Assembly: GCA_943789275.1 (NCBI GenBank)
Contig: CALSTM010000003.1
Span: 515,935 to 579,934, forward strand
Origin: Candidatus Poseidoniaceae archaeon
Lineage (GTDB): Archaea > Thermoplasmatota > Poseidoniia > Poseidoniales > Poseidoniaceae
Length of the DNA stretch: 64,000 bases
Reading direction: 5' to 3'
Shown here: piece by piece, positions 1 to 64,000 of the stretch
How positions within the stretch are numbered: the first letter of the stretch is position 1
Layout of the letters: each line of letters starts with the position of its first letter
The notes under the pieces: model-generated
The model's input: only the letters and a program-made list of their open reading frames with translations
What the model was told of the DNA's origin: nothing
Databases searched by the model: none
Position numbers and translations under genes: made by a program

Positions 1-1149
1 TGGGTCGCCCGTTCAACCGAACACGACGAACGGACAGGAATCGTAATTTTTTCTGACAACGCAAAATACGCTTTGGAATCTTCTGGAGAGTACACGCAAG
101 GAGCTGGCGGTGGCGCATTGCTCATTCGTCGTAACCCTCGTCTGCTTGAGATTCCAGATTGCATCGGCGTATCGACGACCCCAGTTCACGATTTCTTCAA
201 GCCTCGCCGAGAGGTCAGTATTCGTTCGGTGATTACCAACGTTTTGCAACTTGCCCAAGAAACCGGTCAGACCATGAAGAAGGGATTGATTGAGAGAATG
301 ATTCGCCACCTACCTGAATCCACCGTTCGTAAATTGGGTATTTTTGCTCACGGTGAAGAAAAGGTCAGCGTCCATCGAGACGAACCAATTTTTGACGGAC
401 AATTCTCCAATCGTTGCTACCAATCAGCTGTTCGCCAAGCGTTCCACAATTTTGCTGAGAAGGCAGAAAAGCAAGGCCGATATACACACGGTGAAGATGA
501 GAGGTTGACAGAACAGTGGTCTCGAATCATCATGCACTTACCTTACGCATTCCAAGCCAAGCGAATGTTCCCCGACATTTTCCGACACGACCGCGAAGGA
601 ACCGAAATGTGGGGTTCCATAGCTGAGCAACTCGGCCCAATGCCAGCAGATCATGATACCGATGATGCACAACTCATCGAGATTTGGGAGAAAGCAATGG
701 ACGGATATCGACGTGCAATCTCCAAGACTCCAGAATACCTTAACTTCCACGCAAGTCGAATTGAGAAAGGACAGCGTGCGAGCAGTTTGATTGGAAACCA
801 ATACACCGGTTCTATTTTCCTTGCCTTGATGTCGACGTTCGAGTCTGATTTGGAAGAAAACAGCAACCTGGACAATTTGTTGTTCGGTCTGTGCGGTTAT
901 GGCTCTGGGGCTAAAGCCAAGGTGTTTGAAGCCAAAGTTAGCCCGCGCTGGAGAGAAGTCGTTTCTCGATGGCATCTGTTTGAGCGTTTGGCTGGACGAG
1001 TCGCTATCGACCATATCACCTACGAAAACCTCCACAAGGGCTTGCAAGACGACAGCGTCGTAACGCCTCAAGGTGAATTTGCGCTGGTTGAAATCGGCGA
1101 CGAAGGTGTTGACGAAGGTGCTCGACGCTACAAGTGGATTGGCGCTTAA
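1..1149 (+). CDS. hydroxymethylglutaryl-CoA synthase, 5'-truncated by the window edge; the frame is open from base 1
   Basis: C-terminal motifs match HMG-CoA synthase/thiolase-like condensing enzymes (LFGLCGYGSGAKA, ALVEIGDEG...GARRY). The frame reads through from position 1 (VIFSDNAKYALESSGEY...). The track ORF start at 73 is a TTG. Confidence 0.65.
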   Translation, partial: WVARSTEHDERTGIVIFSDNAKYALESSGEYTQGAGGGALLIRRNPRLLEIPDCIGVSTTPVHDFFKPRREVSIRSVITNVLQLAQETGQTMKKGLIERMIRHLPESTVRKLGIFAHGEEKVSVHRDEPIFDGQFSNRCYQSAVRQAFHNFAEKAEKQGRYTHGEDERLTEQWSRIIMHLPYAFQAKRMFPDIFRHDREGTEMWGSIAEQLGPMPADHDTDDAQLIEIWEKAMDGYRRAISKTPEYLNFHASRIEKGQRASSLIGNQYTGSIFLALMSTFESDLEENSNLDNLLFGLCGYGSGAKAKVFEAKVSPRWREVVSRWHLFERLAGRVAIDHITYENLHKGLQDDSVVTPQGEFALVEIGDEGVDEGARRYKWIGA

Positions 1150-2201
1150 TCGAAGTCCAAGACAACTTTACCGCATTCTCCAGCAATGGCTAACTCGACG
1201 GCTTCCTCGAACGATTCAATCGGCATACGGTGTGTCAGAACGGCGTTGACATCAATCAATCCACGTTCCAAAAGGTCGTGCATGGTATCCCATGTGGACC
1301 ACATTTTTCTGCCGTTGATGCCTTTGATGTGGAGGTATCGGAACACAACATCGTTCATCGGAACTTCCGGAGTAGCGTTTCCGTATACGGAGAGAATGTT
1401 GACATAGCCACCCATTCGAGTACTGTGAATGGTGTTGGCTAAGGCTTGAGGGGAGCCTGAGAACTCACAGGAGTTGTCCACGCCTCTTCCATCGGTTGCA
1501 GCCAAGATTTCAGCGACGACGTCATCGTCTTTTCCGAGCACAAGGTCAGCTCCAAGCGTTTTTGCTAAGTCCATTCGGTAGGTGTTGTCCCAATCGACTG
1601 CAATGATTTTGTTAGCCCCCATGGCTTTTGCAGCGTTGACGGCAAACAATCCAATTGGGCCAAGACCGTGAATGGCGACGGTTGACCCTTCGACCGGGCC
1701 ACCGGTGAGGGTATGAATCGCGTTTCCAAGCGGGTCCTGTATGGACGCATGACCGGGGTCAAGCCCCTTTGGAATTGGACGGGCGTTCACTGACGGAGCC
1801 ACAAAATACGGCCCGAAAGCACCGTTCGTATGCACGCCAAAGATTGAGCCGTTCTCACAGATGTGCGCATTTCCTTCGTCGCATCGAGGGCAATTCCAGC
1901 AGGCAAGGTGGCATTCAATGGCAACCAAATCGCCAATCGAATGGGATTTCACGCCAGGACCGAGAGCGACCACTTCGCCGCAGGTTTCGTGGCCGGTGAT
2001 GGTTCCTAACGGTACGTTTTCACGACTCCACTGGTCCCATTTCCAAATGTGAATATCGGTACCGCATACGGATGTCGAGTGGGTTTTAATCAGAACTTCA
2101 CCTTCGCTCGGTGTTGGGACAGGGTGCTCTATTCGGCTGAAACCACCCACGGTGTCAGCAGTTTTTGTCCATGCAAGCATGGTTTCTGGAACTTCCCTCA
2201 T
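1146..2201 (-). CDS. tdh: L-threonine 3-dehydrogenase (zinc-dependent alcohol dehydrogenase family)
   Basis: Colinear with archaeal TDH: EVLIKTHSTSVCGTDIHIW, GHETCGEVV, LQDPLGNAIHT, GLGPIG, WSTWDTM, GKVVLDF. The 444-aa track ORF is over-extended at the N-terminus. A start at M94 (2201) or M77 (2252) fits TDH length. Confidence 0.8.
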   Translation of the reverse strand: MREVPETMLAWTKTADTVGGFSRIEHPVPTPSEGEVLIKTHSTSVCGTDIHIWKWDQWSRENVPLGTITGHETCGEVVALGPGVKSHSIGDLVAIECHLACWNCPRCDEGNAHICENGSIFGVHTNGAFGPYFVAPSVNARPIPKGLDPGHASIQDPLGNAIHTLTGGPVEGSTVAIHGLGPIGLFAVNAAKAMGANKIIAVDWDNTYRMDLAKTLGADLVLGKDDDVVAEILAATDGRGVDNSCEFSGSPQALANTIHSTRMGGYVNILSVYGNATPEVPMNDVVFRYLHIKGINGRKMWSTWDTMHDLLERGLIDVNAVLTHRMPIESFEEAVELAIAGECGKVVLDFD

Positions 2202-2331
2202 GCTTCCCCTCTCTTTGGTTTCTGCGCACCCACTCTTTGATTCTTCGCTCATTTCGTCATGAGTGTCTTTTTCAATTTTGAGAGGTATGTTGATAGGGGA
2301 GGCGCGACGGCCTAAAAGCCCGTTGATGTGC

Positions 2332-3963
2332 ATGAAGTACGTTGTTGTTAGCGGAGGAGTCCTTTCTGGATTAGGAAAGGGAGTGACTGCAAGCAGCATC
2401 GGCGTGTTGCTCAAAAGTGCAGGACTGCGAGTCACATCTTTGAAAATCGACCCGTATTTGAACAGCGATGCTGGAACCATGTCTCCGTTTGAACACGGTG
2501 AAGTATTCGTTTTGGATGACGGTGGCGAGGTCGATCTTGACCTTGGAAACTATGAGCGTTTCCTCGATATTAATCTGGGTAAGGACAACAACGTCACAAC
2601 CGGAAAAATTTACTCCAAAGTCATCGAGGCGGAACGCCGTGGTGATTACCTGGGAAAGACCGTTCAAGTCATTCCACATGTGACCGATGCGGTTCAAGAC
2701 TGGTTGGAAGAAGTGGCTCATCGGCCTGCAGACGGCAGCGAATCGCCTCCGGATGCATGCATTGTCGAACTTGGTGGAACGGTCGGTGACATCGAATCCG
2801 CACCTTACATCGAAGCCTTGCGTCAATTCCAATTCCGTGTAGGCAGGGAAAACGTGACCTTTGTACACGTGTCTCTTGTTCCTGTCATGGGGCCAGTTGG
2901 CGAACAGAAAACCAAACCAACCCAACACACGGTGAAGGAATTGCGAGGTTTAGGTATCACGCCAGACATTCTCGTTTGCCGTTCATCAGCACCTCTTACC
3001 AAAGAGACAAGAGAAAAATTGGCTGCCTTTTGCCATGTATCTCCTGAGGCAGTTATGTCAACCCACGACGTCCCAAACATCTACCACGTCCCACTGATGT
3101 TGGAAGAACAGGGACTTTGCGACATCATGAATGTTGATTCTGATGCCACTGACTTGCTGAAGAAGTGGAAAGTCATGGCCCACCACCTTGACACTTTAAC
3201 CGAAGAAGTCCAGATTGCCATGGTCGGTAAATACACTGACTTGTCCGACGCATACCTTTCGGTGATCAAGAGCTTACAGCATGCTGCTATGGCTGTTGAC
3301 CGCAAACTTACCATCAACTGGATTGAAGCGAGTCATCTTGAGTCCGATTGGGAAAACAGCAATGAACGCGACAATGCATGGTCATTGCTCAAGCAGTCCG
3401 CTGGAGTATTGGTCCCAGGAGGATTCGGAGACCGGGGTGTTGAAGGAAAGATTTTGGCAGCGGAATACGCTCGTACAAGTTCAACTCCGTACCTTGGTAT
3501 TTGCCTTGGTCTACAAGTTGCAGCCATTGAGTTCTGTCGAAATGTTCTCGGATTTGAGGATTCAAATTCGACTGAGTTCGATGAGAATTGCAAGAACCCA
3601 GCCGTTGTCTTCATGCCAGAAATCTCCAAAACTCACCTTGGTGGCACAATGCGGCTGGGTAGCCGTCCAACTTTGTGGCAAGTCGATGATTGTAAGATAC
3701 GCCAATTGTACGGCGAAGGGGATTCAGTTGATGAACGTCATCGCCATCGATACGAAGTCAACCCCGACATGATCGAAGCGATTGAATCGGCTGGACTCAT
3801 CTTTGTTGGTAAAGACGAAACAGGTCAGCGTTGCGAAATATTCGAACTTGAAGGCCACCCGTATTACGTCGGCGTTCAATACCATCCCGAGTTCAAGAGT
3901 CGGCCAGGTCGTCCAAGCCCACCGTTCCTCGGTTTGCTCAAGGCATCAACCGGTCAACTTTGA
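2332..3963 (+). CDS. pyrG: CTP synthase
   Basis: N-terminus [17 protein letters not shown], a glutamine amidotransferase class I C-terminus ([15 protein letters not shown]) and full colinearity with PyrG. The true start is the ATG at 2332; the track GTG at 2263 is upstream extension. Divergent from tdh. Confidence 0.95.
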
Positions 3964-3964
3964 T

Positions 3965-5161
3965 TCAGGCCTCTTCGATGCGAATGAGCCGTGTGGTTCT
4001 GAAACCTTGCAGTATTTTGATGAAACGCTTGGTTTGGAACACTTGGTCCAATTCCACCTCGCCGGTGTCGATACGTACGGCGTTGAGTCCAATCAATTTG
4101 GCAGGAGTAGCAACACCGAGAATGTTGTCAATTCCAATCATTCGCAAGACATCTGGAGACAGTTGTAGATTTCCTCTTCCAATGAGGAAACCTTGTCCTC
4201 CCATTGGTGAGAGCAACAGCAATCGTGGCCTTTCATTGCCGCTTTCATCGACGTGCTGCGCAATAACTTCGAGCAGTTGTTGTTCGTTGAGGTCGGTATG
4301 TGCTTGGCGTTCACCGTTTTCAGACGGTCCAAGAACATCGATTCCCAACAGTGTGAGTTCTTCTCCGCAGAACTCTCCCATTCGCCGAAGCGTGCCTCCA
4401 CTGCCCCATATCACCATCAGGTCGTCTTGACTCGAGAGTAAGGATTCGACATGCTGTGCGAGACCTTCGATGGTATCGGCCTCACTTGTCCGTTCTACCT
4501 GTTCTTTAGCGCCTTGCATGAATCGAGGGCTTGAAGGCGTCCATGCTTCACCGTACATTCGGACTTTCCATATGCCTTCTTGGTAGATTTCCTCATCCAA
4601 ATCCATGACTTCTGTGATGGCGCATCGTAAATCGCCAAGTAGGAACGCCAGTGTAACTTCAGCAGCTGCTTTTGGGGTAGTAGCAAAACATCCAGAGTGC
4701 ATTTTGACTCCACCCGGTACACCGATGAGCGGTATTTCTTGAGCATCCTTGCCGATGCTTTCCAGAGTGTTAGCGATGTCTCGTGTCGTGCCATCACCTC
4801 CAGCATACAGAAGAGCTTCTGCACCCCCGTCAACCAAATCACGAACCAGTTGACTTGTTTCTTCGACTGAAGTTTCTGCGGGCGTCGAGCCAATGCTCGT
4901 GAAGGTCATTTTTTCTGATGGTTCGGGTACCCAAGTACCGCCCATACGGCCGCTCCAGCCAAGGCATTCGAGGTCAACATCGCTGCGATTAAGAGAACTG
5001 GATAAGAGCGATTGGAGGGCATCAAGTGCGAGTTTCATACGAGGTCCAGCACGGTCTTCAGCTCCAGCAGCACGGGCTTCTGCAGCACGCCCATCGCTGC
5101 CTTTGAACCCGAGGCGGCCTCCAAGACCAGCGTCTGGGTTGACCACGATTCCGATGCGCAT
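3965..5161 (-). CDS. ATP-NAD kinase/diacylglycerol-kinase-like protein (COG3199-type predicted NAD kinase)
   Basis: N-terminus MRIGIVVNPDAGLGG plus a GGDGT catalytic motif (LLYAGGDGTTRD), ~400 aa. Convergent with pyrG. Confidence 0.5.
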   Translation of the reverse strand: MRIGIVVNPDAGLGGRLGFKGSDGRAAEARAAGAEDRAGPRMKLALDALQSLLSSSLNRSDVDLECLGWSGRMGGTWVPEPSEKMTFTSIGSTPAETSVEETSQLVRDLVDGGAEALLYAGGDGTTRDIANTLESIGKDAQEIPLIGVPGGVKMHSGCFATTPKAAAEVTLAFLLGDLRCAITEVMDLDEEIYQEGIWKVRMYGEAWTPSSPRFMQGAKEQVERTSEADTIEGLAQHVESLLSSQDDLMVIWGSGGTLRRMGEFCGEELTLLGIDVLGPSENGERQAHTDLNEQQLLEVIAQHVDESGNERPRLLLLSPMGGQGFLIGRGNLQLSPDVLRMIGIDNILGVATPAKLIGLNAVRIDTGEVELDQVFQTKRFIKILQGFRTTRLIRIEEA

Positions 5162-5250
5162 GCATGTGGCAGAGTATTCACCTTCAAGAAGACCTGCATT
5201 GAATGCTTAAGCGTCGATGACATCAAAAAACCCCCATTCATCGAAGTGCT

Positions 5251-5991
5251 ATGCGCACCCCGGCACGTCGTCGCCTTGCCCTTGTTCTCACGGTCGGTTT
5301 TACCACACTGTGGCTCGCAGCAGGATACATTACATGGGTGATGAACGGATGTAAGGCTTACATGCCGTTCATTTCAGATTTTGATCTGTATGAGCCGGGT
5401 GATACGATTTTCACCGTTGGGACTTTTGTGACTGGCTATCTTGTGTTTTGGATTATCATGGAGATTCATTCCATGAACATGAAACGTATTCAATCAGCCG
5501 GCCACCATACCTTTTGGCATGGTGTTAACCATCTGGCTGTTTTCCCAGGATTGATTGGAGCGTTCTCGTGCATTCGAATCGGTAGTGTTCCATGGGATAC
5601 CGACGGTCCGATGCACGGTCATTATGCCTTTGACATCTTTACTTTTGGAGTCTATTGGTGTCTGTTGATTACAGCAGTTACGGTACGCATTTGGTGGAAT
5701 CACCCGCGTTTCCGAACCGTCATCGGCCTGCGCATTTTAGCAGCACTCTCGGCCTTTGTCGGATTGTTTCAGTTGATTGCAACACAATCGCAGGTGTGGG
5801 GTCCAGACTTTGACTGGGATACATACAACGCTTTGACCAGTGATATGATGGCTTTCTGCACCAGTTCACCCTATCCAATGCTCAATGTTTCTGCGGTTTG
5901 GGAATACGTCTTGGTGTTTGGAATACTGGGGACCATTCTTTCGTTTTTACCCGAAGTGGACTTTGACGATTCAAGCCTCGAGGAAGAATGA
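5251..5991 (+). CDS. multi-pass membrane protein with a Frag1/DRAM/Sfk1-like signature
   Basis: About 6 predicted TM helices. The motif YMPFISDFDLYEPGDTIFTVG resembles the P-[YF]-ISD-x4-PPE-x2-IF signature of DRAM/TMEM150/Frag1 proteins. Clean ATG start. Confidence 0.45.
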   Translation: MRTPARRRLALVLTVGFTTLWLAAGYITWVMNGCKAYMPFISDFDLYEPGDTIFTVGTFVTGYLVFWIIMEIHSMNMKRIQSAGHHTFWHGVNHLAVFPGLIGAFSCIRIGSVPWDTDGPMHGHYAFDIFTFGVYWCLLITAVTVRIWWNHPRFRTVIGLRILAALSAFVGLFQLIATQSQVWGPDFDWDTYNALTSDMMAFCTSSPYPMLNVSAVWEYVLVFGILGTILSFLPEVDFDDSSLEEE

Positions 5992-6012
5992 ACATCTGAC
6001 GCAAGGATTGAT

Positions 6013-6360
6013 GTGCCCTGCTTACTTTGTCGGAGTATGAACAGAAGCGGGCGTGAGTTGCCGAGTCTCGAGGATACGCTTGCCAAAGGGTTCGCATCCA
6101 TGCATTCAGAAGAGGAGACTGTTGAGGCTGAGCAGCCTGAGGAAATCCACGTTCAGCAAGAACCCGCAGAGCCCGCTGTCAAACCGGATTACAGTAAACC
6201 AACTCAGTTGGTCGAAAACCGTTCAAGTTTTACCGTTTCAAGCGCACAAAAAGTACCCGCCACCGAACCAGCCGACGACGAAACAGCAGCTCCGGATGCC
6301 GTTGAAGTATTGGAGAAGCCGACCAGCACGCTCGGTGATGATTTCGATGTTGAATGGTAG
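6013..6360 (+). CDS. hypothetical small acidic protein (low confidence)
   Basis: Open frame with coding-like codon usage and Glu/Pro/Ala-rich low complexity. No recognisable domain. Start ambiguous. Confidence 0.25.
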   Translation: MPCLLCRSMNRSGRELPSLEDTLAKGFASMHSEEETVEAEQPEEIHVQQEPAEPAVKPDYSKPTQLVENRSSFTVSSAQKVPATEPADDETAAPDAVEVLEKPTSTLGDDFDVEW

Positions 6361-6404
6361 GATTTCATACAGGCACTTATCAGTAAACACCGTTACGGGC
6401 GCTT

Positions 6405-6956
6405 ATGGAAGTCACGCGAAAATTTGTACGAATTTTCATTCTTATCTTTGGGACACTGGTTCTGGTCTCGTATGTTTATGGCCTCTCCCATGCATCGGAC
6501 ACCGAAGCACTCTGGGGTGGAATTCCTTGGTCGCAAGCACAAATGATTGTACCGTTCATGTTCCTGGCAGCGTTCGGTTTTCTGACGTACTGGTGGACTG
6601 TTCTTTACCAAAACGATGTTTCCATGATGGACGCACTGCGATGGCCATGGGGCGAATCTGACGGCGGCGGAGGTGCTCGCTTATTGCTTGCATTTGCATT
6701 GCTGGTCATCCCCTCGGCACTGTGGCTTGAGGCGACCATCTATCACTTGGACAACGATTACAGTTGGACGCCAATTTTAGTGGTGGGTGTTTTGCTGTTG
6801 GCTTGTGTTGGAAACATCATGATGGGTTTACTGGCTTATTCAGCGTATGTCGACGAAGTTCCAGGCGGAAAAAGAATGCTGCTTGGTTCGATATTACTCG
6901 GTATTCAATGCATTCTTTTTGATGGCATTTATTGGAACTTGAAATTCCCGTGGTGA
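6405..6956 (+). CDS. hypothetical membrane protein (4-5 TM helices)
   Basis: Hydrophobic segments (IFILIFGTLVLVSYVYGL, VPFMFLAAFGFLTYWW, LLLAFALLVIPSALWL, ILVVGVLLLACVGNIMMGLLAY). No known domain. Confidence 0.5.
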   Translation: MEVTRKFVRIFILIFGTLVLVSYVYGLSHASDTEALWGGIPWSQAQMIVPFMFLAAFGFLTYWWTVLYQNDVSMMDALRWPWGESDGGGGARLLLAFALLVIPSALWLEATIYHLDNDYSWTPILVVGVLLLACVGNIMMGLLAYSAYVDEVPGGKRMLLGSILLGIQCILFDGIYWNLKFPW

Positions 6957-6960
6957 AGGG

Positions 6961-6994
6961 CTCTCAAACCCGTGCCACTTTTGCCGTTTGAGAG
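6961..6994 (+). terminator. perfect 9-bp inverted repeat hairpin (CTCTCAAAC...GTTTGAGAG) with a T-rich loop after the membrane-protein gene; a second imperfect hairpin follows at 7013-7037
   Basis: Read directly from sequence. Lies between the 6405-6956 CDS and thrS. Archaeal terminators are usually oligo-T tracts, so function is uncertain. Confidence 0.3.
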
Positions 6995-7047
6995 TGATGG
7001 TTTGATGAAGGGCTTCCAACCCCGTAGGGGTTGAAGGAGAGCACCGT

Positions 7048-9072
7048 ATGACACTCATCAACATCACCCTGCCAGATGGAACGGTTAACGAATACGCTGC
7101 AGGCATAACGTGCGCAGAGGTGATTACCGATGCACTGGGCCGTAAACACGGCTGTTTAGCGGCTCGTATAGATGGCGAGGAATGCGACTTGTCTCGCATG
7201 CTCGACACCGATTGTGCGGTCGAAGGTATTCTTACCGATTCGGATGAAGGCATCCACATTCTGCGCCACAGTGCTTCTCACCTTTTGGCCCAGGCAGTTA
7301 TGGCGCTTTATCCAGACGCAAAACCAACGATTGGTCCAGCGATTGATCGAGGTTTTTACTATGATTTTGCCATGGAACCCATCGCTGAGTCTGACCTTAA
7401 GCCAATCCAAAAGAAGATGCAAGAAATCGCTCGAAAGAACTTCACCGTTGAGCGCGTGGAATTAAGCGACGAGGAGTTGCAACAGCACTTTGCTCACAAC
7501 CCGTACAAACTTGAAATCATCAACGATAAAATCGAAGACGGCGGTGGTTCGACCATCTACAAGCAAGACGAATGGTACGATTTGTGCCTCGGACCTCACG
7601 TTCCAAACACTTCTCGATTGATGCATGTTAAACTCACCAGCATCTCTTCAGCGTACTGGCGAGGTGACCAAGACCGAGAGCAACTGGTGCGTATTTACGG
7701 CATCGTAGAACCGAGTAAAGAGGCATTGCGAGCAACACTGACTCGCCTCGAAGAAGCCAAGAAGCGCGACCATCGAAAGTTGGGGAAGGATTTGCAATTG
7801 TTCCACATCGATGAAGAAGTCGGTCAAGGTTTGATTCTCTGGACACCTCGTGGCGCTGTTATCCGTCAAGAGTTGCAGGATTTCATTTCCTATCATCTTC
7901 GCCGCCAAGGCTATTCTCAAGTCTTTACACCGCACGTCGGGAAACTCGACCTGTACCGCACATCCGGCCATTTCCCTTACTATCAAGACTCTCAGTACCC
8001 ACCTATGGTCGAACGAGACTTGATGAACAAACTTGCTGATGAGGGTTGTACCTGTGGTGATTTATCGAATTTGATGAAGAGCGGTGACATCGATGGATAC
8101 ATGCTTAAACCGATGAATTGCCCCCACCACGTCAAGATTTACGCTTCACAAATGCGTTCATACAGGGATTTACCGCTTCGCCTTGCTGAGTTCGGAACCG
8201 TCTATCGATGGGAGCAATCCGGTGAAATTTCGGGTATGACTCGAGTTCGTGGGTTTACTCAAGACGATGCTCACTTGTTCGTCACCGAAGAACAAATCGC
8301 TGAAGAAGTGCTTGGCTGCATTGAACTGGTTCAGATTATTTTTGACAAATTAGGTATGACCGATTACCGTGTTCGAGTTGGTCTTCGTGACCTTGACTCT
8401 GACAAGTATGTTGGCGACCCAGCGCGTTGGGATAAAGCCGAAGACGCTTGCCGTGCAGCTGCAGAATCTCTTGGAGTCCAATGGTCTGAAGAACAGGGTG
8501 AAGCCGCTTTTTACGGTCCAAAAATTGACTTTGTCGTGAAGGATGTTATCGGACGAGAATGGCAACTTGGAACCGTTCAAGTCGATTACAACCTGCCTGA
8601 ACGGTTTGGTTTGGAATACAAGGGAAGCGACGGCGAATTGCACCGCCCAGTGATGATTCATCGAGCACCTTTTGGTTCTATGGAGCGTTTCTGTGGAGTT
8701 TTGATTGAACACTTTGCCGGTAAGTTCCCTACATGGCTCACACCAACACAGTGTCACATTATCACCATTTCAGAGAAGCATACAGCTTACGCTGACGAAG
8801 TTGCTCAACTCCTACGGGACAATGGAATTCGTGTTGAGATCGATAACGGCGACGATACCATTGGTAAGAAAATCCGTACCCACCGCAAGATGCAACCAGC
8901 CTACATGGTCATTTTGGGCGACGGCGAAATCGAATCTCGAAGTGTGAGTCTGCGTGCACGAAACGGCGACCAAGTCAGCGGTATCCCACTGGAGAGGTTT
9001 TTGACCGATTTGAAACATGAAATTGAGGAAAAGGTTTCTCAACCCGCATTGGCAGTCAACAGCGAAGACTGA
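7048..9072 (+). CDS. thrS: threonine--tRNA ligase (archaeal type with N-terminal TGS domain)
   Basis: TGS-like N-terminus (MTLINITLPDGT), class II aaRS motifs (HRKLG, FHIDEE, GPKIDF) and a C-terminal anticodon-binding domain; 674 aa. Confidence 0.95.
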   Translation: MTLINITLPDGTVNEYAAGITCAEVITDALGRKHGCLAARIDGEECDLSRMLDTDCAVEGILTDSDEGIHILRHSASHLLAQAVMALYPDAKPTIGPAIDRGFYYDFAMEPIAESDLKPIQKKMQEIARKNFTVERVELSDEELQQHFAHNPYKLEIINDKIEDGGGSTIYKQDEWYDLCLGPHVPNTSRLMHVKLTSISSAYWRGDQDREQLVRIYGIVEPSKEALRATLTRLEEAKKRDHRKLGKDLQLFHIDEEVGQGLILWTPRGAVIRQELQDFISYHLRRQGYSQVFTPHVGKLDLYRTSGHFPYYQDSQYPPMVERDLMNKLADEGCTCGDLSNLMKSGDIDGYMLKPMNCPHHVKIYASQMRSYRDLPLRLAEFGTVYRWEQSGEISGMTRVRGFTQDDAHLFVTEEQIAEEVLGCIELVQIIFDKLGMTDYRVRVGLRDLDSDKYVGDPARWDKAEDACRAAAESLGVQWSEEQGEAAFYGPKIDFVVKDVIGREWQLGTVQVDYNLPERFGLEYKGSDGELHRPVMIHRAPFGSMERFCGVLIEHFAGKFPTWLTPTQCHIITISEKHTAYADEVAQLLRDNGIRVEIDNGDDTIGKKIRTHRKMQPAYMVILGDGEIESRSVSLRARNGDQVSGIPLERFLTDLKHEIEEKVSQPALAVNSED

Positions 9073-9081
9073 GGTTTTATC

Positions 9082-11634
9082 ATGAGTGCTCCACCAATTG
9101 TCAGCGGATTTACCCCCGCAGCGTTGGTGCCTTATCTTTTGGCTGCTGCTACGGCGTGGCTGTTCTGGACTCGGGTTGTTCCTCGTCAATTGCGAGGGCT
9201 TCAAGTGGCCTTTCAAACCGATGAGAAACGGTATGAGGTTCACCAAATCACTCGTACAACCAAAGATGCCCGAGAGTTGCTGAGTTCCCGTGGAATGGTT
9301 TTTGGTGTAGCATCGTACATTCTTGCTTTGGTTGGAGCCCTTCTGTTGTTCTTTGAATTCATCATGATTCGACTGGATTACTCCGAAGGATACCACACGC
9401 CTTCTCTCAGCATTGCACTGATTTTCATCGCTTTCCCCGCCCTTGTTGCTTCGGGAACATCGCTTGGAGCACAAGTCATCAAACCGATTGGGCAAGACCG
9501 AGCATCGTTGCAAGAATCCAGCATTTGGAGGAGTTATACATTCATCATGCTGACTTTACTGTGGGTCGGTCTCGTGGTTGCGCTGTATCTGTTGCTTGAC
9601 GTAGCTGATGTTCCTGCTTCCAGAAGGTTTAGCATTGCTGCCTTTGCTATGTTTTCTCCATCAATACTTGCCTACGGTCGCGTGCTCGGCTCTTCATGGC
9701 AGGCTTTGCGTCAATCGTCACGCAAAATTGCGAACGGTAAACCTTCACCGTTCCACAACCATGTTCCTAAGGCAAAACAACAAGCCATTGCTCAAATCGT
9801 TAATTTCAACCTTATCGTCATGCCATATGTGGCTTTGAACACACTTGTTTCACTGTTATTGTTGCTGTATGACCCCTCGATGCTTACGCATTCGGACCGG
9901 GTGCTTGAACTTCCTGAATACCGTGTTCAAACGACGTTTATGGAAGAAGGAGGCATTTTGGGATTTGCGTTGATTGAACTGTTCTCGTTCATTCCGCAAT
10001 CGGGAATACGGGTGCCTATTGTGTCGTTTATTCTCTTGTTTTTGCTGCTGAACGTTGCCATAATTGGGTTTTTGTTTGTTTACGAAGTCGCTCGTATTCT
10101 CTTTTTGGATGTTCAAGATGTATCGGGTAAAGGTGGCATCAAACTCGCTGACAGCCGGTTACTGCGAGCAGAACCAACCCAGCAAGCCAAAGTTCTCAAT
10201 TTCTGCTTTACTGGATTTGCCGGCCAATCGATGCTGCTGTTGGCTCTGGCCATGATCACTTTTTGGGACTCAAGTTTCCTACCACAAGGCGCAGCATGCG
10301 GCGAATGGGAGAACACAGTTTGTAAAGTCCTCGAAAAGGATTCACTCGAGGAATTAACATGGATGCTTGCGTCAGGAGGTCAAATTGCTTTCCTCACCAT
10401 CTGGGCCCGCTCTCGCCGCATTGGGTTGAAATTGGAAGACATTTCTTTTGACGCAGCAGTCGGAGAAAATCGAGAACGTCTTTCTGAGATGGCTGATTTG
10501 ATTTACCTTAAGCAAAAGCCGTTCACTGAATTGGTTGCGAAAGACGATTGGTCAAAAGCCATGGACCGTCTTGACAAAGTGACAGAAGGTCACGGCGAAC
10601 AATTGGAAGGCCTCAATCTTGCTCGAAAGACGGATGCTATGATGGAATTGTATGCGGGTCTCGGACGTTGGAATGAGGCTGAACAAGAAGCAGTATCCCT
10701 GCTTGCGTTGCGTGGTGGGCGAGAAGCACAGGTTGCTCGTTTGGTTTTGACCGCTGCTAGTTTGGCACAACGCGATTATGCTGAGGCGAAACCTCGACTC
10801 GTTCTTCTCAATGACGACGACATTGAATCTGCTCGTTTGCAATGGGCAGCGTCTTTGTTCAATCCTAAACATACGAAATTGGCCCCTGAACACAAGTCGC
10901 TCATCTCGATTGACTCCTTGATGAAGCGTAACATCGACCTGGTTGAACGCTACCGTACGGGCCAACCGAAAAGCCAACTCAAGTATCTCAATACTCCAGC
11001 AGGGCGTCTTTTCCTACTCGGAGACGTGGCTCGAATGCGCCTTGCCGGAATTCCGGACAAGGGATTGAACCTTATTGAGGCGTTCATGAAGGATTTTGAA
11101 ATTACCGATTGGACACACGGTGATGTTGTCCGGTCCTTGCTTCACATCGATGCTGGCCGAATCCACACCGGTATCCGAATGGCTGAGAAATTGGCGGATG
11201 AACACCCTCGGCACCCTCACGTTCGCAATTTGGTGGGAGAGTTGTCCCGTGGCGGGTACATGGAAATGTTGCCTTCGGAGGCTACACCCATCGAATGGCT
11301 CAACGATTCAGGGCTTAACTGGCTCGATGGATGGATGCGAAAGCACGTCGTGGCCCCTCCTCCAACCTTCGGAAAGAAATCTCTCATTCAACACGCTTGG
11401 ACTTCGAACGGCTGGTCGGCCATGGATGGTTCAGGTAGCCTTGTTGCTGCTTATGCAAAGAAGTCCAACGGTTGGAAAGGCCTTCAGAAAGTGTGGCCAA
11501 ACGGCCTTCCGATGTGCCTTCATCTTCACTTGACAGGTATTATCGTCACCATCTCCGGAATGCCTGTCGACCTTGGTTTCCCAGGAGCGCTTGATCTCAA
11601 GACCATCGACAAGAAACAACTTCTCGAACTTTAG
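9082..11634 (+). CDS. hypothetical polytopic membrane protein with a large C-terminal helical (TPR-like?) soluble domain
   Basis: About 8-10 TM helices in the first ~480 aa, then ~370 aa helical soluble region. No recognised catalytic motifs. Starts 10 nt after thrS. Confidence 0.5.
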   Translation: MSAPPIVSGFTPAALVPYLLAAATAWLFWTRVVPRQLRGLQVAFQTDEKRYEVHQITRTTKDARELLSSRGMVFGVASYILALVGALLLFFEFIMIRLDYSEGYHTPSLSIALIFIAFPALVASGTSLGAQVIKPIGQDRASLQESSIWRSYTFIMLTLLWVGLVVALYLLLDVADVPASRRFSIAAFAMFSPSILAYGRVLGSSWQALRQSSRKIANGKPSPFHNHVPKAKQQAIAQIVNFNLIVMPYVALNTLVSLLLLLYDPSMLTHSDRVLELPEYRVQTTFMEEGGILGFALIELFSFIPQSGIRVPIVSFILLFLLLNVAIIGFLFVYEVARILFLDVQDVSGKGGIKLADSRLLRAEPTQQAKVLNFCFTGFAGQSMLLLALAMITFWDSSFLPQGAACGEWENTVCKVLEKDSLEELTWMLASGGQIAFLTIWARSRRIGLKLEDISFDAAVGENRERLSEMADLIYLKQKPFTELVAKDDWSKAMDRLDKVTEGHGEQLEGLNLARKTDAMMELYAGLGRWNEAEQEAVSLLALRGGREAQVARLVLTAASLAQRDYAEAKPRLVLLNDDDIESARLQWAASLFNPKHTKLAPEHKSLISIDSLMKRNIDLVERYRTGQPKSQLKYLNTPAGRLFLLGDVARMRLAGIPDKGLNLIEAFMKDFEITDWTHGDVVRSLLHIDAGRIHTGIRMAEKLADEHPRHPHVRNLVGELSRGGYMEMLPSEATPIEWLNDSGLNWLDGWMRKHVVAPPPTFGKKSLIQHAWTSNGWSAMDGSGSLVAAYAKKSNGWKGLQKVWPNGLPMCLHLHLTGIIVTISGMPVDLGFPGALDLKTIDKKQLLEL

Positions 11635-13490
11635 ATAAGCCGACGTAGCCGTTCCATTGCGGTGTCTGCTTGCGATAATTGATTGAGGCAATCTTCGACT
11701 CGACCGACGGCGAGTGCTTCACCAGCCATTGCAATGGCTTGTTCACATGCCCTGCGATTTTCGTTTTCGATGGAGATGTTACTGGCGTCGCATTGGTTGC
11801 GAAGAGTGTGCCATTCTTCAACGACAAAGTCGTACAGTTCGAGTGCTTCCTCGGTCGCTTGACCTTCGTTATCCAAATCGGTTGTGATGGCGTCCAAAAG
11901 CGTGTTTGCACGGCTCCATTGTTTGGTATCCGCAGCATCTTCAACCGACTTCAGGCGCTTTTCCCATTCGTCCTTATCGTCACGGTCTTTGTATTGAGCA
12001 ACCAACTTTTTGCGTTGCTTGAGGCCTCGACGGACGTTGTCCATCGCTGTTCGCTCTGCTTCGATTGAACGTACCACACCGTCAGCTAAACCAATGGCTT
12101 GGCTTGGGCTTCCCGCTTCGATGGCTTGCTCAGCCCGTTCCAATCGCAGTTCCATTTCTTCGGTGTCAAGGCCGTCGGTTTGCTTGAGTTGCCGTGTTGC
12201 TTCTTTCAGGGATTCGAGCGCTCGACCTTGAGCGTCTTCATCGGCCAGTAACTGTTGAGGAATAACTGAGGCGAATTCATATGCTTCTCGTGGTGCTTCG
12301 TTCGCCATCTTCTTCTTCGCATCGGCGAGTAATTCCTTGAGGTGTTGGACGCTTTCAGCATCGTTGCCAGTGAGGAGTCGACCCGCTTCAGCAATGGATT
12401 GTTCTGCAACCCCCCACCATTCGATGATGTCGTTGGCCAACTTTTTCGATTGGCGGAACAGCATTTCGCCTTCTCGTAACGAACCGAGTTTCACTTCTCT
12501 GGCGCCCATGTCAAACGATTTACGGGGGCGCTTTACGGTTGGAGCAATGCTTTCCGCCTTTTGGATTGCCTCGAGGGCATCCGCCTGAATTATTTCCACA
12601 TCACCGCTCAATGACAGCGTTCTTTCGATGTCTTCTTCGGCTTCATCCAGCAGTTTCATGCCGTATTCAGGGTCAATATGCCCCTCTTCTTTGGCGGTCA
12701 TGATCAGGCTTGATGCTTGGTCGACGGCCGCCCCATCTGCCTTGAGTTGCAGCAATTGCGATTCGATGCCGTCCAGGCGCTTGGTGAATATTTTCCGCTG
12801 ACCTCGTTGTTCATCGCCCACGAACCAAATGTATCCGGTAACCACGACTGCAGACCCGAGTGCGGTGAGCGATGCCAACCACTCGTAGGTCATCGATTCA
12901 GGAATGTTTCCAACGAACAGGGAAAAAGCAGCAACACCGCCTAAGCCGGTCATGATGGCTCTCCATCGCAGGACATCCAAACCGCCTTGCAACACGTTCG
13001 CTGAAGTCTGGAAGCACGCATAGGCAACAACAACCAGTAGGCCACTGCCGATAAGAGCAGCGTAATCTTCAACGTTCAAGTGCTTAGCAGCAAGAATCAG
13101 GAGAACCGGCCAAGCAATACAGGCAAACGAACCGATTCGCGTTCTGGCTTTGGCGTCGTCCAAAACCGAGTCTTGCAGGATGAGACCGTAAGCGATGATG
13201 AGCAAAGGATAGCCGAGTCCTTCGAGCAACCCCTCATCGCCTTTGAGAGCGGATTGGAGATTTGGCCACATGAGCCATACAGCGCCAGACAGTATGACCA
13301 GCGAAGAAGCGGTTGTTAGCCGTTCAATGCTTTGTTTTCTGGATTGTCGAGCAGCATCTATTGCTGCATCTACATCCGCCCATGCATCGAGAGCCATAAC
13401 ACTGCTCGGTTGCATCACGGTCATAATCACTCCTATGTTTCGTCCATCACTTTGAAGTCCAAGTTCAACGTATTTGACGGGAATGTTCAT
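11631..13490 (-). CDS. hypothetical membrane protein with a long C-terminal coiled-coil region
   Basis: N-terminal ~230 aa with several TM helices, then ~390 aa Glu/Ala/Arg/Lys-rich heptad-like sequence. 4-bp convergent overlap with the 9082-11634 gene. Confidence 0.5.
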   Translation of the reverse strand: MNIPVKYVELGLQSDGRNIGVIMTVMQPSSVMALDAWADVDAAIDAARQSRKQSIERLTTASSLVILSGAVWLMWPNLQSALKGDEGLLEGLGYPLLIIAYGLILQDSVLDDAKARTRIGSFACIAWPVLLILAAKHLNVEDYAALIGSGLLVVVAYACFQTSANVLQGGLDVLRWRAIMTGLGGVAAFSLFVGNIPESMTYEWLASLTALGSAVVVTGYIWFVGDEQRGQRKIFTKRLDGIESQLLQLKADGAAVDQASSLIMTAKEEGHIDPEYGMKLLDEAEEDIERTLSLSGDVEIIQADALEAIQKAESIAPTVKRPRKSFDMGAREVKLGSLREGEMLFRQSKKLANDIIEWWGVAEQSIAEAGRLLTGNDAESVQHLKELLADAKKKMANEAPREAYEFASVIPQQLLADEDAQGRALESLKEATRQLKQTDGLDTEEMELRLERAEQAIEAGSPSQAIGLADGVVRSIEAERTAMDNVRRGLKQRKKLVAQYKDRDDKDEWEKRLKSVEDAADTKQWSRANTLLDAITTDLDNEGQATEEALELYDFVVEEWHTLRNQCDASNISIENENRRACEQAIAMAGEALAVGRVEDCLNQLSQADTAMERLRRLI

Positions 13491-13529
13491 GGGTGTCTTT
13501 GACCGCCTTTAGAGAAGGAAGGGAGTATT

Positions 13530-14480
13530 GTGGCTGGACTTATCACTATGGACGACTTAACAAACGAACAAATTCTTGAGATTTTAAGTGATGCTGAACG
13601 CCTGTTGCCTGTGGCCCGTGGCGAGTTGTATCTACCGCTCTTGAAAGGACGAATCCTAGGGAACTTGTTTTTCGAGCCAAGCACCCGTACCCGAATGTCG
13701 TTCGAGACGGCCATGAAGCGACTTGGTGGAGATGTTGTCAACTTGGGCGACGTCAAGACATCCTCTGTGGTCAAAGGTGAGACGCTGTTTGATACCATCC
13801 AAATGGTTGACGGTTACACCGACATCATCGCTATGCGTCATCCTCGTCAAGGTGCTGCCCAATACGCACAAGATGCAGCACAAGTCCCTATTCTCAACGG
13901 CGGCGACGGAGCCGGCCATCACCCGACTCAGACGATGCTCGACCTGTTCACAATCCAACAAGCCCACGGACGTCTTGACGGCCTCAAGGTCGTATTGGCT
14001 GGTGATTTGCGTTACGGCCGAACCGTTCATTCGCTTTCTCATGCTCTTGTTAGGTTTGGATGCGACCTTGTTTTCGCAAGCCCAGACTTGCTTCGAATGC
14101 CTGAAGAAATCGTTTCTGATTTGAGGGCGCACGGTGCAAACGTGGTGGAAACCGAAGACTTGTACGGTTCCATGGCGGAAGCTGATGTTGTCTACATGAC
14201 TCGAATCCAGAAGGAGCGCTTCGCTGATGAAGACGAATACGCTCGATGTGCGGGCGCTTACAAACTTCACGCTCGCCACCTTGCTGACATGAAGCAGGAC
14301 ATGATTGTCATGCATCCGCTGCCTCGTGTTGACGAAATCGACCCTTCGGTTGATGTCACGCGACACGCCCGTTATTTCGAACAAGCATTCAACGGTGTGG
14401 TTGCACGTATGGCTTTGCTGTGCCGCTTGCTCGGCGTGAAGGTTCCCGCAGATGTCCTTGCTGAAGGAGGTGCTCTTTGA
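13530..14480 (+). CDS. pyrB: aspartate carbamoyltransferase catalytic subunit
   Basis: STRTR motif (FFEPSTRTRMSFE), HPTQ and HPLPR motifs; 316 aa. Confidence 0.95.
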   Translation: MAGLITMDDLTNEQILEILSDAERLLPVARGELYLPLLKGRILGNLFFEPSTRTRMSFETAMKRLGGDVVNLGDVKTSSVVKGETLFDTIQMVDGYTDIIAMRHPRQGAAQYAQDAAQVPILNGGDGAGHHPTQTMLDLFTIQQAHGRLDGLKVVLAGDLRYGRTVHSLSHALVRFGCDLVFASPDLLRMPEEIVSDLRAHGANVVETEDLYGSMAEADVVYMTRIQKERFADEDEYARCAGAYKLHARHLADMKQDMIVMHPLPRVDEIDPSVDVTRHARYFEQAFNGVVARMALLCRLLGVKVPADVLAEGGAL

Positions 14481-14956
14481 TGTCGAACGAACACAGTATG
14501 CGACGTGTAACTGCAATTCGAAACGGTACGGTCATCGACCACATTCCATCGGGTCAAGCAATGCGTGTCTTGGAAATGCTCGGCATAGGTGGGGAAACTT
14601 CGGTTCCGATTTCGCTGGTCATGAACGTCCCGTCAAAGAAGATGGGCTCAAAAGACATCATCAAAGTCGAAGACCGAGAATTGACACAACCGGAACTTGA
14701 CCGTTTGGCTCTTGTTGCTCCTGATGCTCACGTTGCGATTATCCGTGCGTACTCGGTAGCAGAAAAACTCACCATCAACCTCGGCGAAGAAGTCGTCAAT
14801 GTCGTTCGATGCACCTTCTCGAATTGCATCACAACTAATCTTCGTGAACCTCAGCCGCACCGCTTGCGAGTTATTGAGCGAGATCCGCTTCAATTGCGCT
14901 GCCATTATTGCGGTCGCCCACAAGAGTTGGGAGAATTGGCGAACAACGTCCTATGA
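14477..14956 (+). CDS. pyrI: aspartate carbamoyltransferase regulatory subunit
   Basis: ATGA overlap with pyrB. C-terminal zinc-domain cysteines (CTFSNC...CHYCGR). 159 aa. Confidence 0.9.
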   Translation: MMSNEHSMRRVTAIRNGTVIDHIPSGQAMRVLEMLGIGGETSVPISLVMNVPSKKMGSKDIIKVEDRELTQPELDRLALVAPDAHVAIIRAYSVAEKLTINLGEEVVNVVRCTFSNCITTNLREPQPHRLRVIERDPLQLRCHYCGRPQELGELANNVL

Positions 14957-15958
14957 TTCGTCGTTCATCAGTTGACGCATGTCACACGCTTTGCATTGAA
15001 TGCCTGAAGTGAGTTCACCGCATGTTTGGCACGGCATTGGTGGTGCAGGACGAGCTTCTGAACCTCCCAATTCGATAACTTGGTCACGCAGCAACTTGAT
15101 GTTGTCAGCCATTCGAAGCAAACCGTGGCGAGTACCTGGGACATCTGCCTCCATTTGAGCGACCATTTCACGATGCCTCCAACGCAATGCTCCTTGTGCA
15201 TGTGGGCATTCTTCGTGGTGAAGAGGTAGGTCTCTGTGCAATGCATAGAGGTGGACTTCTTGTTCAGGTATCCAACGCAAGGGAACGATACGTGGCGCTA
15301 ATCCATCCACTGGAGTTGTTGTGTGCGGCGCGAGTCTGAGTGTGCGTTCAACATCACCGTTGGTCATGTTCATGAGAACGGTTTGAGCCATGTCATCGAG
15401 GTTATGTCCCAGGGCAACATAATCTGCGTTAACTCGCTTTGCCAAATGATTGATTCCTTGCCGACGGAATACGCCGCAATAGGAACACGGCATACGAGGG
15501 GCCTCTTTGTTGTCCTTGACAAGGCCGGGGATTTTACTCGCCACTTCATCCATTTCTTTGAAACTCAATTCGGGATAGGAGACGGTGATGAACTCTATTC
15601 CAAGCCGTTCGCACAATTCTTGGGCGCAGACCAGCGATGGAGGACGGTAGCCCTCTATGCCTTCATCGACGGTTCCGGCGATGATGGTGACGTCGGGACG
15701 TTGGCCGACTCGGTCGACCAAACTATCGAGCAATACGGCGGAATCCTTGCCACCGGAGATGGCGACAAAGATCACTGTGTTCTTGTCACGAGGTAAAATG
15801 AGTTGTTGGCGCAGTTCTTTGCCTATTTTTTTGCGAACTGATTTCGCCATGTGTTCGCTGCATAGAATACGCCCGGAGTAGGCTTGTTCAAGGATGGCTG
15901 GTTTGGAGCAACTGTCGCACTTTGGTACGGAAAACAGCGGTTCCCCCTCATGCGCCAT
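14951..15958 (-). CDS. tRNA 2-thiolation PP-loop ATPase, TtuA/NcsA family
   Basis: PP-loop SGGKDS, an N-terminal CxxC zinc finger (CDSC), a central CSYCGVFRR and a C-terminal CQTC...CKAC. Convergent 6-bp overlap with pyrI. Confidence 0.75.
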   Translation of the reverse strand: MAHEGEPLFSVPKCDSCSKPAILEQAYSGRILCSEHMAKSVRKKIGKELRQQLILPRDKNTVIFVAISGGKDSAVLLDSLVDRVGQRPDVTIIAGTVDEGIEGYRPPSLVCAQELCERLGIEFITVSYPELSFKEMDEVASKIPGLVKDNKEAPRMPCSYCGVFRRQGINHLAKRVNADYVALGHNLDDMAQTVLMNMTNGDVERTLRLAPHTTTPVDGLAPRIVPLRWIPEQEVHLYALHRDLPLHHEECPHAQGALRWRHREMVAQMEADVPGTRHGLLRMADNIKLLRDQVIELGGSEARPAPPMPCQTCGELTSGIQCKACDMRQLMNDES

Positions 15959-16134
15959 GGTACTTGGCGTGCACCTCTACGGTTTGAGTTCACCGCTTAC
16001 CATGACCTGATTCCTCACATTGAATCAAGAAGATGAAGTAAATATTTCAATTGCAATTTCGATTTTTCAATTGGAATAATAAACAAATTGCTGAGATATT
16101 ATGCCGATTTTCTCTGTATTTTGATACGAGATTA

Positions 16135-16181
16135 GGCGCGGAAAACAACCGAAGAAACGGTCTCCGCGTCGCCCTTTTTTG
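16135..16181 (+). promoter_or_regulatory. stem-loop (GGCGCGGA...TCCGCGTCGCC) followed by a T6 tract, in the AT-rich divergent intergenic region between ttuA-like and the Roadblock gene; a CCCCCTTTAGGGGG palindrome follows at 16219-16232
   Basis: Seen in sequence. The hairpin plus oligo-T resembles a terminator/attenuator on the + strand, ~70 nt upstream of the Roadblock ORF. Direct TTCAATTG repeats sit at 16050-16080. Confidence 0.25.
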
Positions 16182-16249
16182 AATCTCCAGTTGGAAAATC
16201 TATTTGGGTCTTCAAATCCCCCTTTAGGGGGATAAAAGCGCAAAAGTAC

Positions 16250-16627
16250 TTGAAGGCCACAGCACTGACCGATTGTTTGAGAACCATGCTGCAACGTGCA
16301 TTAGCCGGATTATGCCGCCTTGAAGGCGTCAATCATGCTATGCTTCTCGATGATTCAGGTCAACTCTTGGCCAGTGTTGGAGAGGAAGGTATTTTTGCAC
16401 CTGTTGACCAAGCCGTTGAGATGATGAGCGTCGCTCAAGAAACGGGCCATGCACTTGGCTTGGGTCAAGTGTATGAGGTCTGGTGCGAGAGTACTTCACG
16501 CATGGTTCTTGATGTGGTTGGACCGAATCGCATCATCGTACTCAGCGGAGACGGTGGTCGGTTAGCACGATGGCGACATGCGCTTGACCGCGACCGTCGA
16601 ATTTTAGCGACAACCCCACGAATGTGA
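16250..16627 (+). CDS. Roadblock/LC7 (MglB-like) domain protein
   Basis: About 120 aa with the typical Roadblock pattern (LEGVNHAMLLDDSGQLLASVGEEG ... IIVLSGDGGRLA). The track start is TTG; the first ATG is at ~16286. 4-bp overlap with the next gene. Confidence 0.7.
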   Translation: MKATALTDCLRTMLQRALAGLCRLEGVNHAMLLDDSGQLLASVGEEGIFAPVDQAVEMMSVAQETGHALGLGQVYEVWCESTSRMVLDVVGPNRIIVLSGDGGRLARWRHALDRDRRILATTPRM

Positions 16628-19600
16628 GTGATACCATGTTTAATCTACCCGAAGGAAAACCAATTGAAGGAACAATCAGCGTCGAAAGCGGTTCTATACA
16701 ACCGTTTGACCATGGTGTGATTAGCACCTGGGTTGGTCGACGAAAAACACCTGCTGGACACCGTTTGGTTCGTGCAGGTCGAATCGTTGCTTGGCTTGCT
16801 GAATCTGGTAAGGGCAAACTGTTGCTTGCAGGTAAGGAGGCTCGACTTCGTCTTGAAGACCTTGAATCCACGGAAAACAGCAGGTACATTGCTGGAGAGT
16901 ATTCACTTGCAGGACTCGGAAGCGTCGCTGAAGTTGTTCCTGAAGCGTTTGAGCACGCAGCAGACCGCCAGGGACTTCTTGCACGTGGCGATGCAGTCGT
17001 CCGACTTCTGTCACGAGATTTGTCAGCAGTTCTCCGAACAATGGTTGAACGAGAAACCGTTCGAGGAGCGATTGCCATCGATCAAGGTATGTTGATTGAC
17101 AGCATTGGTGAACTACCGAACGAAGCAGAAACCCTTGCCCGAGAAATCCATTCGACACTGGAAGCGATGAACATCAGTATTGTCGAAGACGACAGCATGA
17201 CCAGCGGTAGCCATTGGACCATGCACCACGAAGGTGGTTCACTTCTTTTGGCTCAAGCAGGAGATGTATCCTTGGGCGTTTGGACCGAAGCCAATACCAA
17301 TCATGCACGACTTATTTCGGCAGCAGCAGCCGTACTGGAAGGCGAACTCGGTGCAGTCGGTGCTTCTGGCGGGCCATTGCCTGAAGGTTTTGTTCTGCGT
17401 GAAGGTCGAGGCGGTCCTGATGCCATTCTTTCCATGTTAACTGCAGGAGTCAAAGAAGAAGTGACCGGTCACCTTCAATCCGGCCAATCATCGACCGCTG
17501 TATCGGTCCTTTTAGCTCGAGGTGTACCTGTTGGAATCTCTGCTCCCGAAGGCCAATCTTTGGAGGAAGCAATGCTCACCTTCACCGATTCATCCCGAAT
17601 CCTCAAACTTCACCGCTTACCTGCAGGAACCATTGTTTCCCGTGACTCGGGTACGGTTGATGAATTCCGACTCGACGATTTCCACGACCTTCTTGTCACC
17701 CTTCGAACACGTTCTGAAAGTCGTCGTGCCAATTTGAAGAGTAAACTCACCGATTTGTTTGGATTTGAAATCGGAATGGAACAACTGCGCAAGAACCGTT
17801 CCAGTGCGACCTTCCCTGAAACAGTAGAAGTGGTCAGTGGAGGATTGCCAGGCGACGCAACTCAACCCTTGGCAGTCGACGCCGGTTTGCGACGCCGATT
17901 GGAATCAGCAGAACACCTCATCAACGATTTGGAAAAAGAAAAAGCCGTCCTCACCAGCCGTCTTGAAGAGGCCCAATCTGGAAAGAAGGCTGCCCAAATC
18001 CTGGCCCGTGAAGCATCCGAATCACGACAAGAGTTCCTTACCAAAGTCGAATCCTCGAATTCTTCTCTCGACTCATTGCAATTGGATGTTGCAGAATCTC
18101 GTGCTGCGGCAGAACAGGCTGAAAACCGAGCAGAACGCCTTGTTAAGCGTGTGAATGAACTTGAACATCAGGTGAGCGTCCGTGCTGCTGAATTGGCTAA
18201 GGCTCTCGGCCATGCAGATTCAAGCGAAACTCTTCGTTCATCCATTGAGGAGTTGGCATTGAAAGAAGCACAACTCAACGGTGACCTCTTGGCAGGAAGT
18301 GAAAGATTGGCAACCATCCGTCAACAATCGGATGATGATGAACGCCGACTTCGAGTTCTTCAAGAACAAGTTGAGGCAACACGAGAGCGTCATACTCGAG
18401 CGCAAGCGGAAGCCATGATGATGGAAGACAAGATCCACTCGAATTCATCTGAATTGGAGGCCATCGAATCGGAAGCGAAAGCGGCCCGCCGCAGAGCAGA
18501 AGAGGATCGCAATCGCTTGGCTACCGACGAGGCACGTCAAGCACAAGTTCAGGCTGAACTTCGTGAATTGATGTCTGAGCGCCGTCAAACGCTACGTGAA
18601 TTGGGTGACCTTGGCGCTCGCAGAGGACATGCTGAGGCCGAACTTGTATCGCTTATCGAGCGTGCTGAAGCACTTTCGCAAGCGCATGAAGAGGCACTCT
18701 CTGATATTCAAGAAGCAGAACGCCTACGAGCAAGACTGGCTGAAGAGCCACTTGCTCAGGCACTGCTTGACGATGCCTCAACGTTCGATGGTCTTGGACC
18801 GGTGCTTGAACGGCTTGAGAATGCCAGAGCATTGGGTTACTCAGTTACACTGCTCGACCGTGCCGTCGAGCGTGGTTTGCAAGTGATTCAATCAACCGTG
18901 GACCATGTTGCGGCAACGCCACGGCATCTTCTTTCCAGTGAAGTCATGACGCTCCTTGAACGACAAGTTCCTCAAACCGCAGGTGCAGTTCGCGGACTCG
19001 CACGCTGGTCAGTTCAACAACGGCTCGAACATCAGTTGGGAGAAACAGTCGGCCATGTGGTTCTTGACCTTGAACATCTGCTGGAAGATTTCGACCGTTC
19101 CATCACGATGTTGCGTCGATTAAGAAATGTCCTTGAACAACTTGTTCGACTCGGAGCACCTCCACACGAAGTGGATGCATTGCTGAACAATTGCACACGG
19201 CCCGAAGCGCTACCAAGTATTGCACAAGCCACTCGTAAACTCATTCAAGTCGCTCTTGATGACATCTATTTGGAAGCGGACCAACGAGATGCAGGTGAAG
19301 CGATTGCCTTGGAAGACACCGCTCGTGTCCTTGAAGAACTGATTACCCAATTGGACGCTTCAGGACTCGCTGATGGCGTCCCAAGCGGTATGCTTTGGGA
19401 ATTCCAACGCGACGGCTTGTTGCCGTATGAACGCAATACAATCCCCGATGCTCAACGAACACCGGTCGAACAGGCGATGTTGAGCGATATGGAACCCTCA
19501 CTTGCCGGACAGGTTCCAGTTTCACTCGATGTTGTTGTCGAAACAGCTGAAGTTGATGAATCAGGTTGGGAGCAAATGCCTACACCTGTTGATGAAGATG

Positions 19601-19803
19601 ACTCTGATACGAAGGAATCAGCCCCGACCAGTACGCCGGTCACGGTCAATGAATCAGAACACAGTGATGAGCGGGCCCAACTTGAGGCTGAATTGGCTCG
19701 ACTTGATGCATCATGGGATCGCAGGAAGGAACCTGCTGTGGAACAGACTACCGACCCAGCTTTGGCTGCTCTTGAAGCACGACTGTCGAATCTTGATTTC
19801 TGA
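16624..19803 (+). CDS. large Roadblock/LC7-domain protein with ~600-aa coiled-coil region and acidic C-terminus (1059 aa)
   Basis: Residues ~125-245 look like a Roadblock domain (VRGAIAIDQGMLIDSIGEL ... GGSLLLAQAGDVSLGVWTEAN). Residues ~400-750 are heptad-rich and charged (EAQSGKKAAQILAREASESRQE..., RERHTRAQAEAMMMEDK...). Translationally coupled to the upstream Roadblock gene. Confidence 0.6.
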   Translation: MSDTMFNLPEGKPIEGTISVESGSIQPFDHGVISTWVGRRKTPAGHRLVRAGRIVAWLAESGKGKLLLAGKEARLRLEDLESTENSRYIAGEYSLAGLGSVAEVVPEAFEHAADRQGLLARGDAVVRLLSRDLSAVLRTMVERETVRGAIAIDQGMLIDSIGELPNEAETLAREIHSTLEAMNISIVEDDSMTSGSHWTMHHEGGSLLLAQAGDVSLGVWTEANTNHARLISAAAAVLEGELGAVGASGGPLPEGFVLREGRGGPDAILSMLTAGVKEEVTGHLQSGQSSTAVSVLLARGVPVGISAPEGQSLEEAMLTFTDSSRILKLHRLPAGTIVSRDSGTVDEFRLDDFHDLLVTLRTRSESRRANLKSKLTDLFGFEIGMEQLRKNRSSATFPETVEVVSGGLPGDATQPLAVDAGLRRRLESAEHLINDLEKEKAVLTSRLEEAQSGKKAAQILAREASESRQEFLTKVESSNSSLDSLQLDVAESRAAAEQAENRAERLVKRVNELEHQVSVRAAELAKALGHADSSETLRSSIEELALKEAQLNGDLLAGSERLATIRQQSDDDERRLRVLQEQVEATRERHTRAQAEAMMMEDKIHSNSSELEAIESEAKAARRRAEEDRNRLATDEARQAQVQAELRELMSERRQTLRELGDLGARRGHAEAELVSLIERAEALSQAHEEALSDIQEAERLRARLAEEPLAQALLDDASTFDGLGPVLERLENARALGYSVTLLDRAVERGLQVIQSTVDHVAATPRHLLSSEVMTLLERQVPQTAGAVRGLARWSVQQRLEHQLGETVGHVVLDLEHLLEDFDRSITMLRRLRNVLEQLVRLGAPPHEVDALLNNCTRPEALPSIAQATRKLIQVALDDIYLEADQRDAGEAIALEDTARVLEELITQLDASGLADGVPSGMLWEFQRDGLLPYERNTIPDAQRTPVEQAMLSDMEPSLAGQVPVSLDVVVETAEVDESGWEQMPTPVDEDDSDTKESAPTSTPVTVNESEHSDERAQLEAELARLDASWDRRKEPAVEQTTDPALAALEARLSNLDF

Positions 19804-19812
19804 GGTGCTCAC

Positions 19813-20055
19813 ATGACTGAACCTTCGACTCTCCTTCATCGAAGCGAATCACCTGGGCGGCGTTATCCCCTGTTTCTTGAACGAATAGTACTGGTTTTGG
19901 TCATCGCTGGAACATGGCTGCTCCACCCGATTGTTTTGGATACGTTGGACGGTGCACTTGGCACACTTGCAGCATGGTGCGGATTACCGTTGCTGTTGCT
20001 GATGTGTGCTGAACTTATTGGACGAGCTCTTCAATCGGTTCTCAACGATGCGTGA
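19813..20055 (+). CDS. small membrane protein (80 aa, 2 TM), likely co-transcribed with the Roadblock genes
   Basis: SD-like GAGGTG 7 nt upstream of the ATG and 10 nt after the stop of the 1059-aa gene. Hydrophobic segments LVLVIAGTWLL and LAAWCGLPLLLLMCAELI. Confidence 0.45.
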   Translation: MTEPSTLLHRSESPGRRYPLFLERIVLVLVIAGTWLLHPIVLDTLDGALGTLAAWCGLPLLLLMCAELIGRALQSVLNDA

Positions 20056-21270
20056 TTAAATATCGACGACTTGCTTTTCTGCGGGTAGTGCATCAGCGTT
20101 CTTTCGAGCGTAGACCAGTCCCCATATTCGCTCCCAAGGTACAAAGAATCGTAACAGTGCCATGATGCTCAAGAACATGGCAGCGGAGATTACCAATCCA
20201 TAGGTAAGCGACAATTCAATCGATTCAGAGATTTGTCCAGCCCATTGACTTCCCGTTGAATCTTCGACAAAACCGAGCAGAACCGTGTGGAAGCCAAGTG
20301 CCACCATTGTTGCGATACCCGTGAGCCCAAGGAATCCAAAGGTGTGTTTGAGGTGTGTGTTGAGGACGTTATCCATTTGTCGGACGTATTCTGGGTCACG
20401 CTTGCACGATTCAGGAAGTCTGTAGGCATACTCGAGATAGCGGATGACACCGTAGGATGATTCTTGGAACACCATGATGAGGACTGCAATCATAATCAAC
20501 GCAAACTGTTGTTTGGTGACCAACATCAATCCGAAAATGCCGATGGTCGGTTCGCTGAATTGAGCACCGATGACGTTGACTGAATCGCCGTACGAGCCCA
20601 GTTGACCGTTGATGAGTGGGAAAGCAAGAATGGCGTGTATTCCAAGAAACAGCAATGTGAATCCAATGGCCCAAGCGATGGAGCGACGAGACAATCCCCA
20701 AATGCCGCGCACACCCATGATAACGGGTAAGAGGTAAAGGAACAGAATCATCAGTGAGAGAATCATGAGCAGTGGCCATTCAAGGGTGCTTAATTCGTTC
20801 GAGTTTGGCAAGCGTAGGTCGAATGAGAACAGCATTCCGGTTAGCCATGACAACAACAACTGTCCGACCAAGACAACGATGAGCGTGACGATGAATCCAA
20901 GTTTGACCCGTTGTTGAACTTTCGGCGTTTGGAAGGCAAGTAATGCCATACCGCCACCCACGACTATTCCGAGGATCAAGGGTACGAAGAATCGAGCCAG
21001 GCCGCTTCTTCCTTCACCGGTCAACCAGTCTCCGATTGGCAGTTGGTCTCCAATCAGTATTTCGATGGTGTCAAACAGCATGGTGTGGTCGATGGAGCCA
21101 ACGACGTAATTTGAGACAACTTCCAGATACATGCCGACAAGTGCCATTGTGGCAATGACCTGCAAGGAGATGATTTGCCACTGCTTTCGAAGGAGTTTGA
21201 GGTGCAGTGTCCTTGGACTTCTTTCACCCGTGACGGTGACGTCTCGTTGCAATCCCACATCATCAGCCAT
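20056..21270 (-). CDS. polytopic membrane protein (10+ TM), last gene of a DUF4350-DUF58 module
   Basis: Highly hydrophobic throughout. Start is 1 nt downstream of the DUF58 gene stop. No identified domain (possibly DUF4129-like). Confidence 0.5.
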   Translation of the reverse strand: MADDVGLQRDVTVTGERSPRTLHLKLLRKQWQIISLQVIATMALVGMYLEVVSNYVVGSIDHTMLFDTIEILIGDQLPIGDWLTGEGRSGLARFFVPLILGIVVGGGMALLAFQTPKVQQRVKLGFIVTLIVVLVGQLLLSWLTGMLFSFDLRLPNSNELSTLEWPLLMILSLMILFLYLLPVIMGVRGIWGLSRRSIAWAIGFTLLFLGIHAILAFPLINGQLGSYGDSVNVIGAQFSEPTIGIFGLMLVTKQQFALIMIAVLIMVFQESSYGVIRYLEYAYRLPESCKRDPEYVRQMDNVLNTHLKHTFGFLGLTGIATMVALGFHTVLLGFVEDSTGSQWAGQISESIELSLTYGLVISAAMFLSIMALLRFFVPWERIWGLVYARKNADALPAEKQVVDI

Positions 21271-21271
21271 C

Positions 21272-22525
21272 TCAATACCCCCTCACTTGCATGAGTGCTT
21301 GTGACAAGTCCATGTCTGGCATCCAATCGATGACCATTGCTCCAGAACCGGCCAGTGTGGTTAGGCGGTTCTGTCGTTCGAGTTTGAGAACTTCATAGGA
21401 CATACGAGGTATTCGGCTCACTAATCGCTCAAAGTCAATGCTTGAAGGCGAGAGTACGGTTACTTCGTGGCCGCGTCCAACGAGATCTCGGACTGCAGCA
21501 GGAACTGTTCCGTCACCCTCACATGAGGAGATGATGAAGACCGGACTGCCTCGGCTGAACCTACCGCTCAATGAGTTGGTAACGGCTTGTAACGGCATGG
21601 TCCCCTTCGGAGATACGCCGGCAAGGGCGCTGAGGATTTTGAAATACTGCTTGTCACCGGTATCCGGTGGGAGATAGGAGAGGTTGTCGTCGAAGATGGC
21701 AAGAGCAACAGAATCTCTTCTCTTGAGGAAAAAGGCCGCAAGACTTGCAGCAGACACGGTTCCCATCTCGAGGGGATTTTTCAGCACTGTACCGATTCGA
21801 GCGATGTCTCTACTGTCCAAAAGAATGTACAAGTCGGTAACAGCATCTCGGCACTTTTCGTTGACCATCAAGTCACCTGTACGGGCAAACGCCTTCCAAT
21901 TGATGTTCTTGAACGGGTCACCCGGTACATATTCTCGCAGTGAGTAGAATTCTGAACCTTGCCCAGGTGTTCGCAGTGTTGTGGCTCCAGTGTACATCTT
22001 TGGTGTGCGGGAGCGAAGGAATGCTTCTTCCACTTCCTTGATTTGTGGGAAGATGACGATGTCGCTGTGGTGGTCGACGTACATTTCGTCGACGCCCAAG
22101 TTGAAGGTGTTGCGTGAACGCAGTGATACCGGCCCAATCGAGAAATGACCTCGCAGCGGGCATCGAAGGACGTAGCGTATTCGAGCGCTTTCTCCGGGTT
22201 TAAGGTTGAGTCTCATTTGGTTAAGCCCGCTTCTCAATTTCATTTCATGCGGAATGTTGTCGTAGACTTCCAAGAGTTGAGTGTTGCGGTTTGAGCGGTT
22301 CGTGACCAGCAGCTCAACGTACAAATCATCGCCTTTGTAGAGATTATCTGCAGAAAGTGTTCGTTGAACTTCGACATCTCCGTGACCCGAAATCCACGAG
22401 TTGACAACAATGAAAGCGATGAACGTCAGTCCAAGAATCATCATCTGGAGATTTGCAATCATCATTCCGATGAGAATAAGTGCAATACCGCCGGTGAATG
22501 TGAAAGATGCCTTACGTGTCCACAT
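21272..22525 (-). CDS. DUF58 family protein (MoxR-associated vWA-like) with N-terminal TM helices
   Basis: DUF58 hallmark EFYSLREYVPGDPFKNINWKAFARTGDLMVNEKCRD...LYILLDSRD. Starts 9 nt after the preceding gene. Confidence 0.7.
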   Translation of the reverse strand: MWTRKASFTFTGGIALILIGMMIANLQMMILGLTFIAFIVVNSWISGHGDVEVQRTLSADNLYKGDDLYVELLVTNRSNRNTQLLEVYDNIPHEMKLRSGLNQMRLNLKPGESARIRYVLRCPLRGHFSIGPVSLRSRNTFNLGVDEMYVDHHSDIVIFPQIKEVEEAFLRSRTPKMYTGATTLRTPGQGSEFYSLREYVPGDPFKNINWKAFARTGDLMVNEKCRDAVTDLYILLDSRDIARIGTVLKNPLEMGTVSAASLAAFFLKRRDSVALAIFDDNLSYLPPDTGDKQYFKILSALAGVSPKGTMPLQAVTNSLSGRFSRGSPVFIISSCEGDGTVPAAVRDLVGRGHEVTVLSPSSIDFERLVSRIPRMSYEVLKLERQNRLTTLAGSGAMVIDWMPDMDLSQALMQVRGY

Positions 22526-22534
22526 AATATCACC

Positions 22535-24214
22535 TCAGGTTCTTCCCCACGCCTTGATTCGTTTAACAACAGCAACCGTCTGTTCAAGAGAGTATTTACT
22601 CGGTTCAATTGCGAATTTTGCTAAGACCGGGTCGTTGATGAGTGAAACCAAATCTCGGGCCGGCATAGCGTGGAACTCTTCCCGTGACAGACCGTTTTGG
22701 TTTCTTACCTTGGAGAGGAATACTTGTCGAATCTTGTCGGTCTTGGCATAGTATGTGTAACGGTTGGCATCGCCAAATCCGTAGTAAATGATGCTGAAGA
22801 CGTGTCGCCATGGTTCTGGGTCTCGCTTCTTGATGAGGACAGCCTCGAATGCGATGAACAGACCGAGGAACAGCAGGAGCATAGCAAGTCCTTCACCGGT
22901 GAAATAGACCAACAAGAAGTAAACGGTGTTGTAGGAGTCTGCCAACAAACCGTTTTGCGGATGTCTTGATTCATCGAAAATAACCATGGCGTTCTCAGAA
23001 GGTTGCCCCTCCTCGCCAATTTTACTGGACATCAACGCTTCAGCAATGAAATCCAGCGCCCATTTTCTGTTGTCGTTTTCAGGAATGCACTTGGTATTGT
23101 TGGTCACGCAGTCGTTTGTTCCGTACAATGGGTTGTTGGGGTCATTGAACCCTTCATAGTCGTAAATAGCATTGATCAGCGCAGAACCATCAGCCACGAA
23201 GACGATTCGACCGCCTTCATCGGGGTCGCATGATTTTCGAGCACATGCTTCGATGCTGAGGTTGAATTGTCCCCAAAGGTCAGGGGTTTCTGAGTTGACT
23301 TCGTTACCGACCCAGATTTCACCGTCACCGTTGACATCAACCGTTGCTTCGTTACTGGTGACTGCACGGATGGACACTTCTGACAATGCCCCGTTAACGC
23401 CAGGAATGAGTTCCAAAGCAGTGATGTTGTTGAGCAACATTTGGTAGGTTGCGTTGTATTCAATCTCACCGCTGTTCCAATGGTGAGCGCACAAACCAGC
23501 ATCTTCCAGCGGCATGGATTGACCGTTCATGAGGCTGCACGGATGTGCTCCTTCTCCGCTGGCACCGCTCCATCGTTCATGGACTGAAATTGTCGTCGGG
23601 TCGATGCTGCTGCCGTTCATGCCACAAGGTGTTGCTTGTACACACATCCAGATGTAGTTGTAATCCAATTCCTGAACATAGGTTGTGTCGAAGAGCTGGT
23701 ATCCCGTGTATCGGACTCCATAGGCCTGTGCAATACTTCCTGCAAATCCATAGTCGTCAAGAACCAGTGCTGTACCACCTGCGTCGACGAACTCAACGAT
23801 AGCATCAATTTCAGACGGTGAATACCCGTCTTCGGAAGCGATGGTAATGAATCCGTCACTGTCGAACTGCGGCAGAGAAAGCGTATCACGTTCAACACCT
23901 GCTAAGATGTAGGTGGTGTTTCGCGGGTCTTCAATGTCCGCAAGAAGAAGTGGACTGCTCACCAATGAGTTGGTTTGAATGCCCATGTCCTTGATGTCTT
24001 GGCGAAACGCAGACATATCGTTCCAGTCGTCATCGTAAGCGGACAATTGGTTGGTGTTGGAAATATTAACGAAATTAATCAAAATACTCAGCAATAAAAT
24101 CAGCATGACCGACCAAAATGCGGCTTGTAGCCCAATTCTGCGATAGTTCAGATTTAATTCCTCAAGCATTGGGCCACCTCTAGAGCACTGTTCCGACATT
24201 CCCACGTGTTCCAT
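22535..24214 (-). CDS. DUF4350-like extracytoplasmic domain protein with N- and C-terminal TM anchors
   Basis: N-terminal TM (AAFWSVMLILLLSILINF), a large outside domain with ITIASEDGYSPSEIDAIVEFVDAGGTALVLDDYG and NAMVIFDESRHP (DUF4350-like), and a C-terminal TM (YFLLVYFTGEGLAMLLLFLGLFIAF). Confidence 0.5.
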   Translation of the reverse strand: MEHVGMSEQCSRGGPMLEELNLNYRRIGLQAAFWSVMLILLLSILINFVNISNTNQLSAYDDDWNDMSAFRQDIKDMGIQTNSLVSSPLLLADIEDPRNTTYILAGVERDTLSLPQFDSDGFITIASEDGYSPSEIDAIVEFVDAGGTALVLDDYGFAGSIAQAYGVRYTGYQLFDTTYVQELDYNYIWMCVQATPCGMNGSSIDPTTISVHERWSGASGEGAHPCSLMNGQSMPLEDAGLCAHHWNSGEIEYNATYQMLLNNITALELIPGVNGALSEVSIRAVTSNEATVDVNGDGEIWVGNEVNSETPDLWGQFNLSIEACARKSCDPDEGGRIVFVADGSALINAIYDYEGFNDPNNPLYGTNDCVTNNTKCIPENDNRKWALDFIAEALMSSKIGEEGQPSENAMVIFDESRHPQNGLLADSYNTVYFLLVYFTGEGLAMLLLFLGLFIAFEAVLIKKRDPEPWRHVFSIIYYGFGDANRYTYYAKTDKIRQVFLSKVRNQNGLSREEFHAMPARDLVSLINDPVLAKFAIEPSKYSLEQTVAVVKRIKAWGRT

Positions 24215-24291
24215 TGGGTTTAGAAGGTTGTTATCATGTGGGTATCAAATGCTCATTGTAATACAGCTCTTGTGATGCCTCTAAAGCAGTA

Positions 24292-24564
24292 CTATCGCTT
24301 CAAATGAACGCGGGAAGCAATGCGTGATACTTCATCAACAGAGATGTGCATCAGGCCTTCAATCATCTCCCAAGGCAGCACCGTCGGGTCGATATCTTGT
24401 TCGACTTTCACTCGGATAGCGGAGATTGAACCGGACTGTTTGTCGAAAACGATATCTCGCAGTGTTCCCAAAAGTACACTGTGTGAGTCAATGACTTCAC
24501 GACCGATGATTTCTCGTGCAAAGACAGCCATAGTTTCACTCCACTTACGGGTTGACCACATCAA
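24292..24564 (-). CDS. PRC-barrel domain protein
   Basis: 90 aa. REIIGREVIDSHSVLLGTLRDIVFDKQSGSISAIRVKV matches the PRC-barrel pattern. Sits between cdc48 and the DUF4350 gene on the same strand. Confidence 0.55.
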   Translation of the reverse strand: MMWSTRKWSETMAVFAREIIGREVIDSHSVLLGTLRDIVFDKQSGSISAIRVKVEQDIDPTVLPWEMIEGLMHISVDEVSRIASRVHLKR

Positions 24565-24599
24565 TGCAGCACATCAATGCGTCGATGTAAGGATAAACC

Positions 24600-26825
24600 T
24601 CACATTGATTCCATTCCGAACCCAGTATCTCTGGAACGCTTGATGTTCGTGAGTCCAGATGTGAGCAGTGTTTCCATCTTCTGGTAGTAAGCGAGCATCT
24701 CAGCGGTGACCGTCGGTCGTACACGTTTGATGGCTTCTTCGAAGTGGGTCTTTGTGACCTTCTTCTTGCCTGCACGCATGCAGATGAGAGCAGCTTCACG
24801 GCAAACCGCTTCAATATCAGCACCGGTGAATCCGTCGAGACCACCGATAACGTCCTTGAGTGAGAACTTGGACAGTGGCATCCCTTCGCTGTGTATGTTG
24901 AAAATGACTTCTCGTGCTCCAGCATCCGGTGGAGGCACGTGAAGAACACGCTCAAATCGACCGCTACGCAGCAATGCTGGGTCAATCATTTCCGGTCGGT
25001 TGGTTGCTGCAACGATGATAACGCCATCCAATGATTCAACGCCGTCCATGCTTGCAAGCAACTGGTTGACGACACGGTTTCCAACATCGCTTCCTTCGGA
25101 ACTTGACGACGAGCGCATGCTTGCTATCGATTCAAATTCATCGAGGAAGATAATTGCAGGAGCCGATTGCTTGGCCTTCTTGAAAATCTCACGGATTCCA
25201 CGCTCAGACTCTCCAACCCATTTAGAAATCATTTCTGGGCCTTTGATACTGATGAAATTGGCTTGAGCCTCGTTTGCAATCGCCTTTGCAAGGAGTGTTT
25301 TTCCAGTACCTGGTGCGCCGAACAGGACAATACCTCTCGGTGGTTTGATCCCGAAATGTTCGAACAATTCCGGCTTGGTGAGCGGCCATTCGACGGATTC
25401 CTTGAGTCGGTCTTTGACTTCCTCGAGTCCACCGACTTCATCCCAAGTGATTTCAGGGATTTCCACGTATATCTCTCGGAGGGCGGACGGTTCAACATCC
25501 TTGATAGCATGTCGGAAATCGTCCATTCGAACTTCCATTTTTTCGAGAACTTCAGGCGGAATGGTCTCTTCTTCTAAATCGATTTCAGGGAGGTATCGGC
25601 GCAACGCCTTCATTGCTGCTTCACGAACGAGTGCAGCAAGGTCAGCTCCGACAAATCCGTAGGTGTTATCGAGAACCCAGTTGATTTCGAAATCATCGGA
25701 AATTGGCATTTGGCGTGTGTGGACGTCCATGATTTCACTGCGTCCATCACGGTCAGGAACGCCAATCTCGATTTCACGGTCGAAACGACCCGGTCTTCGC
25801 AACGCAGGGTCAATCGCATCCCTTCGATTGGTTGCGCCTATGACAACCACATTGTCACGGCCCTGCATCCCGTCCATGAGGGTGAGCATTTGAGCGACAA
25901 CACGCCGTTCAACTTCACCGCTCACGTCTTCACGCTTTGGACAAATCGAGTCGATTTCGTCGATGAAGATGATGGCTGGTGCGTTTTCAGCCGCTTCGTC
26001 GAAAATTTCACGCAGTTGCTTTTCGGACTCGCCGTAATACTTCGAGATTATTTCAGGTCCGTTGATGCTCTTGAAGTGAGCGTTCACCTCGGTGGCAACC
26101 GCCTTTGCAATCATGGTCTTTCCTGTTCCGGGTGGGCCGTGGAGAAGTACGCCCTTTGGTGGGTCAATTCCAAGCCGTCGGAACAACTCCGGGTGCTTGA
26201 GTGGCAGTTCAATCATTTCTCTGACTTTTTGCAGTTGTTGTCCAATGCCACCTACGTCTTCGTAGGTGATGCCTTCAGATTGACCGACATCCACGTCGTC
26301 AACCGCTTCGTCTTTGATGACAATGTCCGTTTCGTTGGTGACCTTGACGATGCCTTTTGGCGTTGTCTGGAGAACGGCGAATGGAAGTGCTTCAGCAAAC
26401 AACGTCATCCCTGGAATGAAGATACGGTCGCCTTGGACAACCGGTCGCTTGGATAATCCTCTGCGTGCAAACCCTTCGATACCGGGCCCGAACTTGACCT
26501 TCTGCTTGTTGGCCATAACAGGTGAGAGGACGAGCTTTGTGCATTCTTTAGCAACAACCTTGCTGACCGTCACTCGGTCTCCCAGGCTCACACCTGCATT
26601 CTTACGAATGATACCGTCAACACGAACGATTTCCATCTTTGCGTCTTCCGGTCGGCTGCGCCAGTAAATGGCAGCAGTTGAGCGCTTTTCGCCCTTAATT
26701 TCAACGATGTCGCCCGGTTTAAGACCAAGGTCATTTTCGCCCGAAATACGGGCTCTGCCGTGTCCAACATCGGACGGAATAGCCTTCGAAACACGCAACG
26801 ACATTGATTTCTCATCTTTTACCAT
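24600..26825 (-). CDS. cdc48: Cdc48/VCP-like AAA+ ATPase (two AAA domains plus N-domain)
   Basis: Two Walker A sites ([16 protein letters not shown]) and two Walker B sites ([18 protein letters not shown]) with second-region-of-homology arginines; 741 aa. Confidence 0.95.
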
Positions 26826-27003
26826 AGTATCACTTCTATCATCGAGTTGTCGAGCCTATTTAATCATCGGCTGACCGCCTCTCCTCAACGGTTCTTGCCG
26901 GTCCCCTTTTAACCTTAAGTCGACATTCGATGGCATCATAGCAGAAATTTTTCCGTTAAAATCACTCCATCAATTTCAAGAGGGGCGTTCCGTTGGGTGT
27001 GTC

Positions 27004-28632
27004 ATGGTTCACGTTCTTGAAACAGGTCTCGAATTTTTAGCAGCAGAAAATCCAAACGGTAAACCGTCGGTGAAAGGATTCAACATCATCAACGGCCAAT
27101 TGACGCTTGCTAGCGATGGTGCAACCTTCACATCCATCAACCCAGCCATCCTCAACGACACGCTCGGCGAGTTCCCGTTGTCGACCAAGGCTGATGTCAA
27201 CGCGGCATTGGACGCTGCTCACGCTGCATTCCCTGGATGGGCTGCAACACCTGCTCCAACCCGCGGTCAAATTATCGGAAACATGGGACGTTTGCTCATG
27301 GAGCACAAAGATGCGATCGTCGCTCTTGAAACCCGTGAAATTGGAAAGACGCTCAAAGAAGCGGCAGGTTCAGTTCAGGAAGCCATCGACACCTGCTTGT
27401 TCTTCCAATCCGAAGGTCGCCGTCTCTACGGACAAACCGTCAATTCTGAATTGCCGGACAAGGAACTGTTCACCTACCGCCGCCCGCTTGGTGTCTGCGG
27501 TATCATCAACGCTTGCAACTTCCCCGCAGCAGTACCGTTCTGGAAGATGATTCCAGCAATCATGTGCGGCAACACCTGCGTTTGGAAGAGTCCACAAGAC
27601 GCACCACTGCTTTCCTTTGCTCTGGCTCGAATCATGCATGAAGCAGGATTGCCAAACGGTGTCATCAACTTGGTTCACGGAAAAGGAAGCGGAGCCGGAC
27701 AACATTTGGTCGACGCCGTTGATGAAGGCCGAGTCAACAAAATTTCCTTTACCGGTTCTACTGAAGTCGGTAAGATGATTGGTGAAGTCTGTGGACGAAA
27801 CCTCGTCTCGTGTTCGCTTGAACTCGGTGGCAAGAATCCACTGGTTGTCATGCCAAGCGCCAACCTCGAAAATGCCGTAGAAGGCGCCTACTGGGGAGCA
27901 TTCGGTACGGCCGGACAACGTTGCACCTCACTTGGAAATCTTATTCTTCACAAGGACATTTACGATGATTTCATGACCATGTTCATGGCAAAGGTCGAAT
28001 CAACAACCATTGGCGATTCTTTGGTTCATGACGGTGTTCTCTACGGGCCTATGCTCTCTGAAAAGTATGCGAAGGATTTCCTTGTCGGTGTTGACATGTG
28101 CAATGCATCTGGTGCAAAGCAGATCTTCGGAGAAGGCCGTATCACAAGCCAGAACAAACCTACAAACTTCCTCAGCAATGCTGAAGATGGCGTTTACATG
28201 TGGCCTCACGTCTTTACTGAAGTGACCGAAGACATGGAATGTTTCCACGAAGAAGTCTTCGGGCCAGCGGTTACCATCTGCAAGGCAGACGACTTTGACC
28301 ATGCACTTCACTTGGCAAACGCAAGCCCTTACGGTCTTTCCTCGGCCATTTACACCAACGACCGACTTGAAGCCTACCGCTACAAGACCGGAATCAAGGC
28401 TGGAATGACCGGAATCAACAACTCAACCACTGGCGCAGAGGCACATTTGCCGTTTGGTGGTGTCAAAGGTTCAGGAAACGGAACTCGTGAATCCGGTATT
28501 TGGGTCATTGAAGCCTATTCGTACTGGCATGCAGTGAACGACGAACTTTCCGGCAAACTCCAACTGGCTCAGATGGATGTCGAAGAAGTCGAGATGGCTG
28601 AAGCAGACGTCGATTGGACGCAACTGGCTTGA
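27004..28632 (+). CDS. NAD(P)-dependent aldehyde dehydrogenase
   Basis: ALDH motifs: FTGSTEVGKMIG, catalytic ELGGKNP, catalytic Cys in GQRCTS, EEVFGP; 542 aa. Confidence 0.9.
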   Translation: MVHVLETGLEFLAAENPNGKPSVKGFNIINGQLTLASDGATFTSINPAILNDTLGEFPLSTKADVNAALDAAHAAFPGWAATPAPTRGQIIGNMGRLLMEHKDAIVALETREIGKTLKEAAGSVQEAIDTCLFFQSEGRRLYGQTVNSELPDKELFTYRRPLGVCGIINACNFPAAVPFWKMIPAIMCGNTCVWKSPQDAPLLSFALARIMHEAGLPNGVINLVHGKGSGAGQHLVDAVDEGRVNKISFTGSTEVGKMIGEVCGRNLVSCSLELGGKNPLVVMPSANLENAVEGAYWGAFGTAGQRCTSLGNLILHKDIYDDFMTMFMAKVESTTIGDSLVHDGVLYGPMLSEKYAKDFLVGVDMCNASGAKQIFGEGRITSQNKPTNFLSNAEDGVYMWPHVFTEVTEDMECFHEEVFGPAVTICKADDFDHALHLANASPYGLSSAIYTNDRLEAYRYKTGIKAGMTGINNSTTGAEAHLPFGGVKGSGNGTRESGIWVIEAYSYWHAVNDELSGKLQLAQMDVEEVEMAEADVDWTQLA

Positions 28633-28651
28633 TTTCATTGACCGATTGTCG

Positions 28652-29722
28652 ATGTTAAAAAAACCACACTTGATATATGGACAGCAGTGGATGGGTGATG
28701 TTGGAGTGGGTCAAGTGCGTTCAAGTTTCCTGTTGAGCAATCAAGATGACGTCGGTATGGCTGAACGCGTTCAATCTGCTTACATCGAATGTGAAGCCAT
28801 TGCCCGGGCAGCCTCGTCTTCGTTTTTCCGTTCCTTCCGACATCTACCAGAACCGAAGCGTAAAGCAGTCAATGCACTCTATGCCTTCTGCCGCCGAGTT
28901 GACGATATCGTCGATGGTGACTGGCTACCAGAAGGTGACTTGAGCCATCTTGATTCGCTCACTCGAACTCAAAGCGAAGTGCTTCTTGAACAACGTAAAT
29001 ACAACTCACTGTTCTCAAAACAAGAACACTTTGAGCGACTGCGTGCTCTCAACTCTTTCCGAGAAAACCTCGACCTTATCGAGGCAGGCAACAAAATGAA
29101 CGAACCCATGTTCATTGCCCTTGCCGATACTCTTCACCGCTATCCTATCGAGGTGGATCACCTCCGCGAACTCATCAACGGCATGGAAGATGATTTGTTT
29201 GAAACAACCTACGAACGTTTTGAGGATTTGCGCCGGTACTGCTACCGTGTCGCTTCTACTGTCGGTCTATGCTTGATTGAAATTTATGGATACAGCGACC
29301 CGAATGCCCGCCGTCACGCCGTCGAAATGGGAATTTTTCTCCAACTGGTTAATGTGCTCCGTGATATTCAAGAAGATTTGTCACGAAACCGCGTTTACAT
29401 TCCTTCAGAAGAGCTCGCTAAATTTGGCATCACCCAATCTGATTTGCGCGACCCAGCACTCGCAGGTACCAAATCCTGGCAGAACTTCATGCGCCACTAC
29501 ATTGACCACATTCACGCTCATCGAAAGAGCGCTCTTGGCCTGCTGCCGTTGCTCGACAAAGATGCCCGACGTTCTCCCCGATTGATGTGCATGGCTTACA
29601 ACGCCATATTGAGTGAAGCAATTCGCCGCAATGGAGATGTCCTGAGCCGTCGACTCACACTCAACTTCTACCGGAAGATGCAAGTTGCCTTCTCAACGTT
29701 GCTTTCGCCAAACTTTGACTGA
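28652..29722 (+). CDS. crtB: phytoene/squalene synthase family protein (likely phytoene synthase)
   Basis: YAFCRRVDDIVDG (first Asp-rich motif), YCYRVASTVG, VNVLRDIQEDLSRNRVYIP. The track ORF overlaps the ALDH gene; a start at M26 (28652) or later (28691/28757) is more plausible. Confidence 0.8.
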   Translation: MLKKPHLIYGQQWMGDVGVGQVRSSFLLSNQDDVGMAERVQSAYIECEAIARAASSSFFRSFRHLPEPKRKAVNALYAFCRRVDDIVDGDWLPEGDLSHLDSLTRTQSEVLLEQRKYNSLFSKQEHFERLRALNSFRENLDLIEAGNKMNEPMFIALADTLHRYPIEVDHLRELINGMEDDLFETTYERFEDLRRYCYRVASTVGLCLIEIYGYSDPNARRHAVEMGIFLQLVNVLRDIQEDLSRNRVYIPSEELAKFGITQSDLRDPALAGTKSWQNFMRHYIDHIHAHRKSALGLLPLLDKDARRSPRLMCMAYNAILSEAIRRNGDVLSRRLTLNFYRKMQVAFSTLLSPNFD

Positions 29723-29894
29723 TGAATCAACGTTGGAGCGAGTGTGAGTCTTGTTCATGCAAAGGGTACGAAACTGCAGATTGTTTTGGTATTCTTGTAA
29801 AGATTTGACCTTGAAACAGTCCATAGATCTACGTGTGTTCGTCTTCAGTTCATTCAATCAAAGACTGAACAGCGTGAATGAAACAAAAAGCGTA

Positions 29895-31268
29895 TCAGTT
29901 CTTCCACTTGCCAAGAGCATCTCTTAGAGCAGGTTCAAGTGTGGTATATTGAAACTCATACCCGCTTTCAGTAAGCCGGTTCGGTCGTATTTTACCGCTG
30001 TCAGTGGCTAGGGTTACGCCCATCTTTCCGAGCAGGAACCAAATGCCAATTGGTGGGACGGGAATAAACGATGGTCGCCACAGCACTTTGCCAAGAATTT
30101 TTGCAAACGTCTTTTGTCGAACGGGGTTCGGAGAACCAAAGTTGTAGACACCCTCACATTCTGGAGTCATCATCAAATGGTCGATAGCGTAGACTTGGTC
30201 GTCCATGGCAATCCAAGAATACCATTGCTTACCCCATCCAATTGGACCTCCGGCACCAAGTTGAGCAGGCAGCAACATCTTCTGAAGTACGCCACCGGTT
30301 GCATCCAGCACGAGGCTGGTACGGCAGTGTACGGTTCGCACACCTGCATCAATAGCGGCTTGCGCTGATTTTTCCCAAGCCACACACATGTCGGGTAGGA
30401 ACCCTTCACCGACAGCTGACTCTTCAGTCAATTCTTCATCGCCACGGCTACCGTAAATGCCCATTGCGCTTGAGACAATGAACACTTCAGGCTTGTTTTT
30501 GAGACCTGCAATGGTTGAAGCAAGGAGACTTGTGCTGTCAGTACGACTTTTTTCAAGAACGATTTTTCGCTGTTTTGTCCAGCGCTTGTCGCCAATACCC
30601 GCACCGCCCAAGTGGATGATGGCGTCAAAACCTTCGAGTTCTTCAGCGTTGATTTCCCCGTCACTTGGACTCCACTTAATTTGGTTTTTACCAGGCTCTT
30701 TACGAACAAGACGCCATACATCATGACCTGCGGTATCAAAGAACGCAATGAGTTGTCGACCAATAAGACCTGATGAGCCAGCAATCAGGATTTTCTTACG
30801 CTTGATGTGTGCGAAGTTGTTGTATCGTTTTGTATCCTTAGAAAGTCGTATTTCACGTGCTTTGAACATGCGTTGCAGCCTTTTACGCACGTTTCCTCCA
30901 CCAAAGACGCGTCCGAGTATACCCATTGGCAGCGTGTATTCAACATGGTCGTCAACTCTGCAGGTTCCGTTTTCTGTTTCAACAAAGGAATGGACGTGGT
31001 GCCACGTCTTGAACGGGCCTTTGATCATGGTATCTTCGAACTTATGCGGTGGTTCGTACCCCGAATGTTCGGCAATCCACTTCATCTTGATTGGGCCCAT
31101 TGGAAATTTGAAGGTGAGCCGTGTGCCGTCCTCCAGCGAAGAGAGTTCACCGACTTGCTCGGCTTTTTCCCACGGCGGCATGAGGCGTCGAAACGCTCCT
31201 TTTCGCTCGTGCCAAGCAAAGGTCTCTTCGACACTGGTCACAACTTCTGTAGAGTGCTTGAATTCCAC
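29895..31268 (-). CDS. fusion of an SRPBCC (START/polyketide-cyclase-like) domain and a YfcH-type NAD-dependent epimerase (TIGR01777/DUF1731-like)
   Basis: The N-terminal ~150 aa are SRPBCC-like. Then a Rossmann KKILIAGSSGLIGRQL and a C-terminal DUF1731-like region (WGKQWYSWIAMDDQVYAI). Convergent with crtB. Confidence 0.65.
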   Translation of the reverse strand: MEFKHSTEVVTSVEETFAWHERKGAFRRLMPPWEKAEQVGELSSLEDGTRLTFKFPMGPIKMKWIAEHSGYEPPHKFEDTMIKGPFKTWHHVHSFVETENGTCRVDDHVEYTLPMGILGRVFGGGNVRKRLQRMFKAREIRLSKDTKRYNNFAHIKRKKILIAGSSGLIGRQLIAFFDTAGHDVWRLVRKEPGKNQIKWSPSDGEINAEELEGFDAIIHLGGAGIGDKRWTKQRKIVLEKSRTDSTSLLASTIAGLKNKPEVFIVSSAMGIYGSRGDEELTEESAVGEGFLPDMCVAWEKSAQAAIDAGVRTVHCRTSLVLDATGGVLQKMLLPAQLGAGGPIGWGKQWYSWIAMDDQVYAIDHLMMTPECEGVYNFGSPNPVRQKTFAKILGKVLWRPSFIPVPPIGIWFLLGKMGVTLATDSGKIRPNRLTESGYEFQYTTLEPALRDALGKWKN

Positions 31269-31277
31269 TTTCTCACC

Positions 31278-32774
31278 TCAATAACGGTATTCTTGAAGGT
31301 ACGGTTTCAAGTCGAACTTGCGTCGCGTGTTTGCAGATGACATATAGCGAATCTTTCCAAAAATTGCACGTTCAGGACCCCATGCTCTGTCGTGTCGGCC
31401 AAGAACCCAGAAAATTCCCGTGTACGAGTTCGGGTCGCGACCGTCCAAAGCATAACAATCGTTGAGTTCAATCATCCATTCAGCAGCGATTTGGGGCGAT
31501 GGAGACCATTCAAGAATTCTTTTCCCCCACAGCATTCTTAGATAATTATGGATGATGCCGTCACGGACCAATTGTCGCTGTGCAGCGTTCCAAATCTCGT
31601 CGTGTGTATCGGCTTCTTTGATTTGTTTGAGGGTGTACTGAACACGTTCGTCGCTTGCGTGTTCCATGAGGGTTGTCTTTGCCCAGTCCGGAAGGGATTC
31701 GTATTGGTTGTGTTCAGGAATATGATAGGCGTTGTTAAACCCAAGTTCTCTCCACGTGATGATTTGGTCGAGGAAGCTTTCAACGGCTCGGTCAAGGTTC
31801 CACCATCCTTCTCTTGAGCCCTTTCGAGGCATCTGGATGGTTTCAGGGTCCCAGTTGTTGGTCACTAAAATTTGCTGAATCACTTCAACGGTGGAGATGT
31901 GTCCGAAGTGGAACCACGGAGAAAGACCACTGGTAGCAGGGGATTTCACTTGATTCCGGTCATCAGCATACCTGTAAAGTCGGTTTGAGAGGAATTCTTG
32001 AAGCATTCGAACAGAGGTGCTTCGACCTCCGCGTGCATGAGGTACGGGCGGTACAGAATGGTCAATGTCGATGGTTGACAATGCATCACGGCCTGAACTA
32101 CCAGGTTCACTGGCGCGCCAGAGCCATTCAAACGGTGTGACGTTGAACTCCCAACGCTCACAAAGCGAGGAGTACAGTTCGTCGTCAAGCCAAAGCGAAT
32201 GGTCTTTGGAAACGGGATTGAATTGAGGCCAAGTTTCCATACATTCGACGAAATTTTGGTGGACGAATCTGCGGAATCCATGGGCCGTTGGATAGGCCCG
32301 CTCAGTCCAAGACATAGGGAACACACCGTTGGAGTCAACAGCGACCATGTTTCGGGCTATTGAACGGCTTGCGTGGCGAACTGCCTTGGATGGGAAGTAC
32401 GTCGGGAAGTCGTCGGTGACAATCATCACGGCCTCTTTGGACAGGTCGTGGAGTTTGCCTGTGTGGCCGCTGAGTGGTGTCTCAACCCACGGCACATATC
32501 GGATGTTGTTGTCTTTGAAAATGCGAATGTTTTCGAGCATGCCCTGAATCATGAATGTGCAAATTCTGTCGTTTGCGTACTGGTGACTGGTGGATATCTC
32601 TTCAAGGACCAGCAAAGGTACGCCGTGTTGCTCGGCGAGGTGTGCTGCGTATTCAAGCGCAGCATTGCTGTTGAATCTTCGGCTGGAAATCATCCAGTAG
32701 AGGACGTATTTCCCTTCGGTGTTTACCGGTTTTTGATTGCATGACCTTACTCGGTCAATGAGTCGAGGGTTCAT
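31278..32774 (-). CDS. phr: deoxyribodipyrimidine photolyase, class II CPD type
   Basis: N-terminus MNPRLIDRVR...KYVLYWMISSRR resembles class II photolyases, with a FAD-binding C-terminal half (WWNLDRAVESFLDQIITWRELGFN, GIIHNYLRMLWGK). A start at M6 gives an ATGA overlap with the Nudix gene stop. Confidence 0.85.
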   Translation of the reverse strand: MNPRLIDRVRSCNQKPVNTEGKYVLYWMISSRRFNSNAALEYAAHLAEQHGVPLLVLEEISTSHQYANDRICTFMIQGMLENIRIFKDNNIRYVPWVETPLSGHTGKLHDLSKEAVMIVTDDFPTYFPSKAVRHASRSIARNMVAVDSNGVFPMSWTERAYPTAHGFRRFVHQNFVECMETWPQFNPVSKDHSLWLDDELYSSLCERWEFNVTPFEWLWRASEPGSSGRDALSTIDIDHSVPPVPHARGGRSTSVRMLQEFLSNRLYRYADDRNQVKSPATSGLSPWFHFGHISTVEVIQQILVTNNWDPETIQMPRKGSREGWWNLDRAVESFLDQIITWRELGFNNAYHIPEHNQYESLPDWAKTTLMEHASDERVQYTLKQIKEADTHDEIWNAAQRQLVRDGIIHNYLRMLWGKRILEWSPSPQIAAEWMIELNDCYALDGRDPNSYTGIFWVLGRHDRAWGPERAIFGKIRYMSSANTRRKFDLKPYLQEYRY

Positions 32775-33262
32775 GCTTCTCCACCCCATGTCTTCGGTAG
32801 CGTGTGAAGCATGTACGGGTGGCCACGGGTGTTCTCGTAATCGATGGTACGCAGTGCCTGATTGGAATTGACAGCGGAGAGTGCCATTGAATGCATGGCA
32901 TCGCTGATCCAGTTGAGAGAGTCGAACTCGTCAGCGTTCACAAATCGTGTTTCGACGACTTCTTCACCAGGGGTCGGGTTTTCATTTTCCTTCAGTTCAA
33001 CCAGGTAGGCTATGAAAATGGCAGGTACGCCCTCAAGCAGGCGCTCTCGAACGGATTGTACACCAACGACGCGGCCATCGACTTCGCATTCTTCAGAAAG
33101 TTCACGCAGGACAGCATGGCTTGGTAGCTCACTCTTGTTGACGTATCCTTTAGGAAGGCCCCAGCAGTTCTTGTAGCGACCGTGCGCCTCTTGTACGAGC
33201 AGAATACTTCGGGATCTGCGGACAATTGCCGCAACTCCTAAATCGCATTCCACGGTGTGCAT
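32771..33262 (-). CDS. NUDIX hydrolase
   Basis: Nudix box GLPKGYVNKSELPSHAVLRELSEECEV. Start likely at M20 (33262); the track start at 33319 is the alternative. Translationally coupled to phr. Confidence 0.75.
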   Translation of the reverse strand: MHTVECDLGVAAIVRRSRSILLVQEAHGRYKNCWGLPKGYVNKSELPSHAVLRELSEECEVDGRVVGVQSVRERLLEGVPAIFIAYLVELKENENPTPGEEVVETRFVNADEFDSLNWISDAMHSMALSAVNSNQALRTIDYENTRGHPYMLHTLPKTWGGEA

Positions 33263-33356
33263 AAAGAACAGTTTTCGAGCAGAGGTTATAAAGAAGTGTT
33301 TTTGGAAATCGAGGTTCAATACACTCTTTTATAATCAGTTTAGCAAACCTCAAATC
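33263..33356. promoter_or_regulatory. divergent AT-rich promoter region (nudix-phr leftward, ribA rightward) with TATA-like TTATAAAG and TTTTATAATC
   Basis: Read from sequence. Archaeal TATA-box-like elements ~25-30 nt upstream of the candidate starts. Confidence 0.3.
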
Positions 33357-33989
33357 ATGAACAAGAACTACAACCTTGATATCAAGAACTATAACCTTGC
33401 CAAAGACATCAAATCAGACGCTATACTTCCTACCGAAGAAGGTAATTTTAGAATGCGCGTCTTCGTTGACGACGCTGGAGCTGAACACAGCATACTCTCC
33501 GTTGGACTTGATGACACGACGAAATCTCCACTGGTACGCATCCATTCTGAATGTTTGACTGGTGATGCATTTGGTTCGCTTAAGTGTGACTGTGGACCAC
33601 AGTTGCGTGCTGCAATGAAGCGTATACAAGAAGAAGGATGCGGTGCTGTTGTTTACATGCGACAAGAAGGTCGCGGTATTGGCCTTGAAGCAAAGATACG
33701 CGCTTACGCACTACAAGACTTGGGAATGGATACGCTTGATGCAAACCTCGCGCTCAATTTGCCGGCCGATGGACGTGAATACGACTTCAGCGCACACATG
33801 CTCAAGCAAGTCGGCGTCTCGAAAGTCCGGTTGATGACCAACAATCCTCTCAAAATCGAAGGGCTTCGTTCAAACGGTATCTCGATCGGTGAACGTGTCC
33901 CTCACATCACCGGTCGATGCAAAACCAACAACCATTATCTTTCCACGAAGGCAAAGCGTATGGGTCACTTAATTCCAGAACAAGCATAG
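33357..33989 (+). CDS. ribA: GTP cyclohydrolase II
   Basis: RIHSECLTGDAFGSLKCDCGPQL zinc/catalytic motif and YMRQEGRGIGL. The true start is likely the ATG at 33357 (MNKNYNL...). Confidence 0.85.
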   Translation: MNKNYNLDIKNYNLAKDIKSDAILPTEEGNFRMRVFVDDAGAEHSILSVGLDDTTKSPLVRIHSECLTGDAFGSLKCDCGPQLRAAMKRIQEEGCGAVVYMRQEGRGIGLEAKIRAYALQDLGMDTLDANLALNLPADGREYDFSAHMLKQVGVSKVRLMTNNPLKIEGLRSNGISIGERVPHITGRCKTNNHYLSTKAKRMGHLIPEQA

Positions 33990-34024
33990 TACTACTTTAC
34001 AAGTACAACTCTTGAGGCAGTGGT

Positions 34025-34504
34025 ATGGGAAACAAACTTGTCGGTCAGACAGCACCCAATTTCACGCTTCCATCGACGACCGAGGAAACCATTTCGTTGG
34101 CCGATTATGACGACAAATGGAAAGTTCTGTTCTTCTATGCTAAGGACGGCTCCCCAACCTGTAAGCGCGGGTGTTTGACGTTCAAGGAACAGTTCGATTT
34201 GTTCCAATCGCTGACCCCTCCGGTCGAAGTGATTGGAATCAGCCAAGATTCTCTTGAAGACCACCGCCGTTTCAAATCTGAACTGAATTTACCTTTTGCA
34301 CTCTTGAGCGACCCTGACCGCGAGGTTGCCGATGCATACGGCGTACCCGTTCACCTCGGTATTTTCCCAAGCAAGTCTTCGTTCCTCATCGGACCGGACC
34401 GCAAGGTCCACTATTGTTACGACTGGCTCTTCCGACCACGCCGTCACGTTGCTCGGATTCTTGATGCATTCAGTTCCCTCTCATCCGGAGGAGAAATGAA
34501 ATGA
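34025..34504 (+). CDS. bcp: peroxiredoxin, Bcp/AhpC-TSA thioredoxin-fold family
   Basis: VLFFYAKDGSPTCKRGC peroxidatic Cys motif; 159 aa. ATGA overlap with the downstream regulator. Confidence 0.85.
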   Translation: MGNKLVGQTAPNFTLPSTTEETISLADYDDKWKVLFFYAKDGSPTCKRGCLTFKEQFDLFQSLTPPVEVIGISQDSLEDHRRFKSELNLPFALLSDPDREVADAYGVPVHLGIFPSKSSFLIGPDRKVHYCYDWLFRPRRHVARILDAFSSLSSGGEMK

Positions 34505-35904
34505 ATTGGACCGAATTGTTCCAAGATGCCGGATTGTCCGAGCGAGAAGCGCGCTCCGTTGTTCTCCTCTCGACCTCAAAAGAACTCAAAGCAAGCGAGT
34601 TGGCAAAGAAACTCGGCACCAACCGCCTTGATGCATACAACTCATTGTCAAGACTCACCGAAATTGGCTTGGTTAGCGTTACTGCCGACCGACCTATGCG
34701 CTTTTCTTGTTCGTCGCTTCCGGTTTTATTCAAGCGCCTCATTAAAGACCAGCGCGAGCGAATTGACCGTACCAGCCAATCGTTTGACAAACTGATGTCC
34801 GGTGCTAAATCCGACTATGAAGAAGAAAAAGACAGTGAATCTGGAGAAACGAACGCTCGATTTGCTGTGCTAAAAGGTCGAGAACACATTCACAAGAAGA
34901 TTGCGAACTTTGCTGATGAGGCCGAAGAGCGCCTCACACTGCTTCTCGGCCGATTTGGCATACTCCATCTCTGCCGTTCATCCGGCCTCGCTGAAGTAAA
35001 TTCAGCCTCTCAACGTGGCGTCGTAGTGACCGTTCTTGCCCAACTTGATCGAAGAACAATACGATTCTACGACCAACTCGATGATGCCATTGAGGTTCGT
35101 CACACCGATGAAATCAATTCCTTGGGTGTTCTGCAGGATACGAACAACGTCATTCAATTCCTCCATGTCGAGGAAAACCCCGTTGGACGAGGCCGAGAAG
35201 ATGCTGCACTGGTCATCAACTCCGATGTATTCAGCAGTTCTCATTCGGATTTCGTTTCCGCAATTTGGAACAAGGCTGTGGATTTTGAAAGTGCAAAGAA
35301 GCGCTTTACTGAAGAGCGAATCGTCGACCCGTTGCGACTTACCGTTGGACAAGGTTCGTTCCTTGATCAATTCCGCGATGCACTTCAAGTCAGTACCGAA
35401 CTTCCCGAAAAAGATACGCCGTTCAACCCTGAATCGTTCCTCGCATCAACGCGTGGCATCAATCAAGCACGTACCGCGTTGCAAGAAGGAACCGTCCAAA
35501 GCCTCAACCAGCTTGGCATAGACATCAACACCATGTTGCGTCAAGTTGGACAACGCATCGGCGAAGAATTGACCTTCAGTCTTCGAAAAATCGAAGGTCA
35601 TGTTGAATACCTCAATGAATTGATGGACTGGTGGGAACATGCTGGGCTGGGAGAACTCGATTACGACAGTGACCCGTTTTTCCACATCATCGTCAAACTT
35701 GCTCACCCTGCAAACACCGATTCGAAAGAGGCATTACCACTTTGGGAACTTGACGACGGAATCATCCAAGGTGCGCTGCTTGCTCGATATCCTGACAACG
35801 GTAATGTCCGTGTTCGCCGAGAAGCCGTCGAAGGTAGCGATGAACCAACATGGCGTTACACATTGATTTTCATCGATGAAGAATTGGACGAAGAATCGGA
35901 TTGA
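34501..35904 (+). CDS. TrmB-family transcriptional regulator (N-terminal wHTH plus large C-terminal domain)
   Basis: N-terminal TrmB-like wHTH (LSEREARSVVLLSTSKELKASELAKKLGTNRLDAYNSLSRLTEIGLVSV). 467 aa. Translationally coupled to bcp. Confidence 0.6.
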   Translation: MNWTELFQDAGLSEREARSVVLLSTSKELKASELAKKLGTNRLDAYNSLSRLTEIGLVSVTADRPMRFSCSSLPVLFKRLIKDQRERIDRTSQSFDKLMSGAKSDYEEEKDSESGETNARFAVLKGREHIHKKIANFADEAEERLTLLLGRFGILHLCRSSGLAEVNSASQRGVVVTVLAQLDRRTIRFYDQLDDAIEVRHTDEINSLGVLQDTNNVIQFLHVEENPVGRGREDAALVINSDVFSSSHSDFVSAIWNKAVDFESAKKRFTEERIVDPLRLTVGQGSFLDQFRDALQVSTELPEKDTPFNPESFLASTRGINQARTALQEGTVQSLNQLGIDINTMLRQVGQRIGEELTFSLRKIEGHVEYLNELMDWWEHAGLGELDYDSDPFFHIIVKLAHPANTDSKEALPLWELDDGIIQGALLARYPDNGNVRVRREAVEGSDEPTWRYTLIFIDEELDEESD

Positions 35905-35946
35905 GAAAAAACATCCTTTGATAAGCCGTTGTCCTGAAAACGGTGT

Positions 35947-37164
35947 ATGCGAGCATTCACTTTCTTTCGCTTTATGCGACAAATTTTGCGGAAGAAACCC
36001 GCTGACCTTGACTGGATTCAACGTCAAGGCCTCATCGCAGTGAAATTAGCTCAAATCTTCGCTCTCCGTCCGGATTTACTCGGTGTCGAAAAATGCCGCC
36101 AACTGCAACAATTGTATCAGCATGCTGCGTCCATTGAATCTGAGAACTTGCACGAAACCATCGCCAAAAAAGCACCGAAAGGTTTCACCGATGCGTTTGA
36201 TTTCATCGACGACCAACCCCTTGCAGCAGCATCGGTAGGTCAAGTCCATCGTGGGCGACTGAAGACGGGCGAAGAAGTCGTTATCAAATTCATTAAGCAG
36301 ACAAACGCCGTTGAATTCAAGAAAGAAGTAACTCGAATGCGTCGATGGTTGCGAATATTCCTCATCTTTGCGCCAAAACTCCGAAAGGTTGGCAACCCAA
36401 TGGCGTTGATCAATCACGTTGCGGATTATACATTGAGAGAACTCGACTTGCGCAACGAAATCAAAGGGGCAGATGAACTCAAGGGCATTCAGACTTCCTT
36501 GTCCAACGACTTCGAAATGTCACTGCTTCGATTCCCAGTGTACTATTCTGAACTGTCCAACCAAGACATCCTTGTCTCTGAATACATCGAAGGAATGTCA
36601 CTGGAAGAAGGCATCGAGGAAAAATCGCTCAGTTGGGATTTCCTGCTTCAGTTCTTCCGCATACACGGTGCTTTCTTGTTCGGAATTGGTACCTTCCACG
36701 GCGACCTTCATCCAGGGAACTGTATCGTGGACAAAGACGGAAAATTCGTGTTCATCGATAACGGAGCAATATGCCATGCGCCGAAACATGTTGCGCACTC
36801 GCTGTTTACTTTCTTCGACCACCTGTCTCGCCAAGAACGGCAAGAGGCATTCACGGCGTTGCTTGCCATGACCGAAGTCACACCAAACGAAAAGAAACTC
36901 AAGAAGTATTATTCGACGATGGGCGAAATATACCACGACTTTGAGAACAAGCCGGTTGGTGAACAAAGCCTCACCCGTATCATGATGAAAACGGTCCGTG
37001 CTGCGGTAGAACACGCAGGAGCGAACTTTGGTGAGGAAGCCTTCCCGATTATTCGAGCGCTGATGTACCTTGACGGTCTTGTCATACGAACACACCCTGA
37101 TGCTTTGCTTATTCAATCGATGGGGCCTTTCTTGGAAGAGTTCAAAGAAAAACTGAACATTTGA
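35947..37164 (+). CDS. ABC1/UbiB-family atypical protein kinase (aarF domain)
   Basis: IQRQGLIAVKLAQIFALRPDLL, AAASVGQVHRGRL, HGDLHPGNCIV catalytic loop; 405 aa. Confidence 0.85.
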   Translation: MRAFTFFRFMRQILRKKPADLDWIQRQGLIAVKLAQIFALRPDLLGVEKCRQLQQLYQHAASIESENLHETIAKKAPKGFTDAFDFIDDQPLAAASVGQVHRGRLKTGEEVVIKFIKQTNAVEFKKEVTRMRRWLRIFLIFAPKLRKVGNPMALINHVADYTLRELDLRNEIKGADELKGIQTSLSNDFEMSLLRFPVYYSELSNQDILVSEYIEGMSLEEGIEEKSLSWDFLLQFFRIHGAFLFGIGTFHGDLHPGNCIVDKDGKFVFIDNGAICHAPKHVAHSLFTFFDHLSRQERQEAFTALLAMTEVTPNEKKLKKYYSTMGEIYHDFENKPVGEQSLTRIMMKTVRAAVEHAGANFGEEAFPIIRALMYLDGLVIRTHPDALLIQSMGPFLEEFKEKLNI

Positions 37165-37170
37165 GGTGGT

Positions 37171-38424
37171 ATGTTGAGCCAATCGATCGCAGTTCTCGGC
37201 GCAGGATTGTCTGGACTTCGATGCGCTGCAATCTTACATGAGGCGGGTTTTGATGTTCAGGTCTACGAAAAAGCAGACCGCATTGGTGGACGAATGACGA
37301 CCGATAAAGTCAACGGATTTTTACTTGACCATGGCTTTCATGTGATGCAATCCGCCTATCCGACTTCGAAGCGTGCCTTTGATTTCCAGAAACTTGGTGC
37401 TCAAGCGTTTGAGCCCGGCGCGGTTGTCGTTCAACGCAAGAAAGGCAAGGCCAAGTTTTGGCGTTTAGCCGACCCTTTCCGACGACCGATCCAAGGTCTT
37501 GCAGGCGGATTGAACGGTTTTGCTTCGCAGTTTGATTTGCTGCGCGTTGCTCGTTTACGCCATTCGGTCCGTCGAGGAAACCTTGAGCGAGTATTTGAGG
37601 GGGACGATAAGGAAACCAGCACCATGCTGCGCAAGAGAGGATTCTCACAATCCATGATTGACCGATTCTTTCATCCGCTTTTTTCCGGTATTTTTCTTGA
37701 AAAGGACCTGCGAACAAACGAGAGAATGTTTCGGTTCGTCTTCAGAATGATGTCGGAAGGTGACATGGTTCTACCAAAAGATGGTATTGCCGCAGCCCCC
37801 CGCTTTTTGGCTGATGTGCTCGGCGACCAACGCATCCATTTGAGCACTGAGGCCGAACTTCTTGATGAGCACACCCTGCGAATTGGTGGTCAGGAAAAAA
37901 CGTTTGACGCCGTCGTTCATGCTTACAATCCTCGACGGAGTGAAAGCAAGCGCCATGTTTGGACGCTGCATTTTGATGCACCCACATCGCCTTTCACTTC
38001 CAACCACATCATGCTCAACGGCGATGTCAAACTCCACAATCAATTGATTGCCCACATCGCCGTTCCCTCCGATGTACAGCCCAGTTATGCACCTGAGGGC
38101 CGTTCACTGGTTACCGTCACCATCGTTGGTGAAACTGCAGATTCCTTGGGCCTCACCGACGCAAACCAAGTGCTTGATGTAGCTACAAAGGAATTACGTT
38201 CATGGTTCGGCTCCGAAGTAGATGCATGGCAAACCTTAGCCACTCAACACATTGAACACGCTTTACCAGAAGTTGCAGCCGGCACTGCACTTACCGGTCA
38301 ATCATCAGCAACCGAAGGTCCGTTCGTATGCGGAGACCACACCGTGCATGGGAGCGTCGAAGGGGCCCTGCTTTCGGCGGAGAAAACTTCTCAGCGAATT
38401 ATTGAGACGTTCTCTTCCAGTTGA
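37171..38424 (+). CDS. FAD/NAD(P)-binding oxidoreductase (amine oxidase/phytoene-desaturase-like superfamily)
   Basis: N-terminal dinucleotide fold IAVLGAGLSGLRCAAILHEAGFDVQVYEKADRIGGRM. 417 aa, shorter than CrtI, so the exact activity is unclear. Confidence 0.7.
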   Translation: MLSQSIAVLGAGLSGLRCAAILHEAGFDVQVYEKADRIGGRMTTDKVNGFLLDHGFHVMQSAYPTSKRAFDFQKLGAQAFEPGAVVVQRKKGKAKFWRLADPFRRPIQGLAGGLNGFASQFDLLRVARLRHSVRRGNLERVFEGDDKETSTMLRKRGFSQSMIDRFFHPLFSGIFLEKDLRTNERMFRFVFRMMSEGDMVLPKDGIAAAPRFLADVLGDQRIHLSTEAELLDEHTLRIGGQEKTFDAVVHAYNPRRSESKRHVWTLHFDAPTSPFTSNHIMLNGDVKLHNQLIAHIAVPSDVQPSYAPEGRSLVTVTIVGETADSLGLTDANQVLDVATKELRSWFGSEVDAWQTLATQHIEHALPEVAAGTALTGQSSATEGPFVCGDHTVHGSVEGALLSAEKTSQRIIETFSSS

Positions 38425-38481
38425 ACAACGGCCATTTTTCCCGACCGATGAAGAAAAGAAGTCGGCCCTCTTGGACAAGGT

Positions 38482-39291
38482 ATGGCCAAGGAGGTGAAGA
38501 TGCTTGGAACGGGTAACGCCTTCATGCCGTACGGCCGATATCACTCGTTTGCACTCATCGATGGCAAGCACATCATTGACTGTCCTCCAACTGCGATGGC
38601 AAGTCTACGTCGTGCTCGCGTTCCTCTCAGCGAGATTGAGACCATCTTCATCACCCATGTTCACGGTGACCACGTGTTTGGATTCCCGTTCTTGTTGCTT
38701 GAACGTCGGTACATTTCCGACCGTGCCATGCTCAAACCTCTCACGGTTGTTGCTGCTGATGGTGTCAAGGAACATCTGTGGAAATTGTGTGAGTTGGCCT
38801 ATCCAGGTAGTTTGGAAGAAATATTTGCGACCGTTACATGGAAATCAGAAGTCGAAGGAGAATTGGATTCCGGACTCTCTTGGAAACGGTTCCGCGTCCA
38901 ACACGATGAATCGGTGGATCCTTACGGCTACCATTTCAATTCTGGTCAAGAAGGAAGCTTTGTTCACAGCGGTGATTCAGGTCCGTGCCAAACGCTCCAT
39001 GATGAAATCTGTTCAGCAAGCATGGCCATCATCGAAATGGGGTATCCTGAATGGGTTGATTCTGACCATCACCACAAACCTTCAGACATTCAAACGCTGG
39101 CAGAAAAGGCAGAATCCGTTCGGTTGATTGTAACGCACACCTACATTGACCAACCCGGTGTTCATTCAGAAGTCACTGTGACCGATGAATATCCAGTTCA
39201 TCCAGCAAATGTCCACCATGCTGAAGACGGACTTTGTCTTCATCGAAGCGGAGAGAATTGGGTTCTTGGAATGAAGAAATACCACGAGTGA
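38482..39291 (+). CDS. MBL-fold metallo-hydrolase
   Basis: HVHGDHVFG (HxHxDH) motif and downstream His/Asp ligands; 269 aa. Confidence 0.75.
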   Translation: MAKEVKMLGTGNAFMPYGRYHSFALIDGKHIIDCPPTAMASLRRARVPLSEIETIFITHVHGDHVFGFPFLLLERRYISDRAMLKPLTVVAADGVKEHLWKLCELAYPGSLEEIFATVTWKSEVEGELDSGLSWKRFRVQHDESVDPYGYHFNSGQEGSFVHSGDSGPCQTLHDEICSASMAIIEMGYPEWVDSDHHHKPSDIQTLAEKAESVRLIVTHTYIDQPGVHSEVTVTDEYPVHPANVHHAEDGLCLHRSGENWVLGMKKYHE

Positions 39292-39526
39292 GTTTGGCGG
39301 GGCTTTCGTTCGGAAAACGACCCAAAAGTGTGTTATTTTTTACTGAAAGAGCGTATAAAGCGAGACCCTTTATAATCTCGTATTTAATTCACAGAACGAT
39401 TGAAAACTCTACCTGCAAATCTCATCGACGGTCATACTTATGAGGGGGACTCGGACTAACGCACATTATCGCGCAAGTCCCGCCCGGAACTTTGACGATT
39501 CGACCAGAACCCAAGAGGCCACCAAC
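39292..39526. promoter_or_regulatory. AT-rich region upstream of orc1 with TATA-like boxes (TATAAAGCGAGACCCTTTATAATC) and a G-string next to TTTCGTT...AAAACGA; possible origin/promoter elements
   Basis: Seen in sequence. GGGGCTTTCGTTCGGAAAACGA weakly resembles the ORB-like 'AACGAAAG + G-string'. Origin function is inference only. Confidence 0.2.
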
Positions 39527-40768
39527 ATGAGCAGAAACATTTTCGATGATTTCCTCTCACGGCAAACTCTGTTCTTAAACAAGGAAAAACTTCGTCACGA
39601 CCACCTCCCCGAAAACCTTCCACATCGGGAGAAGGAAATCGAAGCCATTGCTTTCAATTTGGTTGAAGCTTTGAACGGTCAAATTCCATCGAACATGACT
39701 CTTTACGGCGTCACCGGCGCTGGAAAAACGGCAGTGACAAAATTCGTCTGCAACCAACTCGAAGAAAAAGGCGCAGAAAAGAACCGAGCCGTTCGTTCAA
39801 TCATGGTCAACTGCAGACAAATTGATACCCAATACCGGGTCTTGAGCCATCTTGGGAACTCGTTGCGTGAAGAACACGAAATCGATGAGATTCCATTTAC
39901 AGGATGGCCAACAGACCGTGTGTTTGCGGAACTTGTTCGTCGAATGGACGAAAAAGGCGGCGTTTACATTCTTGTTCTCGACGAGATTGACCACTTGGTT
40001 CGTAAAGCAGGTGACGATCTTCTGTACAATCTCACCAGCCTCAACGCCTCGTTAAAATCCGCTCGAACTTGCGTCATCGGTATTTCGAACGATTTGAAAT
40101 TCACCGATTTCCTCGACCCACGCGTTCGTTCTCGTCTAGGGCAACTTGACATCGTGTTCAATCCGTACGATGCTAGCCAACTTCAGGACATTTTGCGCCA
40201 ACGCTCAGAAGGCTCGCTCAAGCAAGAAATTCTTGATGAAGGCGTTATTGCCTTGTGTGCAGCACTTGCTGCTCAAGAACACGGTGATGCACGATGTGCA
40301 TTGGATTTGTTACGTGTCTCGACTGAAAGAGCCGAACAAAACGGTGATTCAACCGTCACTCAACGGCATGTTCGAATGGCCCAACACCAAATTGAGAGGG
40401 ATCAGATGATTCCAGTGATTTCGTCGCTTCCAAGTCAACAAAAGCTCGTTTTGGCATCCGTCCTCCTCAATGAGAAGAACGGCCTGCGTAATATTCAGAC
40501 TGGAGAGGTGTACGATGTTTACCAACAAGCGTGCCGATACATTGGCCACAATGCTTTGACTCAACGTAGAGTTTCGGGCCTCATTTCGAACCTTGATATG
40601 CTCGGACTGGTCACTGCTCGCACCATAAGTAAAGGGCGATACGGCCGCTCAAAGCAAATCAATTCCTGCATCCCAAACAACGTTGATGCACAAGCGATTA
40701 TGATTGAGTCCGAATCGGAAATGGAAGAAGTTTTCCAACGACCTTATCGCCATCAATCACGACTTTGA
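39527..40768 (+). CDS. orc1: Orc1/Cdc6 replication initiator
   Basis: Walker A GVTGAGKT, Walker B ILVLDEID, sensor and winged-helix C-terminus (LGLVTARTISKGRYGRS). A start at M30 (39527) fits the Orc1 N-terminus better than 39440. Confidence 0.9.
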   Translation: MSRNIFDDFLSRQTLFLNKEKLRHDHLPENLPHREKEIEAIAFNLVEALNGQIPSNMTLYGVTGAGKTAVTKFVCNQLEEKGAEKNRAVRSIMVNCRQIDTQYRVLSHLGNSLREEHEIDEIPFTGWPTDRVFAELVRRMDEKGGVYILVLDEIDHLVRKAGDDLLYNLTSLNASLKSARTCVIGISNDLKFTDFLDPRVRSRLGQLDIVFNPYDASQLQDILRQRSEGSLKQEILDEGVIALCAALAAQEHGDARCALDLLRVSTERAEQNGDSTVTQRHVRMAQHQIERDQMIPVISSLPSQQKLVLASVLLNEKNGLRNIQTGEVYDVYQQACRYIGHNALTQRRVSGLISNLDMLGLVTARTISKGRYGRSKQINSCIPNNVDAQAIMIESESEMEEVFQRPYRHQSRL

Positions 40769-40841
40769 TTGCCTATATAGCGAAACAATACAATTCTGAA
40801 TGCTTCGGTGTGCTTATATCCAAAAGGTAGGTGGGCGGATT

Positions 40842-41408
40842 ATGAGCACAGAAAACAGCGACGCTGACGCCACCATTGTTTCGATGTTGTTGAACCCATC
40901 TCGCACCATGGCAAACTGGTACGCTGGTATCGGTATATTCGGTATCTTCTTGGCCGTATTGAACATCATTGGAATGGTTCATCCAACCTATCACCTTTCG
41001 TGGGGTGGATTGTTTACCTTTGAAGCAATGAATGCGGCTTTTGAGCCAAAATCTGACGGCGTTCAAGTGGTCCTTTCTGACTTCATCTTCATCGGCCTAT
41101 GTATCGCTTTGGCTGGCCTTGGAATTCGAACCTTCGGCAACGACGAATCCGGAATCGCTGGCTGGTTCAAGAGCATCCTTGTCAACGACACCTGGCCTGC
41201 GTTGGTGGACCCAGACATCGGCGGATGGAACAAACTCTTCGGCGCTTGGTCTGTCTTGCTCGGAATTATTTTCTACTTCTATTACGGTATTGTTAACACC
41301 GGATGGATTGATGTTGGAGTTTATTCCGTGAGCATCGCATTGATTGCTTTCGGACTTGGTTTGCTCATGGCTGCCAACGCACCTGAAGGCGATGACAACT
41401 TGGACTGA
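40842..41408 (+). CDS. hypothetical membrane protein (4 TM)
   Basis: Hydrophobic helices (WYAGIGIFGIFLAVLNIIGMV, FIFIGLCIALAGLGI, WSVLLGIIFYFYYGIV, VSIALIAFGLGLLMAA). Start at the internal ATG (MSTEN). Confidence 0.5.
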   Translation: MSTENSDADATIVSMLLNPSRTMANWYAGIGIFGIFLAVLNIIGMVHPTYHLSWGGLFTFEAMNAAFEPKSDGVQVVLSDFIFIGLCIALAGLGIRTFGNDESGIAGWFKSILVNDTWPALVDPDIGGWNKLFGAWSVLLGIIFYFYYGIVNTGWIDVGVYSVSIALIAFGLGLLMAANAPEGDDNLD

Positions 41409-41410
41409 GT

Positions 41411-42538
41411 TCACTTCTGTTGTTGACCGAACATCGGTTTGTGTCCATTCTTCCCTTGAATGGCGTCTTTTATCCCAAGCGCTAATCCTTTCCACAATGC
41501 GATGCTCCAACGCATTGTCAAATTTCGAATTTTGAGAATCTCGAAGATGGAGAACTTACCCGCTTTCAAAGCACCACGGTTCACCACACCCAGCGGTCCT
41601 CGCCACAGAATTATTTCATGAATGACCATGAGTATCAGCGTGAACAACAGCAGCTTTGTTTGCCACCAAGTTTGAGCCACCTCCCACGACCAATCGGGTT
41701 GTGTGATAAACGAAGTGAGGAACGGAATTCCAGAGACAAGGGCCATGAGCCACAGGGGGAAGACCGCAAGCACCACCGTAGAACTCCCGATGAAGTCCAA
41801 ACCTGGGCCCGTTCGCTTTCGTCGAGGATAATGGCGAACGATACGGGTGTGGGCTCGAGCATCTCTGCATCGCTTAGCGAGGAACCTTGAAGATTCAATT
41901 TCAGGAACGTGATGGACAACAGCATCAGGTGCGTAGACAATCGTTCCACCTTCTGCCATTAATCGAAGACTTACCTCCATGTCTTCGGCATGGTACCATT
42001 TCGGATCAAATCCTCCAATTCCGAGTAGACTTTGGCGTTCAAACATCGAACATGGCCCGTTGGCTAAACTGGTTTGTCGTGGCCTTGAACGGTATTTCGT
42101 GGCGATTTCCACCGAACGAACACGGCTGACAATATCGCCCGCATGTTCGAAAACAGTTCGTCCAGTTACAGCGACGACTTTCTCGTTCTCATCGATGGGT
42201 TGGGTGTTTTCGACCAGTTTTGAAATCCAGTCCGGTTCGGGCCGCACATCAATGTCGGTGATGGCAATCCAATCGCCTTTCGATTCATCCACTGCCCATT
42301 GTCTGCCTGACGAGAGGCCTTTGGGTTCTTGCGTCAAGATGCGAGTTGGAACTTCCGCCTCGAGGTCATGCCATGCGAGTAATTTTTTCTTTGAGCCATC
42401 GCTTGAACCGTCATCAACCGCAATAATTTCGATTGGGCGGTAGGTTTGGGCTTTGAGTGATTCGATGCAACCGTCAATCCAATCCACACCGTCTCGCACG
42501 CAAACGGTAAGACTGACCATTGGATTTTGCTCCGGCAT
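41411..42538 (-). CDS. family 2 glycosyltransferase with C-terminal TM helices
   Basis: GT2 N-terminus MVSLTVCVRDGVDWIDGCIESLKAQTYRPIEIIAVDDGSSDGS (DxD region) and a C-terminal membrane segment. Start at M43, forming a TAATG overlap with the upstream gene stop. Confidence 0.8.
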   Translation of the reverse strand: MPEQNPMVSLTVCVRDGVDWIDGCIESLKAQTYRPIEIIAVDDGSSDGSKKKLLAWHDLEAEVPTRILTQEPKGLSSGRQWAVDESKGDWIAITDIDVRPEPDWISKLVENTQPIDENEKVVAVTGRTVFEHAGDIVSRVRSVEIATKYRSRPRQTSLANGPCSMFERQSLLGIGGFDPKWYHAEDMEVSLRLMAEGGTIVYAPDAVVHHVPEIESSRFLAKRCRDARAHTRIVRHYPRRKRTGPGLDFIGSSTVVLAVFPLWLMALVSGIPFLTSFITQPDWSWEVAQTWWQTKLLLFTLILMVIHEIILWRGPLGVVNRGALKAGKFSIFEILKIRNLTMRWSIALWKGLALGIKDAIQGKNGHKPMFGQQQK

Positions 42539-43557
42539 TATACAACCTCGAACAGTGAAAGGAGATGACGGCATCGCTGTTTGACCGCTAAAGTTGTGTA
42601 TTGTAGAACGACACCCGTTCGAGGTTGCCCGTACATGACCACCGTGCCAAGTGGAGCCAAGCAATGAATCACCAACGGCGCCAAATCTTCTTCACCGTCA
42701 ACTTCCAAAACGACAGAATCCTCGGCAACGAGGGCTTGAGCAATGGCCTGATTGAGTGAGGGGGTGAGAAGCCCAGCAGGATTGACAGCAGTCAAATGGT
42801 GATGAAAACGCTTGGTATTCACTTTCAAATCCTCTTCCAATTCCGTACGTTTTGTTTGTCCATCGATGAGTGCAATATCGGGTGTTAAGCCCATGTCAAG
42901 CATTGTTTTCGTGGTAACATCTCCGACCGTAATGATGGCCCCATGGGGTGACGGCAAGCCGTCCAATGCAGCAGCCATTCCGATTTCAGGGTCGTCTTCT
43001 GGCCCTTCAAACAGCGTACCCATCGGTGTTTTGAGTTCATAATCGAGTGCTGCAGCCATTCTGAGATTCGCTTGACGTAATTCAAGTGGCATCCATGGAT
43101 GTCCTTCACGGTCCATGTGTCCGTTTCGGACGGCTGAGGAACTGATGATACCACCTTCGAATCCATCAAGGTGCATGACTTCAATGACATGCAACGGCAA
43201 TAATCCGTTGGAGGCTCGTTGTTCGTTGATCGCATCGCACATGCCGCGAGTCTCAGGAGTCGCTACAATGGCGTCAGCAACCGTATGCTTAGGTGCTGGT
43301 CCGAAGTTATCGTTGAGTTGATGAACGGTAATTTTGCAGCCTGATTGAGCATCAGCCCAATCGAGTAATTCGTTTCGACGGTCCTCAAAGGATTGAACGA
43401 ATAGAGATTTTGATTCGGCCATAAGGTCCGAAGTGATGTGGATTTCGACCTGTTCTGCATCTTTGCTGGCAGCATTCAACAGTAAACGATGACCTGCATG
43501 GAGCCGGTCAAAAGTCCCCCCGACGAGGCAACAGCGAAAACGCCGTGAGGAGGTCAT
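42538..43557 (-). CDS. fusion of a PPAT-like cytidylyltransferase domain and DUF359 (putative GTP-dependent dephospho-CoA kinase); candidate bifunctional CoA-synthesis enzyme
   Basis: The N-terminus CLVGGTFDRLHAGHRLLL is the (H/T)xGH nucleotidyltransferase motif of archaeal PPAT/RibL. The C-terminal half shows DUF359-like IITVGDVTT, IDGQTKR and GEEDLAPLV...VMYGQPRTGVV. Confidence 0.6.
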   Translation of the reverse strand: MTSSRRFRCCLVGGTFDRLHAGHRLLLNAASKDAEQVEIHITSDLMAESKSLFVQSFEDRRNELLDWADAQSGCKITVHQLNDNFGPAPKHTVADAIVATPETRGMCDAINEQRASNGLLPLHVIEVMHLDGFEGGIISSSAVRNGHMDREGHPWMPLELRQANLRMAAALDYELKTPMGTLFEGPEDDPEIGMAAALDGLPSPHGAIITVGDVTTKTMLDMGLTPDIALIDGQTKRTELEEDLKVNTKRFHHHLTAVNPAGLLTPSLNQAIAQALVAEDSVVLEVDGEEDLAPLVIHCLAPLGTVVMYGQPRTGVVLQYTTLAVKQRCRHLLSLFEVV

Positions 43558-43564
43558 AATTCGT

Positions 43565-43900
43565 TGTGGGATAAGCGGCTCTTTGATTGCATCGCCTCAA
43601 AACGAGAAAAACAACGCAGTTTGGCATGAAGTGAAATCAGCAGGAGCTGTACCCCGACGCGTAACGGCCCTTTTCATCGCAATGCTCGAGGGCCTGACCC
43701 AGCGTCAGGGTTTATGCTGTCCAATAGGTTGGTTGTCTCGTGTTCATCCTGTCGTCGCACGAGGACCCATTACCTACCGGTTGGTTTACCGCCTTGCACC
43801 GAAGGTCATTCCCCGAAGGGTCACTTCAGTCTTCGATAGCGGACCGTACCATTGGTATCGGACTTCACAGCAATTTTCACAGTAGCTCTGCCAGATGTTG
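43565..43900 (-). ncRNA. rnpB: candidate structured ncRNA, possibly RNase P RNA (low confidence)
   Basis: A 390-bp region has no credible ORF. The minus strand carries, in RNase P order and spacing: GUGAAGUCCGAUACCAAUGGUACGG (CR-I-like GGAAAGUCCGGGCUCCAUAGGGCAGG), GGUGCAAGGCGGUAAACC (CR-II-like GGGUGCGGUAAGAGC) and CCGCUUAUC near the 3' end (CR-V CCGGCUUAUC), ~300 nt apart. Confidence 0.3.
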
Positions 43901-43949
43901 CGGGTACGGCAATCGATTCCTGCGGCCTACCCCTTTTCAAGTCATCGAA

Positions 43950-46481
43950 TTATTCTAATTTCGATGCAAAGGAGCGGGCATAGAGCAATGCACCGATTTC
44001 AGCATCCCCTTGATGAAGAACATTCAATCCCATTGCGGGCCATGAATCAACCGAGCGAGCGAGCCATCCTACCAGTGGATGCGTGCGTCCATAATGCACC
44101 GATTCATTGCGCTCGGAAGTGGCAAGCATGTCATAGACATCAAGCAGTGCTGGTTTTCCAGCATGGTCCTCAAGCAACAAAATATGCAACACATCATCGA
44201 GCATGATTCGCCGTGAAGGGTAGGAGGTTGACCATGCAGGTAGACCGCCGCGTTCACCGGTTGGACGCGTGAGCAGTGCAGGCCAAGGCAACACTGTCGA
44301 GGCTAACCATCGTCGCCCAGAAGTTGAAGACAACTGAATCTGTAACCATTCACTGGCCCACGCCCTCCACCAAGGAGATGGCAGTAGACTCATGACTTGA
44401 CGCAGGAACTCCGGTGTCATCGGTTCACCCAATTCCATGTGTTGGAGCAAAGTACCCCACACATAGAGTGTTGAATCTTGTGGATGGAGTTTTGCTGCAG
44501 CCTTGCATTTCATCAAACAGTTTTCGATATGGTCCGGCAAAGGGGTGCCAATCGGGAACAGTGATTCCAACACCCGTAAGGTTTGATGCGGGGCATCAAG
44601 CCAACGAATACACGATTGTTCAATCAATTCATGAAACTCTTCTGGCATTTGATTTGCTGCTAAGAGGAGGGAAGTTGCCATCCACGAGCCGAGTTCCTCG
44701 TTTTCCAGGAAGTGTTGATACTTGAGAATGGATTCAACATTGTTGGTAAACCGTTGTCGCGTTTTCTCGAGTGCTCGGAGCGTCCATTCAGGAGACGCTT
44801 TGGGCATGGCGCTGATGAGTGTCGCCGTTTCGCATTGTTCAATGGGTAACAAATCAGCCCAACCTGATGGTAAAACAGAACGCAAACGAATCCAACGTGA
44901 AGTTCGATGCTCCATCGGCGTAGCAATCCATGCTGCTAACGGCGTACTGCTCTCATTCAAATTGGCCCATTGTTCATCTCCCTGTGGATAAAAAGCAAGT
45001 GCTCGCCAAATTGACCGCTGCAGTTCAAGGTTCGATTCTGTTGCTGAAAACAAGTTCTGATCAAAGCCATCGTTTTGGTTCCAAGCAGCAAGCAACTCCT
45101 TGGCAGATAACGGTACACGCTCATGAATCGTTTGCGACGAACGTTCCACGGGTGCTTGCAAAAGTGAGAGAGGGATATTCGTGCCTCTTCGCATCTCAAT
45201 GACGGCTTTCGTCAAGGTCTTTTCACTTCGAATCACGGCGGTGGATGACCTCAATTTTTGATATTCACCTTCGGATGTAACCAGAATACGGCACCTTCCA
45301 GTGGCAAGAACTTGTTCGAGAATCTCTCTGTTCTCTTCGATTGCATACGGCCATTCAATCACACAATCTCTGCTTGATTCAAAAGCGAACCATTCAAGCA
45401 AGGCGTTTGCTCCTTTAGCGGAGACTCCTGAGAAATTCATGGTGCTCATGCTGATTGATTCACGCCATTCTGCTTTACCAAAATCCGTTAGTAACTGCCG
45501 CTGAACGGCCAGAGGGGGTGGCGATTCAGTAGCATTCAGTAAATGCCGACTTAATTCTTTGAACTTCATGATTCTTTTTTCATCGGCCATTCGTGGATGC
45601 CGTGACTGCAACCAGTATTGTATCGCATCAATAGGTAGATAGCGTCTTGAACGCTGTTGCGGACGAGCTTCAAACACTAAGGCTTCTGCACTCATTGCAT
45701 TGAGTGCTAATGAACGGTTGACAGCGACGGTAAGATGAGCATGGATACCTTTTTTTGGAGAGATTCGTAAGTCCGTACCTGTTGCAGTGCCGAGTGTATA
45801 CTCGCCTTGTGTGAGTAGAGACGGTAACTCCGCAGCCTTTTCCGGTTCTTTGAACCATGTCCCTGGGCTCAGCAACCATTCGCTCCTCGAATCGAGTAGT
45901 GTCGCTCGAATCAGTCCAATACGGTCGACTTCTTCGGTCCATTCGGTGAGTGTTCCTCTCGTGGATAGCGAACGAGGGGCTTCTGTCCTCTCAAAATTAG
46001 AGAGCGTGTACCACTGGATCTCTCCACTTCTTTGAACGGCCCAGCGCCCCCCTTGCTTTCCGCTGGAGAAAGAGGACATGCTCCTACGCTCGGTGATGCC
46101 TTGGTTCGGTAGGGAGAGCAGTCTTGAACGGGGGGGTTTCACATAACCAAGCAGGACGTGAGGGCCGTCGAGAGTCAGAACGATGCCCTCCGCTTGGGTT
46201 GGTCGTTGCGACACGAGTTTGCGAGCTCTGGCCAGAGCATCTTCGGTTAATCTGGCTCGCCCTGCTTCGTTGAGTCGATGTTGAGCACCACGTATACTCC
46301 CTTGCTCGTCGCGACTCACTTCTCCTCGCTCCCGCAACTGCCGAAGCGCCAGTGAAGCGTGAGGCATCCGTAAGTTGAGCGACTCGGCTATACTGGAAAC
46401 CGTGCCACTGCCGTCAATCAACCAATTCAGAACACGCCGTTGATGGCCGCTTCGAATCTGTTTTACTGACATCAAAGTCAC
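43950..46481 (-). CDS. large hypothetical protein (843 aa) with N-terminal winged-helix DNA-binding domain
   Basis: N-terminal wHTH (RRVLNWLIDGSGTVSSIAESLNLRMPHASLALRQLRERGEV). The remaining ~750 aa are helical/Trp-rich with no recognised domain. Its upstream region has multiple palindromes. Confidence 0.5.
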   Translation of the reverse strand: MTLMSVKQIRSGHQRRVLNWLIDGSGTVSSIAESLNLRMPHASLALRQLRERGEVSRDEQGSIRGAQHRLNEAGRARLTEDALARARKLVSQRPTQAEGIVLTLDGPHVLLGYVKPPRSRLLSLPNQGITERRSMSSFSSGKQGGRWAVQRSGEIQWYTLSNFERTEAPRSLSTRGTLTEWTEEVDRIGLIRATLLDSRSEWLLSPGTWFKEPEKAAELPSLLTQGEYTLGTATGTDLRISPKKGIHAHLTVAVNRSLALNAMSAEALVFEARPQQRSRRYLPIDAIQYWLQSRHPRMADEKRIMKFKELSRHLLNATESPPPLAVQRQLLTDFGKAEWRESISMSTMNFSGVSAKGANALLEWFAFESSRDCVIEWPYAIEENREILEQVLATGRCRILVTSEGEYQKLRSSTAVIRSEKTLTKAVIEMRRGTNIPLSLLQAPVERSSQTIHERVPLSAKELLAAWNQNDGFDQNLFSATESNLELQRSIWRALAFYPQGDEQWANLNESSTPLAAWIATPMEHRTSRWIRLRSVLPSGWADLLPIEQCETATLISAMPKASPEWTLRALEKTRQRFTNNVESILKYQHFLENEELGSWMATSLLLAANQMPEEFHELIEQSCIRWLDAPHQTLRVLESLFPIGTPLPDHIENCLMKCKAAAKLHPQDSTLYVWGTLLQHMELGEPMTPEFLRQVMSLLPSPWWRAWASEWLQIQLSSTSGRRWLASTVLPWPALLTRPTGERGGLPAWSTSYPSRRIMLDDVLHILLLEDHAGKPALLDVYDMLATSERNESVHYGRTHPLVGWLARSVDSWPAMGLNVLHQGDAEIGALLYARSFASKLE

Positions 46482-46744
46482 CTTATCTCCTGGTTACTGC
46501 CTCTCATTGTTAAATGTTGCACTTTAGTGCATGTAATTGTTACAAATAGTTACACATTTCCACTGGAGATAGTTGGTTTTTACTTACATGTCGAAAAGAA
46601 GGTGTGAAAATAACACCCCATTTGCATACGAAATGTAACTATAATCGATTTTCTACGGGAAGGGTTATATGAGCACCCTCGGTCATCTGTCTTAGTGGCC
46701 CCAACCCTCTATGGGAGATGGCCTCATGACAGGAGGAAATACAC
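46482..46744. promoter_or_regulatory. AT-rich 263-bp intergenic region with palindromes and ORB-like inverted elements flanking an AT-rich core (see findings)
   Basis: Palindromes TGCACTttAGTGCA (46518-46531) and TGTAAttgTTACA (46532-46544). GTTACA direct repeats are 10 bp apart (46539, 46549). TTTCCACTGGA at 46557-46567 reads TCCAGTGGAAA on the minus strand. An inverted partner GAAATGTAAC is at 46630-46639. Confidence 0.35.
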
Positions 46745-47074
46745 ATGAAAACAACCAGAATCAGAGAGAAAATCAAGAAATTCTTAGGAGACCGACCACG
46801 TAACACTGCCGAGATTCTGGAACACATCAACAGCACCATGCGACACGGCACCACCAGCCAACAGCTCGGTAACGTACTCTCCAAGGATAAGGACATCGTC
46901 AAGGTCGGCTACATCAAGCGCTCAGGAATTCTTTCTGGCGGATACGATATCTGCGAATGGGCGACCCGTAACTGGGTTTCTTCGAACTGCCCTGGGTGGC
47001 AAGAAGGCACACCGATCATCATCGATAACGACGGCAACGTTACCACCGGTAACAGCACCGACCGTTCTCTCTGA
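46745..47074 (+). CDS. hypothetical small protein (109 aa)
   Basis: Strong SD (GGAGGAAATACAC-ATG). No known domain. A possible small wH-like N-terminus (NTAEILEHINSTMRHGTTSQQLGNVLSKDKDIVKVGYIKR). Confidence 0.5.
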   Translation: MKTTRIREKIKKFLGDRPRNTAEILEHINSTMRHGTTSQQLGNVLSKDKDIVKVGYIKRSGILSGGYDICEWATRNWVSSNCPGWQEGTPIIIDNDGNVTTGNSTDRSL

Positions 47075-47153
47075 TTCGGGAAATTGGTCGCGCCAGTTTA
47101 CTACCATCACCCTTTGACGAGGGATTCAATAGGGATGAGTATTTGGCCACGGC

Positions 47154-48428
47154 ATGGATAACTTGGATAAGACTGAGAACTACACCGTCCGCGACATCAA
47201 TTTGGCTGACAAAGGAGCACTCCTTGTCGACTGGGCACGAGCCCGTATGCCGGTTATGGCCAAAATCAAGGAAGAAGCTGAGCGCACCAAACCTCTTGCT
47301 GGAATGCGCGTTGCAGGATGCCTTCACGTCACCAAAGAGACTGCAGTTCTCATTGAAACCATCCGGGCAGCAGGAGCAGAAATCTCCTGGTCCGGTTGCA
47401 ACCCTCTTTCAACTCAAGATGAAGTGGCCGCTTGGTTGGCTGCTGAAGGATACTCCGTTCATGCATGGCACGGTCAATCCAGTGACGATTTCTATTGGTG
47501 CATTGACCGAACACTTGAGTTCAAGCCGACCCTCACGCTCGATGACGGCGCGGATCTGATTGTCCGTGTTCACACTGATAAGTTAGAATATGCACCTGGT
47601 GTCATTGGCGGTACTGAAGAAACAACCACTGGAGTTCACCGACTTCGTGCCATGGCAGCTGCTGGCGACCTCCGTTATCCAGTCATCGCCGTCAACGACG
47701 CAGTTACCAAGTGGGATTTCGACAACGTTTACGGTACCGGTCAATCAACCATTGACGGTATTCTTCGAGCGACCTCTGTCCTCATTGCAGGCAAGACATT
47801 CGTTGTTGCTGGTTTCGGCCACTGTGGAAGTGGACTTGCTATGCGTGCTCGTGGAATGGGCGCCAATGTCGTCATCACTGAAGTCGACCCTCTTCCTGCT
47901 CTTCGAGCGGTTATGGAAGGTTACAGTGTGATGACCATGGATGAGGCAGCGAAAATCGGAGACATCTTCTGTACCGCAACAGGAATGGAAGACGTCATCA
48001 CCGGTGCTCACTTTGATTCAATGAAAGACGGAGCCATCATCTCCAACACCGGTCACTACGATTGTGAAATCAAGATTACCGATTTGGAAGAGCGTGCATC
48101 TTCCGTTCGAACGATTCGAGACAACAACGAAGAGTTCCTGATGCCGGATGGTCGACGCATTTTCTTGCTTGCTCGTGGCCGATTGGTGAACCTCGCTGCT
48201 GCAGAAGGCCACCCATCAGAAGTCATGGACATGTCGTTTGCAAACCAGTTCCTTTCGCTTTGCCGCTTGGCCAAAGAAGGTGGTTCGATGGGTAAGGAAG
48301 TGTATGACATCACGAAGGAGCAAGACCAAGATCTCGCAACAACGAAACTTGACACACTCGGTTTCAGTATCGATGTCTTGACCGATGCTCAACTCGCCTA
48401 CCTTGACGACTATACCGTCGGAACATGA
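47154..48428 (+). CDS. ahcY: adenosylhomocysteinase
   Basis: Colinear with SAH hydrolase: NAD-binding GFGHCGSG and conserved GCLHVTKETAVLIETIRAAGAE and DGRRIFLLARGRLVNL; 424 aa. Confidence 0.95.
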   Translation: MDNLDKTENYTVRDINLADKGALLVDWARARMPVMAKIKEEAERTKPLAGMRVAGCLHVTKETAVLIETIRAAGAEISWSGCNPLSTQDEVAAWLAAEGYSVHAWHGQSSDDFYWCIDRTLEFKPTLTLDDGADLIVRVHTDKLEYAPGVIGGTEETTTGVHRLRAMAAAGDLRYPVIAVNDAVTKWDFDNVYGTGQSTIDGILRATSVLIAGKTFVVAGFGHCGSGLAMRARGMGANVVITEVDPLPALRAVMEGYSVMTMDEAAKIGDIFCTATGMEDVITGAHFDSMKDGAIISNTGHYDCEIKITDLEERASSVRTIRDNNEEFLMPDGRRIFLLARGRLVNLAAAEGHPSEVMDMSFANQFLSLCRLAKEGGSMGKEVYDITKEQDQDLATTKLDTLGFSIDVLTDAQLAYLDDYTVGT

Positions 48429-48456
48429 GTTTTCTTCTGTGACTCATCTCCGACAA

Positions 48457-48518
48457 GGGTCGGTTTTTGGCCTACTTCTGCCGCTTCCGGCGTTGAGTTT
48501 AAGGCCAAAAAGGTCGAC
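48457..48518 (+). terminator. oligo-T containing inverted repeat (GGTCGGTTTTTGGCC ... GGCCAAAAAGGTCGAC) just downstream of ahcY
   Basis: T5 tract 30 nt after the ahcY stop, inside a long imperfect inverted repeat. Consistent with an archaeal oligo-T terminator; function inferred. Confidence 0.3.
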
Positions 48519-48526
48519 GTTTCATC

Positions 48527-48817
48527 ATGGTCTCAGAATCAACTGCATTTCTGATTGATGTTGTGATAACTCTTGTCAGTGCAGTACTGATTTTGGGCAC
48601 ATTGTATCAATATTTTTTCAAAAACAAAAATTTTATTCAAGCAATCACCGTTCCTTTTGGTAATCCAACCTCTTTGGATTCGACGGATTCTGAGCCAGTC
48701 GAGTCAGTTGATCAAGTTACATTTACGAAACGCAAAAAGCGGTGGTTGATGGCAATCATTGTAGTCTTTAACATCGTCTTTTTCTATGCTGTATACGTTT
48801 ACGTTCTACCCTACTGA
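48527..48817 (+). CDS. hypothetical small membrane protein (2 TM)
   Basis: Hydrophobic N-terminal (FLIDVVITLVSAVLILGTLY) and C-terminal (WLMAIIVVFNIVFFYAVYVYVL) helices. No known domain. Confidence 0.4.
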   Translation: MVSESTAFLIDVVITLVSAVLILGTLYQYFFKNKNFIQAITVPFGNPTSLDSTDSEPVESVDQVTFTKRKKRWLMAIIVVFNIVFFYAVYVYVLPY

Positions 48818-48869
48818 AGGAATTGAAATGATCAATATCTTCTGGTGAACTGGCATCCACCTGAACGAA

Positions 48870-49796
48870 TCAGTTTCCTTCGAAGATGGCCATGGCCTGT
48901 TCAACCGAGGCACCTTCGCATATGATGGCATGACAAGCCGCAGTCATTCGCACTGCAGACTCAGTATCCCTTTGGTGAATGTTTCGACCGGTCGCAGCAC
49001 CCATGCAGTTGCCAACACTCATTTGAGCGTGAAGGCGTTCCAAGAATTCCAAAGCAGGAAGAGAACCGCCACCTGAGCAAATAATTCCAGTTCGTCCAGC
49101 AGCCTGTGCAGCGATAGCGAGGGATTCCGGCTGGGTCATTCCTTCGAATGCACGAGGATAGTTGACCTTCGCAAAATCAGCACCAATACAGGCAGCAACG
49201 CCAGCAGCACCGGCGATAAGTTGTGGGTCTTTTTCATCGGCGACAGCTTGTCCACGTGGGTACATCCACACAACAGCAATCATACCAAGTTCGTGTGCTT
49301 GGCGAATGAATTGAGCAGCCTCGGTCATCATGTCGTGTTCATATTCACTGCCGATGTAAATGGTGTAGCCAATGCCAACAACGTTGATGCCGTTGTGCGT
49401 CAAAGCCATGACGTCGTCCATTTCCCACATTGCCTGGGACACAGGGTCGCGTTGACTGGTTTTGACCATGTGTGATTTTGAATTGAGTTTCACCAAATAC
49501 GGCAAATCAGGGTAATCTCGGGCATACTGTGAGATGAGGCCGAGTTGCCCTGCAAGAACACCAATGGTTCCAGCATCGTGACAGCGTTGACCGATTTCAA
49601 ACAAATGACCTGGGTCGTTTGAGGTGATTGGTATTTTGTCGCCGCCGTCGTAGAAATCATCGTTGAGGTGTTCGATTTTTTGGTCGCAAGCAAACAGGTT
49701 CATTTTGCCCGTTCCAGCCGTTGCAGCATCCATATTTTGGATATAAATGTCAATCAAGTCGTTCGGCACATCTGCGGGGACATTGTACTTCAACAT
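48870..49796 (-). CDS. class I fructose-bisphosphate aldolase (DhnA/FbaB-type; could alternatively be an ADH synthase)
   Basis: Strong similarity to E. coli FbaB around the Schiff-base Lys (LPYLVKLNSKSHM) and GIGYTIYIGSEYEHDMMTEAAQFIRQAHELGMIAVVWMYPRG. Confidence 0.75.
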   Translation of the reverse strand: MLKYNVPADVPNDLIDIYIQNMDAATAGTGKMNLFACDQKIEHLNDDFYDGGDKIPITSNDPGHLFEIGQRCHDAGTIGVLAGQLGLISQYARDYPDLPYLVKLNSKSHMVKTSQRDPVSQAMWEMDDVMALTHNGINVVGIGYTIYIGSEYEHDMMTEAAQFIRQAHELGMIAVVWMYPRGQAVADEKDPQLIAGAAGVAACIGADFAKVNYPRAFEGMTQPESLAIAAQAAGRTGIICSGGGSLPALEFLERLHAQMSVGNCMGAATGRNIHQRDTESAVRMTAACHAIICEGASVEQAMAIFEGN

Positions 49797-49978
49797 CGTT
49801 CACCTTGAGTTGGGCGAAACGCACTGAGGACTTCAAGACTACGGCAGGATTCTTACGAGTCATTTCCTCTTTTTTTGAGATTTATTGACTTGTGGGGGAA
49901 AAATGTTCATTCGAAAACATGATTCCCGCCTTTCATGACTGGTAAACAGTATTACCTAATGCCGATTAATGTAGGCCT

Positions 49979-52900
49979 ATGCCCAGCATACGCCATGCGA
50001 ATTTCAACCGAGCCGTCGTTTTATCGCTCTTGATGATGATGATGACCCAAGTTGGTTATCTTGAATCCATGAACCCGTGGACAAACGGCGAAGAAACGCT
50101 CGACTCGAACGAAGTGATTTCACATACGTCTGCTGCAACGTCCGTGATGTATGGGAACAATTCGTTGTGGGCTCCTGACGGTAGTCAAATATTCAATGCT
50201 GGCGATGAAATGATGGCCGTTACATCCGATGTTGTGTTTTATATAGGAGCCACTAATCAAAACCCTCAAGACTTTGAGAAATGTTTGGCTGCATACAACT
50301 CCTCCAACATGACGAGATGGATTCCAAACATTGCAGGTCGATCAAATACCTGCTCTAGTAGTGTAGTAGGCCAGTCGATTGCTGAATTCAACTTCATTAC
50401 TCAAGTCGATGGACTCACATTTTTTGTCATGAAGGCCTCCCCAGGCAGGCAACAGATTCATGCCTACAATCCTGCAAACGACACGGTGTATCTTCACGAC
50501 ACCTCCCGTACTGGAAAAACTATTCTTGATAGTGTTGCAATTGGCAGAACAATATACTCACTGCAAAACTACCCCTTTATGATGACAGCATACAACATTG
50601 ACAATGGTTCTTCATGGGATATCTCAACTTCATCCCAATATTTTGTTGGTTTAAACGCCGTAGGAGGCAAAATTCTAGCTTTCAACAACAATACACAACA
50701 ACCATCGGGTCCGAATAATTGCAGCTACACAGGTTCATGTTATGAGCCATGGATTTACGATCCAGCCAACAACACATGGTTCAGGCCAACAAGAGGAAAC
50801 GAAATCATCAACAGGCCCATTGCGACAAGTGATTCCAAAGCCCTTGTCACCAATGGACAGATGTTTTGGGCTGACACTAACTACACCTACGGAATGGGTG
50901 CGTGGGTGTTTGATTCATCCAACAACACATATTGGATGCTTGATGCAAATGCGTCAACAGGGATGTCAACTATCACAACTGGACGATCTTCAGCAATTCG
51001 TTCTGGAACATCAATTTTCTATCTTACCAGACCTGCGTATTCGGTTTCCGGGCAAACCTTGTATGGCCTCGATCTTTGGGGTTACAGCACTGTCAATTCG
51101 TCGAGTTGGCGTCTATCGAACATCACGGAATTGCACCAACCTGATGCTCAATATGGATGTTCACAACAGCTTGCCGGACTCGCCAATGGCGATTTTGTGA
51201 TGTCCTTCGGGCGGGGTACGGGTTGCAACACGGTAGAAGTCGTATTTTATTCTTTAACCAACGACACGGCATGGCAAGTTTCTGGACTCGACTCTCCAAG
51301 CGATACCTCAAAGGTTTATTCTTTTCAGGGAAATGATATGGGACTATTGGGGGTTTATGGGAACACTGTTTATCTGAAGGGTAAAACTGCATACCCTTCC
51401 TATGAGCATGGACTCATTGCTTATGACGCTACGAATGGTTCATCGTATTCAACAACGGTTACGGGAGGATTCATCTCTGGTATTACCAGTAACCAGCCCG
51501 TACTCGGAAACGGGGGTCAATTCGTTTTCACGATGGGAAGTTATACCTGTGACTGTAACCCTTCTTGGGCAGATAGCTCCAGATATTCGTTTGCAGTCTG
51601 GACACCAACCGCTATCACCGTTAGCGATGCATGGAATCTCACACCTGGTCAGCGTATCGATGGACCGATTACAGGAGGTTTGGGCGGCGCATCGGATTCG
51701 GGTGTAGGCGTTCAAAATCTAACTGCCAGTGCCGAAGGTGCAGAACTCATCATCGACGAGGCCATGACCAACATCACCTTCCAATACAATTCCAGTGCGG
51801 CAAGCGGCTCAGGCGGCGGCTCAGGCGGCATGACCAACGTCACCGGTGCAACCTGCAGCGTTTCACCTTCTCTTCCAACCGGCCTATCCATCGACAGCGG
51901 CACGTGCACCATCAGCGGTACACCTTCAGTTGCAACAACGAACACAACTTACACGGTCACGGCGGTCATGAGCGGTGTGACCTACCAGACAACGGTATGG
52001 CTCTCAAGCGCTTACCTCCCACTCACGCCAAGTGTCGAAGGTGCAGAACTCATCCTCGATGAGGCCATGACCAACATCACCTTCCAGTACAACGCCAGTG
52101 CAGCAAGCGGCTCAGGCAGCGGCTCGGGCAGCGGCGGCATGACCAACCTCACCAATGCAACAAGTTGTGTTGCTTCACCAAGCCTACCAACCGGCCTGTC
52201 CATCGACAGCAGCACGTGCACCATCAGCGGTACACCAACGGTTGCGACGACAAACACGACCTACACGGTCACCGCCAACATCAGCAACGTAACCTACCAG
52301 CCAACGGTATGGCTCTCAAGCGCTTACCTACCACTCACGCCAAGTGTCGAAGGTGCAGAACTCATCCTCGATGAGGCCATGACCAACATCACCTTCCAGT
52401 ACAACGCCAGTGCAGCAAGCGGCTCAGGCAGCGGCTCAAATCAATCAAGTTTCGTCAATAACATCGGACTGAGAACCACATCGGGTTCAGCCACTCAAAT
52501 GATCAATGGGACAGCCATCACACCGATTGAATTCTCTCTTGAATGGGACAATTTCTCCCTGCCGAGTAATCTGAGTTCCAATGAAAAGGTGACATTCCCG
52601 TTCGACCATTCGTTCAACGACACATCGTCCACGCCCATGGAAAACTCAACCGCTTCGAACCTCACCTACGACCGACACGGCCGAGAAATGCACGCCCTGG
52701 ATGATGAAATTGAATACGGTTGGAGTGCGACAAATCGCAGTGAATTGGCAATCAATTCAAACACCATTTCACTCTCTCTTTGGGTAAAGCCAACCAATGT
52801 TGGGACAGTGCAAAACATCATCGACAACCACCCACAATACGACCTTAGAATAGATGCAAACGGGGCGCTCAGCTTCAGAATACGTCAAACTGGCAACGGA

Positions 52901-55900
52901 GCGTGGAACGACCATTATTCGAGCATACAACTCGAGAATGATGTGTGGTATCACATTGGCGTATCCGCAACGTACAGCAGCGGTTACGTGGTGAATTTCT
53001 ACGTAAATGGGTCGTCTGATGTCACGCGAACATCATCAGGTACTCAATTTACATCAACGTCAGGGACTACTTTAGGCCTCAGCAGTGCCGATAGTTGGTA
53101 TGATGGCTTTGATGGTGTTCTTGATGACCTGTACATATACGACGGACTCCTCTCTGCATCGAATTTTGCCACACTGATGGATGTCGGTGAAATCACGTGG
53201 GATATTTCGCCCGCTCTTCCGAGTGAATTGTCGCTGGATACAATCACAGGGACAATCACTGGAACACCTCCTAGCTCCCAAGGCGCAGGCCAATACACGG
53301 TGTATGCCAACTCCTCCACGACTTCCTATTCGCGAACATTCAACCTGAGTTTGAATTCATTCATGCCCACCGTCACCGGTGCAACATGTACGGTTTCACC
53401 TTCCCTTCCAACCGGCCTGTCCATCGACAGCAGCACGTGCACCATCAGCGGTACACCAACGGTTGAGACGAGCAACACGACCTACACGGTCACCGCCAAC
53501 ATCAGCAACGTGACCTACCAGGGCAGCGTGTGGTTGTCCACCTCGACGTTCGGCACCATCACCTCAGCGGTGGAAGGTGCGGCGCTCAACTTGGGTGAAG
53601 CGATGACCCCGATCACGCTCAATTACACGGTGAACGTCAACGCTTCATCTGGTTCTTCAGGATCTTCCGGTTCCAGTGGAGGCTCGGGTTCAAGCGGCGG
53701 CTCTTCGAGTTCCTCGTCCTCTGTTTATGCAAACAACAAGCTGTCTGCTGGATCTTCCCACACCTGTGCCATCCTTGACAACGGCGACCTGAAGTGTTGG
53801 GGGCTGGGATGGCACGGACAGTTGGGCGATGGAGGAAGCGGGTTTAGCTACGACACCAACGCACCTTCATCCACCGCCATCAACCTCGGCAGTGGCCGAA
53901 CGGCCGTTGCTGTGTCTGCTGGAGGTTCCCACACCTGCGCCATCCTTGACAACGGCGACCTGAAGTGTTGGGGGTATGACGGCTACGGACAGTTGGGCGA
54001 TGGAGGAAGCAACACGAACACCAACGCACCTTCATCCACCGCCATCAACCTCGGCACGGGCCGCACGGCCGTTGCTGTGTCTGCTGGAGGTTCCCACATC
54101 TGCGCCATCCTTGACAACGGCGACCTGAAGTGTTGGGGGCGGGACAATTACGGACAGTTGGGCGACGGTGGAAGCAACACGGACACCAACGCACCTTCAT
54201 CCACCGCCATCAACCTCGGCACGGGCCGAACGGCCGTTGCGGTGGCTGCTGGATCTTACCATGAGTTTACCTGTGCCATCCTTGACAACGGCGACCTGAA
54301 GTGTTGGGGGCGGGACACTTCGGGACAGTTGGGCGATGGAGCAGGCACCAATAACCTCAACGCACCTTCTTCCACGCCGATTGACCTTGGCAGTGGCCGA
54401 ACGGCCGTTGCGGTGTCTGCTGGAAGTGCCCACGCCTGCGCCATCCTTGACAACGGTGACCTGAAGTGTTGGGGGTCTAACTCCTTTGGGTCGTTGGGCG
54501 ATGGAGGAAGCCACGCGTACACCAACGCACCTTCATCCACCGCCATCAACCTCGGCACGGGCCGAACGGCCGTTGCTGTGTCTGCTGGAAATGGCTTCAC
54601 CTGCGCCATCCTTGACAACGGTGAGGCGAAGTGTTGGGGGTATGACTACAGTGGACAGTTGGGCGATGGAGGAAGCAACACGAACACCAACGCACCTTCA
54701 TCCACCGCCATCAACCTCGGCACGGGCCGAACGGCCGTTGCGGTGGCTGGTGGAAATGGCCACAACTGCGCCATCCTTGACAACGGTGAGGCGAAGTGTT
54801 GGGGGTATAACTCCCAAGGAGAGTTGGGCGACGGTGGAAGCAACACCAATCAGGGTTCACCGGTAGCTGTTTCTGGCAGCAACACCTGGGATGCCACGAC
54901 CACCATCGCCACTTGGGAAACACACCCTGCTTTACCAGCGGGCATGAGCATCTCAGGCGGTACGATCAGCGGCACACCTTCGGTCTATGCGACCAATCAA
55001 ACCTACACGATTTACGCCAATAAGAGCGGTTATTCAACCACGCACGAGTTGTACTTTAGCGTGGATACAGACAATGCGCATACCGTCGTTGAAAATCAGA
55101 CGATTGATCCAATTGGCTTCCATCCTCCGTTCTGGAACGGTACGACCGCTTGGACGGTCTCACCTGCCTTGCCGGGCAACCTCTCCATCAACGGAAGCAC
55201 CGGTGAAATCACCGGAACGGTCAACGGAACGCTGACCAACACCACCTACACGGTGACAGCGACGCACAGTGGCTCAGGCGCTGCAACGGAAACCTTCTCG
55301 TTCAACTTGCAGAGTCTTGCTGATTACGATGGCGACGGTCTTGCCAACGACTTGCCAAGCGATTACGATGCAGCTGAAGGGCCAACCTCTGGTCTTGTTG
55401 CTGACGATGATGACGACGGCGACGGCCTTGCCGACAGCATCGAAACGAATACTGGAACCTACATTGACGCCAGCGATACGGGCACCGACCCATTGAATCC
55501 AGACACCGACGGTGATGGTATCTGCGACGGACCAAATGCAGTACCTCCAATCTGTGTTGCAGGTCCAGACATGGACCCGAACGGTGAGAGTTTCCCACCA
55601 ACCTTGGTGGCCATCAACAACACCGCCATCTCAACGCTTGCTCCATACTTGGCAGTAAGCGGTGGAACGTACGAAATTGCACCCGACTTGCCAGCAACCC
55701 TGTCACTTGACCCCGCAACCGGTGAAATCACCGGTACACCGACCGAAACCATCACCAACACGACCTTCACCATGTGGTCGAACAACTCCAACGGTGATTC
55801 TCTCTCGTGGAACTTCACCATTGAAATCTTGGAAGACAGCGACGGCGACGGAATGCCAAACGAACTTCCGGGCGATTATGATCCAACCAACCCTGATGCA

Positions 55901-56881
55901 CCTGGCCTTGTGGAAGACACTGACGATGATAACGACGGACTTTCCGACACCAACGAATCAGAGATTGGCACCAATCCACTCAACCCAGATACAGACGGCG
56001 ACGGTATGTGCGACGGACCTGTGGCTTCGCCACCAGACTGCGTTGCTGGCCCTGACGCCTTCCCGCTTGACCCTGCTGGCGACACCGATACAGACGGCGA
56101 CGGCAACCCAGACACGCTTAACCCTCCTTCAAACAGCGACCCTGCTTTGGTTGAGGACTTGGACGACGACGGTGACGGCTTGGACGACGTGAACGAAACG
56201 GGCACGGGCATCTACAACAGCAGCACTGACACGGGAACCGACCCGCTTGACCCAGACACCGATAACGACGGTATTTGCGACGGACCGAACGCTGTCTATG
56301 ACGTTCAAGGCAACCTCATCTGCGTTGCTGGACCTGACGATACACCGTTTGGCGAAGCTGCGGAAGGGGTTGTGTATGGCTTGAACAACACACAGTTCTC
56401 AAGTCTCGTACCGCCTTACCAATTGCCTGGTGCAACATGGAGTATTTCTCCAGACTTGCCTGATGGACTGAGCATTGACCCAGTCAGCGGAATCATCAGC
56501 GGAACACCGACTGAAGTGATGGACAACATCACCTTCACCATTTTCGGCATCGCTCTGATACCTCATCCATCACCTTTGATTTCAACTTGCAAATTTTGGA
56601 AGACACTGACCGCGACGGTCTGCCCAACGACCTGCCCGACGATTATCCGGTTGACGGAGAACTCATCGAAGACTTGGACGACGACGGTGATGGTGCTTCT
56701 GACCTCTCAGAAACCGGTACTGGAATCTACAACGGAACGGATGACATGGGTACAGACCCGCTTGATCCTGATACGGATGATGACGGAATCTGTGACGGTC
56801 CAAACGATGTTCTGCCGCAATGTATCGGTGGTCCTGACTCCAATCCGTTTGGTACTGGACCGCTCGGGCCTACAGTTTTAG
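49979..56881 (+). CDS. giant cell-surface adhesin-like protein, N-terminal 2300-aa segment (frame A) of a gene apparently broken by frameshifts
   Basis: Signal peptide (VVLSLLMMMMTQVGYL), an NxS/T-rich Kelch-like region, three ~103-aa near-identical CADG/He_PIG-type Ig-like repeats (SPSLPTGLSIDSSTCTISGTPTVATTNTTYTVTA), a LamG/ConA-like lectin domain (SLWVKPTNVGTVQNIID...), a Ser/Gly linker, seven RCC1-like repeats (CAILDNGDLKCWG..GQLGDGG), more He_PIG domains and TSP type-3-like Ca-binding repeats (DTDGDGICDGPN, DDDDDGDGLAD). Confidence 0.8.
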   Translation: MPSIRHANFNRAVVLSLLMMMMTQVGYLESMNPWTNGEETLDSNEVISHTSAATSVMYGNNSLWAPDGSQIFNAGDEMMAVTSDVVFYIGATNQNPQDFEKCLAAYNSSNMTRWIPNIAGRSNTCSSSVVGQSIAEFNFITQVDGLTFFVMKASPGRQQIHAYNPANDTVYLHDTSRTGKTILDSVAIGRTIYSLQNYPFMMTAYNIDNGSSWDISTSSQYFVGLNAVGGKILAFNNNTQQPSGPNNCSYTGSCYEPWIYDPANNTWFRPTRGNEIINRPIATSDSKALVTNGQMFWADTNYTYGMGAWVFDSSNNTYWMLDANASTGMSTITTGRSSAIRSGTSIFYLTRPAYSVSGQTLYGLDLWGYSTVNSSSWRLSNITELHQPDAQYGCSQQLAGLANGDFVMSFGRGTGCNTVEVVFYSLTNDTAWQVSGLDSPSDTSKVYSFQGNDMGLLGVYGNTVYLKGKTAYPSYEHGLIAYDATNGSSYSTTVTGGFISGITSNQPVLGNGGQFVFTMGSYTCDCNPSWADSSRYSFAVWTPTAITVSDAWNLTPGQRIDGPITGGLGGASDSGVGVQNLTASAEGAELIIDEAMTNITFQYNSSAASGSGGGSGGMTNVTGATCSVSPSLPTGLSIDSGTCTISGTPSVATTNTTYTVTAVMSGVTYQTTVWLSSAYLPLTPSVEGAELILDEAMTNITFQYNASAASGSGSGSGSGGMTNLTNATSCVASPSLPTGLSIDSSTCTISGTPTVATTNTTYTVTANISNVTYQPTVWLSSAYLPLTPSVEGAELILDEAMTNITFQYNASAASGSGSGSNQSSFVNNIGLRTTSGSATQMINGTAITPIEFSLEWDNFSLPSNLSSNEKVTFPFDHSFNDTSSTPMENSTASNLTYDRHGREMHALDDEIEYGWSATNRSELAINSNTISLSLWVKPTNVGTVQNIIDNHPQYDLRIDANGALSFRIRQTGNGAWNDHYSSIQLENDVWYHIGVSATYSSGYVVNFYVNGSSDVTRTSSGTQFTSTSGTTLGLSSADSWYDGFDGVLDDLYIYDGLLSASNFATLMDVGEITWDISPALPSELSLDTITGTITGTPPSSQGAGQYTVYANSSTTSYSRTFNLSLNSFMPTVTGATCTVSPSLPTGLSIDSSTCTISGTPTVETSNTTYTVTANISNVTYQGSVWLSTSTFGTITSAVEGAALNLGEAMTPITLNYTVNVNASSGSSGSSGSSGGSGSSGGSSSSSSSVYANNKLSAGSSHTCAILDNGDLKCWGLGWHGQLGDGGSGFSYDTNAPSSTAINLGSGRTAVAVSAGGSHTCAILDNGDLKCWGYDGYGQLGDGGSNTNTNAPSSTAINLGTGRTAVAVSAGGSHICAILDNGDLKCWGRDNYGQLGDGGSNTDTNAPSSTAINLGTGRTAVAVAAGSYHEFTCAILDNGDLKCWGRDTSGQLGDGAGTNNLNAPSSTPIDLGSGRTAVAVSAGSAHACAILDNGDLKCWGSNSFGSLGDGGSHAYTNAPSSTAINLGTGRTAVAVSAGNGFTCAILDNGEAKCWGYDYSGQLGDGGSNTNTNAPSSTAINLGTGRTAVAVAGGNGHNCAILDNGEAKCWGYNSQGELGDGGSNTNQGSPVAVSGSNTWDATTTIATWETHPALPAGMSISGGTISGTPSVYATNQTYTIYANKSGYSTTHELYFSVDTDNAHTVVENQTIDPIGFHPPFWNGTTAWTVSPALPGNLSINGSTGEITGTVNGTLTNTTYTVTATHSGSGAATETFSFNLQSLADYDGDGLANDLPSDYDAAEGPTSGLVADDDDDGDGLADSIETNTGTYIDASDTGTDPLNPDTDGDGICDGPNAVPPICVAGPDMDPNGESFPPTLVAINNTAISTLAPYLAVSGGTYEIAPDLPATLSLDPATGEITGTPTETITNTTFTMWSNNSNGDSLSWNFTIEILEDSDGDGMPNELPGDYDPTNPDAPGLVEDTDDDNDGLSDTNESEIGTNPLNPDTDGDGMCDGPVASPPDCVAGPDAFPLDPAGDTDTDGDGNPDTLNPPSNSDPALVEDLDDDGDGLDDVNETGTGIYNSSTDTGTDPLDPDTDNDGICDGPNAVYDVQGNLICVAGPDDTPFGEAAEGVVYGLNNTQFSSLVPPYQLPGATWSISPDLPDGLSIDPVSGIISGTPTEVMDNITFTIFGIALIPHPSPLISTCKFWKTLTATVCPTTCPTIIRLTENSSKTWTTTVMVLLTSQKPVLESTTERMTWVQTRLILIRMMTESVTVQTMFCRNVSVVLTPIRLVLDRSGLQF
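51725..52440 (+). repeat. about 2.4 copies of a 303-312-bp near-identical tandem repeat encoding CADG/He_PIG-like domains
   Basis: AGTGTCGAAGGTGCAGAACTCATCCTCGATGAGGCCATGACCAACATCACCTTCCAGTACAACGCCAGTGCAGCAAGCGGCTCAGGC recurs at 52031 and 52343. Antisense ORFs 51712-51945 and 52012-52257 are near-identical. Confidence 0.8.
53741..54870 (+). repeat. seven tandem RCC1-like repeats (156-159 bp each) with high nucleotide identity
   Basis: Recurring GCCATCCTTGACAACGGCGACCTGAAGTGTTGGGGG...GGACAGTTGGGCGATGGAGGAAGCAAC. Seven blades fit an RCC1-type beta-propeller. Confidence 0.8.
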
Positions 56882-59157
56882 TCAACAATTCGATGACTGC
56901 ACCAATTCCTCCAGCAAACCCAGTACCAGGTGCAGTTTGGGAAGTCTCTCCTGACTTGCCGGATGGCCTCGTGCTCGACCCAGCAACGGGAATCATTACC
57001 GGAACGCCAACACAATCAATGGACAACACGACGTTCACCATGTGGGCCAACACAACCACGCCAAGCATGTCGATTATCTCGACGTTCTGGCTTGAAGTGC
57101 TTGAGGACAGCGACGGTGATGGAATGCCAGACGCACTTCCAGACGATTATCCTGACATGAATCCACCTTACGATTTGGTCGAAGATTTGGACGACGATAA
57201 CGACGGTATGTCGGATGACGATGAAGCAATCATTGGAACCGACCCTACCAATCCTGATTCAGACGGCGACGGATTCTGTGATGGTAACGGAACGGGCGAT
57301 GGCGACTGCTATGCAGGACCTGACTCCTCACCGCTTGACCCAGCACTGCCAGCCAATACTGATGGTGATGCGTATCCTGATGACGACCCAGACGGTGAAG
57401 GCGGCTTAGTTGCTGATACCGATGACGACAACGATGGTTTCCTTGATACCCGTGAATTGGAGTGTCTATCTGACTCTCTCGATGCGACAGACGTGCCTGA
57501 AGACCTTGATGGTGACGGGGAATGTGATGCATTAGACGACGATATTGACGGTGACGGATTGATCAACGATCTTGAATCCAATACTGGTGTTTACAATCCA
57601 CCTTTCGAAACAGGAACAGACCCTCGTAATGCTGACACCGATGGTGACGGCGTTTGCGATGGCGACGAATCTCCACCGAACAACAATTGCACTGCAGGAC
57701 ACGATGCGTTCCCGCTTGACCCTGCAGCTCACGCAGACACTGACGGTGACGGGTTCCCTGACGAACTGTTCGGAAATTCAACCAGCACTCCTCCACTCAC
57801 GCTCGATATGGACGATGACAACGATGGATGGACCGACGTTGATGAAACGGCGTGCGGCACAGACAGTTTGGATGACGCAAGTACACCCGTTGATACCGAT
57901 GTAGACGGCATTTGTGATGCACTGGATGACCTGTTGGATCTACCGTTTACGATGACATACCCAACCCAAAATCTAACCATTGGAGTTGGCGAAGAAATGA
58001 TCCCTTTCCTGCCGAATATTACCGGTTTAGGAGAGGTTGCAACGTGGGAAATCAGTGGAGAATTGCCCGATGGCCTCACCTTTGGTTGGAGTCCTGCTCG
58101 AGATGCCTTGTTGGATGGAAGTATTCGCGGAACACCACTGAATGCCTCGGAAATGAGCAACCTCACCATCTGGGCGAACAATTCTGCTTACAGTCAATCG
58201 TTCGAAGTGTCTCTCACCGTCAACGATGTTGTTTCAGATGACAGTGATGGTGATGCTGAATCCAGTCTCAAGTGGGGTTACATCTGTTGTCCTTTACTGC
58301 TGTTGATTTTGCTTGCAGTGTTCTTAATCTTCATGCCAAATGAAAAGACCGTTTTGAAAGATGCAGAGCCTGAACATACGGTTGTGAAACCAAGAACAAA
58401 GAAAGGCAGTGGAACAGAAGATGATCCGTTTGTGTTGAAATCGATTAAGGGTGTAAAACCTGGAAGTCTTGTTTACAGCAAAGAAATCATCACAATCGAT
58501 GAGATTTCCCCGAACCTTTTGATTAAGTGTGAAGACCGTAACAGTTCTTCGAAGTTCCAAAGCATGAAATTGTCAAATGAACTGCTTGAAACAGACAGTG
58601 AAGAGGATGAACCAGCACTGATTTCTACAGCAATTAATGCGACTGAACACGGTGTCATTCGTTTCAAGTTGGTCTACGATGACAGCGAATTGCCAACATT
58701 TGCAGGCCAGACCGTCAAGGCCTTGGTTAAGGTTGGTAACAATTCTGTCTACTTCCTTTGGGAAATTGAAATCAAGAAAGATTCAGATTGGCAGAAAAAG
58801 ATGGCTGCGAGTGATGCAGAATCCGACGATGAATCTGGAAACGCTGTCGTCGAGTACGTCACTGAAAAAGCGACGGTTGCCAAAGAGAAAACGCACTCCG
58901 TTCTTGATATGGATGGCGACGGTAAACTCACCGTTGAAGACGTTAAGCGCGGTGCTACTCAAATGGCAGAAAACGCCAAGAAGGGCGTTGAAATCGTCAA
59001 AGAGAAGGTTGTTGCTGCTAAGGTTGCGACCGACGCCAAGCTTGCCGAAAGAAAAGCTGCTAAGGAAACCAAGGCTGCCAAGCAAGCCAAGGCCCAAGCC
59101 GATGCAGATGCCAAGGAAGCCAAAGCTGCAGAACAGAAGGCTGCGCAAGGAGGCTGA
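56587..59157 (+). CDS. same giant adhesin gene, middle segment (frame B): TSP3-like Ca-binding repeats, He_PIG domains, TM helix, cytoplasmic region with EF-hand-like loop
   Basis: Continues the domain series of the upstream segment after a frame change at ~56545-56590 (FTIFGIA | SDTSSITFDFNLQILEDTDRDGLPNDLPDDYP parallels earlier FTMWSNNSNGDSLSWNFTIEILEDSDGDGMPNELPGDYDP). TM helix WGYICCPLLLLILLAVFLIFM (~58270-58335). EF-hand-like LDMDGDGKLTVEDV. KA-rich helix begins. Confidence 0.7.
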   Translation: MQILEDTDRDGLPNDLPDDYPVDGELIEDLDDDGDGASDLSETGTGIYNGTDDMGTDPLDPDTDDDGICDGPNDVLPQCIGGPDSNPFGTGPLGPTVLVNNSMTAPIPPANPVPGAVWEVSPDLPDGLVLDPATGIITGTPTQSMDNTTFTMWANTTTPSMSIISTFWLEVLEDSDGDGMPDALPDDYPDMNPPYDLVEDLDDDNDGMSDDDEAIIGTDPTNPDSDGDGFCDGNGTGDGDCYAGPDSSPLDPALPANTDGDAYPDDDPDGEGGLVADTDDDNDGFLDTRELECLSDSLDATDVPEDLDGDGECDALDDDIDGDGLINDLESNTGVYNPPFETGTDPRNADTDGDGVCDGDESPPNNNCTAGHDAFPLDPAAHADTDGDGFPDELFGNSTSTPPLTLDMDDDNDGWTDVDETACGTDSLDDASTPVDTDVDGICDALDDLLDLPFTMTYPTQNLTIGVGEEMIPFLPNITGLGEVATWEISGELPDGLTFGWSPARDALLDGSIRGTPLNASEMSNLTIWANNSAYSQSFEVSLTVNDVVSDDSDGDAESSLKWGYICCPLLLLILLAVFLIFMPNEKTVLKDAEPEHTVVKPRTKKGSGTEDDPFVLKSIKGVKPGSLVYSKEIITIDEISPNLLIKCEDRNSSSKFQSMKLSNELLETDSEEDEPALISTAINATEHGVIRFKLVYDDSELPTFAGQTVKALVKVGNNSVYFLWEIEIKKDSDWQKKMAASDAESDDESGNAVVEYVTEKATVAKEKTHSVLDMDGDGKLTVEDVKRGATQMAENAKKGVEIVKEKVVAAKVATDAKLAERKAAKETKAAKQAKAQADADAKEAKAAEQKAAQGG

Positions 59158-60152
59158 AGCAAGCCAAGGCTGCTGAAGAGAAGGCTGCTAAGGAAGCCAA
59201 AGCACAAGCTGATGCTGACGCAAAGGCTGCCAAGCAAGCCAAGGCTGCTGAAGAGAAGGCTGAGAAGGAAGCTGAGAAGCAAGCCAAGGCCCAAGCCGAT
59301 GCAGATGCCAAGCAAGCCAAGGCTGCTGAAGAGAAGGCTGAGAAGGAAGCTGAGAAGCAAGCCAAGGCCCAAGCCGATGCAGATGCCAAGGAAGCCAAAG
59401 CACAAGCTGATGCTGACGCAAAGGCTGCTAAGGAAGCCAAGGCTGCTGAAGAGAAGGCGGCTAAGGAAGCCAAGGCTGCTGAAGAGAAGGCTGAGAAGGA
59501 AGCTGCTGCCAAGAAGAAGGCTGAGAAGAAACCAGCATCGAAGGAAGTCAAGAAAAAGGAAGAACTCAAGCGGGTTCAAGAACGCTCGGAAACGATTGAC
59601 TTTTCGATTCTTGGAACAGCCAAGGCAAGCGACAAAGACGACCTTCAAGTCATGAAGGGTATTGGCCCATTCATTGAAGAAAAGCTCAATGCGCTCGGAA
59701 TCTACACTTACCTACAAGTCTCGAAGATGACCTCAAAACTTGAAACAGACGTCAACGAGGCCATCGAGTTCTTCCCTGGCCGTGTCAAGCGAGACCAATG
59801 GGTCAACCAGGCGAAGATTTTGCTCGGTGAGGACGTGAAACTCGATGAGAAGGCACTCAAGCAAGCCGAAGACCTCGAACGAATCTCCAAGAAGGCTGAG
59901 TCAATTGACTTCGCTACGCTTGGTGTTGCAAGCGCTTCCGAGAAGGACTCGCTGCAGACAATCAAAGGGATTGGTCCGTTTATTGAAGAGAAGTTGAATG
60001 CGCTTGGTATTTACACCTTCGAACAAGTTGGAAACATGACGCCTGATATTGAAGAACAGGTCAACAAGGCCATCGAGTTCTTCCCAGGCCGTGTCAAGCG
60101 AGACCAATGGGCGAAGCAGTCAAGGGCTCTTCACGAACAAACTACTAAGTGA
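59157..60152 (+). CDS. same giant adhesin gene, C-terminal segment (frame C): KA-rich repeat linker plus two HhH (DUF4332-like) repeats
   Basis: The KA-rich frame (KQAKAAEEKAEKEAEKQAKAQADADAK...) runs without stops from ~59157 into the track ORF 59652-60152. That ORF has two repeats of [I/M]KGIGPFIEEKLNALGIYT[Y/F].QV..MT......V..AIEFFPGRVKRDQW..Q (HhH/DUF4332-like). The junction is a 1-nt deletion (GCTGAAGCAAGCC versus paralogous GCTGAGAAGCAAGCC). Confidence 0.5.
   Translation, partial: KQAKAAEEKAAKEAKAQADADAKAAKQAKAAEEKAEKEAEKQAKAQADADAKQAKAAEEKAEKEAEKQAKAQADADAKEAKAQADADAKAAKEAKAAEEKAAKEAKAAEEKAEKEAAAKKKAEKKPASKEVKKKEELKRVQERSETIDFSILGTAKASDKDDLQVMKGIGPFIEEKLNALGIYTYLQVSKMTSKLETDVNEAIEFFPGRVKRDQWVNQAKILLGEDVKLDEKALKQAEDLERISKKAESIDFATLGVASASEKDSLQTIKGIGPFIEEKLNALGIYTFEQVGNMTPDIEEQVNKAIEFFPGRVKRDQWAKQSRALHEQTTK
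59233..59388 (+). repeat. perfect 78-bp tandem duplication (26 aa: AKQAKAAEEKAEKEAEKQAKAQADAD) within a longer degenerate KA-rich repeat tract (~59000-59560)
   Basis: 59233-59310 is identical to 59311-59388 (AGCAAGCCAAGGCTGCTGAAGAGAAGGCTGAGAAGGAAGCTGAGAAGCAAGCCAAGGCCCAAGCCGATGCAGATGCCA). Confidence 0.9.
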
Positions 60153-60207
60153 TTAAACCCGTTATGAAAGGCTTCAAAACCTTTATGCAATAAGGGGTCG
60201 AAGAATC

Positions 60208-63200
60208 ATGCACGGTGCGGATGCTTTGCTCCCTCTAACATTAAAAGCGAACAAGACTGCCTCGAATGGCTCGAACTCGCTAAAATCGGTGATTTTGTCG
60301 CTCTTGATGATTTCAATGTCCCTCTCAGCGGGAATTGTTCAATCAAGTCCTTCCCACGAGACTCTGGAAAAGTCTTCGAGCGAACTGAGCTTGTCGACAA
60401 TTTCTGACTCCGTCTCATCAGGCCTTGCTGAACTGAGCAGCTTGTTGGGGTTGGTTGAAGATCAGCCAGCCGAACTTGAACAATCCAATGCTGATGCGAT
60501 GTTGACTGGGGGTCGCTCCGTTCCTTCAGTATCGTATTCTCCCAGTACGTTCAACCTCGTTCGTAACACAGCAATGAGCGACCAAACGCCCACCTCATCT
60601 GGGGGCACGGTAACTTCTTGGTCTATTTCGCCGACTCTTCCTTCAGGTATTTCGATTTCATCATCGACGGGTACAATCTCCGGAACGCCGACTGTAATCA
60701 GCGCATCGACCTCCTACACTGTGACAGCAACCAACGGTGCCGGCAGCGATACTGCAACCATCACCATCTCCGTTACCGATGCTTTGCCGGTTATCGTTTA
60801 CTCTCCGAACACATTCACCGAGGCTGTGGGCACTGCAATGACGTCGGTCACACCGACATCGTACGCAGGTACGGTCGATTCTTACTCGATTTCTCCGTCG
60901 CTACCTCCGGGTTTGTCCTTGGATACCAGCACGGGTACCGTTAGCGGAACGCCAACTGCCGTCTCTTCATCAACATCCTACACCGTAACGGCGACCAACT
61001 CCGCAGGTACAGACACCGCCTCCCTCACTATTGTCGTCAATGACGTTGCACCAACTTCGATCAGTTACTCTCCGAACACATTCACGTTAACGAAGGGGAC
61101 ATTGATTTCTACGGTCACGCCGACCTCAAGTGGAGGGGCTGTCACATCATGGACCATTTCACCGTCTCTTCCAGCAGGACTTTCTTTGGCCTCTTCCGAT
61201 GGTGCAATCAGCGGAACACCGACTGAAGTGTCATCGTTACAAACTTACACCGTGACAGGTACGAACACTGGCGGGAGTGCTACTGCAGAGATCACGATTC
61301 AAGTCAATGATGTTGCTCCAATCATCGGTTACCCTACGACTTCTTACACCCTGGTCAAGGGTAGTGCCATGTCGAGCCCTGCAACACCTACCTCAACCGG
61401 TGGTACAGTTGTTACTTGGGATGTATCCCCTACCCTTCCATCAGGCCTCACTATTTCCAGTTCCACTGGTGTTATTTCAGGAACACCCACAACCGTTACT
61501 TCTTCTGCAGTCTACACCGTTACTGCGACCAACACCGGAGGCACAGATACAGCAACTGTGACCATTCAAGTCAATGATGTACAGCCGCTTATCGGTTATT
61601 CTCCGAGCTCTATTTTGTTGTCAAAGGGTACGACGATGTCGCCTGCCAGTCCAACGTTGTACGGCCAAGGACAAGTAGACTCATGGTCCGTCTCACCTTC
61701 TCTCCCCGCTGGAATAAGTCTTGACTCATCAACTGGTATCATCACCGGGATGCCTACCACTATCAGTCCCTCCGCTACGTACACCATCACTGCAACGAAC
61801 ACCGGTGGTACCGATACTGCAACCCTCACCATTACCGTCAATGATGCTACACCTTCAATTGCATTCTCTACGAATTCATTTACCCTGACCAAAGGCACTG
61901 CGATGACAACTACTACTCCATCATCAACCGGAGGAGCAGTTGTCACATGGTCTATCTCTCCATCGCTCTCGGCGGGGCTCTCTTTTGATTCTTCGACAGG
62001 AACACTTTCTGGAACACCAACCGTGGTTTCAGCCTCTACAGTCTACACGATTACTGCAACCAACACTGGCGGCAGTGATTCGGCTACCGTAACCATCGTT
62101 GTCAACGATATTGCTCCATCCGCTATAGCTTACAGCCCAAGTTCCTTCACCCTGACCAAGGATTCGGCTATGACTGCTGCCACACCTACCTCGAGCGGAG
62201 GTACAGTCGTCTCTTGGGCTGTTAGTCCATCGCTCCCAGCAGGTCTCTTATTGGATACCTCAACAGGTGAGATTTCTGGAACACCTACAGCCGTGACCTC
62301 TTCTGCCACCTACACCGTTACTGCAACCAACACCGGTGGCGATGCTACAACCACCGTGACCATCGTTGTCAACGACGTGATTCCATCTTCAGTTTCGTAC
62401 AGCGACAGTCCGTTTACTTTGACGAAAGATTCCCTCATGACGGCTTCTACGCCAACATACAGCGGAGGGACAGTCATCTCTTGGGCTGTTTCTCCATCGC
62501 TCCCAGCAGGTCTTGCCTTCTCTACCTCGACCGGTGAAATTTCAGGTACTCCATCGGCCGTCACTTCTTCGGCAACCTATACCATTACGGCAACCAACAC
62601 CGGTGGTGACGCTACGACCACCGTGACCATCGTTGTCAACGACATTATTCCATCTTCAGTTTCGTACAGTGGCAGTCCGTTTACCTTGACGAAAGATTCC
62701 TTGATGACGGCATCTACACCAACTTACAGCGGCGGAACAGTCATCTCTTGGGCAGTTAATCCTTCGCTCCCAGCAGGTCTTGTTCTCGATACTTCTACCG
62801 GAGAAATTTCCGGAACGCCTACAGCCGTGACCTCTTCTGCAACCTACACCATTACAGCCTCCAACACCGGTGGCAGCGCTACGACCACCGTGACCATCGT
62901 TGTCAACGACATCATCCCATCATCGGTTACTTACAGCCCGAATTCATTCACCCTGACCAAAGACAGCAGCATGACTGCTACTACACCAACCGCAAGTGGC
63001 GGTCCAGTCGTATCTTGGGCTGTTTCTCCATCGCTACCTGCTGGCATAGTCATCGATTCATCCACCGGTGAGATCAGCGGAACCCCAACAGCTGTGACCT
63101 CTTCGGCAACCTACACCATTACAGCCACCAACACCGGTGGTAGCGCTACGACCACTGTTACCATCGTTGTCAACGACATTATTCCATCATCGGTTGCCTA

Positions 63201-64000
63201 CAGCCCGAATTCATTCACCCTGACTAAAGACAGCAGCATGACTGCAACTACGCCTACTTCGAGCGGCGGTCCAGTCGTTACTTGGACAGTCTCTCCAACG
63301 CTACCTGCTGGCATAGTCATCGATTCATCCACCGGTGAGATTTCTGGAACCCCTACAGCCGTCACTTCTTCGGCAACCTACACCATTACGGCCACCAACA
63401 CCGGTGGTGACGCTACGACTACTGTTACCATCGTTGTCAACGACATCATCCCATCATCAGTTTCGTACAGTGACAGTCCGTTTACCTTGACGAAGGGTAC
63501 AACCATGACGGCCTCAACCCCGACCTCGAGTGGCGGTACCGTCATTTCCTGGGCTGTTTCTCCATCGCTCCCAGCAGGTCTTGCCTTCTCTACCTCGACC
63601 GGTGAAATTTCAGGTACTCCATCGGCCGTCACTTCTTCGGCAACCTATACCATTACGGCAACCAACACCGGTGGTGACGCTACGACAACCGTGACCATCG
63701 TTGTTAACGACGTGATTCCGTCTTCAGTCTCTTACAGCGGAAGTCCGTTCACATTGACCAAAGACTCGGCTATGACCGCAGCCACACCTACTTCCAGCGG
63801 CGGTACCGTTGTATCGTGGGCAGTCTCTCCTTCACTCCCTTCGGGCTTGGTTATCGATTCATCAACCGGTGTGATCAGCGGAACACCTACAGCAATCACT
63901 GCTTCAGCAACCTATACCATTACAGCCACCAACACCGGTGGAGACGCTACGACAACCGTGACCATCGTTGTCAACGACATTATTCCATCTTCAGTTTCGT
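60208..64000 (+). CDS. second giant surface protein, 3'-truncated by the window edge: signal peptide plus more than 13 tandem CADG/He_PIG (dystroglycan-type cadherin-like) domains
   Basis: Not in the ORF track because it runs off the window. The frame is open from the ATG at 60208 (after an in-frame TAA at 60154) to 64000. N-terminus SVILSLLMISMSLSAGIV (signal/anchor). Repeats of ...SYSPNSFTLTKDSxMTAxTPTSSGGxVxSWAVSPSLPAGLxxDSSTGEISGTPTAVTSSATYTITATNTGGDATTTVTIVVNDIIP. Confidence 0.8.
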   Translation, partial: MHGADALLPLTLKANKTASNGSNSLKSVILSLLMISMSLSAGIVQSSPSHETLEKSSSELSLSTISDSVSSGLAELSSLLGLVEDQPAELEQSNADAMLTGGRSVPSVSYSPSTFNLVRNTAMSDQTPTSSGGTVTSWSISPTLPSGISISSSTGTISGTPTVISASTSYTVTATNGAGSDTATITISVTDALPVIVYSPNTFTEAVGTAMTSVTPTSYAGTVDSYSISPSLPPGLSLDTSTGTVSGTPTAVSSSTSYTVTATNSAGTDTASLTIVVNDVAPTSISYSPNTFTLTKGTLISTVTPTSSGGAVTSWTISPSLPAGLSLASSDGAISGTPTEVSSLQTYTVTGTNTGGSATAEITIQVNDVAPIIGYPTTSYTLVKGSAMSSPATPTSTGGTVVTWDVSPTLPSGLTISSSTGVISGTPTTVTSSAVYTVTATNTGGTDTATVTIQVNDVQPLIGYSPSSILLSKGTTMSPASPTLYGQGQVDSWSVSPSLPAGISLDSSTGIITGMPTTISPSATYTITATNTGGTDTATLTITVNDATPSIAFSTNSFTLTKGTAMTTTTPSSTGGAVVTWSISPSLSAGLSFDSSTGTLSGTPTVVSASTVYTITATNTGGSDSATVTIVVNDIAPSAIAYSPSSFTLTKDSAMTAATPTSSGGTVVSWAVSPSLPAGLLLDTSTGEISGTPTAVTSSATYTVTATNTGGDATTTVTIVVNDVIPSSVSYSDSPFTLTKDSLMTASTPTYSGGTVISWAVSPSLPAGLAFSTSTGEISGTPSAVTSSATYTITATNTGGDATTTVTIVVNDIIPSSVSYSGSPFTLTKDSLMTASTPTYSGGTVISWAVNPSLPAGLVLDTSTGEISGTPTAVTSSATYTITASNTGGSATTTVTIVVNDIIPSSVTYSPNSFTLTKDSSMTATTPTASGGPVVSWAVSPSLPAGIVIDSSTGEISGTPTAVTSSATYTITATNTGGSATTTVTIVVNDIIPSSVAYSPNSFTLTKDSSMTATTPTSSGGPVVTWTVSPTLPAGIVIDSSTGEISGTPTAVTSSATYTITATNTGGDATTTVTIVVNDIIPSSVSYSDSPFTLTKGTTMTASTPTSSGGTVISWAVSPSLPAGLAFSTSTGEISGTPSAVTSSATYTITATNTGGDATTTVTIVVNDVIPSSVSYSGSPFTLTKDSAMTAATPTSSGGTVVSWAVSPSLPSGLVIDSSTGVISGTPTAITASATYTITATNTGGDATTTVTIVVNDIIPSSVS
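60520..64000 (+). repeat. 267-bp (89-aa) tandem repeat array with a higher-order ~1068-bp periodicity; the last ~8 copies are near-identical
   Basis: Antisense ORFs 62310-62564 and 63378-63632 differ by 3 aa and lie 1068 bp (4 x 267) apart. The protein shows repeated 89-aa units ending in VTIVVND. Confidence 0.85.

Follow-up and report, generated by a model that had tools for sequence, protein, structure and literature searches.

Three ORFs, all on the forward strand, were confirmed at the coordinates of the first-pass annotation in a window of 64 kb (the whole stretch of Candidatus Poseidoniaceae DNA that was analysed), and they encode in order a small Roadblock/LC7 protein, a giant multidomain protein, and a predicted two-pass membrane protein (Table 1). 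Due to the common strand, the short spacers (8 nt from the small gene to the giant, 9 nt from the giant to the TM gene), the presence of Shine-Dalgarno (SD)-like sequences, and the minus-strand genes that bracket the set on both sides, the three genes were considered one unit, and they have, at the level of sequence, the layout of a single transcription unit.

The ORF of the small gene opens at TTG 16250, which had given a product of 125 aa in the first-pass annotation. The conserved start is ATG 16286, homologues are 112–113 aa long, and in L001 a TAG stands in frame ahead of this ATG; the start is thus most likely ATG 16286, with a product of 113 aa, the usual homologue length. Likewise, the giant ORF opens at GTG 16624 (1059 aa, and residue numbers are counted from this codon throughout), and the conserved ATG 16636, with the motif MF.LP, is located 8 nt past the stop of the small gene and is most likely the true start; a GTGAT SD-like run sits in between. 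Translational coupling by a 4-bp overlap had been proposed, and of this claim the tight spacing stood. The overlap itself hinges on GTG 16624 as start, since the conserved ATG leaves an 8-nt spacer, and was probably an artefact of the start codon chosen. Across 73 loci the spacer between small gene and giant was 4–10 nt, and therefore tight coupling of the two is still conserved, with a spacer of mostly 8–11 nt before the TM gene.

Table 1. Features of the three-gene locus, with positions in the window and the evidence for each.
Feature	Position	Strand	Evidence
Conserved non-coding region 5′ of the operon	16136..16285	+	alignments of 9 and 37 species
Small Roadblock/LC7 protein, 113 aa	16286..16627	+	Pfam Robl_LC7, family profile vs PDB, homologue lengths
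Giant multidomain protein, 1055 aa from conserved ATG	16636..19803	+	alignments
N-terminal domain, giant residues 5–118	16636..16977	+	invariant columns in alignments
Roadblock/LC7 fold, giant residues 124–240	16993..17343	+	AF2 model, family profile
Second alpha/beta domain, giant residues 257–331	17392..17616	+	AF2 pLDDT 75–84
Coiled coil of ~290 residues, giant residues ~420–710	17881..18753	+	heptad score, composition
All-helical bundle, giant residues 720–940	18781..19443	+	AF2 model
Acidic disordered stretch, two short helices and C-terminal motif, giant residues 941–1059	19444..19800	+	composition, AF2 model, alignment
Two-pass membrane protein, 80 aa	19813..20055	+	hydropathy

The upstream region carries a hairpin (GCGCGGA-N20-TCCGCG) followed by a T-run, conserved blocks CAGTTGGAAAAT and GCGCAAAACTTCTTGAAGGCTACAG, and the 19-mer AAATCCCCCTTTAGGGGGA (16214–16232), which occurs once in the window (0 expected by chance) and at an identical offset in 36 loci, and TTGAG is found immediately 5′ of the ATG of the small gene. 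The region is probably a promoter or operator. A structured RNA was unsupported (RNAalifold -0.68 kcal/mol, 4 pairs, zero compensatory changes), and no Rfam family matched the region. The sigma-70 promoter and terminator scan was uninformative, as the host is an archaeon.

The small protein scored 23.7–24.2 bits against Pfam Robl_LC7 (PF03259, cutoff 23), and the same family was matched by 9/11 members of the small-protein family, with a best E-value of 2.8e-7. When a diverse family profile was compared with PDB, hits were obtained to 7f8m_A (E-value 2.3e-6, positions 4–97), 9jue_D (7.7e-5) and 7yh1_D (2.2e-3). With these Pfam and PDB matches the small protein is assigned to the Roadblock/LC7 family on sequence grounds. 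A word-index search returned 29 relatives, and all of those with an organism name were Poseidoniaceae; no obvious paralogue was present among them, and away from the giant the small family seems to be absent.

At the N-terminus of the giant, a conserved domain with the motif PFDxGVIS...R.KTP.GHRL...VGWLAE was modelled by AF2 with low confidence (residues 5–118). It is followed by an a-b-b-a-b-b-b-a unit (residues 124–240, pLDDT 75–85 in a model of residues 1–420), the fold of which is superposable on solved Roadblock members, so that the structure of the N-terminal region bore out the Roadblock domain anticipated for the giant. The diverse profile of this region in turn matched CvnB5 (3leq_A) with an E-value of 3.5e-5. 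Pfam gave no Roadblock match in the giant of the window and 27 close homologues, and Robl_LC7 matched 4/11 divergent giants (best E-value 6e-4). The small protein and the Roadblock region of the giant were weakly similar when their profiles were compared (E-value 1.3e-3 to 8.5e-3 over 27–34 columns), too weakly to prove that the two Roadblock domains are homologous. The second alpha/beta domain (residues 257–331) has the order b-a-b-b-b-a-b in the AF2 model and returned no PDB sequence or Pfam match; an assignment to PATAN/DUF4388 (PF14332) found no support, with no match at E-value ≤5–10 in any of the 28 close and 11 divergent members.

The central part of the giant (residues ~420–710) is rich in E, R, A and L, and its heptad score supports a coiled coil; this and the acidic tail (residues 940–1015, 25% D+E) agree with the first-pass annotation. 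The coiled coil has conserved breaks near residues 527–536 and 566–576. Pfam, NCBIfam and full-length PDB profile searches with the giant of the window produced only coiled-coil noise, including weak NCBIfam matches to Rad50/SMC coiled-coil arms, and homologues gave weak tropomyosin and crescentin-rod matches. A giant acting as an SMC/Rad50-like chromosome protein could claim the NCBIfam matches (E-value 2.3e-7 to 1.3e-5, residues 430–708 only) and a weak JetC match, but the former cover the coiled-coil arm only and reach 29.5 bits against a family cutoff of 1087. Moreover, the giant has no Walker A motif, no ATPase head and no CxxC hook (the translation contains a single Cys, C857), and its termini are a Roadblock-containing and a helical-bundle domain. 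Such an identity is refuted by the absent ATPase motifs, and we give this reading next to no credence. An anti-phage defence system was rejected as well; PADLOC returned only a coiled-coil-type JetC match (E-value 0.0066), and the genes are located within conserved housekeeping synteny. No enzymatic domain was detected in the giant by Pfam scan and motif search.

The helical bundle (residues 720–940) is the best-conserved portion of the giant family, in keeping with a binding module. The C-terminus ends in a conserved motif, L-x-x-L-E-x-x-L-x-[DN]-[LI]-[DE]-hydrophobic. The 80-aa protein encoded 3′ of the giant, expected to have two TM segments and its own SD, contains two hydrophobic segments (residues 22–43 and 47–70), and an SD-like GGTG precedes its ATG by 6 nt. 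Alignment across lineages revealed the motifs YP..LER ahead of TM1 and E..GR..Q past TM2, and a two-TM ORF occupied the position 3′ of the giant in 70 of 78 ORFs read.

A set of 1.84 billion representatives yielded about 10 full-length clusters of the giant family, a tiny number; they share one gene neighbourhood without exception and are on contigs mostly labelled Poseidoniales. The giant was present in 209 species-representative genomes. By these sequence searches the operon is restricted to the order Poseidoniales (Marine Group II, MGII). Among 80 species genomes, the small gene was present at 77 loci, the other three beginning inside the giant, and the two-TM ORF was identified by tblastn at 70 loci and by direct ORF reading at 7 more; the remaining loci had no flanking DNA for the missing small or two-TM gene. 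The trio arrangement was retained in 6/9 divergent cluster representatives, and a seventh had it with an FG-GAP gene inserted. The predicted co-conservation of the three genes was thus upheld in 77/80 species loci and most of ten divergent representatives.

In two lineages the set was incomplete: the giant of P0153 has no small gene upstream, and that of P0158 has neither small gene, which is evidence against an obligate heterodimer. Additionally, synteny extends throughout the order over a 12-kb block, pyrBI-TtuA through Cdc48, so that adjacency of the trio is in part a matter of inherited gene order and is weaker evidence than it appears. The three genes could even be neighbours only because their order was inherited, with the small Roadblock protein as a homodimer in a role of its own and the giant acting without it. 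This would agree with the syntenic block, with the retention of the giant in 2/10 lineages where the small gene is missing, and with the 40–50% identity of the small protein to the window copy where the giant still shows 62–63% (within Poseidoniaceae), a difference that indicates unequal divergence rates. We nevertheless regard it as quite unlikely, as the spacers of 4–10 nt were retained in 73 loci, the genes share one strand with opposite-strand genes on both sides, and the small family is apparently found only beside the giant.

The reported absence of a GTPase nearby extends to the whole window, where no GTPase family was among the Pfam matches of the scanned ORFs (some ORFs gave no match at all), no ORF combined Walker A with an NKxD motif, and no GTPase of the Rag type, with a Roadblock domain at its C-terminus, was present. 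Nor was a GTPase present among the Pfam-labelled genes within +/-10 kb of the divergent loci. By the MglA/MglB criterion, an MglA-family GTPase would lie within about four genes of the Roadblock gene, and here none does. The accompanying premise, of GTPase genes as the normal neighbours of Roadblock genes, was overstated: 328 of 749 prokaryotic MglB homologues (44%) are orphans (PMC4316618), and in archaea the Roadblock proteins of arCOG02603 are often within type IV pilus loci (PMC4858521). The proteins might still act as an MglB-type GAP or GEF for a Ras-like GTPase whose gene is in another part of the genome, with the coiled coil localising the activity. This is considered unlikely in view of the missing GTPase in the window and around the divergent loci, and none of the orphan MglB homologues had been characterised as of the 2014 survey (PMC4316618).

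The Roadblock module could alternatively be an ATPase-associated adaptor for the convergent and equally conserved gene cluster that encodes a 404-aa membrane protein, DUF58 and DUF4350 proteins, and the AAA+ ATPase Cdc48. Dynein LC7 light chain belongs to an AAA+ motor complex, Cdc48 is the nearest NTPase, and wherever a lineage has sufficient flanking sequence the cluster directly adjoins the operon. However, the cluster is on the opposite strand in separate transcription units, and its proximity is explained by the general synteny, with no specific link; we consider the adaptor role highly improbable.

Our preferred reading, proposed tentatively and with less than even confidence, is that the operon builds a membrane-associated, elongated scaffold or platform. 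The giant would dimerise through its coiled coil of ~290 residues, which would bring two Roadblock domains to one end, where the pairing partner of each may be the small Roadblock subunit, the Roadblock domain of the other giant copy, or both. The solved Roadblocks that match the model are dimeric platforms (MP1/p14, other LAMTORs, MglB, and Asgard homodimers). At the opposite end, the helical bundle, acidic linker and C-terminal peptide motif may bind a partner, and the two-pass membrane protein would give or receive membrane attachment. On the model of other Roadblock assemblies, the Roadblock head, presumably not itself an enzyme, could be the platform on which an NTPase, or some other client with its gene elsewhere, is docked or regulated. 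A heterodimer and a membrane tether, as suggested in the first-pass annotation, are plausible as hypotheses.

In surface ocean waters, few archaea are as abundant as those of Marine Group II; to our knowledge the group has never been cultured, and because of this its cell biology is essentially unknown. A giant that comes with small partners of its own, downstream of a strongly conserved control region, is thus a candidate structural or polarity component of MGII cells. The operon is a further example of the orphan Roadblock/MglB proteins, a large class that is uncharacterised, and could show what a Roadblock does when the GTPase gene is not adjacent. In the most far-reaching version, a long shot drawn by analogy, the system would be Ragulator- or MglB-like in its working principle, in that a Roadblock heterodimer, anchored at the membrane and borne on a coiled-coil stalk of ~40 nm, would position or switch an NTPase (a distal small GTPase or Cdc48) and would organise the cell pole, division site or archaellum. 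If true, a non-Asgard archaeon would have a polarity system of cytoskeleton-like character that had so far gone undescribed.

No paper or described system matching the trio or the family emerged from literature searches, in line with the earlier impression that this is not a described archaeal system; several known systems resemble it in part. In Ragulator (LAMTOR1-5), small Roadblock pairs form a lysosomal platform held at the membrane by a dedicated anchoring subunit, which the operon would resemble if pairing and anchor are as proposed here, and the Roadblock domain of the giant matches the MP1/p14 and LAMTOR4/5 subunits. There is no evidence of common descent with Ragulator beyond the domain: its anchor is a lipidated wrap-around subunit, whereas that of MGII would be a two-TM protein, it has no counterpart of the long coiled coil, and its Rag GTPase with a C-terminal Roadblock was not found in the MGII window. 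FrzS and AglZ of Myxococcus reportedly combine a small globular regulatory domain with a long coiled coil and form filaments or polar scaffolds; their head is a receiver domain and not a Roadblock, and they are bacterial, with no sequence relationship to the giant.

The best structural and sequence matches of both MGII proteins were the stand-alone Asgard Roadblocks (PDB 7yh1, 9jue, 9jq8, 7f8m), which are likewise archaeal and are dimeric, but single-domain, studied around small GTPases, and devoid of a coiled-coil fusion or TM partner. The best sequence-profile match of the giant Roadblock region was Streptomyces CvnB, which belongs as a Roadblock subunit to a multiprotein complex associated with the membrane (PMC4316618); the conservon includes genes for a histidine kinase, a DUF742 protein and a GTPase as well, and the MGII operon has no counterpart of these three. 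Finally, MglB/MglC/RomY of Myxococcus xanthus is a Roadblock polarity module, from which the MGII operon differs in having no adjacent MglA-type GTPase, in the embedding of a Roadblock in a 1055-aa coiled-coil protein together with a two-TM protein, and in a giant family that is archaeal and confined to one order. The architecture is rated as a new variant of the known Roadblock domain family.

The giant protein, numbered here from GTG 16624, is a new architecture of the known Roadblock/LC7 domain family, restricted to one uncultured order. It is encoded in the middle of three plus-strand ORFs, between a small Roadblock protein and a two-transmembrane (2-TM) protein, and since minus-strand genes bracket them, the three genes (the trio) form a unit of their own. 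The surrounding gene content of the window is archaeal (HMG-CoA synthase, Cdc48, Orc1/Cdc6, TrmB, TtuA).

The trio and its flanking genes (window coordinates).
Feature	Position	Strand	Basis or context
TtuA	14951-15958	minus	upstream flank of trio
Small Roadblock ORF	16250-16627	+	ORF reading
Giant ORF	16624-19803	+	ORF reading
Third-protein (2-TM) ORF	19813-20055	+	ORF reading
404-aa multi-pass membrane protein	20056-21270	minus	downstream flank of trio

Homologues of the small protein were nearly all 112-113 aa long with the N-terminus MLQR, and at one homologous locus (L001) an in-frame TAG lay between an upstream TTG and the conserved ATG; the start of the small gene was therefore placed at ATG 16286. 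Giant homologues began with MF.LP, the window equivalent being ATG 16636, 8 nt past the small-gene TGA with GTGAT in between. The 4-bp overlap of the two genes reported in the first-pass annotation exists only with the GTG 16624 start. Close coupling of the genes is genuine and conserved: the spacer from small-gene stop to giant start is 4-10 nt across loci, and that before the third gene is mostly 8-11 nt. The longest open stretch of the giant in the L001 MAG starts ca. 84 codons past the aligned start (L001 ~10001-10253), a sign of either an in-frame stop or a misassembly.

The assignment of the small gene product to Roadblock/LC7 was borne out by Pfam Robl_LC7 (24.2 bits, threshold 23), which matched nine of 11 diverse family members (best E-value 2.8e-7). 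Over almost its entire length, a profile of diverse members matched solved Roadblock proteins: 7f8m_A (E-value 2.3e-6), 9jue_D (7.7e-5), 7yh1_D (2.2e-3), and then MglB weakly.

No Pfam domains were found in the window giant and 27 close homologues. Sequence support for its Roadblock domain appeared once divergent relatives were included: the profile of the region then matched CvnB5 (E-value 3.5e-5), and Robl_LC7 was matched by four of 11 divergent giants. Two parts of the giant were modelled with AlphaFold2, and the model of residues 1-420 (overall pLDDT 60.8) contained a confident a-b-b-a-b-b-b-a unit at residues 124-240 (pLDDT 75-85) and a second confident alpha/beta unit (b-a-b-b-b-a-b) at 257-331, residues 1-120 being poorly predicted. 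Foldseek search with this model agreed on the Roadblock fold (probability 1.00), and the original placement of the domain at residues ~125-245 is correct. The expected coiled coil was located at residues 420-710 by heptad score, composition (17% E, 12% R, 16% A, 13% L), and weak Rad50 and SMC matches restricted to the coiled-coil arms. Those matches would fit an SMC-like protein, a reading that is refuted; as an SMC/Rad50 ATPase the giant was ruled out by the lack of a Walker A motif and by its single Cys. The acidic tail was likewise recovered as an acidic, disordered linker (residues 941-1010), followed by two helices in the last ~50 residues (1011-1059; window 19654-19800). The C-terminal motif L..LE..L.[DN][LI][DE]-hydrophobic was kept in the alignment of all ten lineages, and the extreme C-terminus looks like a putative short linear docking motif. 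The third protein has the two predicted hydrophobic segments; the motifs that flank them, YP..LER on the N-terminal side and E..GR..Q on the C-terminal side, can be aligned across all lineages.

Homologues came from Candidatus Poseidoniaceae, Poseidonia and other Marine Group II archaea. An exhaustive search of 1.84 billion cluster representatives with the giant HMM returned only 151 matches; about ten are full-length giant clusters, with 35-63% identity to the protein of the window, and the others are fragments. With each species represented by one genome, a scan placed the giant in 209 genomes; the labels of the best 80 were almost exclusively Poseidoniaceae, Poseidonia or unclassified euryarchaeote. 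Judged by these matches and labels, the giant family is confined to Marine Group II and widespread among sequenced species there. One contig labelled 'Verrucomicrobiales bacterium' (NZEQ01000033.1) carried the full Poseidoniales gene order (pyrBI, TtuA, trio, DUF58), and is probably a mis-binned archaeal contig.

The trio was co-conserved, as anticipated. The small gene was present in 77 of the 80 species loci, the other three beginning inside the giant with upstream DNA missing; the 2-TM gene was also present in 77 (70 by tblastn, seven missed by tblastn and found by direct ORF reading), the last three ending before its position. Among nine more divergent representatives, six had the complete trio, one had all three genes with a 448-aa FG-GAP protein inserted between giant and 2-TM homologue, one had a 310-nt gap without an ORF upstream of the giant and kept the 2-TM gene, and one lacked both small genes. 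That two lineages have lost the small gene speaks for its product being an accessory subunit and against its being an obligatory half of the head. In the most divergent lineage (loci L081-L083, 13221-14567) the FG-GAP repeat protein shares ~50 nt with the end of the giant.

The order pyrB-pyrI, TtuA, trio, 404-aa membrane protein, DUF58, DUF4350, sometimes PRC-barrel, and Cdc48 was syntenic throughout. Since the whole block is syntenic, adjacency alone is weak evidence; that the genes share a strand and have short spacers argues more strongly for a trio operon. Less likely readings are that the trio genes are functionally independent neighbours or that they serve the adjoining Cdc48/DUF58 cluster as an adaptor. 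The DUF58 protein (window 21272-22525, minus strand), whose gene sits in a conserved cluster with the 404-aa membrane protein, DUF4350 and Cdc48, was 92-100% identical across 76 species loci, where the giant was 62-96% identical; this conservation is exceptional for a protein of unknown function.

The 328-nt gap between TtuA and the small gene contains unusually conserved non-coding DNA. In this divergent intergenic region, two palindromes ~20 nt apart (window ~16046-16078: TTTCAATTGRAA; motif TTTCAATTG(A/G)AA), with AATTG cores invariant in nine species, are a candidate transcription-factor site. The stem of a hairpin at 16136-16180 (GCGCGGA/TCCGCG) is invariant, its ~20-nt loop differs in every species, and a T-run follows; the hairpin resembles a terminator, yet no upstream plus-strand gene ends there. 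Near-invariant sequence at 16136-16285 recurred at the same offset in loci L001-L044 and L067. Among its elements were the blocks CAGTTGGAAAAT and GCGCAAAACTTCTTGAAGGCTACAG and a TTGAG in front of the small-gene ATG; another, the 19-mer AAATCCCCCTTTAGGGGGA (16214-16232), occurs once in the window and keeps its offset in 36 loci. These elements are conserved across species whose giants are only 62-65% identical, and the region has blocks, the 19-mer among them, that are invariant in species with proteins only about 62% identical. As the upstream region yielded no consensus RNA structure and no fitting Rfam family, 16136-16285 is most simply read as probably a promoter or operator region. Elsewhere in the window, a 2300-aa ORF (49979-56881) overlaps a stretch of raised G+C (0.53-0.57) and shifted skews (52000-58000), and 60-64 kb shows strongly negative GC skew, only a single ORF of 110 aa or more being listed there.

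In agreement with the first-pass annotation, Pfam matches of the scanned window ORFs included no GTPase family. Among window ORFs of at least 100 aa, Walker A motifs occurred only in Orc1/Cdc6, Cdc48 and two spurious ORFs, none followed by NKxD. The missing neighbour is not unusual. A 1,611-genome survey counted 749 MglB homologues, of which 328 had no MglA within four genes, none of these orphans having been studied according to that survey (PMC4316618). Type IV pilus loci are a frequent location for archaeal Roadblock proteins of arCOG02603 (PMC4858521). The trio might alternatively be a true GTPase regulator with a distally encoded GTPase.

No published paper or curated family describing the giant was found in the literature, Pfam or NCBIfam; some members carry the label 'Roadblock/LC7/MglB family', assigned automatically by JGI, which already flags the domain. 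The host order is ecologically important, and the trio would be of clear interest only if a platform or polarity function were demonstrated. The giant may dimerise through its coiled coil, carrying Roadblock domains at one end and a conserved binding bundle plus terminal peptide motif at the opposite end; the small Roadblock protein would be its dedicated partner, and the small membrane protein would be produced from a transcript shared with the Roadblock genes. Roadblock pairing and membrane tethering, both proposed at first pass, and a client are what we infer. In the reading preferred here, held tentatively, the parts fit an elongated, non-enzymatic scaffold that would work as a dimeric docking platform, as do the solved Roadblock assemblies MglB, MglB-MglC, MP1-p14 with the rest of Ragulator, and the Asgard homodimers.

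Follow-up and report, generated by a model that had tools for sequence, protein, structure and literature searches.

Locus organization and open reading frames

The window, that is, the whole stretch of 64,000 nucleotides that was analysed, carries at positions 49979–60152 a locus of a Candidatus Poseidoniaceae (Marine Group IIa, MGIIa) archaeon. On the + strand, from stop to stop, frame 2 was open at 49970–56881 with an ATG at 49979, frame 1 at 56515–59157 and frame 0 at 59064–60152. Homology continues across the two junctions between these frames. Frame-wise translation of both confirmed a net −1 step at each, as an earlier note on this DNA, made from the letters alone, had described, and the stitched gene product of about 3,386 aa agrees with the ~3,390 aa given there. 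The rest of the frame-2 ORF behind junction 1, at 56555–56881, is out-of-frame read-through. The ORFs that follow the breaks comprise 862 and 333 codons, and chance is excluded for them since they are both open and homologous. Coordinates of the features are shown in Table 1.

Table 1. Features of the locus in window coordinates.
Feature	Position	Strand	Details
Segment A, the portion of the first ORF that is truly coding	49979–56554	+	Frame 2; 2,192 codons from ATG to junction 1
Segment B	56554–59153	+	Frame 1; TSP3/He_PIG alternation, transmembrane helix, cytoplasmic domain, start of coiled coil
Segment C	59154–60152	+	Frame 0; remaining coiled coil and two HHH domains; stop codon 60150–60152
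N-terminal signal/anchor-like hydrophobic segment, MPSIRHANFNRAVVLSLLMMMMTQVGYLES	49979–50068	+	Read from translation
Laminin_G_3 (concanavalin-like lectin) domain	52745–53161	+	Pfam PF13385, E = 6.9e-20
Seven-blade RCC1-like beta-propeller	53879–54880	+	Pfam WD40_RLD E = 2.8e-60, RCC1_2 E = 3e-61
Dimorphic patch with junction 1	56340–56590	+	
Single transmembrane helix, WGYICCPLLLLILLAVFLIFM	58273–58335	+	Kyte–Doolittle scan
K/A/E-rich coiled-coil tandem array	59080–59547	+	Periods 15, 33, 78 and 198 nt; holds junction 2
Two tandem helix-hairpin-helix domains, Cdd1/PF11731-like	59643–59825 and 59952–60131	+	Pfam; segment C

Protein architecture

The stitched product presents, in this order, a predicted signal peptide, He_PIG domains, Laminin_G_3, a 7-blade RCC1 propeller, TSP3 repeats, one transmembrane (TM) helix, a coiled coil and two helix-hairpin-helix (HHH) domains. 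Eight He_PIG stretches, seven RCC1_2 stretches and TSP3_bac were detected with Pfam in segment A, and a tandem repeat of period 165 at 53742–54846 lies in the region of the RCC1 propeller. He_PIG (167.9 bits), RCC1_2 (202), WD40_RLD (205) and Laminin_G_3 (72) scored above the curated thresholds, and TSP3_bac in segment B reached 27.6 bits against a cut-off of 25. The domains guessed before any search were thus largely recovered (He_PIG, RCC1, TSP3_bac and Laminin_G_3, the last with E = 7e-20); the HHH match was to Cdd1/PF11731, and the EF-hand remained below threshold. Besides the N-terminus, the TM helix was the sole strongly hydrophobic window, with Kyte–Doolittle values above 2.0 only at aa 2764–2771, and 75 of the 79 N-X-S/T sequons precede it. 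A tandem HHH tail is common to several giant proteins of the lineage.

These characteristics suggest a type-I membrane-anchored giant surface glycoprotein, its export and anchoring being predicted from the N-terminal hydrophobic segment and the single C-terminal helix. The predicted extracellular part, of about 2,750 aa, would be acidic and rich in N-glycosylation sequons, and would consist of an N-terminal domain, He_PIG, Laminin_G_3 and the RCC1 propeller, followed by TSP3 alternating with Ig domains. The cytoplasmic tail would be formed by one domain of no assigned fold, the K/A/E coiled coil and the two HHH domains. From its domain content, the protein has a putative role in adhesion or surface interaction.

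Sequence of the two junctions

The frame change of junction 1 lies within 56515–56557, and its best placement is GGCATCGC^TCTGATACC at 56553/56554, inside the full string GGCATCGCTCTGATACC. Frame 2 translates as ...TEVMDNITFTIFGIA, continued in frame 1 by SDTSSITFDFNLQILEDTDRDGLPNDLP..., and the uninterrupted orthologue P0001 matches the joined version (...ENITFIIYGNASATNTITFGFNLEILEDTDLDGLPNTLP). A He_PIG domain at nt 56372–56574 contains the junction; its Pfam match covers profile positions 11–86 when the frame is corrected versus 10–77 when it is not. Tandem repeats were absent at junction 1, where the longest run is T4, of invariant length. The previous suggestion that repeat-richness underlies both breaks does not apply here, as this junction is outside any tandem repeat.

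The frame change of junction 2 was located within 59064–59157. The coiled-coil repeat ...KEAKAAEQKAA goes on across it as KQAKAAEEKAAKEAKAQ... in frame 0, and the aberrant string is GCGCAAGGAGGCTGAAGC at about 59143–59160 (in full, GCTGCGCAAGGAGGCTGAAGCAAGCC). The array that holds it is built of units of 15, 33, 78 and 198 nt, each divisible by 3. Compared with in-frame sequences of the same population, the window shows a +1 C, one A>G and a −2 (GA) in 20 nt, net −1, and this cluster is private to the window; the in-frame version GCTGCGAAGGAAGCTGAGAAGCAAGCC is common to four assemblies (L045, L046, L049 and L052). The break had been attributed to one missing G, but GCTGAGAAGCAAGCC versus GCTGAAGCAAGCC amounts to two missing bases.

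Orthologous loci and the coding unit

Orthologous loci in related genomes, whose comparison the earlier note had recommended, were read in a single frame across junction 1 in 30 contigs (tblastn). Complete single ORFs of about 2,600–3,600 codons were present in L009, L012, L013, L008, L038 and L031, and several orthologues were in frame through junction 2. A close relative assembled from short reads (P0009/L058) has the cytoplasmic domain, the coiled coil and the C-terminus in one ORF. The single-cell genomes L020 and L022, of the AG- and AH- series, are from other species. In L016 the frame changes where the coiled-coil region begins; an apparent change of this kind in L029 was discarded, being a scaffold gap of N bases. 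Many homologues of ~1,200 aa that correspond to the C-terminal part pointed to conservation of a break at junction 1, but most of them (P0001, P0002 and P0003) simply start at contig ends. P0012/L001 was also rejected as support for such a break, since it is a _pilon contig with several further disruptions and a deletion unlike that of the window. The C-terminal piece of the homologues carries the JGI name 'flap endonuclease-1-like 5' DNA nuclease'.

Signs of decay are absent beyond the breaks. The dN/dS ratio was 0.11 for segment B over 824 codons against the orthologue L003, 0.09 for segment C against L004 and L007, and 0.13 just upstream of junction 1; past the breaks, values of 0.09–0.11 and zero extra stops were obtained, although a very recent inactivation would leave no trace in them.

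A division into three separate genes with their own starts and functions agrees with the separate ORFs called at the locus and with a 166-aa C-terminal ORF, starting at ATG 59652, that is called in several assemblies. It is nevertheless hardly credible, because junction 1 cuts an Ig-like domain ahead of its last strands; the first start of segment B is a TTG at 56587, inside that domain, with none nearer the break; segment B, though mostly of extracellular type, has no signal peptide; start codons are absent from frame 0 between 59064 and 59652; and the orthologues are fused. As one and the same domain series crosses the breaks, with one Ig domain spanning junction 1, and the orthologues are single ORFs, the locus, judged by sequence comparison, is one gene and not three, in accordance with the original claim. 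Gene callers do split it, as anticipated: separate ORFs are emitted, and three or more 'hypothetical proteins' are to be expected.

Synthesis of one protein by programmed recoding, with the ribosome or the RNA polymerase slipping −1 at each junction, would account for two steps of the same sign and for downstream frames that are open and conserved. However, junction 1 is read through without a frame change in 30 orthologues, the population itself contains in-frame versions of both sites, and the breaks differ in position and sign from assembly to assembly. The heptamer X XXY YYZ is absent from 56515–56881 (frame 2) and 59064–59157 (frame 1), where no homopolymer exceeds T4, and no frameshift element was found in the window with Rfam at gathering thresholds. 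Recoding is therefore very improbable. The earlier note had reached the same opinion from the absence of a slippery heptamer; to this are now added breaks that are neither conserved in orthologues nor common to other assemblies of the same population.

Comparison with assemblies of the same population

Identical copies of the window's AdoHcyase and DeoC proteins occur in over 220 collection blocks, which, together with near-identical flanks, indicates that the same population was assembled many times independently. A detailed comparison of 12 distinct assemblies showed flanks that were 99.96–100% identical with zero indels. For ten samples (L048–L057), the upstream flank of 11,109 nt showed 1–4 mismatches and 0 gaps against the window, and inside the gene 14–61 mismatches and 10–30 gap openings were counted in each; downstream, at 59601–64000, four assemblies were 100% identical and gap-free. 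Over about 25 kb, polymorphism is confined to this gene. Frequent indel errors throughout the window were discarded as an explanation, as the other window genes that were checked gave full-length Pfam matches and the flanks were gap-free against 10 assemblies.

Among the 12 assemblies, which are at least 99% identical, ORF fragmentation and the chain of frames were different in each. The sets of called ORFs included 3057+165, 3065+166, 3161+166, 2157+939+165, 956+1195+1039+166 and 199+69+124+339+1202+876+225. A fully clean ORF was found in none of the 12, so that the intact state is a reconstruction based on partial stretches and on other species. When the product of the frameshifted first ORF (2,300 aa) was looked up as an exact match, no gene on record was retrieved.

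Frame-changing gap runs were nearly all confined to polymorphic bins at 52.68–53.0, 56.28–56.6 and 58.98–59.58 kb. Among 10 assemblies, the bin 56279–56578 had 56 polymorphic columns and 38 gap runs that change the frame, with about 0 in neighbouring bins; the outlying gap bins 55079 and 56579 had one private single-base insertion each (L053 and L045, respectively). The first patch, about 52680–53000, overlaps the Laminin_G_3 domain and exists as alleles X and Y, plus X/Y hybrids in other assemblies. Site 52816 has two in-frame alleles, distinguished by a −1 and a +1 change that compensate each other; several assemblies hold just one of these changes. A column-majority consensus of ten assemblies was itself frameshifted, its first stop falling at codon 1065 in agreement with the 52816 patch; this failed recovery of a consensus ORF showed how the mixing of alleles produces frameshifts.

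Two in-frame alleles were also found at junction 1. Allele 1, GGCATCA---CCGATACC, is present in L046, L048, L049, L051 and L054, and allele 2, GGCAACGCTTCTGCTACC, in L045 and also in L018 and L003. The window is −1 with respect to the population allele GCTTCTG and +2 with respect to the allele A---CCG, keeping two of the three bases that separate the two, and it alternates between allele 1 and allele 2 at least six times in 50 nt. The break at junction 1 is thus an interleaved hybrid of two in-frame alleles, the pattern by which a collapse of strains would be recognized.

Origin of the frame breaks

The most likely explanation of these data is that the frame breaks probably exist in no cell and would be consensus errors arising from merged alleles of co-existing strains. 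Reads of such alleles would have been collapsed to one sequence. At junction 1 the in-frame alleles differ by several substitutions and small indels, and at junction 2 by the number of repeat copies in the tandem array; a consensus taken column by column or bubble by bubble would then interleave the alleles and leave an indel uncompensated. The assemblies appear to be of the long-read, Flye type, judged from their contig names (contig_N, scaffold_N, _pilon), and the consensus step is the presumed culprit. With a probability of about 0.8, the locus would be one intact gene in which both frame breaks are assembly artefacts.

Alternatively, the frameshifts may be real. Some strains would then bear broken copies, which could be recent pseudogenes or on/off variants under selection by viruses or grazers, and the strain of the window would make a truncated, anchor-less secreted fragment of 2,192 aa. 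At least one break occurs in 12 of 12 assemblies of the population, recurring in three zones of what is the only polymorphic locus in about 25 kb, and the swapping between strains of an N-terminal cassette of roughly 560 aa marks the gene as a target of diversifying selection; a true strain-level frameshift polymorphism would likewise cluster in a hypervariable gene. In addition, L053 has the same local string GGCATCGC-TCTGATACC at junction 1, with different SNPs 3–6 nt off, and L001, of another species, has a separate, independent 1-nt deletion at most 5 nt from that junction.

Against real frameshifts, the pattern of breaks is unique to each assembly, and no junction string of the window is reproduced except for the local one in L053. 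An interleaving of alleles at the nucleotide scale would require many recombinations in 50 nt, and the three +1 insertions in 82 nt that in some assemblies restore the frame after an out-of-frame stretch are biologically implausible. Junction 1 has no mutable tract (only T4), the array at junction 2 consists of units divisible by 3 nt, and the downstream segments are free of further stops and hardly vary within the population. A phase-variable tract, meaning a homopolymer or short-unit repeat of varying length, was absent at the frame changes of junctions 1 and 2. Nor was the same disabling mutation, as would mark a recent pseudogene, recovered in independent samples, junction 2 being private and junction 1 being found in L053 as a local string. 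Real frameshifts are accordingly regarded as unlikely.

A very unlikely variant is standing variation, with near-clonal MGIIa sub-strains carrying differing small indels at the same three patches and so switching between anchored and anchor-less forms. If true, it would be a counterpart in Archaea of phase or antigenic variation, based on inter-allele recombination and not on slippage of simple repeats.

Of the two possibilities formulated beforehand, a pseudogene or phase variant and indel errors, the latter is favoured: the breaks differ per assembly, sit at coexisting alleles and consist of hybrid or private strings. The accompanying cause, repeat-rich sequence, can be narrowed to what is apparently allele mixing during consensus building. 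The breaks are thus most likely an annotation trap and not new biology, and the value of the analysis is mainly practical, as the 'hypothetical proteins' at this locus represent one giant surface protein. Near error-free flanks yet frameshifts precisely at coexisting strain alleles constitute a specific failure mode; owing to such frameshifts, counts of pseudogenes or calls of 'split genes' at the hypervariable surface-protein loci that metagenome-assembled genomes contain should be distrusted when read-level phasing is lacking.

Comparison with known systems

An example of programmed −1 ribosomal frameshifting is fucA1 of Saccharolobus solfataricus. The present locus is similar in that adjacent ORFs are joined by a −1 step and jointly encode one protein, and differs in having neither a slippery heptamer nor conservation of the site, and in the in-frame versions present in the same population.

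Indels that fragment genes in long-read (meta)genome assemblies are the target of proovframe (bioRxiv 10.1101/2021.08.23.457338) and Kastor (PMC12007338). As in such artefacts, one gene appears here as adjacent ORFs in shifted frames, and intact relatives restore the ORF. The errors are not the usual random or homopolymer indels: the flanks here are indel-free over more than 15 kb across 4 to 10 assemblies, and the errors occur almost only at coexisting alleles or at variable copy numbers of a tandem repeat, as if a strain collapse had entered the consensus.

Secreted glycoproteins with thrombospondin type 3 repeats, with a proposed role in cell adhesion, have been described in Candidatus Poseidoniales (Rinke et al. 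2019, PMC6461757). The protein studied here belongs to the same lineage, its homologue matches being named Candidatus Poseidoniales or Poseidoniaceae, and shares with them the calcium-binding TSP3 repeats, a sequon-rich extracellular region and widespread orthologues. In contrast to those glycoproteins, it is far larger and adds He_PIG, Laminin_G_3, an RCC1 propeller, a TM anchor, a cytoplasmic coiled coil and two HHH domains.

Halomucin of Haloquadratum walsbyi is a giant, strain-variable surface protein, and such proteins are located in flexible genomic islands of abundant planktonic prokaryotes. The likeness to halomucin-type proteins is one of description only: the present protein is also very large, acidic and built of repeats, and is encoded at the most variable locus of a near-clonal population, but it has another domain composition and a cytoplasmic HHH tail. 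The underlying giant strain-variable surface glycoprotein of Marine Group II archaea is real and of a known kind.

Reading frame and gene structure

The giant surface-protein gene is divided among three open stretches, segments A, B and C, whose limits are shown in the table. At junction 1 (A/B, near 56553/56554), frame 2 reads ...ISGTPTEVMDNITFTIFGIA and then nonsense, and SDTSSITFDFNLQILEDTDRDGLPNDLP... is taken up in frame 1; at junction 2 (B/C, near 59143-59160), ...KEAKAAEQKAAQGG* closes frame 1 and KQAKAAEEKAAKEAKAQADAD... carries on in frame 0, the net step being -1 in both cases. Across junction 1 the unbroken orthologue P0001 reads ...ENITFIIYGNASATNTITFGFNLEILEDTDLDGLPNTLP, and the Pfam profile span matched by the He_PIG Ig-like domain containing this junction changed from 10-77 to 11-86 after frame correction. 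The joined translations, the uninterrupted P0001 and the longer domain match thus confirm the proposal of the earlier note that three consecutive plus-strand ORFs continue one series by -1 steps.

Features of the giant gene and the rest of the window, with counts per 300-nt bin from ten same-population sequences
Feature	Position	Strand	Basis	Polymorphic columns	Frame-changing gap runs
Open stretch, frame 2 (A)	49970-56881, ATG at 49979	+	stop-to-stop scan
Open stretch, frame 1 (B)	56515-59157	+	stop-to-stop scan
Open stretch, frame 0 (C)	59064-60152	+	stop-to-stop scan
Bin	52679			14	15
Bin	56279			56	38
Bin	58979			50	32
Bin	59279			33	65
Dimorphic patches	52680-53000; 56340-56590; 59080-59560
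N-terminal domain	50105-51803
Coiled-coil tandem array	59080-59547
HHH domains	59643-59825; 59952-60131
Second surface-protein gene	60208-64000
Large ORF	9082-11634
Large ORF	11631-13490	-
Large ORF	16624-19803
Large ORF	43950-46481	-

A 335-aa query across junction 1 was compared with metagenome contigs and GTDB species genomes and retrieved 35 loci, 30 of them with a single-frame tblastn match over the junction. The nearest relative (L037, 96.7% nucleotide identity) stayed in the same frame for 12 codons beyond it, to the contig end; L009, L013, L008, L012, L038 and L031 each contained a complete, undivided ORF (roughly 2,600-3,600 codons); and in the close short-read relative P0009/L058 one ORF covered the cytoplasmic domain, the coiled coil and the remainder up to the C-terminus. 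Because orthologues read through the junctions in one frame, the fused state is the norm, and three separate genes are a very improbable reading. Junction 1 as a conserved gene boundary, suggested by many homologues of ~1,200 aa, was rejected, most of these beginning at contig ends. The sole locus broken near junction 1 (L001) belongs to another species, on a contig named '..._pilon' with many further disruptions, and its lesion is another 1-nt deletion relative to L021, its nearest intact relative.

Multiple orthologue frame breaks were seen under long-read-style names, in L001 ('_pilon'; 9740-9760), L018 (FRAM_WSC20 MAG) and L028 (contig_18115_C_MB351, at least four frame changes). Short-read-style contigs were nearly all uninterrupted, except L016, with one frameshift where the coiled coil begins, and L029, with a run of N bases there.

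Comparison of assemblies of the same population

In over 220 blocks of the collection, the AdoHcyase and DeoC protein sequences match those of the window exactly. The detailed comparison covered twelve distinct assemblies, from different ENA samples (L045, L046 and L048-L057); four further handles, L044, L040, L041 and L042, are not extra assemblies but repeat views of L054, L048, L049 and L057, respectively. Contigs are named contig_N or scaffold_N, and from these names only the assemblies appear to be of the long-read, Flye type. Aligned with the window, ten assemblies were gap-free over the 11,109-nt upstream flank, with 1-4 mismatches each, and 59601-64000 was 100% identical and gap-free in four; within the giant gene, 14-61 mismatches and 10-30 gap openings were found per assembly. 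ORF fragmentation of the gene differed in every assembly (called sets: 3057+165; 3065+166; 3161+166; 2157+939+165; 2127+857+244; 956+1195+1039+166; 956+842+388+865+165; 199+69+124+339+1202+876+225), and a look-up of the window's frameshifted 2,300-aa product returned no record anywhere.

From these sequence comparisons, the best-supported interpretation (probability about 0.8) is that of one intact gene, the frame breaks probably being consensus artefacts. The earlier note had left a choice between a pseudogene, perhaps phase-variable, and indel errors; errors are favoured, as the breaks differ per assembly, and the pseudogene is kept as a minor rival. A genuine strain-level frameshift polymorphism or very recent pseudogene, the main rival, is unlikely; in its favour, none of the 12 assemblies is wholly clean, and the local junction 1 string of the window recurs in L053 on a different SNP background. 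Pairwise dN/dS against orthologues (segment B, 0.11; last 96 codons of segment A, 0.13; segment C, 0.09) is similar on either side of the breaks; the same purifying selection is therefore evident behind as in front, although such values would miss a very recent lesion.

The 228-kb short-read-style contig L043 (ERZ27251137 k141_1363332), of the same population, stops ~1.3 kb inside the giant gene, which fits assembly breaks at a strain-heterogeneous locus.

Sequence of the two junctions

Two alleles were distinguished at junction 1: allele 1, ...ACCTACACCATTTTGGGCATCA---CCGATACCTCATCC (L046, L048, L049, L051, L054), with the length of most orthologues, and allele 2, ...ACCTTCATCATTTACGGCAACGCTTCTGCTACC... 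(L045, and also L018 and L003). They differ by three bases in length, two of which are held by the window, ...ACCTTCACCATTTTCGGCATCGC-TCTGATACCTCATCC, where at least six switches between allele 1 and allele 2 states occur inside 50 nt. Different interleavings were found in L050 (GGCATCGC--CTG) and L052 (GGCATCGCTTCTGATACC), and upstream of the junction in L054 a stretch of 82 nt holds three separate +1 insertions, with 27 codons out of frame before the frame is restored. Recombination would require implausibly many events to produce these patterns. Under the artefact interpretation, neighbouring consensus 'bubbles' may have been resolved independently in a roughly balanced allele mixture, yielding interleaved hybrids, so that the break would reflect strain alleles collapsed in the consensus.

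At junction 2, where a tandem array of variable copy number would be the source of the break, all assemblies are identical to ~59130 and diverge inside the array. The in-frame GCTGCGAAGGAAGCTGAGAAGCAAGCC, coding for AAKEAEKQA, is common to L045, L046, L049 and L052; GCTGCGCAAGGAGGCTGAAGCAAGCC (+1 C, one A>G, -2) is private to the window, and the remaining assemblies have indels of their own, of 1, 4, 9, 25, 31, 33 or 35 nt. The 'one missing G' previously reported here corresponds to strings of 15 and 13 nt, that is, two missing bases, and the allele comparison revealed a clean single-base event at neither junction, contrary to the single-nucleotide changes proposed.

Neither overlap zone contains an X XXY YYZ heptamer or a homopolymer longer than T4, and Rfam gave no match in the whole window. 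Programmed recoding, already considered unlikely for want of a slippery heptamer, is thus hardly credible.

Distribution of indels and diversity

Polymorphic columns and frame-changing gap runs were counted per 300-nt bin in an alignment of ten same-population sequences. High-substitution bins hold almost all frame-changing runs; bins 55079 and 56579 have nine each, from a private single-base insertion in one assembly (L053 and L045, respectively), and the ~3 kb stretches separating the patches have zero. At site 52816 two in-frame alleles, GTGCAAAAC-ATCATCGAC and GTACA-AACGATCATCAAT, differ by a compensating -1/+1 pair, and several assemblies are frameshifted because just one half of it is present. 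Taking the plain majority base of each column across the ten assemblies likewise gave a frameshifted consensus, whose first stop (codon 1065) lies 3' of the 52816 patch; this demonstrates the proposed error mechanism on a small scale.

Diversity at the locus clusters in three short dimorphic patches; outside them, identity between samples is 99.96-100% over the other ~9 kb of the gene and, in the flanks, over more than 15 kb. In the junction 1 patch, allele 2 is similar to other-species sequence (L018, L003), which suggests that recombination tracts may have been imported. Additionally, the N-terminal domain (~560 aa) is swapped for an unrelated cassette in some assemblies of this near-clonal population (compared in L046, 1-1094, and oriented copies of L049/L057, 340-1840). 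The alternative has ~23% identity and internal repeats of its own, the signal peptide and the protein from ~aa 605 onward being kept; the pattern has the appearance of genuine strain-level domain swapping at the protein tip.

Neighbouring genes

The rest of the window contains ordinary, intact-looking archaeal housekeeping genes (among them ThrRS, CDC48, AdoHcy hydrolase, aldehyde dehydrogenase and phytoene synthase) and four large ORFs (619-1,059 aa) without Pfam match at E <= 0.001. A second, still larger surface-protein gene begins 56 nt past the giant gene and runs off the window end, with more than 1,260 codons open; more than 6,833 aa were called in L045 (10557-20501), and in L044 it is split 1488+5289. 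Its visible part shows 13 He_PIG stretches, DUF11 and I-set matches, internal repeats 80-85% identical and strongly negative coding-strand GC skew (-0.16 to -0.23). The L001 counterpart has 5,917 aa and a Cdd1/HHH match as well.

Protein architecture

The joined segments encode about 3,386 aa. Most domains guessed previously were recovered with Pfam: He_PIG (8 stretches in segment A, further ones in B), Laminin_G_3 (E = 7e-20), a seven-bladed RCC1-like propeller (WD40_RLD, E = 3e-60), calcium-binding TSP3_bac repeats and a C-terminal Cdd1/HHH match; the EF-hand-like loop remained below threshold. Hydrophobic segments are a signal-like one at the N-terminus and one other helix (aa 2766-2788), N-terminal of which lie 75 of the 79 N-X-S/T sequons. 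The extracellular part has 13.2% D+E vs 2.1% K+R. After the helix follow a domain of unknown fold, the EF-hand-like loop, a K/A/E coiled coil coded by the tandem array, and two HHH domains.

This cytoplasmic tandem HHH tail (PF11731 Cdd1 / COG3743-like) is common to many Poseidoniales giant surface proteins with differing extracellular parts (homologues P0001-P0120). JGI names HHH-tailed proteins 'predicted flap endonuclease-1-like 5' DNA nuclease', a label that almost certainly misleads, the tail belonging to a membrane protein.

Gene fragmentation by indels is known from long-read assemblies, according to two reports (bioRxiv 10.1101/2021.08.23.457338; PMC12007338). The case is a methodological warning, with a side interest in strain-level cassette variation and the shared HHH tail. 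Homologues are named as Candidatus Poseidoniales, Poseidoniaceae or Thermoplasmatota, which places the organism in Marine Group IIa of the archaea. Thrombospondin-type secreted glycoproteins are widespread in Poseidoniales, with a proposed role in adhesion (PMC6461757), and the giant gene is another of the already known giant TSP3/Ig-domain surface glycoproteins of this order.

Follow-up and report, generated by a model that had tools for sequence, protein, structure and literature searches.

A predicted cytoplasmic tail with a juxtamembrane beta domain, a charged spacer and helix-hairpin-helix modules in Poseidoniales giant surface proteins

Introduction

Bacterial giant adhesins, exemplified by LapA, SiiE and MpIBP, are held by outer-membrane plugs or by the cell wall. 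They share with the giant surface proteins of the Poseidoniales a very long, repetitive ectodomain with Ig-like and Ca-binding repeats, and a predicted role in adhesion. Single-pass adhesion receptors that are linked to a large intracellular structure are represented by the integrin and cadherin tails and by LINC complexes; the parallel with the tail described here would be a functional analogy only, with no homology, and the corresponding link would be hypothetical. The giant adhesin genes of the Poseidoniales are the 'thrombospondin' genes of Rinke et al. (2019; PMC6461757). An earlier note on this DNA did not recognise such a tail as described for archaeal adhesins; indeed, the Poseidoniales literature that was searched contains no description of such tails, and in the literature searched a long structured cytoplasmic tail is likewise not described for LapA, SiiE or MpIBP.

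The C-terminal module of the tail belongs to the same sequence family as that of alphaproteobacterial NuoE (PRK12373), Urf1/protein-O/protein-3h of LH1-RC complexes, the ribosomal proteins S2 (PRK12311) and L21 (PRK12278), and the phasin PhaH. In these proteins, too, it forms the very C-terminal end and is preceded by a linker that is long and either flexible or charged. In Urf1/protein-O an N-terminal TM element fixes the module to the membrane's cytoplasmic side, and cryo-EM of D. shibae protein-O and Rdv. sulfidophilum Urf1 did not resolve their C-terminal domain, whose function is called obscure (PMC12079452, PMC13066640). There is therefore no mechanism to borrow from the alphaproteobacterial proteins. 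In comparison with the NuoE/Urf1 group, what anchors the module here, in an archaeal host, is the stop-transfer helix of an adhesin with 2,760 aa outside the cell, the module is duplicated, and a conserved beta domain lies near the membrane.

Further bacterial relatives (for example P0125, P0131, P0132, P0144 and P0161), whose module is 45-62% identical, display the same membrane anchor followed by a helical rod and then 1-4 C-terminal modules. Their rod is presumably cytoplasmic, because K/R residues follow the TM helix (N-out anchors). They differ from the archaeal proteins in that the extracellular part is near-absent, the rod is a heptad coiled coil rather than a K/A/E repeat, and the beta domain is lacking.

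Two other helix-hairpin-helix (HhH) systems invite comparison. ComEA, the membrane-anchored HhH DNA receptor of competent bacteria, is a single-pass protein that binds DNA without sequence specificity; its HhH domain faces the outside or periplasm and incoming DNA, whereas the modules described here would face the cytoplasm and match other HhH families. The tandem (HhH)2 arrays of Methanopyrus kandleri topoisomerase V likewise multiply HhH units for DNA avidity, but this enzyme is soluble and not membrane-anchored, and the likeness is one of arrangement.

Results

Architecture of the protein and its tail

In the window (the whole 64,000-nucleotide stretch of DNA analysed here) there is a gene for one giant type-I surface protein of ~3,391 aa from Candidatus Poseidoniaceae (Marine Group IIa). 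The start of the gene, 49979..50068 (+), was taken from the ORF list, and the N-terminus is identical in assemblies L004 and L005. The ectodomain, 50069..58272 (+), comprises He_PIG Ig-like repeats, an RCC1 beta-propeller, bacterial TSP3 Asp-rich repeats and a LamG-like stretch (Pfam matches RCC1_2, 3e-61; He_PIG, 2.4e-49; TSP3_bac). It is followed by a single TM helix, WGYICCPLLLLILLAVFLIFM, at 58273..58335 (+), with a Kyte-Doolittle 19-mer mean of up to 2.93. This is the only strongly hydrophobic 19-mer of the tail region, and the helix is kept in seven orthologues. The remaining 605 residues agree with the tail of ~600 aa past a single TM helix proposed in the earlier note, and the four features listed there (TM helix, EF-hand-like loop, K/A/E repeat and HhH modules) all lie where it had placed them.

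A fifth feature, overlooked in the earlier note, is more specific to the family than any other part of the tail: a juxtamembrane beta domain of ~150 aa. The conserved region, 58336..58791 (+), was delimited by an alignment of seven orthologues (27-68% identity) and displays the motifs (G/D)(P/A)EPE(N/H)T and G.GT.DDPF(V/I)L. Within it lies a beta-sandwich domain of ~120 aa whose last residues are SVYFLWEIEIKKD. A profile of the region matches 26 cluster representatives, and in each the match falls between the TM helix and the spacer. In the AF2 model the beta core has a pLDDT of 70-82, and the best Foldseek matches of this low-confidence model are PapD-like/ASH Ig domains (E 1e-4).

Further along the tail, the earlier note's charged K/A helical repeat of ~180 aa was recovered as 181 aa at ~59038..59579 (+). 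This K/A/E(Q/D)-rich repeat is probably an extended charged alpha-helical spacer of ~27 nm, as judged from its composition (A 38%, K 27%, E 18%), its net charge of +8, numerous i/i+4 opposite-charge pairs and just four bulky hydrophobic residues. At the DNA level it consists of tandem repeats with periods of 78 and 198 nt, and between assemblies its length differs in frame by 33, 36 or 39 nt. Long Lys/Ala/Glu-rich spacers are also known from TolA domain II and the ER/K single alpha-helix (SAH), and like these the spacer is poor in bulky hydrophobics and would serve as a long spacer next to a TM helix. The TolA helix crosses the periplasm. The equivalent linker in 26 relatives is 26-308 aa long, its length varying among strains and orthologues.

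The arrangement of TM helix, beta domain, spacer and HhH modules forms a cassette that is common to many different Poseidoniales giant surface proteins. Relatives in 26 clusters (50% identity) display the order TM helix, beta domain, linker and 1-3 modules; retention of the tail in orthologues was one of the checks proposed in the earlier note. In intact relatives of 1,100-2,859 aa, a single ORF covers the TM helix, the beta domain, the K/A/E spacer and one to three HhH modules. The full cassette is encoded in a single ORF in P0155 (2,859 aa; three JGI contigs), P0159 (NCBI MEK9694575.1), P0266 and P0153, while P0270 has the TM helix, beta domain and one module with a near-absent linker.

The HhH modules and their possible partner

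The tail ends in two modules, which share 65% identity (E 5e-42; tblastn, BLASTP). Module 1, 59595..59840 (+), reads IDFSILG...KGIGPFIEEKLNALGIYTYLQV...FFPGRVKRDQW... and was delimited by tblastn/BLASTP and by NCBIfam and Pfam matches. A connecting helix, EDVKLDEKALKQAEDLERISKKAES, at 59841..59903 (+), corresponds to residues 90-108 of the AF2 model and is conserved in the alignment. Module 2 with the stop codon occupies 59904..60152 (+), the module itself being 59904-60149, and the protein ends five residues beyond the profile match.

By sequence family, the modules are assigned to the HhH domains of the COG3743/Cdd1 type. They score 30 bits against Cdd1 (PF11731), over the cut-off of 25.5, and match the C-terminal part of NuoE PRK12373 with E 3.6e-38 and PDB chains 9wqv_a and 8yy9_O with E 2e-12 and 8e-12. 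Weaker matches are to HHH_5, IMS_HHH, TfoX_C, RadA and Pol IV; arrays of the module match HHH_5 (9e-33), BAF and HRDC, and the G-I-G hairpin is conserved. Of the earlier note's proposal of two HhH repeats of the DUF4332 type, the HhH assignment thus holds but the DUF4332 label does not: DUF4332 scores 19.8 against a cut-off of 23.2, HHH_5 is under its own cut-off, and the best family is Cdd1/COG3743. COG3743 carries the name 'predicted flap endonuclease-1-like 5' DNA nuclease', with Cdd1 as its Pfam name.

The AF2 model of the tandem is all-helical, with five short helices per bundle and a mean pLDDT of 88.6; a Foldseek search of the PDB with this model returned nothing significant. In 118 of 143 representatives the module stands at the C-terminus, and its tandem copy number ranges from 1 to 25 across relatives, reaching 17-25 in some. 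The modules are acidic on average (mean net charge -2), and this net acidity argues against a simple electrostatic DNA binder.

The best joint explanation of these features, given about an even chance of being correct, is that the HhH modules dock the giant adhesin within the cytoplasm to a deep-lying partner, most probably nucleic acid. With the same architecture and location, the modules could instead be units of protein docking or oligomerisation rather than nucleic-acid binders. They would then bind one another or a cytoplasmic protein that they share, and in this way gather the different giant adhesins into patches or recruit a shared factor. Certain HhH domains do serve protein-protein contact and not DNA binding, for example RuvA domain III and the RadA N-terminal domain. 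Besides the acidity of the modules, this alternative would account for the invariant residues D1, W55, Q58, R49 and R52, which lie beyond the classic hairpin and could make a ligand pocket, for the packing of the tandem model as a single unit (pTM 0.74), and for the presence of the module on hosts as diverse as NuoE, S2, L21, PhaH, Urf1 and a GGDEF-EAL protein, as if it were a generic localisation tag. However, the sequence-family likenesses are all to DNA-binding HhH families, the long rods before the modules suggest a distant and bulky target, and no candidate partner gene is evident beside the locus. Protein docking is rated as less likely than not.

A lineage-specific EF-hand-like insert

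Between the beta domain and the spacer lies an insert, 58792..59037 (+), comprising an acidic linker and a lone EF-hand-like helix-loop-helix. As the earlier note had recognised, the loop is canonical: DMDGDGKLTVED, at 58906-58941, matches PROSITE PS00018 exactly. A PDB phmmer search with the 63-aa segment returned EF-hand proteins as all of its best 60 matches (E 1e-4 to 3e-3), and AF2 yields a helix-loop-helix. These data would suit outside-in Ca2+ signalling, in which the EF-hand senses Ca2+, governs HhH binding and so couples adhesion to an internal response. This reading is nevertheless improbable. The EF-hand is single and unpaired, scores only 13-14 bits against Pfam EF-hand models (cut-off about 25) and has a pLDDT below 50, and there is no obvious route for a signal through a single TM helix. 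Moreover, the segment was found only in the window species and in L001/P0001, and the whole of it is missing from L088, P0155, P0159, P0266 and P0153, so the EF-hand is not the conserved mechanism. By this distribution it is a lineage-specific insert outside the cassette core. The earlier note's view of a Ca site coupled to HhH modules as the core design is thus not upheld, and no evidence was found for outside-in communication. At most, the EF-hand may provide Ca-dependent modulation or tail pairing in two lineages.

Integrity of the gene and topology of the tail

The reading frame of the window is broken twice. The first break falls in a frame-loss zone of internal repeats, 56358..56628 (+), with a narrower estimate of 56450-56590, and leaves the gene as two ORFs, 49979-56881 and 56587-59157. 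Mismatches between the window and L004 or L005, which are uninterrupted single ORFs of 3,065 and 3,161 aa, are concentrated here. The second is a local mis-assembly at 59140..59165 (+) with a net -1 frame change that yields a TGA at 59155; the window has GCTGCGCAAGGAGGCTGAAGCAAGCC and both L005 and L006 have GCTGCGAAGGAAGCTGAGAAGCAAGCC, in frame. Swapping in the L005/L006 reading gives a single ORF, 56587-60152, with a tail of 605 aa; when the L004 or L005 sequence is also used for 56300-56650, the 3,391-aa ORF, 49979-60152, results. The intact reading of the gene thus relies on same-population assemblies, among which the two breaks are the sole zones of disagreement. The remaining assemblies carry indels of their own at positions that differ from those of the window, and in the Illumina scaffold L088 the frame is open on either side of an N gap. 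Together, these comparisons show that the two frame breaks of the window are assembly errors within repeats. As regards the organism, ThrRS is 92% identical to that of Poseidoniaceae MAGs, and tail fragments that are 96-97% identical carry the name Ca. Poseidonia alphae.

The TGA at 59155, and the proteins of 166-330 aa called by gene callers in many assemblies, could be taken to mean that the K/A/E-plus-HhH part is a small gene translated separately, or that the locus is a decaying pseudogene. This is very improbable. Downstream of the TGA the frame has no ATG, GTG or TTG before 59652, the called starts being merely the first Leu/Met past the repeat; the break positions shift from one long-read assembly to the next while identity outside the repeats is near 100%; and intact one-ORF relatives are known. 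The separate-gene and pseudogene readings are contradicted by these data, and the earlier note's assignment of the tail to a giant surface protein is borne out by P0155, P0159, P0266 and P0153.

With regard to topology, the N-terminus, MPSIRHANFNRAVVLSLLMMMMTQVGYLES, is signal-peptide-like on inspection, with a basic n-region and a hydrophobic core. The TM helix is flanked by acidic residues before it and K/R directly after it. The ectodomain has 2.75 N-glycosylation sequons per 100 aa and the tail 0.66, and Cys residues number 44 versus 1. Taken with the cytoplasmic hosts of the module (NuoE, S2 and L21), these indirect indications suggest that the tail is cytoplasmic, as the earlier note had it. 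An extracellular tail, whether by opposite topology or by cleavage and shedding, would find precedents in the K/A/E-rich helical regions of periplasmic TolA and in ComEA, whose HhH domains lie outside the cell, but is highly improbable. The signal-like sequence and the He_PIG, TSP3 and RCC1 repeats put the N-terminal 2,760 aa outside and, since there is just one TM helix, the tail should lie on the opposite side; the flanking charges, the sequon and Cys asymmetry, and the other hosts of the module likewise point to the cytoplasm.

A programmed -1 ribosomal frameshift at AAGGAGGCUGA, connecting both frames, has next to no chance of being correct: the Shine-Dalgarno-like AAGGAGG immediately before the TGA bears a superficial likeness to the prfB site, but this motif is itself made by the local errors, the in-frame reading of L005 and L006 (GAAGGAAGCTGAGAAG) contradicts it, a slippery heptamer is absent, and the break position is kept in no other assembly or orthologue. 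Because intact relatives in 26 clusters carry it, the cassette is real and conserved in Poseidoniales, and is not to be explained by a separate gene or by a programmed frameshift.

Implications for adhesin anchoring

Cytoplasmic docking of the giant adhesin by its HhH modules remains the preferred reading, and tethering of the tail to the nucleoid or to another partner is plausible. The spacer would act as a rod, some 27 nm long, keeping the modules off the membrane. A target away from the membrane is also suggested by the bacterial relatives, in which a TM anchor is followed by a long coiled coil that leads to C-terminal modules. Binding by the modules may be multivalent and independent of sequence, with a bulky partner deep in the cell; this partner would most probably be nucleic acid (the nucleoid). 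An adhesin docked in this way, as opposed to one held by a lone lipid-embedded helix, may be mechanically anchored, or may be positioned and clustered.

Reading frame and continuity of the giant gene

The giant gene (49979–60152, plus strand) is called in pieces. The ORF list gives a plus-strand ORF of 2,300 residues (49979–56881) whose last ∼110 residues are out of frame, followed by an ORF of 856 residues (56587–59157, +) that covers the end of the ectodomain, the transmembrane (TM) helix, ∼230 non-repetitive residues and the start of a Lys/Ala/Glu-rich (K/A/E) repeat, before stopping at a TGA at position 59155. A clean K/A/E repeat then runs at 59154–59650 (+) in a third frame but without any ATG, GTG or TTG, and the gene ends with an ORF of 166 residues (59652–60152, +).

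The identical 166-residue ORF was present on four further contigs, L004–L007, from ENA long-read-style assemblies. These contigs are near-identical to the window across the gene except in two zones, 56358–56628 (an internal ectodomain repeat) and 59112–59501 (the K/A/E repeat). The first zone is in frame in L004 and L005, which yield gene calls of 3,065 and 3,161 residues, and at the second break the window has GCTGCGCAAGGAGGC-TGAAGCAAGCC where L005 and L006 have the in-frame GCTGCGAAGGAAGCTGAGAAGCAAGCC. Moreover, each assembly carries private indels at other repeat positions. The two frame breaks are best read as consensus errors inside repeats. Exchanging 59140–59165 for the L005/L006 reading gave an open frame at 56587–60152 (1,188 residues, 605 of them after the TM helix), and additional patching of 56300–56650 from L004 or L005 gave a single ORF of 3,391 residues. 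The frame-corrected protein envisaged in the earlier note is restored by these patches as one ORF running through the tail.

A programmed frameshift at AAGGAGG-TGA was rejected, since the motif is missing from L005 and L006; the Shine–Dalgarno-like AAGGAGG ahead of the TGA, which could hint at a programmed shift, itself belongs to the erroneous stretch. Separate translation of the K/A/E repeat and HhH modules was also rejected. The K/A/E stretch at 59154–59650 lacks a start codon. More than 1,200 short proteins retrieved by word-index search are tail fragments, many flagged 'partial', whose called starts are merely the first Leu or Met codon beyond the repeat, and intact relatives encode the whole in one ORF (see below). 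The tail is therefore part of the giant protein, as had been supposed.

Topology of the giant protein

The TM helix WGYICCPLLLLILLAVFLIFM at 58273–58335 is the sole strongly hydrophobic segment of the 856-residue ORF. Together with a signal-like N-terminus (by inspection) and He_PIG/RCC1/TSP3 repeats, this single segment gives the protein the features of a type-I single-pass protein, and its N-terminal ∼2,760 residues are repeats of extracellular type. In all orthologues the TM helix is preceded by acidic residues and followed by K/R. Sequons occur at 2.75 per 100 residues in the ectodomain versus 0.66 in the tail, and cysteines number 44 versus one. In addition, the other hosts of the HhH module are cytoplasmic. 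From these features the C-terminal cassette, which comprises the TM helix, a juxtamembrane β domain, the K/A/E spacer and the HhH module(s), is predicted to extend into the cytoplasm.

Conservation of the cassette in Poseidoniales

The orthologue P0001, 73% identical and encoded on a nanopore-plus-pilon contig (L001), displays the same order, from the TM helix and post-TM region through the EF loop and K/A/E repeat to two modules, and its frameshifts lie elsewhere. A 100-N gap interrupts the Illumina scaffold L088; before it, an open frame links the ectodomain to the K/A/E repeat by way of the TM helix and post-TM domain, and the frame is again open from the gap to the modules. An exhaustive single-module search yielded intact long proteins, of which four were read in sequence: P0155 (2,859 residues; carried by three JGI contigs), P0159 (2,398 residues; NCBI MEK9694575.1, 'putative Ig domain-containing protein [Candidatus Poseidoniales archaeon]'), P0266 (2,188 residues) and P0153 (1,668 residues). 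On the N-terminal side all four have a signal-like start and an ectodomain with He_PIG, TSP3 and RCC1 or ELW-type repeats, and on the C-terminal side one TM helix that leads, via the conserved post-TM region and a K/A/E-rich linker, to one or two terminal modules. Orthologues thus retain the tail within one ORF, which the earlier note had proposed to check.

A profile of the TM helix and post-TM region, built from a seven-orthologue alignment (A3), matches 26 of 146 representatives among the matches listed, where each representative stands for one 50%-identity cluster. In all 26 the post-TM domain is followed by a linker of 26–308 residues, with a K+A+E fraction of 0.3–0.87, and then by one to three modules. 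In P0270 the TM helix and the domain are followed by a single module, with next to no linker between. As judged from these comparisons, one conserved C-terminal cassette is evidently common to different Poseidoniales giant surface proteins.

Word-index searching with the post-TM region matched P0001 only, which is explained by the sensitivity limit of the method and by giant genes often being uncalled; the exhaustive search then revealed the family. With profile A3, word-index searching returned 10 fragments only. A further alignment, A1, scanned against JGI metagenomes and GTDB species genomes, gave pattern matches, none of which was confirmed as a relative. On the TARA scaffolds L088 and L091–L093, only small minus-strand ORFs are called upstream of a 259-residue gene, opposite the plus-strand giant protein, and such miscalls account in part for the scarcity of giant proteins in the collection and for the fragment-only word-index results.

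Two further features vary between relatives. The Poseidoniales tail fragment P0002 (268 residues) has three HhH modules rather than two, so that copy number ranges from one to three within Poseidoniales. In most orthologues an extra conserved domain of ∼75 residues also separates HhH module 1 from the spacer, with the consensus TLK.EVKKGA..LEVA.A.EF..SG.AA..D..GS.VI.W.GK.GN.LTGV.GVTRVF. It was seen in L001 (∼9600–9770), L088 (∼6020–6260), P0056, P0063, P0085, P0153 and P0155, and is missing in the window species and P0159. No second copy of the cassette was found by tblastn in the window or the fetched loci.

The juxtamembrane domain, EF-hand-like insert and spacer

The juxtamembrane region (58336–58791) carries the motifs (G/D)(P/A)EPE(N/H)T and G.GT.DDPF(V/I)L and a β-rich domain ending in SVY..W.V.VK.D, and is conserved at 27–68% identity in A3. 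Pfam and NCBIfam searches returned no match for it. AF2 modelling on a shallow alignment predicted seven strands, with a core pLDDT of 70–82 and an overall mean of 55.7. When this low-confidence model was compared with the PDB using Foldseek, the best match was the HYDIN PapD-like domain (E 1.1e-4, TM score 0.58 on the target), with further matches to the CEP192 and OCRL ASH domains. On the basis of the model the domain is tentatively assigned to the Ig-like β-sandwich fold class.

An acidic linker and a lone EF-hand-like helix–loop–helix follow at 58792–59037. The loop DMDGDGKLTVEDV is an exact PS00018 match and aligns with those of calmodulin and Entamoeba CaBPs (E 1e-4 to 3e-3), and the best PDB sequence matches of the segment are EF-hand proteins throughout. 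The Pfam families EF-hand_5, EF-hand_1 and EF-hand_6 score 12.8–13.9 bits, half of the cut-off of ∼25. No partner EF-hand was found, with a single PS00018 match in the 605-residue tail and no second helix–loop–helix in the AF2 model, which is not confident over the insert. The EF-hand described in the earlier note is therefore upheld as a canonical 12-residue loop, but one that is unpaired and falls below the Pfam cut-offs. The segment occurs only in the window and in P0001 on L001; it is missing from L088, P0155, P0159, P0266 and P0153, and is a lineage-specific insert. Because it is missing from these orthologues it cannot belong to a conserved mechanism, and EF-hand-to-HhH coupling as the core design of the tail is not supported.

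At the DNA level the K/A/E repeat (59038–59579, 181 residues) is made up of tandem repeats of 78 and 198 nt; its composition is 38% A, 27% K, 18% E, 7% Q and 6% D. It has four bulky hydrophobic residues and 36 i/i+4 opposite-charge pairs, and AF2 predicts a helix over its first 35 residues, with low pLDDT. In composition it resembles a TolA-domain-II or ER/K-type extended helix, and if helical it would be ∼27 nm long. A role as the main DNA binder, akin to histone H1 or PhaM, is unlikely given a net charge of only +8 over 181 residues, 24% of which are acidic. Within the near-identical population, assemblies differ in the repeat by indels that keep the frame, namely 36 nt at window 59152–59186, 39 or 9 nt at 59305 and 33 nt at 59421–59453 (compared with L004/L005); these suggest real spacer length polymorphism on top of sequencing noise.

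The HhH modules

Modules 1 and 2 (59595–59840 and 59904–60149) are 65% identical, with a helix between them. Both contain KGIGPF, from the canonical HhH hairpin (h-x-x-h-x-G-h-G), and of 416 modules compared 97% retain G8 and 80% retain G10. The conserved residues are D1, L3, I6, G8, G10, L17, G21, Q27, G48, R49, R52, W55, Q58, A59 and L62. The AF2 model of the tandem is all-helical, with five short helices per module (pLDDT 88.6, pTM 0.74). Foldseek comparison of this model with the PDB returned nothing significant, the weak resemblances being to RadA-NTD, NusA and Pol-iota HhH units.

In Pfam searches the window modules pass the cut-off of Cdd1 (PF11731; 30.0 bits versus 25.5), and close relatives carry the JGI label 'predicted flap endonuclease-1-like 5' DNA nuclease'. 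DUF4332 (PF14229) reached 19.8 bits versus a cut-off of 23.2, over the first 30 of 122 profile positions only, and HHH_5 (PF14520) reached 21.4 versus 27 in the window protein; IMS_HHH and TfoX_C are also sub-threshold for the window modules. HHH_5 is passed easily by multi-copy relatives, for example P0122 at 113 bits. Some relatives have a precomputed PF14229 match, which indicates that DUF4332 is a related family, yet not the best assignment. The earlier note had proposed HhH domains of the DUF4332 type: the HhH part is borne out through Cdd1, but neither DUF4332 nor HHH_5 reaches its cut-off. By profile, the module is classed as a Cdd1/COG3743 member.

At NCBIfam the modules match only the C-terminal extensions, and not the catalytic or core parts, of alphaproteobacterial NuoE (E 3.6e-38; profile positions 285–389 of 400), S2 (243–330 of 334), L21 (139–221 of 223) and PhaH (139–231 of 234). 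A PDB sequence search located the module, at residues 151–226, in 'protein-O' of D. shibae (8yy9_O) and in Urf1 of Rhodovulum sulfidophilum (9wqv_a), the latter deposited as 'NADH:ubiquinone oxidoreductase 41 kD complex I subunit'. The C-terminal domain of protein-O/Urf1 is absent from the maps and its function has been termed obscure (PMC12079452; PMC13066640). Neither the PDB sequence search nor these two LH1-RC papers provided a solved structure or assay of the module, and its function is not described in the literature searched on COG3743, DUF4332 and membrane-anchored HhH.

The exhaustive search gave 8,193 module-bearing cluster representatives at E<=1e-3. The module is nearly always at the extreme C-terminus, a median of 5 residues from the end, and copies per protein range from one to at least 17 by profile, with up to 25 matched stretches by HMMER. 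Module arrays match DNA-binding HhH families, namely HHH_5 (9e-33), IMS_HHH, BAF and HRDC.

Many bacterial relatives begin with a short uncharged N-terminus and a TM helix, followed by a K/R cluster and then a long coiled coil that leads to the C-terminal modules; they are predicted to be N-out, C-in membrane anchors with the modules at the tip of a rod. This large bacterial family, with one to four modules after the TM anchor and coiled coil, includes P0125, P0130–P0137, P0144, P0161, P0167, P0171 and others. In P0247 the module is joined to a multi-TM membrane PAS-GGDEF-EAL protein. P0122 (3,033 residues), P0123 (3,115 residues) and P0124 (2,280 residues) consist of 20–25 tandem modules at ∼30% identity to the query, an arrangement reminiscent of topoisomerase V with its tandem HhH arrays.

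A model for the cassette

In the model proposed here, the β domain would lie under the membrane, the charged helix would act as a spacer holding the HhH modules off it, and the modules would bind a cytoplasmic partner, for which nucleic acid (the nucleoid) is favoured. The ∼2,760-residue ectodomain would in this way have a hold on the cell interior beyond what one lipid-embedded helix provides, and such docking could anchor, position or cluster it. Nucleic-acid binding by the module is favoured because the family resemblances are all to non-specific DNA-binding HhH units, because tandem multiplication is as found in avidity-driven binders, and because both the archaeal and bacterial rods would hold the modules tens of nm off the membrane, which points to a non-membrane target. 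A protein-docking role comes close behind, as the modules are acidic, with a mean net charge of −2.

A broader proposal is that the cassette is a trans-envelope tether linking giant-protein adhesion to the nucleoid or another deep cytoplasmic body, the module being a general 'dock to the nucleoid' tag; this we regard as improbable. Were it true, prokaryotes would have in this tether their own counterpart of integrin- or LINC-type linkages, and the tag would recur on alphaproteobacterial complex I (NuoE/Urf1), LH1-RC, ribosomal proteins and PHB granules, which would account for a widespread domain whose function is now termed obscure.

Host organism and genomic setting

The ThrRS encoded at 7048–9072 (+) is 88–92% identical to those of Candidatus Poseidoniaceae MAGs, and tail fragments at 96–97% identity are named Candidatus Poseidonia alphae; together these identify the host as a Marine Group IIa archaeon, in agreement with the earlier note. 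A CDC48-type ATPase is also present in the window. The ThrRS is of bacterial type, its matches being to Poseidoniales (65–92%) and then to Planctomycetota, Phycisphaerales and Verrucomicrobiota (52–59%), which suggests an old bacterial origin of ThrRS in Marine Group II.

A second giant He_PIG surface-protein gene (60208–64000, +) begins 56 nt past the stop of the first and leaves the window end. As called, it comprises 1,488 residues plus >5,289 residues in L004 and >6,833 in L005 (both 10557–20501), and no HhH cassette was seen in the fetched part. A strongly negative GC skew at 60–64 kb coincides with this gene. Elsewhere, the ORF at 16624–19803 (+; 1,059 residues) has weak Rad50/SMC-like coiled-coil similarity only (E 2e-7), the large ORFs at 9082–11634, 11631–13490, 22535–24214 and 43950–46481 have no NCBIfam match, and a tRNA scan of the window found none.

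Significance

Among planktonic archaea of the surface ocean, the uncultured Marine Group II (Poseidoniales) are the most abundant. To our knowledge, their giant surface proteins have so far been treated only as adhesins. The window protein is one of this set, whose members have been described as adhesion proteins of the 'thrombospondin' type (PMC6461757). The Poseidoniales adhesin literature searched makes no mention of such cytoplasmic tails and, as far as we could find, a conserved, predicted cytoplasmic cassette of 400–600 residues with an Ig-like domain, spacer and HhH modules is a new combination on archaeal giant adhesins.

Long-read assemblies systematically break the cassette genes, and short-read assemblies truncate them. 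Public labels of the pieces read 'putative Ig domain-containing protein', 'hypothetical protein, partial' or 'flap endonuclease-1-like nuclease', and >1,000 fragments of adhesin tails consequently stand in databases under the last two of these names.

A set of Poseidoniales giant proteins has a long, structured and conserved cassette, predicted to be cytoplasmic, with terminal HhH modules, an architecture that is surprising for archaeal envelope biology and whose proposed function is putative. It ties an archaeal family to the enigmatic module on alphaproteobacterial NuoE, Urf1/protein-O, S2, L21 and PhaH, and the 190-residue tandem module is a compact, well-predicted object open to biochemistry. 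Conservation of the cassette suggests that the cell interior is specifically connected to these giant proteins, which may serve anchoring, positioning, clustering or contact with the nucleoid.
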